A DNA stretch of 60,086 nt, counting the filler, from Nemertoderma westbladi (lineage: Eukaryota > Animalia > Xenacoelomorpha): assembly GCA_032718475.1 (NCBI GenBank). It is 3 parts of 3 records of this genome, joined end to end, with 100 filler letters (N's around TTAATTAATTAA, not from the genome) between each part and the next. Parts side by side here need not be neighbours in the genome. Positions count along the whole stretch, not along the records: positions 39,643 to 60,086 come from JAUCBJ010003219.1; 2 more parts are not named here. One strand, written 5' to 3'. Made by a program: the position numbers and the translations under genes. Below are positions 1 through 60,086 of this stretch, one piece after another. How positions within the stretch are numbered: position 1 is the stretch's first letter; the number at the start of each line of letters is the position of its first letter. The notes under the pieces were generated by a model. The model worked only from the letters and a program-made list of their open reading frames with translations, did not search any database and was not told the origin of the DNA.

Positions 1-1383
1 CTCCTCCCCTGCCATTCTCTCCCTACACTCCCGTTCGCTCCGTTCGGCCAACTCTGCCACTCTCCTAGCTCCCTCCCGTCGCCTTGCCTCACGCTCCTTG
101 CGTTCCTTTTCCTCTCTCGCCTCATGCTCCTTACGTTCCGCCTCCTCTCTCGCCTCACGCTCCTTGCGTTCCGCCTCCTTTCTCGCCTCATGCTCCTTAC
201 GTTCCGCCTCCTCTCTCGCCTCACGCTCCTTGCGTTCCGCCTCCTTTCTCGCCTCACGCTCCTTGCGTTCCGCCACATGCTCCTCTTGTTCCTTTCTCTC
301 TATTTCCTCACACTCCCTAAGGCTTCTCACGGCCCTTTCGGCCTTCTCTCCGGTTTCTCTAATCAATGCCGTTTCCCTCTCTAGCATCATTCTTCCCTCC
401 TCTAACCGTTTATCTATTTCCCTTTGACCTTGCGCTATCAGGTTGAGATGGTACGCGGCATCTATCTCTCTCACCCGTCTTTCTTTCGCGGAGGATGTAG
501 CAGACTTATCGGTTATGACGGACTCCCTCCGCCTTCCCGACCTACTGACTTTCCCCCGCATCCCGGAACTTCCTCCGACCGACGAGGCCGAATCCTCGGG
601 GTTAACCTCGGATTCGCCCCCCTCAGGTCTCTCCCAACCCACTAATTTTAATCCCCGGGCATCGACTAAGTATGGCCCTATATACACTACGCTAGGTTCC
701 ATACCCCTACACCGCCACAAGTCATACAGTTCCTCGGCAACCCCTCTCGCTCTCTCCTTTGCCAGTTCTCTTTGCCCGAAGCGCATTAGATAATTAAAGT
801 GTTTATTCGACTCACCTAGTCGTTTCCTCAGTCTCGCCTCGTCTATCTTCGCCCCCTCTTTGGCCTCCTTTAGTAGTTTCTGGGTCGCGTTGTAGGCCCG
901 TCGAAGTCGATCAGAAACCCCGACGTCCTCGTTGCCGACCTCTCTTCCGTCTCTCCGGGTCTGGCGTTGTACCGTCGGCCCCACCGTCGCCGTTTCGGTG
1001 GGCCGCTCGTCGCCTTCGGCCTGTGGCTGGCCGGCGACATCGGTACCGACTTCTCCTCCGTCTCTCCGGGTCCGGCGTTGTACCGTTGGCCCCACCGTCG
1101 CCGTTTCGGTGGGCCGCTCGTCGCCTTCGGCCTGTGGCTGGCCGGCGACATCAGTACGTCGACCCGCGTCTCGTGTCGACTCGTCTCCGTCTCCTTCCGT
1201 CTCGCTCTCTCCTTCTCTTGGCTCGACCTCGGGTTCCAGGCGGCCCCCCTCATCCTGAGCTGCCGGATGACCCGTTACCGATGGGTCCGGCGTTGTGGGC
1301 CTGTACCGCCTGGTTGCGGCCTCGCGGATCGTTAATTCTTCGTCCGGGGTCCGCGTCGGTGTTATCTCTCCCGACTAACTCAT
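1..1383 (-). CDS. Gag-like ORF of an LTR retrotransposon, running off the left edge (absent from ORF track)
   Basis: Manual translation: frame open from 1374 to 1 (458 codons); ATG at 1383 is followed by AGT then TAG. Contains a 37-aa duplication (111 bp, ~935-1151), an EVNPEDSASSVG motif typical of LTR-element Gag N-termini, and a coiled-coil E/R/K repeat (33-bp units, ~84-280). Starts about 70 bp downstream of an LTR-like sequence. Confidence 0.65.
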
Positions 1384-1454
1384 CTCGCTTGGTAATTGGT
1401 GGCTGGTGGTTACTGAGTTTAGTTGACTAGGGGGAACAGCTCGGATTTAATTAC

Positions 1455-2054
1455 TGTGACGGGATCCAGGAAGGATCCCGATTTATCCGGTTGTTTAATT
1501 CACTCGTCCCCGCCGTGTGTATGAAAGGTAAAAGGAGTTCGTGTCGTTCGTTGTATATAATAACTGATATAGATATAGGGTATATAGATATAGGTGTACG
1601 GATAATGTTGTCGTATACAGAAGGCGGGATACGGTAATTAAAGTCCCGGTCCTTCCCTAGCTAAACTAACTAACCTAACTAGCACCAATATGATACTGAG
1701 ATAACTGAATGAAATGATTACTGCCAACTGGCTATATTGCACGGTTGGCCTTGTTACTCTACCTAATCGATGCCTTTCCCCCCTCTGATTGGTTGATACC
1801 CTTGTTGGCGCCCTTTGGAGTGTTCCCGTTCACTCCACCTGTTCTCTCTCGGTTAGGGGTTTGGCCCCTGACCCTCATTGTGTGTTTCCTTCCCATTTTG
1901 TTGGGGTGGCACGAGTTGGTTGATTACCCAATCTCGTGGCTCCCAATATTGCTTATCGGCTTAACTTTATGGGGTGTTAGCGGGATTGAATAAGCTAACA
2001 GTTTTTGTCAATATTTGAAATAAATGTTATTATTTCTGGGGAGGAGTCACTACA
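1455..2054 (-). mobile_element. Probable 5' LTR (600 bp) of the gag-bearing element, Gypsy-like termini
   Basis: Minus strand begins TGTAGTGAC and ends CCCGTCACA (TG...CA). Has a CCAAT box near 1790 and a CGGGATCC-N5-GGATCCCG hairpin at 1460-1480. No TSD; lies directly upstream of the gag-like ORF. Confidence 0.55.
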
Positions 2055-3413
2055 CAGAAGCTGTGCGCTCTCAGTGAAGTGATACTTGTTGGACACTAAA
2101 ACAAATAATTATAATTTACCTAAGTTACTTAATACTAAAAATTACGTACAATTCGGGGTGAGATTACAATCTCTAAATAAACACAAAAAATTACACGTAC
2201 GAATTTTTAGGGTAATTTTACAGGGAATCTACAAACCAGCCTAACAAAGGGTTAGAAAATCTGGTTATTACAACGGACAGGATATTACGGTATTTGAAAA
2301 TAATAAACCAGTAGTAAATATATTGCGTTGTCCAGATAGGAAAAATACCACCGTCTGACGACTTATAGCCGTATCGCTATAAGTACTACGTTATGTATCA
2401 CGGAGTGTCCCTACCTGGAAGTTAATTACCGCGGCCTACCAGAGCCAACGTGCCTATTAACCACTTTACAACACAAATATACTGCCTACACACTAATTAC
2501 CTTCGGAAAGCACTGTACACTAAACCCTAAATTAGGTACAAGTACTTGTACAATAAATAACTAGCAGTTAGAAATACTTGTACAGCTAAAGGAACCACGG
2601 CATCTGCTGGAGTGACCGGGGCACAAAATCACCAGTCTTTACCTACGCCAAGCAGCCCTTATGTAGTACCGGGGTTAATTTAACTATAACGGTATGTATA
2701 ACAAGCACAATTACTGTGAGAATAAACTTGGGGTTATGAATGTTGCGAATAATCGCATAAACTCTGAATAATAAATATTACGCTACCCGTACAAACTACT
2801 CAAACAAAATACAAACCAAACGCTGGCAGACTACTATCAAGCCTAAATAAACTACAGTATGTGCAGACTCCGAAATGGTTAGTTAGTATGCGTTCTAACC
2901 GAGTAGTACAACTTATTCTTTCGGGGGGGGATTTACCTTACAGCTCTAGCTGCCCCTACGTTCCTAACCGGCACTTTATCGGACATACACTCTACATGCA
3001 CTGCAATCCATTCAGACCTATCAACAGTCAGACAACAGTCCAGCCTACAAATTATCTGTACGATCTGAGCAGGCTTACACGTCTTCTGCTCAATATTAGC
3101 CTACTAGTAAATAAAACTGACAGAAATAAGTAAACCATGCAAAGGAATAAGGGGTGATCAATCCCTAATCCCCTAACAGCCTACAATATACAATATATCA
3201 CAATCGAAATAATACTGATCTACCTATACCAGTATACTGCTGTAAGTTCCCGTTTCCGGTAGTTAGGTAGTTAGGCCTACAGGTTACCGGTCGACCGGTA
3301 CTTCAGCTTTATTGCTTACGGCAATAAAGAAGCAATAACCGTTATTGTTCTTACCAGAACAATAGTAAACTGTATTTATTGCCTACACTGCAATCAGAAT
3401 TAATAACTGTTAC

Positions 3414-4563
3414 TGTTCGCGCTTTTAAGACCTTTGGCAGTTTAACCCGCCAAATCTATATGTCTTCTAGGTTATAAATCGACTTTAGCCTATGACAAGT
3501 ATTTGACACAAATAAATCCAACATTAGCCGAAGCCAGTCTATGCGCGACCATTCACCCGCTGGATATACCCGGGAGACTGGATTCGGATGCTTTAATTTG
3601 ATTGCGGTGCAGGCCTACCGTACTATTCGATTGATCGTTAATATATAATTCCTGACAAATATCATTCACTTTCGGGAAATATTAGCAGTTCCTTTAGGAC
3701 GTGGCGCTCTATCTATATAAACAGAGCTATGGCTTACACTAAACACAACGGAATGGATTATAAGTTACACATAAGGCACATTCTTTAGGAGATGCTTTGT
3801 TACGCGGACAAGCACATACAGACTATTGCACACCGCTGCACACTGAATTGACGATAGTCACTGATTTTAATCATATATAAAGAGAATAGCAACCGACATT
3901 TGTAGGGCCTATAAAATAGCATTCAATTCACTACAAACCACGATAATATAAGTCGCAATTGCTATATGTAACCGGTCTCTCTAACCTTAGTGTATCAAGA
4001 AGATCGGGGTTTCTGATCGTTTATCGTTATTCTCCAAATAACAATATGTAAACAACTGATACAATTAATAACAAACAGTAAATTGCAGTAAATAATGTGC
4101 AATACAGCAGTAGGTACCGTACCGTACCGTACCGGTAACAGTTATGTGTTCTTATAATTAAAGCCGTTCTAATGTTGGAATAAAACAGAATAATTCCATA
4201 GCCGATGTTCATGGCATCAGGAAAACCAACACACTGAACCCTGTGAGCTGTTGCAGGTAGCTTTCAACACAAAGAGGAAAAGCTCTCATTGGCAGAGTTC
4301 CATATTCCACAGATTCCACGAATGTCTAAATGCCGAACTATTCGGATTTTTGCAGCCCTTGGATGAATCACTCTGCTTGGTTGACCTTGCTCTGGTTGGT
4401 TGATCGAACAGAACAAAGAGGCCATACGTACAGCAAATCAGCCAATCAGCCGGTAGCTTGCATCATTTGAGTTAGGGAGTTTTTCTTTAGAGTATTTGAG
4501 CGCATTGAGGGAAACTGGATTGCGAAGCAAAAGGGCCAGTTATATCCCACAAAAGCTTTTACA
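3414..4563 (-). mobile_element. LTR copy 1 of the exonuclease-ORF LTR family (5' or solo LTR)
   Basis: Reverse complement starts TGTAAAAGCTTTTG and ends AAAGCGCGAACA, matching 21217-22405 and 56469-57616, with shared internal blocks (AGCGCCACGTCC, GGGTGAATGGTCGCGCA). No purine tract upstream; flanks GTTAC/TTATT are not a clean TSD. Confidence 0.85.
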
Positions 4564-5755
4564 TTATTTACTATATATGTAACAAAATAATTGTTTTCGG
4601 GTTTAACTTGGAAGCCTCCCCAAATAGTTGATATACAATTATATTTAAAATTATTTCCATGGTCATGGTCATTCACCCGTCTTTAGTTAAAAATTTGTTT
4701 GCATGAAAGACAGTTTAGTTTAGTTTTTACTGATTTATTATCTCTTATCTGACTGGGGTAATAATAAAGGATAGGATAAATGGAAGCAAAGTGTGACAGT
4801 AACAAATATTTCCCCGTCACCCTAGCATGTCTTAAGTATATGATATATCAAAGGGGGAAGTTTGGATTCACTGCATAAATGCAGTTCACCAAACTTCCCC
4901 CGAATGCACACTGTAACTTCCCCCTTCCCACAAATATCCACTGTTGAATTAATTTGAAGCGATATAATAAGTACAAAATTGTGCGAGTTTTTAATTGTGT
5001 GGTCCAATTGTTATTTGATTTCTATTTATTATTTAAAGTGCATTTAATATCACGCTGGTTTTTAGAATATTATACTATACAACCTTATGTTTTATTAATT
5101 TACCCAATCGAAGCCTCATAAGGGCCGGTTATTTGTACGCATATCCCCTAATGCGCTCAGTAAGGTTCAAACAACATATTAATATGAAAATAAAGTATCT
5201 GCAAAGAAAAGAACCCAATACTATATAATTTGACCTTATTAAAAAATTTGCACTTTTGCACACTTATTTGTACAAATGCACTTTAGCAGATCGTAATGGT
5301 GGCTCTTATTTAACAAACTTATGTTTATCCTCTACCGATCTACGATGGTGTATGATCAAGTGTCAGTCGCTAAAAGTGTCAAAAATCCAATTTAATAAAT
5401 CTGGATTTGCGATTTTGGACCATATTCATGGACATTTTCCAAGTCACTTTATAGACATAAAAAGTTAAACAAATGTTACGATTATAGTTAGAAATCATTC
5501 CAAACTACATTTTAATCCAAAAAATAACATTCTACGATGAATAGAACTGGAAATAACAGTGTTTGAAATATCGAAAAAATGTTCACTATTTAAGTGCATT
5601 TTCCACTAAGTGCACATAAGTCTTTTCCCAAGTTTTATCCTATTTCACACACTACAATCTATTCTCTATCCAATGAAAAAAGTTTCAGATTAAACGGCCC
5701 TGTCGAACGAAGTTATTTATGTTTAAAAATAGTAACTCGAAAATTTCAAATTCTC

Positions 5756-5825
5756 TTGGTCACATAGTCTAGTGGTTATCAATCACGTTAATGAAACCTA
5801 AGTTCGCGGGTTCGAAATCCAATAT
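5756..5825 (+). mobile_element. Degenerate tRNA-like/SINE head
   Basis: A-box-like TAGTCTAGTGGTT and B-box-like GGTTCGAAATCC at tRNA spacing; no intact cloverleaf. Confidence 0.4.
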
Positions 5826-8179
5826 TGACCTGACCATTCTTAATTTTTTTGCAAAAAAAATTATTTTTATTTTTTCACTAAAATCGCTCTAACTTCGGTT
5901 CTGGTGGTCCAAATTCAATAAAATTGGTATATTCTTTGCCGTAATTTTTTTCTTAATCTTTTGAGAAGGGGTTATTTTTGGCCCCAAAAAAATTAAAAAA
6001 AAGGGCCAAAATAACGCGATATTTTCCGACCCTTAAAATTCGTAATTTTAATTATATATGTTAAGATAAAAGATAGCGGAGTTAATTTGATACTTTTTAC
6101 AGGTACTTTTGGCGCAATACGCTAAATTATAATGGAATAGCGATTTGTTAAAAAAAAAATTTTCCTCCCTTTTTATAAATATTATATTTCACACGATCGC
6201 CTGCCGCTCCAGTTTTATAATACCTCTGGCGCTGTGATTAACGCTGTTAGATAGATAAGTCTGTGTAAACAAATCTCCCGTAAGTTAAGTAGTTTTCGAG
6301 CTAGACGATTTCCCGCGAAGCAAGTTTGAAGCGCGAAATTATAATTTTGGCCCTCATTTTTTTAATATCATCCTTGGAGCAAAACCGATAGCATATTTGA
6401 ATTCCTCGTATGGATATTGACTGTATAGAATGTACCTTAACCAACTAAAGTTAAAAATAAAAAATTATTCGATAAAAACTACTTTACAAATTCTGGCTCT
6501 TTATGGCCCCTATTGCCAACATATTTTTTGTACCCCCATTCGATAGGAACGTAGCCCCAATGGTCTTCTACGAGTTTCATAAAAGAATTAGTGGATTCCT
6601 ACCCGCGTTGTCGAATTAAACATTTCGGAAATAAATTTTCCAAAAAAGACGGACAAAAACGTACAAATTTACAGCCCCTTTTTCCACCCGAAATTTTAAT
6701 AAATATCTTACCCCCATTCGATACGAAGGTAGTACCACTCTTCCCCTTTCCAACCGCGTTACTTTCGTCCCCGTACGATTAATATTAGCCGAGTTATAGC
6801 GGATCCCGCAAAGTCATTTTGTCCGTTTTTTCAACTTTGACGGACATTTTCGGAAAAAAGGCGTGGTAATCTTTTTTGAAAAAAAAAAACGAATTCACTA
6901 ATTAATCCCTTCTATCGTATCCCGGCGTCGGCTAAGCAATAACCTAGGGTTTTTTCGAGCCACTGTAGAGCGCCTTTCAAAAAATTTTTAAAATTGTCGA
7001 AAAAATGACGGATTTTTGTCCGCCGTGTCCGTCGAAGGGTTAGATTTAATAATGTTAGAGTTGCTAATATCTTAGAATTCCGAGCCGCTCCCCTGGTGAG
7101 AAAATAAAAAAATTTGGTCTGTTCCTTCATGGAAAAGTCCCCCAGAATCCCAAGTTAACCTATATAGTTAGCGATGGCCTGCGGCTTTAGGAGCGGCCGC
7201 GGTATTCACCTCCCTCATAGCGGCCGCGGCGGTGTTGCGTCAAATGGAGAAATATTTATCCCACCAAGAACGAAATAAGTAATAGTTCATTAAAACCGCA
7301 ATAAAATTTAAACCGGAAAGGTACTTTTTAATAATAAATATCTTATATAATTTTCAATCCAGGCACATATTAATTGTTTTCCTGTAATTCTATTGATGTG
7401 TGCTGCTTTCTGACGTAGCAGCATCTTAATTTAAGTTGTCAATCACCAACTTGGCGGGCTACCACCACATTGCAAAGAGGGAAGGAAGAGTTGTTACACA
7501 TTTATTAGCGGGATGATAACTATCCCTAATGCTGGGCTACGGCCAAAAAAGTTATTTTGCCCTAGGGCAAAATAACCATGTTATTCCCTCTTAGTAGTGA
7601 AGTGTTTATCGTGACACCACATACTGACATACAAACATAGGAACCGGTAATGCTGCTGTACTCGTCTTAGGTCTGTTGTGTGTCAGTGTAAATCAGGTAT
7701 TCAGACCACCAACTAGTTTTGTACTTCATGTTTCATTATTATTGGGCGTTTTGTATTTCATGTTTCATTATTATTGGGCTGTGCTCCACTAGACAGCAAG
7801 GCCTATTTATGTCTCATTAATCACCTCATTTGACGAATTATACTGACGGCACTGATCTATGACTAAACTTTCAATTTCCACAGCAAATTAAGAGGTACCG
7901 GTACAGTAGGCCTACATAGTGTCACAGTCCAGAGTCGCACCGTACCAGGTCTGCAGCCTTCAGCCCTGCAGGTAGGTCTAGTTTGGCCTGTATTTATATA
8001 GGCTGCAAGGTACCGTACTACCTCGTACTGCAGTGAGGCGTTTCTCCAGTTCCTTCCTCCTAAATGTCAAAAAAGATATCTAAGAATGTCGTTTAAATAC
8101 GTTCGCCTCTTTCTGCCTTTTCCTTTTTAATACAGACATTGAAACGTTTTAATATTAAAGTAAAGTAAAAAAAAGTATT

Positions 8180-8442
8180 AACCGGTCTTCTAAGCGGAAG
8201 GTCTGGTGTTCAAGCCCCAGAACAGCCAAATTTTTGCTAGCTTCCAGTTGTACTGTAGGCTAATGGCAACCTGTCATGAGTTAAGGAGTAAAGAATATGG
8301 TTAGATAACCAGAGTACTCGACCTTGGGAGTAGTGTGGTGCCTTTCCCTGCGTCACAGATAATAGCCAAGATAATGGAGCCTTTGGGTTGTTGCCTCGGG
8401 TGTTTCTTCTTACACGTTTAAATATAACTTTACTTTACTTTT
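8180..8442 (+). mobile_element. 5'-eroded SINE-like element with (TTTAC)n tail
   Basis: B-box-like GTTCAAGCCC near 8208 and short tandem tail ACTTTACTTTACTTT at the 3' end. Confidence 0.35.
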
Positions 8443-9470
8443 ATGCAGTTCTTAGCCAACACTACATTTTCTAGACCATACTTTGATATAGTGGAGCGGA
8501 GATAGGTGTTGGTCGACTCTAAGTGACATCCTTCTTTTAAAACTGGCATAAAAACCCGTTACTATGGGAATATTAATTACTATTTAGTTAACTTAAATAT
8601 AGCTCAAAATGTGGAGAAAAAGAAGTACCTACTTTTTTCCCTAGGGAATAATAGTTAATCATACAGTAGGCCTAGGATTGCATTTCATTACTTTTCCCGG
8701 CGAAAGATGTAAATGTGAAAATATTTTTCGTGGAATTTCTTAAACTTTATTACATGTGTTGAAAGAGCATCGAAATAGAAAATGTTTTTAGCTTTAAGAA
8801 ATATATATATATTAATATATATTCATATACATATAATATATATTCTTAATAAACTTTATATATTCCAGAACCATTAAATTAATTAACATTTTCCTAAGTA
8901 CTACATAATTATTTATACTAATAAATGTATTTAATGTGAACGATATACACCCCCCTTCTGTGGGTAGTGGATACATGACATGTCCACCAAAAATACTATT
9001 CAATTAATTCAGCCAAATTAGTTATATATCCAATTTGAAGTTAATGCAATGTTACTCCTAGCGGCCAATGTAAGAAAATAGGAATTTTAGAATGTAAACC
9101 ATTTACATAAGTTTGACATCAATATTCACCAACAAATTCAGGTGCTTTTTTGATGATCGAATCTTACGGCGATTGGATGAATTAAGCATAGAGCTATACA
9201 ACACACATGACACAGTAGGCCTAATGTTTTACCTTTGGAGCTTGGGTGTTATTATTCCCTTGGGCAAAATAACACCTATGCAATTAATGAATTAAAGTGA
9301 AACACACCGAAAATTTTCCAATGCCCTTGGGCAAAATCAATATAAACACCCCCAAAACTTTCCAAGCCCCATTTTGTAAACTCTCCCCCCAAACAATGCC
9401 CTTTTAGAATCTGTAATAATAGTTGTTTAAGGGATAAAAATAATCGAAATGCATACCACAGTACATGTGT

Positions 9471-9622
9471 AACAACTTACTTATTCCCCAGAAGTTAGTT
9501 ATTTTCCCAGTTATTTAACCCTTGGGCAGGAACACCCTCGGGCTTCGCCCTCGGGTTGTTTCCTGCCCGCGGGTTAAATAACTGGGAAAATAACTAACTT
9601 CTGGGGAATAAGCATAGTTGTT
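9471..9622. repeat. Near-perfect ~150-bp palindrome, MITE-like
   Basis: TTATTCCCCAGAAGTTAGTTATTTTCCCAGTTATTTAACCC is matched by its exact reverse complement; centre is GGGC-TTC-GCCC. Confidence 0.8.
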
Positions 9623-10129
9623 GGTTGGCTTGGCTGGGTTGGGTTGGGTTTAGTCTAGAGAGGGACTACTCCTACTGCATGAAGCATAGCCATCCATTGA
9701 TGTCGGTGTAAGTGCCAATCAACTAGTTGGAGTGGCCTTTAGTGATCTTATCTCTTTGATCACAAATTATGTATAAAATGGGGGGGGGGGGGGGGGGAAT
9801 GTTAAATTTATTAGGTTGAAAACAATTTAATTAACTATATTGACTGTATTGCTATCTCTATATTACTATCTTTATCACTGTGTTATATTGATAACTGTCA
9901 CCAAAATACTAGAAAATAATAGTATACAATATTTACATGCTCACATAAATGATACGAATAGCTTCAATTTAACGCAAATGTTTATTTATACAATTAATGT
10001 AACTTACGTATTATGTAGTGCAGTTTGAGATCTTAAACTTCTCTTCACTATAAATCTCAAGTTAAAATTCTCAATTACACCTTATGTTAATTATATAATT
10101 TAGAACAAAACCATATGATATGCATATGA

Positions 10130-12606
10130 AACCATATGCAGCCAAGCTAGGGCTCACAATCAAGCCAACTAAGTGTGAACTGATTTTCGCTCCCAGCTTC
10201 CCAGAGGACCTTAAGACAACAACCACCGCAATCTTTGACAAGATAACGCCAGGCATTAAAACAGTGGAGTTTGACAATTTGACCCTACTTTTATTATTAT
10301 TATTATTATTTTATTTATTTCAGCATCAAATATTCATATTATATACATTAAATATCAGTGCCATATCTATAAAAACACTAATGGTAGGGAATTTCTGCAC
10401 AATTAGTAAAATGGGTCTAAAAAATGAAACATAGGTGAAATAAAAAGCGTCAAGTTGCACGTGAGTAACACCACCGCTTAAAAGTATCGTACATTGTAGA
10501 CAATGGTCGGCAAGTGTTACGTACACATATTAAAATAGAATTAGATGACAAATTTACACGAGTATGCAAACTAAAAAGTGATATTCTAAAAATCTCTTTA
10601 AGAGAGCGGATATTAAAATTTACCAACATTTGACTCGCACTAATAATCTCGTCGGTCTCCTTATTGTATAATTTAATATTAAATAACGACCGGACAGATT
10701 TATTAATGGCAGTGTGCAGTTTGTTAAAACTTGACTGTAAAAAATATACATCAGACCACAACGCACAGCAATAGATTGACGAACAGTAACTGTTAAACAG
10801 TACTTTCTTAACTTTATCAGAACAGTTACTGAAGCGTCTAATCAAGGAATTGGCTCTAGCATAAAAAAGTCTAGTTTGTGCCAATATATCACAGTCGTCA
10901 GAAAAATCGCTGGAAATAATATGCCTTAAGTATTTAAAACATTCTACATTACTCAACTGTTTACAATCTAGGTTAATGAACGGCGGGCCAAATGTACCTT
11001 TCCTTAATTTACTACGAAAAAACATACATTTAGATTTCTTTGCGTTGAAGGTCATGCTATTATCCTTAGCAAAGTTTACACAAATATTAACAAGAGACTG
11101 TAACGAATGTGGGTTTACGGTTATGAGGCAAATATCATCAGCGTATATCAAGTGATTAATAACTGAGCCATTTAGTGTACAACCTAACTCGGATGAAGTT
11201 AAATCTTTACTTAGGTTATCAATAAAAAAGTTAAATAAAAGAGGTGAAATCGGGCTGCCCTGTTTAACACCATTAGTGCAATTAAAACTGGGGGAGGTAT
11301 ATCCCCCCCATCTGACAAACATTGACTGCTGAGCGCACCCCTAGGAGAATCAGCACTTGAAACCACTCTCCAGGAGAAGATAACTGACCTCACGCGATTC
11401 ACACAACGACTGCACCTACTCTCCTCCCACGATGCCCTTTTCTTACTTAGACACTGCTTCGCAATCCCCAAACTGATGCATATTCTCAGGTGCTCGCCAT
11501 GCTTCATCTCACCAACCCTCCGACAACTCGAAACCACAATCCGTCAAGCCCTCGAGGTGGCGACCAACTCTAAACTAGACAACACTGCATGGAAACAAGC
11601 CTCCCTCCCAGTATCACTCGGGGGGTTGGGCATTAGGAGTACGCGGGACGTTTCAGTACCTGCCTTTTTGGCATCAGTCTTCGGATGCACTCCCCTACTC
11701 CGAGCACTCCTCCCTCCTCATGTTGAAGGTAATACAGATCCAGCAATAACCCTGGCTAGGACACATCTCCCCCCAGGAACAAGTCCACCACCCAACCCTT
11801 CTATACAGAAAGCGTGGGACCACCCCATGAGCGTTATCCGGTTTGAAGAACTACTAGCAGCCGCTGGCACCCCCCTCAGCAAGGCTCGTCTGTTAGCCGC
11901 CAGGGCAGATCACTCTGGGGACTGGCTAAACGCCCTTCCAATATCTTCACTGGGACTCCGCCTCGAGGATGACCAACTACGAATTGGCGTAGCTCTCCGC
12001 CTAGGCACTACAATTTGCACTGAGCATGAATGTAGGAGCTGCGGTACTCAAGTAAACACCTCAGGTGTACACGGACTAAGCTGCATCCACAACTATGGCA
12101 AATACACCCGCCACGCTGAAGCGAACGACATCATCCACCGCGCCCTTAACTCAGCTGGTATACCATCCACCCTAGAACCAAGAGGCATGACGAGAGATGG
12201 GAAAAAACCTGATGGAATGACTCTGTCACCATGGTCAAAAGGCAGGATGCTTGTTTGGGACTATACATGTAGGGATACCCTAGCGACATCCTACCTCCCC
12301 ACGACGTCCCAGACAGCCGGAGCAGCAGCAACCGCAGCAGAGCGTGTAAAGGCACACAAATACGCTGACCTGTGCCATGACTACCACTTTGTGACTATAG
12401 CTACAGAGACCCTCGGACCCATTGGTGCCGAAGCAACCAGCACCATTCGTGAGATAGGGAGGAGGATCGCCCATACCACTGGTGAACCCCGGTCCACAGC
12501 TTTCCTCCACCAACGCCTATCCATGGCAGTGGTAAGAGGAAATGCCACCGCAGTCCTCGGCACCTTCCCCTCTAACAGAAACCTAGACGAGATTTTCCTA
12601 CTTTAA
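10130..12606 (+). mobile_element. 5'-truncated CRE-like non-LTR retrotransposon (RT C-terminal part, Zn finger, restriction-like endonuclease), interrupted by another LINE
   Basis: GLTIKPTKCEL (10150s) continues after the insertion as LLSAPLG...PKLMHILR...LPVSLGGLG, then CRSCG..HGLSC, RH, KPDG..WD, AE..K..KY and ETLG motifs of RLE-type elements; stop at 12606. Confidence 0.85.
10290..11325 (-). mobile_element. 5'-truncated APE-type LINE (RTEX-like) RT fragment with (TAA)n tail, nested in the CRE-like element
   Basis: ORF 10450-11322 has GVKQGSPISPLLF and YADD RT motifs; the tail reads TTATTATTATT at 10290-10320 on +; imperfect CTACT/CTGCT duplication at the junctions. Confidence 0.85.
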
Positions 12607-12968
12607 TAGCGATTACCTCCTGCACGATGAATAGATGCCTTTTATTATTCCTATCCCTTTTTTTTTATCACATTTTAGCTCATATCACATTTTATCAAAA
12701 TTAGTATTGTTGTCTTCTTAATTTGTTTTTTTAGAGTAGCATTATCATCTGCAGGCCCTTCTTGCTCGCCACCCCCACACAAACTTATTTAGGTTATATA
12801 AAATGTCCCATTATTCTTATTATTGTAATATTATGTCCAGATTGCTTTTGTATTTTACTATTAAAAATGCAGGATATTGCAATAATTAGTCAAAACATGG
12901 GGGTAACATGTTTGGTAATAGCACCACATTTTTGTCAATATCTACATCTTGATCATTTTTATTGTAGC

Positions 12969-15900
12969 TACACAAGGACCAGGAGCTACCTACAGGAGCA
13001 CCTACAGGAACACCATCCCCACCAGGAGCACCATCCCCACCAGGATCACCATCTCCACCAGGAACACCATCCCCACCAGGTACACCATCCCCACCAGGAA
13101 CACCATCTCCACCAGGTACACCATCCCCACCAGGAACACCATCTCCACCAGGTACACCATCCCCACCAGGAACACCATCTCCACCGGGAACACCATCCCC
13201 ACCAGGAACACCATCCCCACCAGGAACACCATCCCCACCAGGAACACCATCCCCACCAGGAACACCATCTCCACCAGGTACACCATCCCCACCAGGAACA
13301 CCATCTCCACCAGGAACACCGTCCCCACCAGGAACACCATCTCCACCAGGAACACCATCCCCACCAGGAACACCATCCCCACCAGGAACACCATCTCCCC
13401 CAGGAACACCATCCCCACCAGGAACACCATCTCCACCAGGAACACCATCCCCACCAGGAACACCATCTCCACCAGGAACACCATCCCCACCAGGAACACC
13501 ATCCCCACCAGGAACACCATCTCCACCAGGTACACCATCCCCACCAGGAACACCATCTCCACCAGGTACACCATCCCCACCAGGAACACCATCTCCACCA
13601 GGAACACCATCCCCACCAGGAACACCATCTCCACCAGGGACACCTCCCACCAGGAACACCATCTCCACCAGGTACACCATCCCCACCAGGAACACCATCT
13701 CCACCAGGAACACCATCCCCACCAGGAACACCATCTCCACCAGGACACCATCCCACCAGGAACACCATCTCCACCAGGACACCATCCCACCAGGAACACC
13801 ATCTCCACCAGGAACACCATCCCCACCAGGAACACCATCTCCACCAGGGACACCATCACCACCAGGAACACCATCTCCACCAGGTACACCATCCCCACCA
13901 GGAACACCATCCCCACCAGGAACACCATCTCCACCAGGAACACCATCCCCACCAGGAACACCATCCCCACCAGGAACACCATCCCCACCAGGAACACCAT
14001 CTCCACCAGGAACACCATCCCCACCAGGAACACCATCCCCACCAGGAACACCATCTCCACCAGGAACACCATCTCCACCAGGAACACCATCTCCACCAGG
14101 AACACCATCCCCACCAGGAACACCATCTCCACCAGGAACACCATCCCCACCAGGAACACCATCCCCACCAGGAACACCATCTCCACCAGGAACACCATCC
14201 CCACCAGGAACACCATCTCCACCAGGAACCCCATCCCCACCAGGAACACCATCTCCACCAGGAACACCATCACCACCAGGAACACCATCCCCACCAGGAA
14301 CACCATCTCCACCAGGAACACCATCTCCACCAGGAACACCGTCTCCACCAGGAACACCTAGCCCACCAGGTACACCATCCCCACCAGGAACACCATCCCC
14401 ACCAGGTACACCATCCCCACCAGGTACACCATCCCCACCAGGAACACCATCTCCACCAGGTACACCATCCCCACCAGGAACACCATCTCCACCAGGTACA
14501 CCATCCCCACCAGGAACACCATCTCCACCAGGTACACCATCCCCACCAGGAACACCATCTCCACCGGGAACACCATCCCCACCAGGAACACCATCCCCAC
14601 CAGGAACACCATCACCACCAGGTACACCATCCCCACCAGGAACACCATCCCCACCAGGAACACCATCTCCACCAGGAACACCATCCCCACCAGGAACACC
14701 ATCTCCACCAGGAACACCATCCCCACCAGGAACACCATCTCCACCAGGAACACCATCTCCACCAGGAACACCATCTCCACCAGGAACACCATCTCCACCA
14801 GGAACACCATCTCCACCAGGTACACCATCCCCACCAGGAACACCATCTCCACCAGGAACACCATCCCCACCAGGAACACCATCTCCACCAGGAACACCAT
14901 CCCCACCAGGAACACCATCTCCACCAGGAACGCCATCCCCACCAGGAACACCATCTCCACCAGGAACACCTAGCCCACCAGGTACACCATCCCCACCAGG
15001 AACTCCATCTCCACCAGGTACACCATCCCCACCAGGAACACCATCTCCACCAGGTACACCATCCCCACCAGGAACACCATCTCCACCAGGTACACCATCC
15101 CCACCAGGAACACCATCTCCACCAGGTACACCATCCCCACCAGGAACACCATCTCCACCGGGAACACCATCCCCACCAGGAACACCATCCCCACCGGGAA
15201 CACCATCCCCACCAGGAACACCATCCCCACCAGGAACACCATCACCACCAGGTACACCATCCCCACCAGGTACACCATCCCCACCAGGAACACCATCCCC
15301 ACCAGGAACACCATCACCACCAGGTACACCATCCCCACCAGGTACACCATCTCCACCAGGAACACCATCCCCCCCAGGAACACCATCTCCACCAGGAACA
15401 CCATCCCCACCAGGAACACCATCTCCACCAGGAACACCATCTCCACCAGGAACACCATCCCCACCAGGAACACCATCTCCACCAGGTACACCATCCCCAC
15501 CAGGAACACCATCCCCACCAGGAACACCATCCCCACCAGGAACACCATCTCCACCAGGTACACCATCCCCACCAGGAACACCATCTCCACCAGGTACACC
15601 ATCCCCACCAGGAACACCATCTCCACCAGGTACACCATCCCCACCAGGAACACCATCTCCACCAGGAACACCATCCCCACCAGGAACACCATCTCCACCA
15701 GGTACACCATCCCCACCAGGAACACCATCCCCACCAGGAACACCATCCCCACCAGGAACACCATCTCCACCAGGTACACCATCCCCACCAGGAACACCAT
15801 CTCCACCAGGAACACCATCCCCACCAGGAACACCATCCCCACCAGGAACACCGTCCCCACCAGGAACACCATCTCCACCAGGTACACCATCCCCACCAGG

Positions 15901-18207
15901 AACACCATCTCCACCAGGAACACCATCCCCACCAGGAACACCATCTCCACCAGGAACACCATCCCCACCAGGAACACCATCTCCACCAGGAACACCATCC
16001 CCACCAGGTACACCATCCCCACCAGGAACACCATCCCCACCAGGTACACCATCACCACCAGGTACACCATCACCACCAGGAACACCATCCTCCACCAGGA
16101 ACACCATCTCCACCAGGTAACACCATCCCCACCAGGAACACCATCTCCACCAGGTACACCATCCCCACCAGGAACACCATCTCCACCAGGTACACCATCC
16201 CCACCAGGAACACCATCCCCACCAGGTACACCATCCCCACCAGGAACACCATCTCCACCAGGAACACCATCACCACCAGGAACACCATCCCCACCAGGAA
16301 CACCATCTCCACCAGGAACACCATCTCCACCAGGAACACCATCTCCACCAGGAACACCATCTCCACCAGGAACACCATCCCCACCAGGAACACCATCTCC
16401 ACCAGGAACCCCATCCCCACCAGGAACACCATCTCCACCAGGAACACCATCCCCACCAGGTACACCATCCCCACCAGGAGACACCATCCCCACCAGGAAC
16501 ACCATCTCCACCAGGTACACCATCCCCACCAGGAACACCATCTCCACCAGGAACCACCATCCCCACCAGGAACACCATCTCCACCAGGAACACCATCCCC
16601 ACCAGGAACACCATCCCCACCAGGAACACCATCCCCACCAGGAACACCATCCCCACCAGGAACACCATCTCCACCAGGAACACCATCTCCACCAGGAACA
16701 CCATCCCCACCAGGAACACCATCCCCACCAGGAACACCATCTCCACCAGGAACACCATCTCCACCAGGAACACCATCTCCCCCAGGAACACCATCTCCAC
16801 CAGGAACACCATCCCCACCAGGTACACCATCCCCACCAGGAACACCATCTCCACCAGGAACACCATCCCCACCAGGAACACCATCTCCACCATCCCCACC
16901 AGGAACACCATCTCCACCAGGGACACCATCCCCACCAGGAACACCATCTCCACCAGGTACACCATCCCCACCAGGAACACCATCTCCACCAGGAACACCA
17001 TCCCCACCAGGAACACCATCTCCACCAGGAACACCATCTCCACCAGGAACACCATCCCCACCAGGAACACCATCTCCACCAGGAACCCCATCCCCACCAG
17101 GAACACCATCTCCACCAGGAACACCATCTCCACCAGGAACACCATCCCCACCAGGAACACCATCTCCACCAGGTACACCATCCCCACCAGGAACACCATC
17201 TCCACCAGGAACACCATCCCCACCAGGAACACCATCTCCACCAGGAACACCTAGCCCACCAGGTACACCATCCCCACCAGGAACACCATCCCCACCAGGT
17301 ACACCATCCCCACCAGGAACACCATCCCCACCAGGAACACCATCTCCACCAGGAACACCATCCCCACCAGGAACACCATCCCCACCAGGTACACCATCCC
17401 CACCAGGAACACCATCTCCACCAGGTACACCATCCCCACCAGGAACACCATCTCCACCAGGTACACCATCTCCACCAGGTACACCATCCCCACCAGGAAC
17501 ACCATCTCCACCAGGTACACCATCCCCACCAGGAACACCATCCCCACCAGGAACACCATCCCCACCAGGAACACCATCCCCACCAGGAACACCATCCCCA
17601 CCAGGAACACCATCCCCACCAGGAACACCATCCCCACCAGGAACACCATCCCCACCAGGAACACCATCTCCACCAGGAACACCATCCCCACCAGGAACAC
17701 CATCCCCACCAGGGACACCATCCCCACCAGGAACACCATCTCCACCAGGAACACCATCCCCACCAGGAACACCATCTCCACCAGGAACCACCTATCCCCA
17801 CCAGGAACACCATCTCCACCAGGAACACCATCCCCACCAGGAACACCATCTCCACCAGGAACACCTAGCCCACCAGGTACACCATCCCCACCCGGAACAC
17901 CAACTCCCACCAGGTACACCATCCCCACCAGGAACACCATCTCCACCAGGAACACCATCCCCACCAGGAACACCATCTCCACCAGGAACACCATCCCCAC
18001 CAGGAACACCATCCCCACCAGGAACACCATCCCCACCAGGAACACCATCTCCACCAGGAACACCATCCCCACCAGGAACACCATCCCCACCAGGAACACC
18101 ATCCCCACCAGGAACACCATCTCCACCAGGAACACCATCCCCACCAGGAACACCATCCCCACCAGGAACACCATCCCCACCAGGAACACCATCTCCACCA
18201 GGAACAC
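12969..18207 (+). repeat. 18-bp tandem array (GGAACACCATCYCCACCA, ~290 units), probable coding exon for a (GTPSPP)n Pro/Ser/Thr-rich protein
   Basis: Unit variants fall mostly at third codon positions of the GTPSPP frame; preceded by acceptor-like TTTTTATTGTAG ending at 12968; a few small indels shift the frame; ends at an assembly gap. Confidence 0.8.
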
Positions 18208-18307
18208 NNNNNNNNNNNNNNNNNNNNNNNNNNNNNNNNNNNNNNNNNNNNTTAATTAATTAANNNNNNNNNNNNNNNNNNNNNNNNNNNNNNNNNNNNN
18301 NNNNNNN
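18208..18307. other. Assembly gap with TTAATTAATTAA linker
   Basis: N-run, TTAATTAATTAA, N-run; same construct at 39543-39642. Confidence 0.97.
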
Positions 18308-19362
18308 CGCATCGTAATGGTACGTATATGGACTGCTTGACCACTGGTCATCCTATTGATTTGCAAGACACGGACGATGTAGACACCGAAAGGGAAATGG
18401 TTTTATTTAAATATCATACCCAGCGGAGTCGAAACGATAAATCGAGAATAGAACACGAGAACTCTATTCGAAATCAGCTCGAAAGAAAGAACGTGGAAGA
18501 AGGCTTGTAAAGACAAATATAGGCGAACCACTGGAGAAGAGACATATGTTAGTGTCCAGGGTCCATAATGTGAATAGTTTTCCCCGGGGCACGGGTGCTC
18601 GCGGGCGGTCTCCTTCGGGAGGCTGTAAATTTCTCTTCCTTCATCGTTTTCCTGTAATTATTGTGATCAGTGTCACAATTAAAAGACAAGAATGAATGAT
18701 GACGTGATGGAAAACTTGTCCATTGTGGTGTCTTATGGATACTACCCTATATCCTTCCTCCTCTTTACTCCCTTCATCGATCGACCAATCATAGTGGTAT
18801 CGTGGTATGGATCATACCTCATCCTAATAAATCTCCTCACCTTCTCTTCCCAACGCGCTCGGAGCTTCGGGAAACGAATACTAAACCTCCCAGCCCTTAC
18901 TGTTCATCTGGATGCTAATATTGGTGTCCGCACCTCCTGTCCATGTCATATTCTGTTGATATTTATGATATCAACTTCCACCCTCTCGTTCTTGATTAGA
19001 TAATCAACCACTTCCTAATTTCCTCAAGTCCACAACCGTGATACAAACAAGGACTGAAAGGACAAGCGGATAGTTTGTGAACAACTGGTACCATTATGTG
19101 TCATAAATCTGGTTGTTCACCTCCCTTTAATGATTGGGGATATAAATCTTATGTAAAACAACTGAGGCAAACATATCTTTGAGCTGATGTTTACCTCATC
19201 GCACTGGGGATAAATTCAGTTGGAGATGGTCCTCGAATGTAACAATCCTCCTACTGAGATCGTATTTCGGAATACTTCTGAATACGACCTAGGTCTCCCC
19301 CTGCTCTCTACCACTACCATCAATGTCACTGTCGGAAAACATATTGGGCATACAACAGGAAT

Positions 19363-21138
19363 ATGGAGAACATTCCATACCCTTTCGTTGATACTCAGTT
19401 GATTGCTCCTTGGGCCGAAGGCCGAGGTTTCTTTCGCACTATGTATGCCAATACACCCAGCGGCATTACTAAAGTACAACGGACATCCATCGGACATCTT
19501 GCCTTTCAAGAATATGGTTGGAATTTCAAAGTTGGAAATCCTATAAATTACCAGCAAGTATATGGAGATCATTACTCTCGTTTATATTTTGATGGACCAT
19601 TAACTGCGCCTGGTGCCGTATATAGCTTTATGAGTGTTCCCCTTCGCCCTTCCTTAGCTATATACACGATCTTTGAAAACGCAGCACTTGCCGGTTGGCT
19701 AGCCGATGTGTGCAGTCGTACCATACGCGCTCACCCGTTAATACTTGGAACTAAACTCGCCAAGTTAGACGAACACAATAAGTTCATACGTTTCGAATGT
19801 TTCCGGCGCTTTCTGACTCCGTTCCGTAACGTCGATAGTCAGTTCAAAGATCGCGCGCTGACCAAGCTCAGTCTTAGAGACTCAGCTGCGGAGAAACTGA
19901 GTAGCGCTGGATTTGCCGTGTTTCAAGACGTTTGTATACAGAACTCACATTCATCTGTTATACAAAGACCCCGAATACCTACAGGTTATTCTGTCGTGGA
20001 AATACAGACAGTGGGTCCACTTACGGAAACCGACGCACCCACTTCGTCTATGCAGCTGGAGGATGAACCAGTATGCTTGGAATCCGAAGCGATTCAACCT
20101 ACGGCTTCTCGGAGCAGTGACAATGATTATGTCATAGAGTGGTATCAAGGTCCACAGCGTCTCACAGCGTACGATTATCGACACGCCAACTACGTTTCCC
20201 GAAAACGTTGTCGATTATGCGCATCGAGAGACCACTTCACTCCTCTAGACTCGAGCGTACCTTGTTCCTATTTCCTCGAACAACCGATGATGGAAATATA
20301 TTGTGCTTATTGCCGGCTTAATAACTCTCATATATTTGCCGTCTGTCCACAATTTATGACTCAATGTCACTACTGCCAACTTAAAGGACACGAAAGTTAC
20401 AATTGTCCCTTTAATCGCGATTTAGAGAGCGTAGACGAGATGATCACCCTGCGATACATCCGAGCTTGGGAAGCGAACGCAGATTTACATTGCGAATCCA
20501 GACATCGCTATTACCCTGGACGAGCTTACGAAGGAGTTTACGCGTTCCATCCTTATCTATTCGCGTCGATTGAACAGAAAACACGCGTACCAAGTTACGA
20601 GTTAATGAAGCGTGTTGGTGAGTGTATTTCCACCAAGTTTGTCAGGAAATACCTGAGAAACGTTAATCCTAATGATATAACCACATATCACCTGATCAAT
20701 TATATCCGTCAGGACCCTGAGTATGGCGACATTTTCGTGAACTCGCATCCTGAACTCCAGGAAGTATCTCGGCGCCCATATGAATATCGAACCCGAGAAC
20801 GCGAGCTGGAGAGAACCATTAAACCGAGAAAGTTCCTCACCACTCACGGTCCACCCACCGCTAGTGTCCAGACGACCCGTCAAGGACCCGTAGGAGCTGC
20901 TGTCCTGAGACGCGCTCTAAAGGCCGTTAGACCTCACTCCCCTGAGGTTGATATTAATCAACCAGGTACTTCGACCGGCGGGTATACCGATCGTAACCCT
21001 GCACCCTCTGATGCAATTATATTGCACCCTTCGCCTAGGAGCTACAGCCCTCCTCGTAAAGTGGCTCGCCCCAAAGAGAAAAGGACTCTTGTTAATCTCA
21101 AGAAACTGCGTAAACGCCGTCCGCGCAAGAAAGACTAA
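19363..21138 (+). CDS. Uninterrupted C-terminal 591 aa of the extra ORF: second half of a DEDDy-like exonuclease, three CCHC-type knuckles, basic tail
   Basis: FVDTQLIA, RTSIGHLAFQEYG and LAIYTIFENAA resemble WRN-type exonuclease C-terminal motifs; CRLCASRDH, CAYCRLNNSHIFAVC and canonical CHYCQLKGHESYNC; ends KKLRKRRPRKKD. Confidence 0.75.
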   Translation: MENIPYPFVDTQLIAPWAEGRGFFRTMYANTPSGITKVQRTSIGHLAFQEYGWNFKVGNPINYQQVYGDHYSRLYFDGPLTAPGAVYSFMSVPLRPSLAIYTIFENAALAGWLADVCSRTIRAHPLILGTKLAKLDEHNKFIRFECFRRFLTPFRNVDSQFKDRALTKLSLRDSAAEKLSSAGFAVFQDVCIQNSHSSVIQRPRIPTGYSVVEIQTVGPLTETDAPTSSMQLEDEPVCLESEAIQPTASRSSDNDYVIEWYQGPQRLTAYDYRHANYVSRKRCRLCASRDHFTPLDSSVPCSYFLEQPMMEIYCAYCRLNNSHIFAVCPQFMTQCHYCQLKGHESYNCPFNRDLESVDEMITLRYIRAWEANADLHCESRHRYYPGRAYEGVYAFHPYLFASIEQKTRVPSYELMKRVGECISTKFVRKYLRNVNPNDITTYHLINYIRQDPEYGDIFVNSHPELQEVSRRPYEYRTRERELERTIKPRKFLTTHGPPTASVQTTRQGPVGAAVLRRALKAVRPHSPEVDINQPGTSTGGYTDRNPAPSDAIILHPSPRSYSPPRKVARPKEKRTLVNLKKLRKRRPRKKD

Positions 21139-21216
21139 CTGTTTAGAGTATTTTTATATTTTAGAAACTGTGATTTTGTATATTTTATAGACTTAAATCC
21201 CATTTTCTGGGAGCGG

Positions 21217-22405
21217 TGTAAAAGCTTTTGTGGGATAACTGATTCGTTTGCCTTGTTGGCCAGTTCCCCCCCAGTCGCTAAGAATACTCTCAAAGTGATC
21301 TATAACTAAAAATAGTGCAAGTTACCAGCTTATTGGCTGATTTGCTGTACGCAGGCATCTGGGCTCTGTTTAATCGGCCAACAAGCCTAGGGAGGTTGCG
21401 TCATAGCCTTGTTTTGTATCTCCCAATAGAATTTGAGTTATCCTTGATTTTGACCTATCACAGAGTACTGAACTGAAAATTTCCTATCTCACTGCTCTTT
21501 CTCTGTGTTGAACGGGAGCTTCGTGGAATAAGGGAGTTGGTATCCTCGTATAGAGCAGTAGTCACGAGCTTTTCAAAGCCACGAAAGAACGGCTTTGTAG
21601 TGTTTTATGCTTTCTGCTTTTTAGCTCAACACTAGGAGGTTTAATTATAAGGACATATATCCTTTAACTGACCTGGCGGCTGACCAAACGCACCTGATGA
21701 CTGATTGATTGTCTTAACTCAAAACAACTGGCACGATTTATCTGTCAATACTGTGTACTGCTATTTGTTGTCGGTTATTCATTATATTTGTTGATGAATT
21801 ATTATATTGGAATAACGAGAAATAACCCCGACACCCAATATTCTTGATATACCGAAGGTAAGAGAGAAAGGTTATCAATAACGATTGTGACTTATGTTAA
21901 AGTGGTTTGAAGTGAATCTAATGTTATTTGATAGACCCTACATGAGTCAGTCTGTGTTCCTTTTATATGTGACTAAAATCAGTGAAGATTGGCAGATTAG
22001 TGTGCAGTATTGTGCAGCATCTGTTAAAGAAGCATTTCCTAAAGAATGTGCCATATATGTGAATTATAATTAAGCCATATCGTTGTGAGTAGTTTAAGTC
22101 ATAACTCTGTTTATATAGATAAAGCGCCACGTCCTAAAGGAACTGTTAATATTCCCGAAGGTAAATAATATTGTCAGAGATTATATAATACTGTCAGTCG
22201 AATAATACATTAAGCTTACATAGCAATAAAATTAAACCGTCGAACCCAATCTCCCGGGAATATCCAGCGGGTGAATGGTCGCGCACGGATTGGTTTCGAC
22301 TAGTGTAGTGAATCAAATACTTGTCATAGGCTAAAAAGCGATTTAATATCTAGAAGACATCTTAATTTGGCGGGTTAAACTGCCAAAGGTCTGAAAGCGC
22401 GAACA
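21217..22405 (+). mobile_element. LTR copy 2 (3' LTR, 1189 bp)
   Basis: TGTAAAAGCTTTTG...AAAGCGCGAACA preceded by GGGAGCGG; homologous to the other two copies. Confidence 0.88.
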
Positions 22406-23477
22406 AGGTTCGTTTAATACCAGCTTGCTGGCTTTCCAGTAAAAAATAACAAAGACAGCTATCCGCCCATTTATTAACCTTATCTACTGTATTTAACATA
22501 ATGTAATGATTAACATAAAAAATTTGATACTCACACACTCTTAACTTATCAATGTGACCCTACCACTCTACCAGTATATATCTGTTTGTAGTAGACTAAA
22601 GGTGTATTTTTTTTATTACAGAAATAAATTGCAGTAATGTTTATAAAGGAACCTTACAACTCCATAAGTTTTTTATTAATGAAAGATATTACAGTAAGTT
22701 TATAAATTGAAAGATTTTATAATTTGAAAAAAGCAGCTTAAAGTATCCAATCATAACCAATCGCAATCACCAATTTCAAGAACATGCTAAAGCTTGAGAG
22801 CTGTAGCGAGACAGGGGGGAAAATGGACGCAAATCCCGCCTTGGCGAATTAATATCCCACATCAATGTTAAATTCTCAATTTAGGGAAAGGAGCAGGTTA
22901 CAGTGGCACGTTATTTCAACCAAAACAATAAACTAAACACAATAGAACAGGTTACAGTTTTATTTTTGAGAGTAATCAGCTGTTATTTGCGTCGAAATTC
23001 CCTTGGAGAGGGATTCATTTTTATTGCATCCAGTCACCCCCCCCCCCCCCCCCCCCCCCCCTTTCTGGCTGTAGCAGGAGAGCAGCGCATATACTATTGA
23101 TTTATATACAATTGATCTGGTACAGGAGGTACTAGTAAGACTAAAAAGGTAAAACTGGAATAATATAAATTCAAATTCCCCGCGGGAGACTTCAGCCTGC
23201 TTGTGTGTGAAAACAGTTCTTGAACTATCCAACTTTACAACATTTGTAAAAAGAAACAATGTTTATAGTTTAAGTAATACTACCGGCATATTACTGTAAA
23301 AAGAAACAATATTTATAGTTGAAGTAATACTACCGGCATATTACATTTAAGTTGATCAATAGGATGACGAATTTAACACCATAACGATACATGGAAGAAA
23401 CTTATTTCACTACCGCCCTGCTGGTAAAAATCAGTAAGGCTTTATGTCTATCACTACGAATGTTATATTCGAGTGGA

Positions 23478-23558
23478 TAGGGTTTACTGTGGAACATCGC
23501 CCATGGTGGTGAACACGCATTCCTTGGCTTGACGAGCCTAAAATATTCTCCCATTCAT
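23478..23558 (+). mobile_element. 3' fragment of the SINE family at 47324-47588
   Basis: GGGTTTACTGTGGAA...CCCATGGTGGTGAAC...GCATTCCTTGGCTT...GAGCCTAAAA...TTCTCCCATTCAT shared with the full copy. Confidence 0.75.
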
Positions 23559-24675
23559 AAGAATGTTCTTTATTTAGTTTCCTACAGTAGCAACTCATAT
23601 TACTTATGTAGAAAAATTATGTTCGGTAAACCACTGAGTCCGGACCTCCCTTACTTGACTTACTTGATTTGTATGGTACAGTAAAGATAGTAGGCCTAGA
23701 GCCGAAAGAGAAACAATTGAAATTCAAATTCCCCGCGGGAGCCATTCAGCAATTAAATCGGCACTCCATAAACCCGCTTGTGTCTCACCCAAGGACTACT
23801 ACTATTGCACTACTGTGTCCGAGTTTGTTCGACCTAGTAGTACTGTAGTAGTAGTAGTAAGATTGTGATACTAGCGACACATGTGATGAATACCAGGTTT
23901 TCACTTTTTGGTCGAAATTTTACATGAAGAATTTGTATTTTTTAAACCTTATATTTATTTATATCGATTATTTCTATTTTTTTACAGCCCTTCTATAGTA
24001 ACCTGGGTAAACTAAACTCGGATATACTTTAATATCATTTTCCTTATAATTTTTCATGCTGCAATTTGGATGGTTAGGGTAAATTTGTTTCCAATGGAAT
24101 AAATGTATTAAAACTCTGGAATATATCTCTTGTTATTGGCGAGATCAGGCGAGCAAAGCAATAAGTCGATCTTTAGTAAATAGTAATAATAAAATTAAAC
24201 CAAAATAAAATATAAATAATATATTATACCCTTTATGACCACCTATTTTTAATGCTTTATTTCCCGTTAACCACGCGGTTTATAATTTGCGAGCGTCAGA
24301 GATCCAGGTTAATATGCGAATATGTCAAGTAAGTCTCAGTAAACTAACTGAGAGTTTCCAATTGTCTCACTAATTAATACTAAGTTTGGGGCCGTCCATA
24401 AATGACGTCACACGGGTAGGGGGTGAAAGATTTCGTGACAAATTGTTGTTTTGTAATGTCACATTGACCAATTTATTTAGATACGAGATCTGAGATACGA
24501 CCACATCCAGTGCCGATAATGGTTGACAACCAAACGCAAACGGCAATAACAACCATTGAGTCCTTAGGAGAATCAGAACTGAATTTGGATTCAACTCAAT
24601 TTATTGTTTTATTTTCATAGATTATACTATACAGTACAAAACAATATATATACCCTTTATACAACTTTTAGCTAT

Positions 24676-26646
24676 CTACTTTGTTAATGAGTTTAAAACG
24701 TCAACAATCAAACTTATCCTATCTGGATTGGCTAATATTCTTGGCATCTTGAATTGTCCAGAAAATGATAAAGTATTAGCCTGAAGAATTCGATCTTTGT
24801 AACAATTAAAAAACCCAGTAGGAACTTGTCTTATTTCGACCTTATCAATAGTACCAGCCCTTCGACAATTTCGGTATCCCAAACTGACATTCATTAAATT
24901 GTTATCAATAAGAGCTGCATCATCGTCTGTCAACAATCGGTTTGCTTCGATAAACAACAAATAATAATAAGGACCATCAGTATCACCCCTCAGGATAGAA
25001 ACAAATAGCTTGTTCTGTACAACAATGTAATCCCTTACTTGGCAGTCCTCCCAAACATTCATACTATCTGATAGAGCGGTAACAATATCATCCTCATTGA
25101 CCATTTCACCGGATTCATTGAGTAGTTGGTTGTCACGGTAACAGTAGTCAAGGATAGGTAACTGGTCGTAGAACCCTGTAACTCTGAACACATCGAACAT
25201 TCTATATCGAACAAGACCTGTCATACGGGAAGTTATTACAACCTCATACTTACAACCAACTTCCAGTTGATCGAGGAATTTCGTTCCCACAATGTCATCG
25301 CCCATTGGATTGTCCTTACCATCCACTGGAATGAACTCTAAGAAAGCTGAGTCAGGATGTGCCACATACTGGTCATTTGGGATAATTCCGGGCACAGAGA
25401 ACGCCATAAATAGGCCTCCTAACTCAGAAGCGCCATAGGCACTAGAAACAATTGGTAACCCTTTTGTGTATCTTTTCCCGAGGTTGATAGCATATATTTT
25501 CATCGCTCCAGTGGATATACCAACAATTCCGTTCAGATATGGCCACAAGCGTGTTGCAATGCCAATAAATCCCTTATCAAACTCTTCCTTACATTCCGCA
25601 ACCCTTTTCAATCTATATTCTCGACTTACGCCTTGAAGATACCCATTGAGATTCGATCTCATTTCATCAGAAACCTCCAAGCGTGAATTTAGTTCACCTT
25701 TAGCAATGTCATATATAATGCTATTCCACTTCTGTTCGATTACTACAAAAAAATCATAAGCATTCGATATAAAACCACCATTTATAACAACAACATTTTT
25801 ATCCATTAATGCAAAAACAGCGTGAACATAGAGTGAATCTTGCTCATTGCGCAAGTAGTATGCATCCATTGGGGAGGTCTTCGGTACTGCTTCGAATTTG
25901 TGACCTCTACTGGAGATTGGACAAATTGGCAATCCAAAATCGTTAGTTGGGAAACTCGGTGGGGGAGCTTTAATTAAGAATGTCATCAAACCGGTATTTG
26001 AACGTAAAATGTGAGCTAGGGAGTAGCATGCCATTGGATACCCACCACTGAAGGCGCATCTTAGTGTCAGATTTTGGGCAGGAAAACTTTTATTGATACC
26101 ACTTGTCCCAGATGTTACTGCTAAAAATGCTGGTTTACCTGGAAACAAGACATCAGCAATGTTTTTAGAAGCTTTATCAATGTAAGCTGTGTAGTCGGCA
26201 TATGTTGTAATGGGTGTAAGCTTGGCGAATTCCTCTCGAGTTTTGATTCGTTGGGGAATGTTATCCCTGGCATATTCAGTATCTTTAAAATCGTGAAGGA
26301 AATTTAACAGATAGCGTTTTTGAACTTCGGCAATATTAATGGAAGTTTTATCCAATCGCCACTTACCAATAATGGACATACATTTCATTATAATTACCAA
26401 GAAGTAATTTTTGAGCATTGTAGATATTGAACAAATAGGACTAGGATGGCCAATACTGATATGGAGTATTACCAGACCATAAATACAGGACAAACCAGAA
26501 ACAATTCCTTTAATTAATAATATTATAATAATTCCTCCGGAATCCAAATAATATCCGATTAGTATACTGATAGCAATAGCAAGGAGGCCTTGTAATTGTA
26601 GCGAGTATTTTCTTTCCATAATCCTTTTTATGTGTCCATTTGGCAT
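24676..26646 (-). CDS. GHDC: Single-ORF GH3 domain-containing protein (GHDC-like, ANL-superfamily acyl-amido synthetase fold), 656 aa, hydrophobic N-terminus
   Basis: GH3 motifs PITTYADY, FLAVTSGTSG, YGASE, FLEFIP, YEVVIT, GLVRYRMFDVFRVTGFY and C-terminal QFKMPR; uninterrupted frame. Confidence 0.9.
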   Translation of the reverse strand: MPNGHIKRIMERKYSLQLQGLLAIAISILIGYYLDSGGIIIILLIKGIVSGLSCIYGLVILHISIGHPSPICSISTMLKNYFLVIIMKCMSIIGKWRLDKTSINIAEVQKRYLLNFLHDFKDTEYARDNIPQRIKTREEFAKLTPITTYADYTAYIDKASKNIADVLFPGKPAFLAVTSGTSGINKSFPAQNLTLRCAFSGGYPMACYSLAHILRSNTGLMTFLIKAPPPSFPTNDFGLPICPISSRGHKFEAVPKTSPMDAYYLRNEQDSLYVHAVFALMDKNVVVINGGFISNAYDFFVVIEQKWNSIIYDIAKGELNSRLEVSDEMRSNLNGYLQGVSREYRLKRVAECKEEFDKGFIGIATRLWPYLNGIVGISTGAMKIYAINLGKRYTKGLPIVSSAYGASELGGLFMAFSVPGIIPNDQYVAHPDSAFLEFIPVDGKDNPMGDDIVGTKFLDQLEVGCKYEVVITSRMTGLVRYRMFDVFRVTGFYDQLPILDYCYRDNQLLNESGEMVNEDDIVTALSDSMNVWEDCQVRDYIVVQNKLFVSILRGDTDGPYYYLLFIEANRLLTDDDAALIDNNLMNVSLGYRNCRRAGTIDKVEIRQVPTGFFNCYKDRILQANTLSFSGQFKMPRILANPDRISLIVDVLNSLTK

Positions 26647-27583
26647 GAAAGAGTCTAGTTTTATTGTTTAACAAAGATAATTCAGTTAGCAATGATAAAA
26701 CTTAACTTATTAATTAATAATAATTTATTGTCGTAGAAATTTAGCTACTGATATACTTTATAAACTAACATAAATGCGTACAGTACATTGGTCAGCAGAA
26801 TAATATCAAATGATTACTACTGTATTCCTTAGTTACTAATTAGCCCATCCTTATTGGCGATGGCGACTAGTTTAAATATATATTCAGTGTTTGGCACTTC
26901 TGCATTACGGTAGATGATACTTCTTCTGGTTTGACATTGATATTGGTCGATCTTGTCGTCCATGCGTATAACAATAGGATGAAATATTAGTAACTGATTG
27001 AACTTCAATCCGGAACAGCCTGGTCTGGTCATATAATAATCAACAGTGAGTGATAACTGCCGAGTTCCCCCACTCAATTATATTTCCGACTTTTGACAGT
27101 CTACACCAATGTACCAAGTATATTATTTTGTTACTCAATCATATTACCTATTCTACCTAATTACTGAAATATAAAAACTGCCAGAATGTCAATTGGCGTG
27201 CTGATATAGGGAAAATTTGCGAATCTGAATAATTTATATGTTTCGCGTCATTACAGCCTTATTCCTTTGATTGGTAGGTCTTGCAGTAAATCAACCTTAA
27301 CTCTAAGTCATGAGGCTCTAATCTAAGAAATTTTATGTAATTTCGGACATTACTATATTCAAAAAGAATTGGAGTTGAGATGTTAATGAGAAATGAGTTA
27401 ATGCAACTGTAATTATAAATATGTAATATTATGGTGTTGTTCAGAAATGGAAAAAATGAGAAAGCGCGTCACAGGGGGTTGAACCAGCGCTATACGTACG
27501 TTTTCAGCCTATCAGGCCTCATCAGTAGCACTAACCAGTTCAGCCACTTGCCCCTGACATTCACTCTCCCACCTAATCGACTT

Positions 27584-28822
27584 GGATCTAGGACACTTCC
27601 CCCCCGGACACTTCCCCCCCGGACACTTCCCCCCCGCCCAAGTAGGACACTTCCCCCCCGGACACTTCCCCCCCGGACACTTGCCCCCCGGACACTTCCC
27701 CCCCAGTTAAAGTGTTAAAATTAATCTGGGTGCATCAAAGCAATAAACAAAAGTTAAAGATGGTTACAGGACAAGTTGTATCTAGACAAGTTTTTTCAAA
27801 ATTATAAAAGAAACATTTTTATAGTCAAATTTTGTTTGTTTTTCTTTTAATTCCTTTAATTCTTTTAATTTCTTTTAATTGGGGGCTGCCGCCCCCAAAC
27901 CCCCGCTTCTTTTGTTGGGGGCTGCCGCCCCCAAACCCCCGCTTCTTTTCTTGGGGGCTGCCGCCCCCAAACCCCCGCTTCTTTTCTTGGGGGTTATCGC
28001 CCCCAGACCCCGGCATTTCCCTGAGTGCCCGTGGTGAAAGACTTAAGACCACTTTGAAATAATTAATTCATGTTTGTATCATCAGATAATAAATTGACTA
28101 AGCCTAAAGTAGGAGCTGTATTGAATGTTAACCAATTTAATATATAAATTACTACAATATTATATAATTCAACAAAATCCTATTAAAAATATTGCAAGTA
28201 ACCAGGAAATTTAATATGTAGTGTGTATAATATCTATATAGTATGTATAGTAATATGTATATCAATATGTAATGCTGAACACAGAATACAGGTCGACGCA
28301 TATCGATTTTACCCTGGAGAGGTATAATTTTGATTGCAACAATAATATTCATCCCCATCTGCTACAATTTGAAGAAGACTATTACATAATAATACCTATA
28401 ATTAAAACAATTAATTATTATAATTCTATAGTTAATAAAAACAGTATATCATTACGGGGATGGAATTTATAGGTCATCTAATATAATTAATTGTTTAAAG
28501 ATTAGCAAACAATACGATGTAATTGCATTGATAAAACCCATAAATAAAACTTGGATATGAAATGTAAATTCGGGATGCATAAGACTGTAAGATCACTTTC
28601 TGAGCTACGAAAGGAAAATTGGATACAACTTATCTGGATACAAGCGGTCCGTTTACCTTACAAAATGAAAAATACGAATGTGCGAAGTTAAGAACAGTCG
28701 GGGGGGAAGTGTCCGCGGGGGGGAAGTGTCTGGGGGGGAAGTGTCCGGGGGGGAAGTGTCCTACTTGAGCGGGGGGGAACTGTCCGGGGGGGAAGTGTCC
28801 GGGGGGGAAGTGTCCGAACACC
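27584..28822. mobile_element. Non-autonomous MULE/foldback-like DNA transposon
   Basis: Exact 9-bp TSD AATCGACTT (27575-27583, 28823-28831), GG...CC ends, inverted subterminal arrays of 15-bp GGACACTTCCCCCCC, internal 36-bp GGGGGCTGCCGCCCCC repeats (~27880-28010). Confidence 0.88.
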
Positions 28823-29384
28823 AATCGACTTATATTGAACAGGCAGTCTTAAGTTGCATATCCCGGCTAACGGCAGCAATATCGAGTATAGGCCTTATAC
28901 AGTTATACTGCTGTCAAGGCGTGACTGCTGTACTGCCCTATCAGCCTATACAACAACAGCATGATCCTAAAACACTGTCTGAGTCTAACTGGAACATATC
29001 GGCATACGAATGAAAGGCATTAGGCCTATACTGGTTTCTGGTCCGTGTTTGAATAGATGATTGAGTGAGCTCGCGATGCCTCCAAAATAGCATCATCGCG
29101 GCGTGCTTTACTTCTTTAAAATTGCCTCGCAGCATCGTCGCACTTCAATATTTCGCCGGCGTGTGGCGCGCTTTAAAATATCGCCGGCCGGCATCTCGCT
29201 ACAAAATTACGTCAGCGCGGTATCTGGCCAATATCAAACTAAATTACCGGTACCCATTTACAAGCTGACAGGCCTAGTTGACTCTGACTGTCATTGCTTT
29301 ACTGCATTGCTGCTGTACTGTGTGTTGGTGATAGGTGTATGGAACGCCAATAGCGCCATAATGTTACCACCAACTAATAGTTGG

Positions 29385-29600
29385 TAGCTACTTTTTTATT
29401 TGGTACAAAAAGTATCTACCATGTATTGAGCCAATAGGAAAAAAGTACCTACCAACTAGTTATTGGTAGCTACATTTTTGTTATTGGCCAGTTTATTTTA
29501 GCCAATAGGAAAAAAGTACCTACCATATATTTAGCCAATAGGAAAACAGTACCTACCAACTAGTTGGTAGCTATTAAGTTAATTTTATTGGTAGCTCATT
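29385..29600. repeat. Cluster of short direct and inverted TTGGTAGCTAC / GTACCTACCAAC repeats, probable MITE remnant
   Basis: AGCCAATAGGAAAA(A/C)AGTACCTACCA occurs three times, interleaved with oppositely oriented TTGGTAGCT units. Confidence 0.5.
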
Positions 29601-29774
29601 AAATTCCCTCCTAAATCAGCCAATCGCTAAGGGGAAGATAAAATCACATAAATATGTCCATTTATATCATCCCCTAAAATAGGAGGAGAAATTAATCAAT
29701 TTGTGAATTATTACACCCCGTAAATAATAAATCCGCGCTCTTTTGGAGGGGAATTAAATGTTTTTGCGCGTGAT

Positions 29775-30388
29775 TTAATGTAGCAGGGTTTTAAAACCAA
29801 ATGTTGCCATATTCACAATGTTATAGGCTTTCACAGGGGTAGTCTTCGGAGCTATTTTAACTTGACTTACCCTACTGGTGATGGGACAAACAGGCAAGCA
29901 ATAATCTTTGATCGGGATTATTTTTGGGGGCACCTTAGCGAGCAAAATGTTTAGGCCGGAATGTGATCCACATATATGTGTAAAGCTATAGCATGCCAAC
30001 GGAAACCCAACGGAAACTCACCACCTGATTATTGTCATATTTTGCACAGGAAAATGTTTGTTGTTCCAGAGGTTACTGCTAAGAATGCTGGTTTACCTGG
30101 AAACAAGGCATTAGCAATGTTTCTAGAAGCTTTATCAATGTAAGCTGTGTAGTCGGCGTATGTTGTAATGGGGGTAAGCTTGGCGAATTCCTCTCGTGTT
30201 TGGATTCGTTGGTGTATTTTATCTCTGGAATATTCAGTATCTTTAAAATCGTGAAGGAAATTTAACAGATAGCGTTTTTGAACTTCGGCAATATTAATGG
30301 AAGTTTTATCCAATCGCCACTTACCAATAATGACAATAATGGCAATAATAACGAACAGTAAGCAACAATAGGCAATAATAAACAACAA
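29775..30388 (-). pseudogene. Partial GH3-domain paralog, disrupted and 3'-truncated
   Basis: IIGKWRLDKTS...FLAVTSGT is nearly identical to the full gene; the frame breaks near 30035-30000 and a diverged CYSFTHI...PKTTPVKAY segment follows, then homology ends. Confidence 0.85.
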
Positions 30389-31034
30389 TGAACAACTATA
30401 GGCAAAAATGAATGAACAATAACGGACAATATTAGGTGCCTACCCCGTTATTCTTGATCACTGATGCATGACCTGTACTATAGATACGACCCGTCAAGCT
30501 GCTGCAAAGCCTCTAAATTTAGTGGGCCAGTTATTTCTCTTTGATAGAATCTCTGAAACAATATTTCAGGCGGGTCGAAAGTACCTGGCCTTAACTAAAA
30601 TTATGTCCTCTTTCAGATGAGACAAATAAAAATGTAATAGCTCCAGTAGTTTTCGAGATACGAGAAGTTCTTGGCACCCATACCATATCAACACCTTTCA
30701 GAATTGATAAAATTACACAAAATCACCCTTCAAAGAGTTTGGTATAACCAATAAAAACCATAATATGTTTTTTGTTTTGTTGAATTCATTATCAGTAATC
30801 GAAAGCAAGATTAGAAGCAACATTTTCATTTCTTTTAATAGATACTTAAAGAGCACCAAAAGTGCAAGTAACACCTTTTTCAAAAGTGGTAATTGGCCGT
30901 AAAGTTTGGCTACTGAGGTTTTAGAATGTGCTGATTGCATTTGGAAGGTTTATTCCTCTACATCAAACATATTGAAGAGTTATGTAATATAACAACATAG
31001 GCATGTTGTCATATTAGTTATTATTATAGTCATA

Positions 31035-32112
31035 TTAGCCAGATAATATACACATACGCCAATATTGGTTACACCTTGTCATATAATTGATCACAATGTA
31101 GTTCAGTTTTTAGCACAATATTAGTTAGCCAGATAATATACACACATACGCCAATATTGGTTACACCTTGTCATATAATTGATCACAATGTAGTTCAGTT
31201 GATAGCACAATATTAGTTAGCCAGATAATATACACACACGCCAATATTGGTTACACTTTGTCATATAATTGATCACAATGTACTTCAGTTGTTAGCACAA
31301 TATTAGTTTGCCAGATAATATACACACAGACACCAATATTTGTTACACTTTGTCATATAATTGATCACAATGTAGTTCAGTTGATAGCACAATATTAGTT
31401 AGCCAGATAATATACACACAGACACCAATATTTGTTACACTTTGTCATATAATTGATCACAATGTAGTTCAGTTGATAGCACAATATTAGTTAGCCAGAT
31501 AATATACACACAGACACCAATATTTGTTACACTTTGTCATATAATTGATCACAATGTAGTTCAGTTGTTAGCAGAATATTAGTTAGCCAGATAATATAAA
31601 CACACACTCGCTAATATTGGTTACACCTTGTAATATAATTGATCACAATGTAGTTCAGTTGATAGCACAATATTAGTTAGCCAGATAATATACACACATA
31701 CGCTAATATTGGTTACACCTTGTCATATAATTGATCACAATGTAGTTCAGTTTTTAGCACAATATTAGTTAGCCAGATAATATACACACTCGCTAATATT
31801 GGTTACACCTTGTCATATAATTGATCACAATGTAGTGCAGTTGATAGCACAATATTAGTTAGCCAGATAATATACACACTCGCTAATATTGGTTACACCT
31901 TGTCATATAATTGATCACTATGTAGTTCGTTGATAGCACAATATTAGTTAGCCAGATAATATACACACACGCCAATATTGGTTACACCTTGTCATATCAT
32001 ATAATTGATTACACTGTAGTTCAGTTGTTAGCACTTGTAATATTATATAGTTAGCCAGATAATATACACACACACCAATATTGGTTACACCTTGTCATAT
32101 AATTGATCACAA
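31035..32112. repeat. ~90-bp AT-rich tandem repeat, about 12 copies
   Basis: Unit AGCCAGATAATATACACAC...CCAATATTGGTTACACCTTGTCATATAATTGATCACAATGTAGTTCAGTTGATAGCACAATATTAGTT; first two starts at 31037 and 31127. Confidence 0.95.
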
Positions 32113-32869
32113 TTACTACAATACACCTAACAGTAATCGGGTGGAAGCGATACACCTAACAGTAAACGGGTGGAAGTGATACACCTAACATGTATATTTA
32201 CTATATATTCCCATTGCAGCTGCATGGGGGCGCAAGGTAAAAAAACACACTGAAAATTTATCTGGCAAATTAAATTCACCTAACATAGCTTGGAACTTTG
32301 GGATATGATTTTTTCGTGATTTGAGACAACTGTTAGCGGAAAGTGTTAGCACAATTGCAAAGTTAGCACAATGATTGTGGGAATCTGGCGAAATGTTAGG
32401 TGTATTACGCTTTAGCACGCGCAGCACTTTCCAACTTTAACTGCTACTGCCTGCCTGCTTAGGCCTACAGATTTAGATATTATGTCCAGACCAAGATTAG
32501 ACCCTCCTTGCTGCCAGCCCAGCCCCTGTCTGTAGAGGTGACAATAACTAGTCAAATAGACATATACCGACGTAATCAGTTGTAATAATGATAAGGCATT
32601 GATGCCTAACAGCATAATTCAGTCAGCAGTTATGGAATGCCAAAAGTGCCAGTAGTGACGTAGTACAGTGCAATGCACATACCACATACAGAATAATACA
32701 CTACATTACCGGTCCAGTACCAGACTGCCGTAGTACTGCTGTACTGAAATAGAAAGAAGTGCGCTGGCTGGCACTTAAATTATCGTGCTAAATAATTTTT
32801 TTTAGGATGGCTAAAACGTCTGTCCTTATCTGATCTCACGGTATCTGACACTTGTTCCACCTTGGTTCA

Positions 32870-33110
32870 GAGCCCACCTTGGTGTAGTGGTTATATTGAA
32901 TTCACATCTCACAGAGGTTGTGGGTTCAACCCCGGCATGGGGGCCAAGGTAGTTTTCGTTTCGGCACGAATGCTTTGATCCTTAAATGGTAGCTAAAATG
33001 AACACTGGAGTTTCTGCCCATGTCAGCATGTGAAGTTTCCCCGGTATTCCCTTAAACCCCCCCCCCCCCCCCCCCCCCCCCTCTCTCTGTAACTAACGCT
33101 ACTAACTAAA
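32870..33110 (+). mobile_element. tRNA-derived SINE-like element
   Basis: A box TGGTGTAGTGGTT and B box GGTTCAACCCC followed by a non-tRNA body. Confidence 0.55.
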
Positions 33111-34637
33111 AGGAATTCATATGTCATATAAAATAAGCTAGAAATTTTAATCTTGTATTTGGCGGCGGGTGCCAAATTTTGGTGCCATTGGGTATTTGAA
33201 GCTGTTTTTTACTCTTAACCCAGTGGCTCCCTTCTGTAAGAAATGTACACACGCCAAATGTCAATATGTGTACTCCTGCCTCATCGGATTCCGATAGCCC
33301 ACACCTGCCCCGATGTGCCCACTGCGGATCTTCAGTAGTAAACCAATTTGGTTAGGTCAAATCGAAACATTCACCGGAGACCACCAACTGGCGCGCTATG
33401 TGAAGTACCATGCAGACACGATGACGGTGAAGCTGTTTTTCCGCAATAGGGGTTTTAGGCATTCTAGTCTCGTTTGGAATATATATGAATTGCACCAGGC
33501 ATATCATCAACGTTGTATTTTTCGGTGCTGTGTGCAAAATTTGGTGCCAGCAAGAACTTTTGAAAATTCACTCAATAGTTCAATTGATTGCGACAACTCA
33601 TAGTCCTATCTTACATTTTAGAGGTTTATGGGGGCTCTGAATTCAATGGAATAAATATTTATCTAACAACTATACATCTCAAACTTATATTTTTCGGAAG
33701 TATGGGGTTTCTTGCGTTATACGGATTTGTGAGGGTTCTGAATTCAATGGATATTTAAAAATTGCATAAGAATTCTGAAACTTGTATTTTTCGGCGGTGG
33801 GTGAAAATTTTCAACAACATCGTTTATTGTTTTGGTTAGAAATTGCCGCCGCTGTAACCTGCTCTTTTCCTTCAATTGGAAGGTAACAACATCGCTTATT
33901 GATTTCCACCTTCCACCCACCTTCATTCATCGTTTGGGTATAAACTCCGTTGTATCAGCTGGCAATCAGGGCAATATGGGGCATGGCATGTTAAAGTGTT
34001 TCGCCATATTCGGCAGTACAGTACTGTACAGAGGTACTGTACCTCTTCCTGCCTTCCCTTTAGCGTAACAAACAAACAATAAATATTTTAAATGTAATAT
34101 ACTAATAAGTACAGTATCATTATTCAATAATATTAATTATAATTAACTTTATATTGATAACTATTAACAAGAAAGATTACTAAAATATTGCAGCAAAGAC
34201 AGAAAGGCTGTATTGTTTTGAATAAATGATTAATGTTTCAACACCAACTAAATCTGCGAAAGTTGTTTACATCTGAAACTATCCACATTTGCTGGGGCAA
34301 TCACACAACTTCCATACCCGCCATCCTTCATCCTACTGTATATCGCATTTTTAACATGCCTTTGTTGCCTTGGCTGCATACCGGTATGCCTGAAGGCCTA
34401 CTGCACTGCAATGTCATATGATGATACTGATACGTAACATGGCAACCTGATCCCCTATTGGCTATTTACCTATATCTCTTTCTCCTGATTGGTTATAGGA
34501 TCAGGACAGACGTTTTATTCTACCTCGTTTTTTTTTAATGTCAAATTATCTAATTTGGTATTGGCGGTTATTTTCAGCACCGCTACAGCACATCAGCAGT
34601 GCCTTTATTGGTGAGTGTTAATTTAACATAAACTAAC

Positions 34638-34813
34638 GGGTTGTTTTTCGGCGGGTGGCCTAGACGCCGACATTCTTCGTCCCGTTACGTAAGGGTCCGG
34701 CCCACCTCCTTCTGGTCCGTTGTTAGCGTAAGGTTGATCAACCCGAGGTATGGGGGTGGAGTAGGTAAACTGAGGCAGAGGGGAATGACCACCAATTGGA
34801 GGGAACATAAAAC
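34638..34813 (-). CDS. Possible isolated Pro/Gly-rich exon
   Basis: GC-richer open segment FMFPPIGG...PPAEKQP bounded by CAG|G and CCC|GTTAGT; no homology recognised. Confidence 0.3.
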
Positions 34814-35954
34814 CTGATCGACACAAAATAGGTCGCCATGAACTAAAACTTATCGAATAGTTTCTGGATTACAGCAATAAGTCGAGGCACATCAAGTGTG
34901 ATGTTATATAATGTAATAGGACAATAGGAACTATCGATAATGTGATATTTTTCGCTAAGGAGAGCATATGATATTGTCCTATTACATTATATATTTAATT
35001 CACCGTCACTCCACCCCACAACAATTCATTTATTATTATTGTGTAATGTTATGGTTAGAGCCCCAGAATAAACTCCAATAATTTTACACATTTCAAATAA
35101 TTTAACAAAATCCAGAAAATAACGGCTAGGGAAACATGCCTAAAATTGCGGTACTTCGGAATGAGTGATTGATATACAATTTGATGTAATTTTTAAATGC
35201 ATCAAAAATTGTGGAAGATCTAAGATAACTGGGGCAAATTATTATTTAATACAATCTATACCAAATACGGAAAATGCCACCAATAGAGTTACCTTGTTGC
35301 TGGCAGGAAAGGAAGCTAATTAGGCTGATTACCACAGGACATCTGTGGACTTATAGAACAAATTACAAAATCCTCTAGCAATATGTTCTAGAGTCTAATG
35401 ATTTCAGTGCTGCATTAATCTATTACTGATCACTTCACAAGGTATATTTACACAGCCAACAGCGGTGTAGGTCGTGTCACATTATGTGTGAAATCTGAAG
35501 TACTTGTTTCTTGGTGGTCCACTACTTCTTTTTCAATGAGGTCAACTAATGAGCCCAGATTGTGGAAGGGGGATGGCAATCTCTTGTTTGCGATGAGAAG
35601 AAATGGGAAAGAAATTAGTAGCAGATGGACAAAAGTTATACAAATTGTACCGGTATTAATAACTAATTATTACAAGTTGATTAAATAAAATAAAATGTAT
35701 CTAAATATTAATTTTAAAATAATAAAATTTAGTAGAATTATGATTTTTCAATTAAATACATAGTTTTACAATCCCACCTAAAAACGCCAGCACAAACAGA
35801 GCACAATTAATAGACGCGGATTAATGTACCACGAGGAATAAACTATCAGGTACAATAAATTAATAAAAATATTAATAAAAAATCAAACCGTTTACTTTAC
35901 TGTATGCAGTCCATAATGATAAAACAAAAGAAAATTAGTGAAATATACTAATTA

Positions 35955-38859
35955 CTAAAAATATTGTTTCTTGCGTTCCGCCTTAGCTAGTTTTCTCATC
36001 ATTTTTCGCTGCCTTTTCATTTCCTTCCGTTGCTGCTTACTGTAACCGTGGTAACGGTGTCCATCGGAAGACGAGCTAGAAGAGGAAGATGAAGAACTGG
36101 AAGATGAAGAACTTCGTCGGTTGTGTTTGTGCTTTTTGTGTTTGTGCATCTTTCGAGCGTGAGCTTGCCCCCCTAGTAGGGAGAATATTAATAATGAATC
36201 ATGAGCGAGGTGTTAGTATACTAATCACTAATATATTGCTAATAACTAATGAAAAAAGTGAGAAATCAATAAATTTAATATGGAACATGAACTGTTAACA
36301 TATCCTACTATTTTGTTATATTTTAAATCGATTTCCAAAGATGTACAAACAATTTCCATGTAATTAGGCAATGAATGAAATATGACCAACATTGTCTAAT
36401 ATCTACACTTAGCGTTCTAGCAGCAGTCTAATTCTAATTCTATAGCATTGGCGATACTATCATAACGTACACTGACCTGCTGGTAAGTGCGTCTGCCCAG
36501 GAAAGGGCATAGAGGAACCTGGAGGATAACCTGAATGTTGAGAGGGACCGGATGGGTACAGAGGTCCCCCTCCAATAATTGGTCCAGTTTGGGGGTACGG
36601 TATGCTCCCTTGCTCAGGGTAGGGGCTGGTACCAGGTTGAGGGTAGGGGTTGGCACCAGGTTGGGGGTATGGGTTGGCACCAGGTTGGGGGTAGGGGTTG
36701 GCACCAGGTTGGGGGTAGGGGTTGGCACCAGGTTGGGGGTAGGGGTTGGCACCAGGTTGGGGATAGGGGTTGGCACCAGGCTGGGGGTAGGGGTACCCTG
36801 GAGCGCCTATTAAGAAATACAGATATATATATAAATATAAATAGTAACATATATATAAATAGAAATAGGACCAAAATCTTTTCCGAAATATTAAAAAAAA
36901 AATTGAAAAAATAGTCTCATGAAATGATGTGGGCTTAATTAAAACAATCGTTCACTGCAGTGACTGTCAAGGTCAGGTAATCAGGTTTAAAACTTGCCAT
37001 AGCCCCATGGCATGGCCCAGCTGATGAGCGAAATAGCATACATAATGGTGGGTCTTGTGCTCCAGAGTAGGTATGGGTGATGTGCCCCATGCCATATCTG
37101 ACACTACTGCGACATCCACCCTGTGGAATGGCAAACCAGGATGTGGTATTTGCCACGAGAGCTGACTCGGCAAAAAAGCATCCCCTACCCCTAGTTGAAT
37201 CCTTACAAAAAGTGCGCTGGATAGAAAAGCTAGAGAAAATCTAAATTTCAAGTCAAAATGCATCAGGCGCCACTGCGCCAGTTAAAAAAAAGATTAAGGA
37301 TATTTTATGTGAATTACTGTGAATAACACGGACCCCAACCCCCACCATCCGTCCATTGATAAATATGAATTAAAGAGATGAATTACGGTACGGTTCTAAA
37401 GGTGAAGGGATACAATACATTATATTGTACTTGGCCTACTTTTTACTTTATGTTTTCTGATTATTAAATAATTTATGTAGTTTAGTTAGGAATTACTTAA
37501 TAATATTACCAATCAACAGAACTGACTTCAAGCATAGTATTATTTATTATGAAAAAATTAAGGAATACAATTTAAAAATTATGTATGACCAAGGCTGCAA
37601 ATCATCATTGAACCACGCACAATTTTTCAGCCTCGCTGCAATGTTGTCCAATACTACAATGTGTAGTGTACATACCAAGTAAATCACACAAAGTAAACAT
37701 TAACAGCGCCATGAATACTGTAATAAGACATGCAAGGAATAGTCAATCAGATATAGTTTACTGAATGTTAAACAGGTTGTTTAGCTGTTGACAGAAATAA
37801 TAGTATAAATAATAGTGTCAACAGAAATTCAGTCCATCTTCAACAGGACTTCATCTCTGGAATAGATTGTTCTCGGCCGGGACCCAGTTCAAGGAGCGAA
37901 ATGCAAAGCTGAGGACACAAATTGGACCCTGTGGTCACAAGTCCCAGATAGACCATTTATTTTGAATCCATTATATATTCTGTTTCGTAATAAACACAGG
38001 AGTTCTATGCATGACTGTACACGATTTTCTCTTCACACCTTCACCAGTGATAATCGTCTCATAGAGGCTAAGATAAATCAATGCCTTACAAGACAATACA
38101 CTCTCTTTAAATATTTAAAAAACAGAACATATCTTCCCCATTAGTTCAAATAGGCGACAAAACGATTAAACTCAAACAACAACACAATTTCTAGGTATAT
38201 AGGCCTACACATACAAATTAAACTATCAAGGAAGACACACAACACACTGCATCCTTTCCAAAATGTCAAAATCATATGGAATTTTCTTTTTAAGTTAGGC
38301 CTACTTTATAATTTTCCACTTAGAATTCTTAGGCTACTGCTGTACTGTAAACAGTAACAGTACTACTCATTATTGTACTTCTCATATAGTATTCTACTAT
38401 GGGGAAGATAAGTGCATAATAAGTATATAAACCTATTAAAATTACTATAATGCCACACCTGGATACGTGCCATTAGTTTAAACCATTATCATGCTCATTC
38501 AGCACCCATTTAGAAATCTCTAAAAAATTCCCTATCGATTTAGTAGCCTTAGGCCTACCTATATGGCCTAGAATTGTCAAAATTTTTGTACGCCATCCGC
38601 TAGCCCGCAATGAAAAGAAACCGCAAGCACTTACTGTACTTAATTATTTCAAAAGACATCCCAAATACATACACACAGTAATGGCAGAATGCAGGAATGA
38701 CGAACCTTGTTGTTGGTGATACGGCTGGTTGGCATGCCCATGCGATTGGCCAGGATATCCGTATTGATATAGGTTATTTGAATCAGGGGCGTTCATTGGT
38801 GGATATGCGAGTGATGGATTCCCGGTCGGAGTTGGTTCGTAGGGGTTAGGGTATGACAT
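35955..38859 (-). CDS. Three-exon PRR13-like proline-rich protein (~244 aa): exons 38859-38673, 36806-36477, 36172-35955
   Basis: ACCATG start; GTATGT and GTCAGT donors and TAG acceptors are all phase 1 and join into one frame (187+330+218=735 nt). Product has (YPQPGAN)n repeats then [14 protein letters not shown] and a poly-Ser tract, as in the PRR13 C-terminus. Confidence 0.75.
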
Positions 38860-39542
38860 GGTAAAATGCAGCACTCAGAAAACAATGGAAACCAAGCTCA
38901 GACAAACAGAAGCAGGATACTGTCTGACTGGGGCTGGGGTATCAGTGTATGTAGGCCTATGTCTATCAGTCTGTCAGTTCAGCAGTTATCTTATCGCATA
39001 CAGACATAACATACAGGCATAGCCTACCCCTGTACCCCCTACCGTTAACTCATTAAGGTTTGTATAATAGGCACATCAACCACGAAGATCACGAAGGTCT
39101 CTTAAACGCTCGTGCTGCTATGTGCTGTTCAATACAGCAATAGAAACAATACGCTAACTGGCTAACGCCTAACGCTAGGCCTACCCCTTTCTGCCATTTT
39201 ACTGCAGTCAGCAGTCAGGCAGTGTACTATACGTACAGCTGTACAGTAGTATACTGGTATAGTGCTGATGGAAAGACAAAATTGGACCAAAAGTCCAAAA
39301 TTGGATGCGCAAAACTTTAAATGACGGTTGTCTTTGTGGTGCACCGTGAAATTTTCTCGTGCACGGTTACTGGGTTAAAACTCTTATTTTGTAGTAAAGA
39401 ACATGTACAGATGTAGGTTAAATTTCAGATCCCGTCTGAAAAAATTGTAGGCCGTGGAAAATTCACTGTAATTCATATCAAAATTAATTCCGATATTGGA
39501 ATGGAAGTCCAATTTTGACAAGTCCAAAATCGCCTACCGGTA

Positions 39543-39642
39543 NNNNNNNNNNNNNNNNNNNNNNNNNNNNNNNNNNNNNNNNNNNNTTAATTAATTAANN
39601 NNNNNNNNNNNNNNNNNNNNNNNNNNNNNNNNNNNNNNNNNN
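39543..39642. other. Assembly gap with TTAATTAATTAA linker
   Basis: N-run, linker, N-run. Confidence 0.97.
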
Positions 39643-41355
39643 AATTAGAAATACAGAGATATGAAATGGCCCTAAAACCTAAAACAAATATATTAAATGG
39701 CCTTCCTAGGAAAATACACCCATGTTAGATTGAGTTCATAATCTACAGTTAATTATATTAAATTTATTAACAGTGGCCCCTTTATAATATCAAAATATAA
39801 AATATGGCCCTAAATTCATAAATTAATTTTATTGATGTCTATTGGCAGAAATAGACTGGCAGACAGACATGTGTCAAACGGAAAAGGCAGGGGGAAGATA
39901 ATTGGGATTACAATCAGAGATGTGAGGCAAAGGTGGCTTCTACTGCTTGCCTTGCCATTTGCCCATCGCCTTATAAGTTAATAATAAAAGTAAGTAATAA
40001 TAGTAAAGTGAAATTCTCCTCCAGTTTCGTTATTTATGATACGTTAAGCTGAAACTTGTGAAATCAATACTATAATACAACCTGCGCTGCATCATTGGGG
40101 AGAAAATGATCCATATGCAGATTTTTAAGTTTTTTATATGCAGTTTTAAATTTCACAAAATTTAAAACCTTCGATATTTCATATTTTATAATCATTTTGA
40201 CGTGATACCTGGCAATCATTATAGTAATAATTAAGGTGCATAATACTAGCTCAGGCACATTTTCCATACAAAAACGTGCATTTATAATCTCTGTACCTGT
40301 AAATTTCAGATTATATCAGGCTCAGCATATTATAGTTAACCCCCTCCCCTCATACCTCCCATACCGTTGTTTACAGCAGTTATTGTATTATATAATAAAT
40401 AATATCCACCAAAATCCCAATTGAAGTGCGATATCAAGATTTCCTTAGAATATTCCCTGAATTAGAAATACAGAGATATGAAATGGCCCTAAAACCCAAA
40501 ACAAACATATTAAATGGCCTTCCTAGGAAAATACACTCATGTTAGATTGAGTTCATATTGTACAGTTAAATTACATTAAATTTATTAACAGTGGCCCTAT
40601 CAAAATATATAAAATGACCTTTTAGATTTACAGTAAATATATTGCAGCCAATTGGAAAATATAATTTGGCAATTGGCAATTACGATTCCCCGTACTTAGT
40701 TCCAATTTAAGCCTCATGCGAATTTAGTTCCAATGGAAAAGAATTTAGTTCCAATGGAAACGAATTTAGTTCCAATTTTGGCGAATTTATTTCCAATTTA
40801 GGCGAACTTAGTTCCAATAACTAGAGAAAAAAGTTCGTACCCATTGGAACTAAATTCGCTTCCATTGGAACTAAATTCGCATCCATTGGAACTAAATTCG
40901 CATGCATTGGAACTAAATTCGCTTCCATTGGAACTAAGTTCGTTTTGATATTCTGGGATTGGAACTAAGTTCGCCTCGATTGGAACTAAGTTCGCTTTGT
41001 AAAATTTATTTTGGAACTAAATGCGTTTCAATTGGAACTACATAAGTTCGCCTTTGAAAATGTGCGATTGGAACTAAGTTCGTGCTAACCTTATGAGTTA
41101 CCAGTGGAGCACGGGCCTTTTAGTAGAAGCCACATTCAGCGTCACACCTCTGATTGTAGTTTAGGAATGTAATTTTGTAAATTTAGGGCCATTTTTTATA
41201 TTTTTATATTTTGTTAGGGCCACTATTAATAAATTTAATGTAATTTAACTGTACAATATGAACACAATCTAACACGGATGTGTTTTCCTTGGAAGGCCAT
41301 TTAATATATTTGTTTTAGGTTTAAGGGCCATTTCATATTTTCAAATCTCTGTATC
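39643..41355. repeat. Compound repeat: ~170-bp block at 39643 and ~40460 (direct) and ~41180-41355 (inverted), around a palindromic ~20-bp array
   Basis: ATACAGAGATATGAAATGGCCCT block in three copies; 40695-40820 carries CGAATTTAGTTCCAA units and 40843-41085 the reverse complement TTGGAACTAA(A/G)TTCG. Confidence 0.8.
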
Positions 41356-41555
41356 TTCAAAATCAAGGAATGTTTTGTATTAGAAACTAGGGGATTCGCA
41401 AAGGGGTGAAAATGTTGTCTTTGTCAGGTTCCACCTCAGTCAAATTGGTTGCGCTCACGCTTATGGGGGGGGGGGGGGGGGGGGGGGGGGGGTGTGTTGT
41501 TACTACCTAAAGTAACCTATTGTATTACGGCAATTCAATTCCTATATTAATGATT

Positions 41556-41932
41556 GTGGCCCTCATTAGACAATGTTCCTAAGGGCCATTTAAAAGGAAG
41601 TGGCCCATTCATGACAATGTCCAATTTGAGCCACTTAAATATAAAATAGCCCTCAGTAGTGAGTAGACAATGTTCGTAAGGGCCATTTAAAAGGAAGTGG
41701 CCCATTTAAGACAATGTCTCATTTGAGCCACTTAAATGTAAAATGGCCCTCAGTAAACAATGTTTGTAAGGGCCATTTAAAAGGAAGTGGCCCATTCAAG
41801 ACAATGTCTCATTTGAGCCACTTAAATGTAAAATGGCCCTCAGTAAACAATGTTTGTAAGGGCCATTTAAAAGGAAGTGGCCCATTTAAGACAATGTCTC
41901 ATTTGAGCCACTTAAATCTAAAATGGCCCTAG
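41556..41932. repeat. ~90-bp tandem repeat, 4 copies, plus a dispersed copy at ~42254-42360
   Basis: AAGGGCCATTTAAAAGGAAGTGGCCCATT...GACAATGTC...TTTGAGCCACTTAAAT recurring. Confidence 0.9.
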
Positions 41933-43671
41933 ATGGCAATAGATACGAATTGATTTCTACATCTTGTTTCTCGCATTACATGTGTTTTACGTTGGTTCTG
42001 AATTCATTGGAATAAATAAAAACGGCTTTAGACATTTCAAATTGTATTTTTCGGAGGTGTGTGCCAAATTAATAATAAACAAAACTAATAACAAAATTTT
42101 AATAAAAAAAACTTCCCAAGAAATTGGAATATTTATAATCAGCGCCCCAGAAAACCTAAAAATGTGATTTTAAGCACGCTAATAAGAGTAAATTTTTTAT
42201 TATTATTTCCGGTATGAATAGGGTTAAAGGTGTAAAAAGGGTAAAAAGTTAAAGTGGCCCATTCAAGACAATGTCTCATTGGAGCCACTTAAATGGCCCT
42301 CAGTAGACACTGTTCCTAAGGGCCATTTAAATTGGTCTGGGTCCTTCAAGACAAATCTCCCATTGGATACACGCAATGAAGGAAATGTCATATCATAGCA
42401 TAGCATAGCATAGCATAGTATAATACCATAGCATACATACATAACATAACATAATGCATAACTATATAATAATTCAGCTGGTCGAGACAATGACAAATAT
42501 AGAATAGGCCCTATAACAATATTATAGATATAGAATAATAATGAAATTTATAGAGGCACATAAATAATGGCTATAATAATGTAGCACATACTGAATTTGT
42601 AAGGCTGAAGTGTTTTCAATACTAACTGCTAATGGATTATATTCCTGTCGCTAGAATATCGTTTCTAGTAGTCGTGAAATGTTAGGATACATACCTAACA
42701 TAACATCTACAGTTAGTTATCATAGCATGCATAGCATACATCTTATATCAGCAAACCAAACATAAACTGTAGCATGCCCTAAGACTAAGGGTCGGACGAT
42801 ACCATGCCAAGCATAGTTATATACCATACCATACATACCTTAAATAGCATGCAACATTGTAATCCTAAAGTATATTTCCTTGTTTTTTAGGTTTCAAACT
42901 ATGTTTTGTTAAACTGTAGTGGCCGCTAAATGAATCAAGTTTCCATAATTATTCATGTGTATTCATGTTGTATTTGTGCAAATTATCAAACCTTCCGTTT
43001 GGCACAGCTTAGTGAAGTACAAGAGACGGCGAAGCACATAATAACAAAGAATCGAATATAGTGGCTGCAGATATGGTTTGACAGATGGGAGCTAGGTATA
43101 TTAGGTAGTATTTCAAGGTCTACCTTTTTTTTTTGCCTGAGCCGCTAGCGGAATGGTAAGAGCGCCAAACTGGCGGTCACCACTTCGATCCCATCTGGAC
43201 GTCATTCTCGACTTTGCTAAGCTGTGCCCAACAAAAGTTATAATAATTATTCATGAATCAATAATTATTGCTGTTCAATTTATTTCAGGGAAATTCGTTG
43301 AGTAGAAACATATGTAATTATCAGATTCTGCATTTTTGCACTTCTGTTTCTCGCTACTTTTCCTTGTTTCGGCGTCTATATTCTACCTATATTATTTTTT
43401 TTTAAAGAAAACTCTATAATTAGAGCCATTGTGTCAATTATTTTCTTCCACCACTGCGTGGAACATCGTGGTATTTATTGCTATTTCAAAATATATTTTA
43501 GAAGGAAAAAAGTTCTGGAAGGGCCATACCTCACTACTTGTTAATTAGAGCCCCCTAGTGGATCATATTAGTATTTCATTTACATCTAAGCAAGTTTGTT
43601 GGGTATGCTCAAAAGTTATATATTCGCACTGGCCCTTATCGGCCAATGCATATATATATATATATATATAT

Positions 43672-45932
43672 TCAGGAGATCAACTTCCTATGCTCAGCGA
43701 ACTGGAAATCCCTAGGATGTACATCCCCGTCCATTCGGGTCCAATCAACTACCAGCTACATATTTTCTCAGACGCTTCTAAAGTGGCCTACGGTACAGTA
43801 TTGTACATCCGATCTGTAAGTGAAAATGAAATAAATTCATCTTTCGTTTTCAGCAAAGGTAAGTTAGTTCGTACAGCCTCTGGACATTCAGTTCCTCGAT
43901 TAGAGCTCCAAGCTGCAGTTTTAGCAGCACAGGTAAGTGAAACTGTGTTAGAATCCCTAGACTTACCAATCGCTAAATGTTATTTTTGGACAGACTCTAC
44001 TGTCGTACTTGGGTACATAAACAACACCGTCAAGCAATTTCGATGTTTTGTTCACAACCGCGCTAAGTATATCCTTGATCGTACAACCAGTTCACAATGG
44101 CAACATGTACCTGGTCATTTAAACCCTGCAGATGACATTACTCGTGGGCTTACAGCAGTCAAGCTCATTAATTCACAGAAGTGGTGGCATGGGCCTCCTT
44201 TTCTCGTTCAGCCTGAGGAAACATGGACGACAGTATCAACCATATGCCCAGAAACTATCACTAATACACTAATCAATAACCCAGATGTGCTAACTTCTCA
44301 TATATTGGTATCATCTGATATTGATTATAACGATGACATCACCATGACAGACTTCTGGTTTGACATAGTTGTCGAAGAACAGACACCATACCACAATCCT
44401 GACACTGAAATAATTCTTAATGTCCACATTGATTCTAACACAGCATTTAATGCTATAGGTTCGCTTATAGCTAAACATTCGTCATGGAATAAATTACAGA
44501 CTCTGTTCGCATGGATCTTACGTCTTTGCAAGTATTCTTTAAATCCAAATTCGGTCTTAAATCTTAAAGGGAAATTTGTCTCGGTAAGTGAACGTCACCA
44601 TGCTGGACGATGTCTAATTTATTTCTCACAGAGGCAATCCTATCCCAACGAAATTCAAATGTTACTGCAATCATCCCCAGTAGCTTGCTCAAGCCCACTA
44701 GCTAATCTAGCCCCAATCCTAACTCAGGATGGTTTATTGCGGGTAGGTGGCCGCATTACCTCCGCCCCAGTATCCTACGATACAAAACTCCCTATAATTT
44801 TGAGTAAGTTACACCCACTTACAAATGTCATAGTATGGCACTGGCACATCTATTTATTACATGCCGGTCCCAACCAAGTAGTTGCCAAGGTAAGGGAATC
44901 CTATTGGATCCCTGGCCTTATCACTTTCTGCAAGTCTTTAATACGTAAGTGCTTTAAATGTCGGCAATGTAAGGCTCCACGTGTGAATCAGCTTATGGCG
45001 CCATTGCCGTCCTCTAGACTGACCCCATATGAGCCGCCATTTACGTTTTCAGCCGTTGATATGTTTGGTCCACTAAAGGTCAAATACGGGAGAGGTTCTA
45101 TAAAGCGTTATGCCTTTATCTTTACGTGCCTTAACTGTAGAGCAGTACACCTCGATGTAGCTGCTGATGCATCAGCTGATGCCTTTATCAATGTGTTCTC
45201 CCGTTTTAAAGCACAGAGAGGTTCGCCAAAGGAATAGTTTCAGACAATGGGGGAAACTTCGTAGGTGCCGATTCAGAATTACGGCAAAACCTGGAACTAT
45301 GGGAACATCAGATCGATATTGCCCTGCGCCCAAAGGGCATTACATGGAAATTTATAACACCGTACGCCCCCCATATGGGTGGTGTATATGAACGGCTGAT
45401 CCGTTCAATCAAACAAGTTCTGTTTCAGGTCCTTGGAAATTCTCTTGTCACAGATGACGTGTTAGTGACATCATTAGCAGAAGTAGAGTGCATTCTAAAC
45501 AGCCGCCCCTTGTGCCTTAGTACCGATGACCCTAAAGCTGATGAAATATTAACTCCGAACCACCTTCTATTACAGCGCCCTGCTTACAATTTACCACCAG
45601 GTCCCATCTACGACAGTGATACATACTCAACTCGTAAATGGCGCCAGGCTCAGTTACTAGCCAATCATTTTTGGACCCGCTGGGTACGCGAATACTTAGT
45701 GACACTTCAATCAAGACAGAAGTGGACACGTGTTCGCAACAACCTTGCAGTAGGCGATGTCGTATTGCTTGTAGATGAAGGTCAAACACGCAGTAGTTGG
45801 AGTGTGGGTCGTATAACGCAAGTATACCCTGATGATGTGGGGTTAATTAGATCAGTTGAAGTAAAAACCTCCTTGGGAGTTTACAAAAGACCACTTGATA
45901 AACTATGCCTCTTAGAGGAAATAAATAAGTGA
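43672..45932 (+). mobile_element. BEL/Pao pol 3' fragment (RNase H, integrase, C-terminal domain) with one frameshift
   Basis: LHIFSDAS..AYG, PRLEL, WTDS, NPAD, LRVGGR, H..H..C..C, VDMFGP; frameshift near 45232 into SDNGGNF; GGVYERLIRSIK, LNSRPL, FWTRWVREYL. The 5' end abuts a (TA)n run. Confidence 0.95.
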
Positions 45933-46354
45933 CAATAAACTACTACTAAAATTAATTAACTAATAAACCAGCATACTTTGTATACTTATCAAATATTAAA
46001 TAATTTCCCTAAATTTCCTTTTAGGTTTTGGCTACCAAAATTCCTGGGTATGATGTGATGGTCGTCCACATCTTTGTTGACTACCACTGAAGGATGCATA
46101 TTGAACTCGGTTAAATGGAACTATAAGCAACGAACTATAAAATTATAACTAGAGATCCATTGTTAAAGAGATTATTAAGTATTAACCGTTGGTGATGGTC
46201 GAGCTTACATGGTACATTGTAAACTATGTAATGTAGTGGTGTAATTCATAAGTATTTTGAAATTACTCACCCTATAGTATTTATTCGCTCTAACTAATCT
46301 ATCACCACACTCCTAACAACCTAATCTATAATCCTAAATCATTGTGTCATAATT

Positions 46355-47198
46355 GTGGCTGGCCACGAGAAAAGGGACCTTATGTCGCAAAACCTGATTC
46401 TGAGATAATCGCGTTTAAAGTTTCCCTCTATTTTTGAACAAATTTAATTGGATTATCAATTTAGAAATGTATAAAACGATGAGGGAAATTCAAATTGGTT
46501 CTGATATTCAATATACCTAGGAAATTACTAATTACGGGAAGCAATATAAGATGTAGCAGTATTCTATATCCCACTGTTTTAGGGTTTTCATGTCTGAATT
46601 TAGGACTGAAATAAATTCTACTACTGTACAGTAATATGTAGGTACTGTAGGCCTACAGTTATTTATGAAATGCAATATAGCTTTCATTTTCTTAATTTCT
46701 CTTCGTTAGTTCTGAAATTTTGTAATCCCAATAAAGAATTCAAAATACAAATAATTTTAAATTTTGTTAAAAAAATTTATCTTTTTGAAAAAATTTTAAA
46801 TTAAAAAAAAACTTTTTTTGGTTACATGTTTTTTTGAAAATTTTTGCAAAAATTTTTTTTTAATAGTTCATGAAGAATATTAATAGTTTCAAAGTGTTAA
46901 AAGTTGTATAAAATTCCGAATAACATTGAGCTGCCTAACTACAGTATATAGTAAGAATTGCTATGATATTATTAATATTTTCCATTTTTTTAATAATCGC
47001 TTATTATAACCGCTATTAATAAAATTTTTTTTGCTACCCGATTCAACTTCACATAAATCGCTATAACTTTTTTTTGGAAATAGATGTTGAGACACCGTTA
47101 TTTTTGTTAAAGTCTCTGGAAAATTCTGCATCTCATAGGCCTAATAACTCAAAATCGACCTCCGGTGACATAAGGTCCCTTTTCTCGTGGCCAGCCAC
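46355..47198. mobile_element. Non-autonomous DNA transposon, Sola-like
   Basis: Perfect 32-bp TIR GTGGCTGGCCACGAGAAAAGGGACCTTATGTC with AATT on both flanks (4-bp TSD); no ORF. Confidence 0.85.
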
Positions 47199-47323
47199 AA
47201 TTGTTTATCGTTTCCTATTTACATAGTGTCCTTAATATGAGATATATTATAAACAATTTTAACTTAATTTTACAAAATTGACGATGCATTATTTGGATAT
47301 TACACGTATCTTAACTTCGTCAA

Positions 47324-47588
47324 GCAGCAGCTTGGTCTAGTGGTGACATTCCTGTGCTTCCGATTAGGGAGCCCGGGTTCGATCCGTAGATGGGGAAGCA
47401 CTGTTTGGGCACAGTGCTTTAAATGCTGCAGCCTAGCCCAACCCCGGCTTTCATCCTTCAGTGGTCGATAAATGGGAACCAAGGCAACTTGGGAAACAGA
47501 GTGGAAGGGTTTACTGTGGAAGATCACCCATGGTGGTGAACAGGCATTCCTTGGCTTAACGAGCCTAAAAGATTCTCCCATTCATTCA
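47324..47588 (+). mobile_element. Full-length tRNA-derived SINE with V-domain-like core and (CATT)n tail
   Basis: A box TGGTCTAGTGG, B box GGTTCGATCC, core CTTTCATCCTTCAGTGGTCGATAAATG, 13-bp TSD TTAACTTCGTCAA. Confidence 0.9.
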
Positions 47589-48739
47589 TTAACTTCGTCA
47601 AATACATTACTGAACAAATTACATTCCTTAAAAGTATTGTATTAATAATGTTAATCTTTGACCTTCAATGACCCTTTAGATACCAAGGAGCTTCTTATCT
47701 CCTTTGTATGGTATATCCATACTTTTAAATGTTTGTCCTCTGTGTTACATGTGTTGTCTTCTGTGCGTCTGTTTCACTCGTATGGCAACTCCATACTTTT
47801 AAACGTACGTCCTATATGTATCCTTTATGTTTATCTATCATTCGTATGGTTTACCCATACTTTTAAATGTATGTCCTGTGTGTAATCTTTGTTTTGTATG
47901 TCCTGTTCGTCCACCGAGGTAAAATATAAAGGCAAGATGTTCCTTCGATTGTTTGAAATTTTTAAGATGTTTTGAGGAAGCCCAGATATCGTGTAAAAAT
48001 TTGAAAATTTTTAAGGGGGACTGTAGTGGCGGGTCTCTCTCAAACAATAAAAATATATTATCATTACATTACCGCCCATTCTCCCTGATTATTTTTACAA
48101 ACCAATATATCTATCTCATCTCCAACATACTCATTCGACCATTAGTGGCTGCCCCCATTCACAGCCGTTTATTCTATACAGATAAACAGCTGTATTCTTC
48201 CCTTCACTCCTATTCAACCATATTAGTAGGTATCTCTACTGCGCTACAATCCTTTATTACCCATTAACCAATCAAGGCCCACCACACTGTCACCCCTATT
48301 ATTACTTCACTGTATTTCTACAGCTTACCGAGCTCAACATTACTCATTCACTATGGTTGGTCTCATTCCGCAGTTTCCCAAACGGAAACTCCCCCTATTA
48401 ACACTCTTTATTACATTGTATTCTTGACTCTTACGATATTTTACGTTTATATTATTAGATCTCTTATTATGTATTAATGTTCTTATGTTTCCGTTATCTT
48501 ATTACCCCTTACCGCTTATAATCGTATATCCAATATAATCAATATAATCTTATATATTTTCTATAATAAATATGCTCCTAATTGCCAATCAAATAAACAA
48601 ATTATTCTTCTTTATGGGACGTAACCGTGTAAACTGGGTGAAATCCATCTATAGTTGAACATATTGCAATCACATAGATCATCTTATTGTTTTATACACA
48701 AGAGCATAGCAACCGCTCTTACATGTACTACACACTTCG

Positions 48740-50415
48740 GGAGACGACGCTGTGGATCTAAACTCACCCGCCACAAATAAGTCTGTTGTGGAGATCAGAG
48801 AGAGAGACTGGAAATCTGGAACACCAGACGTCTCGCAGGGACTCTCACCTCTCCTGCAGAGAGCGATAAATCACTATAGCTCCTGGAATCGGCTCTGTAA
48901 GGCCATCGTGTACTTAAAGCGATGTTTCCACCATCATTACTCCAGGACGAAGATCGCTAGTGATACCGCTCCACCGACATCTGCCAGATACTGAGACTCC
49001 TGCAATGCTATGAAGATTCCGATAAGTATTTCCTGTTGTTGAGAAATCCACAGACGCACTTAAAGGATCGTTTCTCTAGCACAATGATAGATGGGTTAAT
49101 ACGTGTTGGAGGGAGACTAACTAATGCTCCATTGTCCTTTGACACTAAATTCCCCATACTCATTAGAAATCTTGAAATACAAACCAAGATGATTGTAGAT
49201 GTTCACAGTAGGCTTTACCATGCTGGTAGAGAACGAGTTCTTAGCGAAATTCGAGCTCGCTATTATTTTTATAAACCCCGTAGAGCTCTGAACCAAGTTC
49301 TTAGGAACTGTATACCCTGTAGGAAAGCATTTAGTAGGCCTTTAACACAGCAAGAGGCAAAATTACCTAGGGAACGCGTAAGCTTCTATGAACCACCCTT
49401 TACTAATACTGGTGTGGATTGATTTGGCCCTATTGAAGTATATCGTGCTAGGACTATAATCAAGCGATGGTGTGTCATCTTTGTCTGTATGACTTGTAGA
49501 GAGATCCATCTGGATATGGTGAACGATCTATCTACCACCAGCTTCATACTGAGTTTACGCCGACAGATTGCTCGCTTTGGAACTAGCAATACGATGAGAT
49601 TGGACAAGGGAACGAACTTCATTGGTGCCAATAATGAGATCAAAGCTTACGTTAGAGATTGGAACCAAAGACAGGTGGACGATCAGCTAAGGGTAACAGC
49701 ATCTAGCTGGACCTTCAACGCCGCCGACGCACCTTGGTGGGGAGGAAGTTGGGAGAGATTGATAAGGAGCGTGAAGACTGCATTTCACTTTATAGTGCCT
49801 TGCCGCGCGTATCTCACCGACGAACTTTTGCGGACGTTAATGGAGGAAATTGCCGCCTATCTTAACGAGAGACCGCTTATGCCAGTCTCATCGAGTCCCG
49901 ACTCCCTAGAAGCGCTAACACCCGCGCATTTCCTACTGAAGAAACCTGTCGCCATGCTCCCACGATCAGAAGTTACGGACGGAGACGAATACTGCTGACA
50001 AACTTGGCAACTTATGCAGTTATTATCCCGTCATTTCGCTGACCATTTCAAAAAATATTATCTGCCTACGCTACAACTTTGAACCAAATGGTTTGCGCAG
50101 CAGGAAAACGTCAGCGCCGGAGACATGGTACTTATTGTGGACTCAGATCTTCCACGTAAGCGGTGGCAGACAGGTCGTATCATCGAGACTCATATCTCCG
50201 ATGATGGTTTGGTGCGATCGGTAGAACTCATCGTCATGCGACGTAACTTTAAGAAACCTGGAATTGTATTCGAAACGCAACAACTCAATCGCCCAGTTGG
50301 TTGTTTATGTTTACTGGAAAGAGACCGAGAACTGACCGGAAACTATGGAAGGCAAGACACTCTTCCCACGACCACCTCCCTAATCCAACAAACATCTAGG
50401 GGCTCCCCAACGTAG
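48740..50415 (+). mobile_element. Second, decayed BEL/Pao pol fragment (integrase region) with in-frame stops
   Basis: YSSWNRL, IRVGGRL, H..H..C..C, PPFTNTGVD*FGP, DKGTNF, WGGSWERLIRSVK, LNERPL, LTPAHFL, SDDGLVRSV; a different family from 43672-45932. Confidence 0.93.
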
Positions 50416-52132
50416 CAACGTACGGAGTGAGTGTGTGACTATATTATTTTATATTTTTATTATTTTTATATTTATGTGTGTATTATTACGTAGTTTTATT
50501 ATTATAATCGTTTTCTTTGATTTTATTTAGTAGAATGTTATTTTAGCAATTATTTAGTGGACTAGTGCAATATATATATTCGCGTTTATTACTTAATTAC
50601 TTATATTATATATTAGTGCAACGGCGAGAAATAATTCTTTTGTCTTTCCTTACCGTCCGTATCATATTATAAATGCGTGACTGCAGTAAGGTGAAGTGTC
50701 CGTACTTATTAAAGTACAATAAAGCTCCTACTATATTCAAGTGTTGTTTGTGGGTGGAGTGTTGGGAATGCAAAGTTCGGATCCTCGTGTCTCGGCTAAA
50801 CCGGGCTCTGGGTAGACCTTGGAAATGACTTGCCTCTTCTCACTGACATTGCTTCTTGCGATATTGCTCTCATACCGTATATTGAATAATACGTATAGTA
50901 GCGTGATGTCCATTTAACAGTAGCGTAAAAACGCAAAATAAATCTGTTAAACCCTTTGACCATCTGTCATTCTAGTCGATTAAGATATCGCGGCACCCAC
51001 CGATATACTTGAGAGACAAAATTCTAGAATCAGTGGTTAACGTCCCCAGACAAGTTCTGGAATAAATTGGTCCCCATCTTCAATATTACATAGTTAATAT
51101 TTATAAAAATCTATTAAAACAAATGTTATAATAGAGTAAATGCATTTTAATAAACTCTAAAGAGTTTACAAACCCAGAAAATCTATAAATCGAAGTCTGT
51201 TAAAATTTGGATCCTTTGAAGTTCTGGTCGATTAAGATATCGTGGCACTTGCCGATACTCTTAAAAGGACAAATTTCCTAGAATCGAGGATCCTGGTCCC
51301 CAGACATGCTCTGGAATAAGATGGCGTCTATTTTGATGTTAAATAATGAAATTTACGGGAATAAATTTAAATTCATCTTTTAATGAATTTGATAAATTGT
51401 CATTTTTATACAATTTATAACATTCCCAAAATTCCATAAATTAATAGATCATGGGAGCGGAGATTCACCCTATTAAGTATATTAGTGTGCGAGAATCACC
51501 AATATATAGTCAATAGCCGATAAAATTCATAAAATCATATATAAAGGGGGAAATTGACAATTAAAGAATTACTATTGAATAGCATACCAGATCTGTATGC
51601 ATGAGAATTACCCTAATTCTACTGCTAGCTTTCCATAATGTCACCATAGCAGCAACCACGCTAGAATTAGAAGCGAGTTAAAAGAACAATAGAAAGCTTG
51701 CCCCATTGAATAGCATACGGAATAAATAGCACACTGCTAGTATCCAAGGATACATAATAATAACGTGGCATTCTGGAAGGCACTTGACTAACGGACAAAT
51801 GGCCCGAATGTGTACAATTTGTGACAGTTGTGTGGAATTTGTGCATTTATAGGTGAATGTTACTACTAAAGTGTGTTTACAGTAGCTAGTCGCAGTTGTG
51901 AAAGTAGCCCTACCTCTACAGTAAGAACCTGAAGTAAATCTAAGCCCTTGGGATGGACGGACAGTGGAGTGACTCGCGCTGATTATTGTTGTCGTTGTGT
52001 AGCTACTACGTTGGCGATAGGCACCGCGACAACAGTACATCGGCGCTGAGGATCTTGCGCTGTCTGGGGGCAGTGAGGGGTAGGCAGCGACGCCTAATTA
52101 AAATTTATTATAATATTGATAAACTCATATAG

Positions 52133-55100
52133 CAGCAGTTGGTAGAAGATGATCTTGGTATCAGGGAGCGATATACCTTACCGTTGCAAGCATTTGTTGA
52201 TAGCTTAATACGCGGCGATGCTAGTCCAACTACTACGGAGGACGATGGCCGTTATATCAAACCGCCCATGTCCAAGGAACAACTCACGCATGAATTGGAC
52301 TATAGAAAATTCACCGCTCGCTATACACATCGTAATGGTACGTATATGGACTTCTTAACTACTGGTCATCCTATCGATTTACACGATACGGACGATGTAG
52401 ACACCGAAAGGGAAATGGTTCTATTTAAATATCATACCCAGCGGAGTCAGAACGACAAACCGAGAATCGAACATGAGAATTCTATTCGAAACTGACTCGA
52501 AAGAGAAGACGTTGAAGAGCCGGATAAATGCAGCGACTTCAACGAATATCTGGAATTCTTGAGAGAAACATATCTCAATATTGCCAGTCAACAAAATCTA
52601 GAAACTCGATATCCTCAAGGTATACATCATGACCCTATGATAGAACTCAAACGGCTCTATTTCACTATGATGTATCTTACCGCCGATCGACCACTACCTG
52701 TTGTCCCAGATAGTTTCGAACAGATGGAGGAATATTGTAAAACTGGAGAACGATCACCCGCTTTTCCCTTACAGGATGTGCGTCTTTGGTATTATTGCGA
52801 TGAATGCCCTAGACCCAACCAACAAACTGAAAGACATAAACACCCGCGGAGATGTTGCGCTAAACATAGTTTTACTCACTATACTTACGGGAGTTTCGAG
52901 CGAAACTTATTTGACATATCACCTACGCTTGCTCGACTCAAACGTTCCTTAACTAAACCTATGATCAGAGTTCCGGAATACTCAATCAGGCCTCCTCATT
53001 CCATAGTAAGACCTCAAACTCTTGATCCTAATAGTATCACGGATCCTCCTGAACTGTACTCACTGTTCAAAAATCTTGTGTTACCCGGACAATTAATCGG
53101 TGGCACTCCGGTAGTGCACTCTCTAGATATTTGCCCATCCTACCTATCCGGATTGGGACACGGACATCTAATATCGCCATTCAACCCATACAATCGTCCT
53201 GGTTTAACCCCGATACAACCCGTCACCGAAGTCGAGGAGAGCGTTGTACGAAACGCGTTAGACGCCATTCGGCAGAAGATCGGAAAGGGAACTTACGATT
53301 GTTTAGAGAAACGCCGATTGCAGCAACAAGTCCAAGCGGTGAAGGAGTTGGCCTTACCCCAGTTCGATCGAGAAATCCAGAACCTCGAGGAAGACATCGA
53401 ACTTGGACGAACCTATTCTCTACAAGAATTTTTAGACGAACGCTTACAACGACAAGCGGAGGAAAATCAGCTCGAGGAGAAACATATCGAAATGGATGAG
53501 AGAGAAGAAGCAGCTTTAGCCCAACCAGAAGCTCAAATCCTTATGACTGATCTCTATTCCAAAACCATCATTCATCCCTCGATGGTTCCCCAAACTCTTT
53601 GCAATAGTACAACCCCAACCGGTTGATATCAACCTGAGATCTCGAGATCTCATCGCTGACGCTCCTATGTTACAGCGTCCGCCAATCGAGGCCGCTCGTG
53701 TCGATGGTATACTCGTTGAACCTCTGGGCAATCGAGCGGATCTTGTCCGTCGTATGGTATACGAGGTCAACATACGCGCTATACATTTACCGAACTCATT
53801 TTATGGGATCAAAGACCACCCTTATTATGTCAATCTAACTCAATATTATATGGTAAAACCTGAAGATCTGACACATAGTCTAAGGTTTCTACCACTAATA
53901 AATCCTCTCGACCTTGTCGAACTCGAACAATTGCAGAAACATCTGGATCAGTTAGTGAAAGTAAACTCATTTAGAAAACCCTACAATGTTTCCAGAATAG
54001 AGAAGGATATAACGACTCCGTATAATCTCGATGGATTTATTAAAACTCGATTAGTCCATTGGAATCTCGACGTATTATTCGAGGAAGAGAGAATACAAAG
54101 ATATGGAGACGTAGAGACGTATACTACACAGTATATGAAGTATAGGGATCTCCCTAACGCTAGCGAATGCGCCACCTTGTGGCATCCGGTGGGGATGACC
54201 CTAGAGAACGCCACTAAAGAGTGGAATGAAACTCTTAACATTATCGAAATGTATGGAGTTGTCACTTACGATAACGAAGGTAGCGTTCCAGTCGGAGAAC
54301 TGGGAACATAGGCGCATGATACATATACGAGGACTAGCTGGTTCTACCCACATGTTTACTCGAGTGTGTTCCGACGTGATCAATTATTCTTTTGAGACTC
54401 TCACCGAGATACAAAAGAAACTCCGACATGGACAATTCGAACTCGCGCAGCGTTACGTCACCGACACCGAGCGCAAACCGGCCCTGGGTATCGATGGATC
54501 GATGTTACCCCAGCCCGTGCTCGAGATGTTGTTTAACGAAAGAATCCTTAAAATCGGCTCAGCTGTTTATGGAGATCTCCAAAACGACTTCAGGAACATG
54601 GAGAATATCCCATATCCTTTCGTAGATTCCCAGCTGATTGCTCCCTGGGAATAAGGCCAAGGTTTCTTTCAAACTATGTATGCCAATACACCCAGCGGCA
54701 TCAATAAAGTACAACGAACCTCCATCGGACATCTTGCCTTCCAAGAATACGGATGGAATTTCAAAGTCGGAAACCCTATTAACTATCAACAAGTATATGG
54801 AGATCATTATTCTCGATTATACTTTGACGGACCATTGACCGCACCTGGCGTAGTGTATAGCTTTATGAGTGTTCCCCTTCGCCCCTCATTAGCTATATAC
54901 ACTATCTTCGAGAACGCCGCACTTGCCGGTTGGCTAGCCTATGTGTGCAGTCGTACTATACGCGCCCATCCCTTAATACTTGGAACCAAAATTTAATACT
55001 ATATACAAAAACTTAATACTTGGAAGCTAGATGAACACAATAAATTCATCCGCTTCGAATGCTTTAGCCGCTTTCTGACTCCGTTCCGTAATGTTGATAG

Positions 55101-56390
55101 TCAGTTCAAGGACCGCGCTTTGACCAAGCTCAGCCAAAGAGACTCAGCTGCTGAGAAGTTAGACAGTGCTGGATTCGCCATTTTCAAAGACGTTTTCATA
55201 CAGAACTTACATTCCTCTGTTATACAAAGACCTCGAATCCCCACGGGTTATTCTATCGTGGAAGTTCAGACACTGGGTTCGCTTGAGGAGACAGCTACAC
55301 CTACCTCAGCTATGCAATTGGAAGACGAACCAATATGCTTAGAAACCGAGGAGATTCAGCCCACAGCGTCCCGGAGCAGTGACAACGACTATGTTTTGGA
55401 ATGGTATCAAGGTCCACAATGTCTCACTGCGTACGATTATCGACATGCCAATTATGTCTCTAGGAAACGTTGCCGATTGTGCGCATCTCGAGACCATTTC
55501 ACCCCAACGTACCCTGCTCCTACTTCCATGAACAGCCTACGATGGAGATCTATTGTGCATATTGGAGACCCAATGATTTGCACATTTTCGCAGTCTGCCC
55601 CCAATTTATGACTCAATGCCATCATTGTCAGTTTAAAGGACATGCAAGTTTTGATTGCCCTTTCAATCGCGATCTGGAAAGCGTAGATGAAATGATTACT
55701 CTACGCTATATCCGAGCCTGGGAAGCGAACGCGGATTTACATTGTGAGTCACGTCATCGCTATTACCCTGGACGTGCCTACGAAGGGGTTTATGCGTTCC
55801 ACCCGTACCTATTTGCGTCCGTGGAACAAAAATCTCGCACGCCGAGTTACGAACTAATGAAACGTGTTGGCGAGAATATTTTGACCAAATTTGTTCGTAA
55901 ATATCTCAGGAACATTAACCCCAATGATCTTAATTCCTATAGCTTGATCAACTTCATCCGTCAAGATCCAGAATATGGTGACCTGTTCATCAACTCACAT
56001 CCAGAACTACAGGAGGTTCATAGACGACCTTATGAATATAGAGCCCAAGAACGCGAGTTAGAAAGAACCATCAAACCGAGGAAGTTTCTCACTACTCACG
56101 GTCCACCTACCGCTCTAGTGCAGACGACTCGTCAGGGACCAGTAAGAGCTGCTGTCTTGAAACACGCTCTGAAGGTTGTTCGACCTTGCTCCACTGAGGT
56201 TGATATCGATCAACCGGGTACCTCTACCGGCGGATACACCGACCGCAATCCTAAACCTTCCGATGCAATTGTATTGCACCCTTCACCCCGGAGTTATAGC
56301 CCTCCTAGTAAAGTGGCTTGCCCCAAAGAGAAAAGGACTCTTGCTAGCCTCAAAAAACTGTGTAAACGCCGTCCGCGTAAGAAGGACTAG
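52133..56390 (+). pseudogene. Disrupted ~1,400-aa extra ORF of LTR element copy B: unknown N-terminal half, DEDDy-like 3'-5' exonuclease, CCHC knuckles, basic tail
   Basis: ORF pieces join via in-frame stops (52493, 54652) and frameshifts (~53610, ~54300, ~54990, ~55500). Exo I-like GVVTYDNEG, Exo II-like LPQPVLEMLFNERILKIGSAVYGDL, Exo III-like AIYTIFE; collinear with 19363-21138. Confidence 0.8.
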
Positions 56391-56468
56391 TAGTTTAGAG
56401 TATTCTTATATTTTAGAAACTGTGATTTTGTATATTTTATAGACTCCAATTCCATTTTCTGGGAGCGG

Positions 56469-57616
56469 TGTAAAAGCTTTTGCGGATATAATAAGCCATT
56501 TTTCTCCGCAATATACCGTGTAGGTATTTTAGCGGACATAATAAGCGATTTTTACCCGCTATGTCTGCATGTGTGCTTTAGCGGACATAACAAGCCATTT
56601 TTGCCGCAATGCGCATAAATACTCTAAAGGCTGGAATTCAGATGACGACATCTACCAGCTGATTTACTGTACTCGTGGAACTTTTTCTTTGTTCGGCTCA
56701 GCCAATCAGAGCGATTTTCATTTTATGTGTGCTTTAGCCATACGTAAACCGTGCTAGGCATTTCAGTCTTGGTGTTTATCTTTTCTAAGCCCAGAACACC
56801 GGCTTAGGATTGTTCTGTGCTTCTGTAGAAGTTTCAGACTTTGGCCAGAACATTAGATGGCTTGGATTATCGAAACGTAAAACTATTACCATATCATATC
56901 AAACTAACATACCTCCTAATTAACTGCACTACTGTATTCACTGCATTATTTTACTGTCTGTTATTAATGGTTGTATATGTTGATGGATATATTGTTATAT
57001 TTGGAGAATACCAATAAAGAACCCTAAAACCCCAATCTTCTTGATTACTGAAGGTGAGAGGACAGGTTACCGGTAGCAATTGCGACTTACATTATAGTGG
57101 TTTTGTGTGAATTAAATGCTATTTCATAATCCCTACATGTGTCAGTTGCTATCCTCCTTATATATGATCAAATTCAGTGACTGTCGGCAGATCAGTGTGA
57201 AGTAGTGTGAAGTCGTGTGAGGTGGTGTGATTGATAATAAAGCATCTCCTAAAGAATGCGCCTTTTACAAAACTCAGAAGCCATCTAGTTGTGATTAGTA
57301 TAAGTCATAACTCTGTTTTTATACTTAAAGCGCCACGTCCAAAAGGAACTGTTAATATTTTCCCGAAAGTAAATATATTGTCAGAGATTATATAGTAACG
57401 ATCAATCGAATAATACAGTAGGTCTACAACGCAATAATAAGTCCAAGCTCCCGAATCCAGTCTCCCTTAACAGTGGGTGAATGGTCGCGCATAGACTGGC
57501 TTCGGCTAATGTTATTTCAGTGTAATAAATAATTGTTATCGGCTAAAGTCGATTTATAAATTGGAAGACACCTAAAATTGGCAGGGTAAACTGCTAAAGG
57601 TCTAAAAGCGCGAACA
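56469..57616 (+). mobile_element. LTR copy 3 (3' LTR, 1148 bp)
   Basis: GGGAGCGG (56461-56468) then TGTAAAAGCTTTTG...AAAAGCGCGAACA. Confidence 0.88.
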
Positions 57617-57769
57617 GAGTTTAAAGCTCATCCATCCCATCATAGTAGAAATGTACAGAACAACAAGAGTCCAACAAGAAATGAAAACAAAAAAGTTGGT
57701 GCCAGTTTCCAAAAAGGAAACCTAACACTCTATGGTTCTTTTCGGGGAATCTCATTGATCTAAAAAAGC

Positions 57770-59067
57770 TAAACAATAGAATTATATTAAATCGCTTCAG
57801 GGATCCCATTGAGAGACTTCTCCTTCGTGGAAATCAGAATGGGTTCTGAAAACGTCGTGGGACCATAGATCCCATTTTGGCACTTAGAAGGATAATTGAA
57901 GAGTTATCAAAAAAGAAAGACAGGCATCTGGCTGTTATCTTTGTTGACTTCTTCAAGGCCTTTGATTCAGTCTTTCACTCATGTATGTTCAGCATACTTT
58001 CATTATATGGGATTCCTGATGAAATTATTGCAGCAATCAGATCAGTATACGATGGTTCGACAACATTTGTGTCTACTTTTAGTTGATGGTGACACAGAAC
58101 CATTTGAAGTATTATGGGGAGTCTTCCAAGAAGACACCCTTGCGCCATTCTTGTTCATAATTGTGGTTGACTATGTTCTACGCATGTCCTTAGATCATCA
58201 TAATGATGACTCCACCTACTGGCTCCAGAAGTTGAGGAAATCCTGCCAAGTACCTAACTGATCTAGACTTTGCTGATGACTTAGTAGTACTCTCAGAATC
58301 ACTAGAGGGAGCCCAACGGCTCCTCAGCTCATTAGAACAGGCTGCTTCTACTGTTGGTCTTTTTATTAACCCCAAAAAGACCAACATTTTTCCAGTTAAC
58401 TTTGAAATTCCTCAGCTAGTAACTAGCTACCTAACTATAAGTAACTAACTAACTACCTATTGTAACTAGTTTCTAAGTCAGGTGAGGACCTTCAAATACA
58501 TAAGGGAAAGGCATGAGCTGCATTAAATAGGCTTTCCAGGATTTGGAAGTCACAGAGAATTAATCGGAAACTTAAGATCCGATTATTTAGAGAAGCAGTA
58601 CTCCTCTATAGGAGTCATTGCTGGGCTCTAACTGCTGAGGCCACCAAATCTCTGGATGGCACATTCACAAGAATGCTACTCCGGGTTCATTGTGTTAAGT
58701 ACAATGCACACATCTCCAACCAGACACTATATAACATTGGAGGTATCTTATTGGTTCCCCCAAGCTTGGCACTAGAACAATGTCACCTCCGCTTTGCAGG
58801 ACATTGCTTTTGCCATGAGGACCAGCCAGTGCATAATCTTGTACTTTGGCATCCACATGTAGCGGATAAGCATGGTGGACAGCCCATGACTTTCTTGAGA
58901 TGCATCTTAAAGGACACTGGCCTTGAAGATGCGGATGATTTAGCGAATGTCATGGGTGATAGGGAGTTGTGGCTGCGCAATTTTGTTGACAAGTCGGCAC
59001 AACATTCTTAAAAATTCAGCTGCAATGCAGCATGCCGATCATAGTAGTAGTAGTAGTAGTAGTAGTA
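57770..59067 (+). mobile_element. Decayed RTE-like LINE, RT through 3' end, with (TAG)n tail
   Basis: NQNGF, LALRRIIEE, FVDFFKAFDS, GVFQEDTLAPFLF, DLDFADD, LRFAGHC; several frameshifts; TAG repeat at 59042-59066. Confidence 0.88.
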
Positions 59068-59135
59068 AACAGTATGCATTTTTAAACTAATTAATATCTA
59101 TTTAATAATAATTAATAATAGTTAATACTATTTAT

Positions 59136-59371
59136 GAGGCGGGGTAGCTCAGTTGGTTGAGCGCCGGGCCTGCAATCTAATGGTTGTAGGTTCATCCCCG
59201 CCAGGGTCCACTCAGCCTTTCATCCACTGGGGTCGATAAAATGAGTACCAGTTAAATAACTGGGAGCAAATCTTGGGATAGGAGTAGCGCCCACCCCTAC
59301 CCTCGGGTAGCAGCTATCGAAAGAGGAGCCTTTGGGTCGCCTCCGGCTACGGCCGACTGTTTGCTTGCTTG
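59136..59371 (+). mobile_element. Full-length tRNA-derived SINE with V-domain-like core
   Basis: A box TAGCTCAGTTGG, B box GGTTCATCCCC, core ACTCAGCCTTTCATCC...GGTCGATAAAATGAGTACC, 12-bp TSD AATACTATTTAT. Confidence 0.9.
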
Positions 59372-59914
59372 AATACTATTTATAATTGTTTAACAGAAAA
59401 ATTAAAATTCCCGAAAAATTATTTCGGACAAAATTGTGGCTATAGTAGTGTTTTTAGTCAAGTTGACATTATCGCTTTTGGCCTCTAGAAGGCGACACAA
59501 TTTTTCCAATATTTTGCAACGGAAACTTTGACCATCTCTGCACCACTGCAAGTCATAAAATATGCAAAACTATCCACACATAAATTATAGCAATTTACAA
59601 AAAGGAATAACCCACCCCCCTAATATGGTGTGTCTGCTGCCCCCCCATTCCCATTAAACACACAAGGGCATTTAGTGGGTGGTCGTTGGTCGTGTTATGA
59701 TTGTAGGATCTGTGCCGGTATTGGCTCGCAGTTCTGTTACACAATACCCCATATCTATCTAACTATGAAGCTTTGTGATTCCAATACACCAAAATAAAAA
59801 CTATATGTTTAAAATAATATTTATTAATAACGATATTGATAATTAACAAATATTGAGTGTAATCTTAACTTTGTCATGAAAAAATAAAGTAGGCCTATAT
59901 TTCCTGACATTACT

Positions 59915-60086
59915 AACGACGCGTGTCCTTCCACAGAAAAGTAGTTAGTAATAGATGACGAATCCAAATCTGCGAACGAACTCTCAATAAGTTTCGCTTT
60001 GTCCATGAAGGTCATTTTATCCACTCCCACTCCGTCGAATGTAAGGTGAGACAGTTCAAATCCTTGGTCATCATAGAATACCATTT
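59915..60086 (-). CDS. Probable coding exon of a gene extending past the right edge
   Basis: VFYDDQGFELSHLTFDGVGVDKMTFMDKAKLIESSFADL...NYFSVEGH reads as globular protein and ends near a GTTAGT donor-like site; family not identified. Confidence 0.45.

Follow-up and report, generated by a model that had tools for sequence, protein, structure and literature searches.

One broken copy of a high-copy LTR retrotransposon in the animal Nemertoderma westbladi carries, upstream of its 3′ LTR, a long gene (ORF3) that is under strong purifying selection. We tentatively read ORF3 as the extra third gene of what is very likely a BEL/Pao element, encoding an RNase D-like 3′-to-5′ exonuclease that would be brought to the element's RNA by zinc knuckles. 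Positions refer to the window, the whole 60,086-nucleotide stretch of DNA that was analyzed, within which the element and its relatives comprise the following:

48710 to 50415, + strand: remnant of a broken BEL/Pao pol, its 3′ part, with the integrase zinc domain, core, and DUF5641, from Pfam, pol identity, and contig depth
50416 to 52132, + strand: 1.7-kb noncoding spacer from pol to ORF3, crossed by and covered with overlapping contigs from diverged copies
52133 to 54204, + strand: N-terminal part of ORF3, ~690 codons in three stop-to-stop frames, with no recognized domain
56391 to 56468, + strand: 3′ spacer of 78 nt whose last bases are the purine tract GGGAGCGG, 92% identical to 21139 to 21216
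56469 to 57616, + strand: 3′ LTR, 1,148 nt, TGT..ACA, from within-window comparison and alignment
18310 to 22405, + strand: the whole of copy 2, from within-window comparison, frames, and alignment
18310 to 18500, + strand: N-terminal ORF3 piece of copy 2, followed by an unrelated 850 nt
19357 to 21138, + strand: open C-terminal ORF3 of copy 2, 593 codons, followed by the spacer and then the LTR
3414 to 4563, − strand: third LTR of the family, from flank alignment, without a purine tract upstream

Two diverged copies, 80% identical at the DNA level, end alike in the ORF, the 78-nt spacer, the purine tract, and a TGT..ACA LTR of ~1.15 kb. Comparison within the window aligned 54591 to 56485 with 19356 to 21233 (80% over 1,906 nt) and 52328 to 52518 with 18310 to 18500 (88%), which bears out the shared order reported in a preliminary description of this DNA; the same ORF-LTR linkage in both copies also supports its view that the ORF is cargo of an LTR element and not pol. 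The 5′ ends are missing from both ORF3-LTR copies, and the copy at 48710 to 57616 is dead. The LTR of copy 2 (21217 to 22405; 1,189 nt) has 65% overall identity to that at 56469 to 57616, and the 12-nt LTR ends, TGTAAAAGCTTT..AAAGCGCGAACA, are the same in both. Because the third LTR has no purine tract before it, the 5′ border of the LTR could be fixed. Neither a target-site duplication nor a primer-binding site was seen in its flanks, and the ORF beyond it, coiled-coil-like by eye only, had no match in searches; the idea of a 5′ LTR with gag was rejected on that account. A TG..CA LTR of this size behind a purine tract, here a short one, falls inside the BEL/Pao range of 0.2 to 1.2 kb. At position 57617 the LTR meets a LINE with no dip in contig depth, so continuous depth by itself proves nothing about the unity of an element.

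The pol remnant upstream had Pfam matches to Integrase_H2C2 (E 2.5e-8) and DUF5641 (E 1.1e-13) and was 41% and 39% identical to a Peptidase_A17-bearing pol at 43549 to 45932. Contig depth jumps from ~800 to >100,000 at bin 48601 to 48967, and the element is 5′-truncated near 48.7 kb. Whether this integrase belongs with ORF3 had been left open in the preliminary description; bridging contigs now support the linkage, and integrase, spacer, ORF3, and LTR are probably one element. Contigs of other copies join 50413 to 50521, 50325 to 51642, and 51078 to 51341/51344, one such record (X1) crosses position 50431 (50388 to 50523, 12 differences), and another (X4) crosses the ORF3 start (52037 to 52248). 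It is improbable that the ORF-LTR unit is instead a separate element next to a BEL/Pao fragment that has an LTR of its own at ~50431: a TGT does lie there behind a weak purine run, yet a search of the window for a second copy of that sequence found none, and diverged copies bridge or join across both 50431 and the ORF start. No single contig among those examined spans pol to ORF3 or covers the whole element; among the 24 of 673 loose contig ends listed, all continue, as judged by eye, as spacer variants and not as mixed flanks, and the contig records listed contain no LTR-like boundary between integrase and ORF3. The spacer itself holds a duplication (50940 to 51065 and 51193 to 51319; 74% over 128 nt).

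ORF3 (52133 to 56390; ~1,419 codons) had previously been described as an ORF of ~1,400 amino acids. That span holds, but not as a single unbroken frame: the 52-57 kb copy is divided into seven stop-to-stop frames, and copy 2 is open only over the last 593 codons and a 62-codon N-terminal piece. One continuous protein of ~1,400 amino acids would thus be read across six breaks, including a join near 53550 to 53630. Peptide motifs quoted earlier were all present in these frames when the latter were read. Between copies, dN/dS was 0.054 over 587 codons and 0.077 over the 62 N-terminal codons common to both, third codon positions took 231 of the 330 differences, and the lowest value, 0.037, fell in the C-terminal half of the exonuclease region, where amino acid identity reached 95%.

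Within ORF3, the exonuclease-like region and the parts that follow it are as follows:

54258 to 54284, + strand: candidate ExoI, D-x-E, rank 14 of 43,036 windows against bacterial ExoI columns and the best in its frame
54511 to 54642, + strand: RNase D/WRN-like ExoII segment, with an Asp at the catalytic position (GD) and a second conserved Asp (FVD)
54829 to 54945, + strand: ExoIII region with two candidate tyrosines, at 54856 (YxxxS) and 54898 (YxxxE)
55464 to 55665, + strand: Cys/His region containing one CCHC knuckle of canonical form and two variants; the reading frame changes near 55505 in the 52-57 kb copy
56298 to 56390, + strand: basic, NLS-like C-terminal tail and stop, the same in both copies

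Profile comparisons support the presence of a DEDDy (RNase D/WRN-type) ExoII segment. Its ungapped 44-residue match to a bacterial RNase D profile (E 7.5e-5, 18.3 bits) was the first of 949 native frames, compared with a best of 7.3 bits in 5,000 shuffles, and the window containing it ranked 1 of 28,801. The profiles were all bacterial, with the RNase D set giving the best score among them; the frame ranked first of 949 with four of the five (E 7.5e-5 to 0.28), was unranked with the NrnC profile, and matched RNase D in both profile builds. The ExoII Asp aligns to a column invariant in all 44 bacterial enzymes and to the GD of WRN in a printed alignment. That resemblance to WRN, seen by eye, is also what would favor a DNA exonuclease, WRN- or PolA-proofreading-like, acting on element cDNA or an integration intermediate, and DNA-acting members do exist among DEDDy enzymes (PMC5408684); given 18.3 bits for RNase D against 6.7 bits (E 0.28) for the WRN-like profile, we regard such an activity as highly improbable.

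The remainder of the motif series, as previously proposed, fared less well, ExoII being the only stretch of the region statistically above chance. The candidate D-x-E sits 256 nt upstream of ExoII, in the expected order, and both are seen in one copy only; the β2-β3 motif scores poorly (best rank 95 of 36,393). The Y-x3-D of ExoIII, whose D occurs without exception in the 44 bacterial controls, is absent: both copies have Y-x3-E or Y-x3-S, so the last Asp is lost in either register. The N-side scores of the two candidates (5.6 at 54856 and 5.7 at 54898; ranks 51 and 44 of 43,036) are alike, and neither candidate is significant (ranks 101 to 319 of 31,648). The last motif is ambiguous, with YxxxE, the register chosen in the preliminary description, favored and YxxxS possible, since the 15 residues after the Tyr, which should form a helix, contain no prolines for YxxxE and two for YxxxS; a dead enzyme ending in Y-x3-S, equal in spacing, was set aside on this ground. 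The Asp-to-Tyr gap of 77 or 91 residues, against 48 to 49 in bacteria, means that a DEDDy fold would need large insertions.

Similarity searches of the protein returned little. Word-index protein searches with the open frame of copy 2, at longer and near lengths as well, gave no match; HMMER with the 261-residue domain, read through with X, gave 0 matches among 1.84 billion representative proteins; Pfam and PDB searches with this domain found no relative; and scans of metagenome and viral contigs found no match. Three glutamine synthetase rows for the exonuclease domain (E ~0.5) were dismissed as chance. The N-terminal part (52133 to 54204) had no Pfam match and a best Atlas value of 0.76, which was not usable, and residues 1 to 200 of copy 2 likewise had no usable Atlas match. 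An AlphaFold single-sequence model of copy 2, in which the N-terminal half is missing, reached a pLDDT of 33.9. The empty protein libraries and the one significant motif block are what one would expect if the ORF, real and selected, held only a 44-residue relic or look-alike, its function lying in the unrecognized 1,100 residues. We consider this quite improbable, as an ungapped match at E ~1e-4 with both conserved Asp in register is flanked in the correct order by a candidate D-x-E upstream and a candidate Y-x3-E downstream. Neither a BEL/Pao carrier of a DEDDy ORF nor a large nuclease-knuckle fusion was found among the papers accessible to the literature searches. An exonuclease-like accessory domain has reportedly been noted in nematode Cer (BEL) elements; the literature search did not recover that report.

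Of three CCHC knuckles described initially, one stands as canonical (CX2CX4HX4C, in both copies), and the other two deviate in spacing (CX2CX5HX4C and CX2CX4HX9C in copy 2); the only Pfam match, to zf-CCHC_3 (E 0.052), was below its cut-off. RNA is the usual ligand of such knuckles, which weighs further against a DNA substrate. The NLS-like character of the tail was confirmed in composition, with 15 K/R among the last 30 residues of copy 2. Nor does the ORF show features of a membrane env, in line with the preliminary description: no hydrophobic signal, fusion, or transmembrane segment was found over eight frames (top 19-residue hydropathy, 1.31).

In the exonuclease reading that we prefer, ORF3, placed as it appears between pol and the 3′ LTR and kept there by purifying selection, would be translated from a separate, probably spliced message and would adopt a full DEDDy fold (D-x-E / D / Y-x3-E). 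The basic tail may direct nuclear import, the knuckles would recruit the exonuclease to the element's own RNA, and trimming of 3′ ends (read-through or host-added tails) would allow genomic RNA to survive and be packaged. A lesser but real possibility is that the same fold in the same element is noncatalytic, binding genomic RNA in the nucleus to export, localize, or shield it, in a CERV/Rev-like role with an Egalitarian/Exd1/Exuperantia-like build. Replacement of the last Asp by E (S in the other register), the large insertions, the basic tail, and the knuckles would all suit such a protein. In the literature, Egalitarian DEDDy residues are described as dispensable for RNA binding and Exd1 as inactive (bioRxiv 10.1101/2025.08.03.668247), and CERV, a nuclear accessory protein, as required for Cer1 RNA export (PMC10309623). 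Against this, the favored register keeps D-x-E, the ExoII Asp, the Tyr, and an acidic last residue, and constraint is strongest in the exonuclease half, a pattern yet compatible with a binding surface too.

More speculatively, a nuclear RNase D-fold enzyme with knuckle RNA adaptors might serve counter-silencing, stripping host tails or destroying targeting small RNAs, and so explain the wide spread of the family; we hold this to be unlikely. Similarly, an active nuclease turned on the host, degrading or mis-trimming piRNAs, siRNAs, or their precursors and thereby reaching high copy, seems rather unlikely. The family is very abundant in all four sequencing runs, an abundance that rests on contig depth, which is not copy number. 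MUT-7, a DEDDy enzyme, is reported to act in small-RNA production (PMC11347159), and the DEDDy-bearing rotifer elements Juno1/2 are at higher copy number, yet Vesta2/5 are not (PMC5408684).

That DEDDy extra ORFs occur in rotifer LTR elements, as the preliminary description stated, is already published: the DEDDy ORF3s first reported in PMC5408684, from bdelloid Juno and Vesta LTR retrotransposons and Terminons, show a D-to-E change and were proposed to process the ends of element RNA, and that study reported neither a clear departure from neutrality nor an activity. Selection on the present gene, its host, its probable superfamily, its knuckles, and its nuclear-type tail all extend beyond those ORF3s and bear on the role of non-env third genes in LTR retrotransposons; because the family is abundant, conservation should be readable across many copies. 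If the reading is true, retroelements captured 3′-5′ exonucleases repeatedly, which could reveal a transposon tool against small-RNA or tailing defenses.

Like the rotifer ORF3s, the gene lies downstream of pol, is RNase D-like with one D-to-E change, and has no membrane segment; unlike them, it is likely carried by a BEL/Pao element, spans ~1,400 codons that include CCHC knuckles and end in a basic tail, and is clearly held by purifying selection when copies are compared. The rotifer proteins, according to PMC5408684, are readily recognized by HHpred and have the motif DEED, whereas that of N. westbladi, if valid, is DEDE and very diverged. BEL/Pao elements are described in PMC3118150 as 4.2 to 10 kb long, with LTRs of 0.2 to 1.2 kb and env in few; the present element resembles the env-bearing ones in its integrase and DUF5641, its 1.15-kb TG..CA LTR, and a third ORF in the env position, and departs from them in that this ORF has nuclease-like and zinc-knuckle parts in place of a membrane segment. 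With RNase D, WRN exonuclease, Rrp6, MUT-7, and EXD2 (PF01612) it shares the ExoII match and, if the candidate outer motifs are valid, the motif order D-x-E, D, Y, but it falls below Pfam detection, has lost the last Asp, and has spacers 30 to 45 residues longer. Its likeness to CERV of Caenorhabditis elegans Cer1, a nuclear retroelement accessory protein with a Cys-rich part, and to Egalitarian and Exd1, in which an exonuclease fold serves RNA binding, is one of analogy only.

Both copies of the LTR retroelement in the window close alike, as the preliminary description had it: an ORF3 stop, a 78-nt spacer (92% identical between copies) ending in GGGAGCGG, and then the LTR.

52133-56390: ORF3 region (extra gene between pol and LTR), copy under study
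56391-56468: spacer
56469-57616: 3' LTR
18310-22405 (plus): copy 2
3414-4563 (minus): third LTR

Window self-comparison aligned 19356-21233 with 54591-56485 at 80% identity over 1,906 nt, the 3' part being present twice, and matched a short N-terminal piece (18310-18500 against 52328-52518) at 88% identity. The LTRs measure 1,148 nt in the copy under study and 1,189 nt in copy 2, with identical 12-nt ends; the third has the same TGT start without the purine tract. LTR identity was 65 to 69%, highest in the 3' halves. At 18500-19356, adjoining an assembly gap, copy 2 has about 2 kb of ORF3 swapped for 850 nt without a match elsewhere in the window, and a LINE-like high-copy fragment (57619-59011) begins three bases past the LTR of the copy under study.

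The frames upstream of ORF3 encode a BEL/Pao integrase with DUF5641. Contigs of four public DNA runs (X1-X4; at most three samples) cover 48.6-57.6 kb at a depth exceeding the 47.9-48.6 kb flank about 100- to 1,000-fold (X1-X3); depth alone does not link pol and ORF3, because the LTR-LINE junction also shows no dip. On a closer look at 50250-52250, a diverged contig (50388-50523, 12 differences) crosses the proposed LTR start at 50431, other copies have joints at 50413-50521, 50325-51642, and 51078-51341/51344, and a contig at 52037-52248 crosses the ORF3 start. The 24 loose ends listed, out of 673, were all, judged by eye, spacer variants in high agreement without mixed flanks. Self-comparison found no second copy of the 50431 sequence within the window. 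These data argue against a separate LTR at about 50431, which had been named as evidence against BEL/Pao linkage, and strengthen the linkage itself: integrase, spacer, ORF3, and LTR very probably form one element, the integrase-to-ORF3 span being pieced together from several contigs. A gag, an RT, and a 5' LTR of this element did not turn up.

Within 50250-52250, 39 sites have G here and A in other copies, against 10 or 11 C-versus-T sites (X1-X3; binomial p 4e-5 to 9e-5); X4 has 38 against 19 (p 0.016), and the bias disappears once all 11 kb are counted (141 sites against 133). The local bias looks like A-to-I (ADAR) editing of element RNA, fixed by reverse transcription. On the minus strand (4563-3414, then 1374-1), 2 kb past the third LTR, a charged coiled-coil-like ORF runs off the window; we take it, by eye, to resemble a BEL/Pao gag N-terminus, and searches with it gave no matches. 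The flanks of this LTR contain neither a primer site nor a target-site duplication; LTR and ORF could be the 5' end of the ORF3 element family. A second, different BEL/Pao pol fragment at 43549-45932 (Peptidase_A17, integrase, DUF5641; one frame change) has no purine tract plus TG directly after it.

In the copy under study, the ORF3 region comprises seven stop-to-stop frames, interrupted as follows.

52493 and 54652: stops
near 53550-53630, 54310, and 55505: frame changes
near 54994: short insertion

In copy 2 the frame stays open over 593 codons and ends at the same stop; the single protein of about 1,400 residues claimed earlier is therefore plausible, although we infer its continuity across the seven frames. 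Protein identity between the copies is 88%, with a dN/dS of 0.054 and 63/36/231 differences at first, second, and third codon positions (587 aligned codons). The ratio was 0.037 in the first 129 aligned codons, the C-half of the exonuclease candidate, and 0.077 in the 62-codon N-terminal piece. From these substitution patterns, ORF3 was evidently functional while the two copy lineages diverged. No ORF3 frame has a membrane-like segment, in agreement with its not being a membrane env, and the NLS-like tail is borne out by 15 K/R among the last 30 residues of copy 2. Of the three CCHC knuckles proposed, copy 2 has one in canonical form and two as variants.

Pfam gave no exonuclease match for ORF3 in 18 native frames. 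The exonuclease domain found no match in Pfam and PDB when read through with X, nor as a query against 1.84 billion representative proteins, and ORF3 had none in word-index protein searches or in contig scans and the Atlas. A single-sequence fold of copy 2 (pLDDT 33.9) was too low in confidence to show a fold. Since the library searches were blank, we made our own profiles of bacterial PF01612 proteins (13 RNase D, 31 WRN-like, 24 NrnC-like) and ran them against every native frame in the window with at least 30 residues, 949 in total. Frame 54205-54651 was ranked top by four of the five profiles and missed by the NrnC profile. The RNase D profile scored it at 18.3 bits (E 7.5e-5), with the matching frame of copy 2 as runner-up (5.2 bits); E values were 5.7e-5 for RNase D plus WRN-like, 0.012 for all proteins combined, and 0.28 for WRN-like. 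Among 5,000 shuffles, of which 3,688 scored, the maximum was 7.3 bits. The RNase D match spans 44 gap-free residues; the Asp residues of GD and FVD align with columns invariant in all 44 controls, and the ExoII segment visibly shares the register of the printed WRN sequence. The D-x-E candidate at 54258 ranked 14 of 43,036 windows, and the strand motif expected after it scored poorly. Two ExoIII candidates tied, Y-x3-S at 54856 and Y-x3-E at 54898, the latter followed by a helix without prolines; either requires 30-45 extra residues relative to bacteria. Judged by profile ranks and shuffles, the RNase D-type segment of the predicted ORF3 protein exceeds chance, and candidates for the other motifs lie in order; this supports part of the DEDDy claim, yet the strict Y-x3-D is absent, as both candidates end in S or E. 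Second among our readings, and rather unlikely, is an RNA adaptor without catalytic activity, comparable to Egalitarian, Exd1, or CERV.

The reading ranked first, as a tentative preference, has an active RNase D-like enzyme trimming the ends of the element's own RNA, because the favoured register keeps D-x-E, D, and Y together with an acid at the last position. An exonuclease fold would act on nucleic-acid 3' ends; with putative RNA-binding knuckles and a basic tail, it may serve as an accessory factor for element RNA. The slot after pol, which LTR elements express from a separate spliced message (PMC5408684), fits such a factor. Counter-defence by destruction of small RNAs ranks third and seems improbable.

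The window also holds the following features.

24676-26667 (minus): uninterrupted 663-codon ORF with a GH3 domain (Pfam GH3 E 1.9e-45)
29872-30332: partial duplicate of the GH3 ORF, 80% identity
11326-12606 (plus): ORF with Cys/His and KPDG-type tail, suggestive of a restriction-like-endonuclease non-LTR element; no Pfam match
10450-11340 (minus): LINE RT fragment (RVT_1 E 1.5e-17), back to back with the preceding ORF
12860-18207: 18-bp array, ~290 units, ending at a gap
31035-32113: ~92-bp tandem array
41557-41930: ~90-bp tandem array
9480-9612: hairpin, 53-bp arms

The literature searched yielded no BEL/Pao DEDDy case. Nematode Cer elements are reportedly a possible earlier example. Excerpts from BEL/Pao surveys mention env as the sole extra gene (PMC3118150, PMC2774666), and other sources place DEDDy ORF3s in the rotifer Juno and Vesta elements and in Terminons (PMC5408684; reviews PMC5718144, PMC6431247, PMC6338049). 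Compared with the rotifer forms, the ORF3 described here is new as a variant because of its likely BEL/Pao host, larger size, knuckle fusion, and measured selection.
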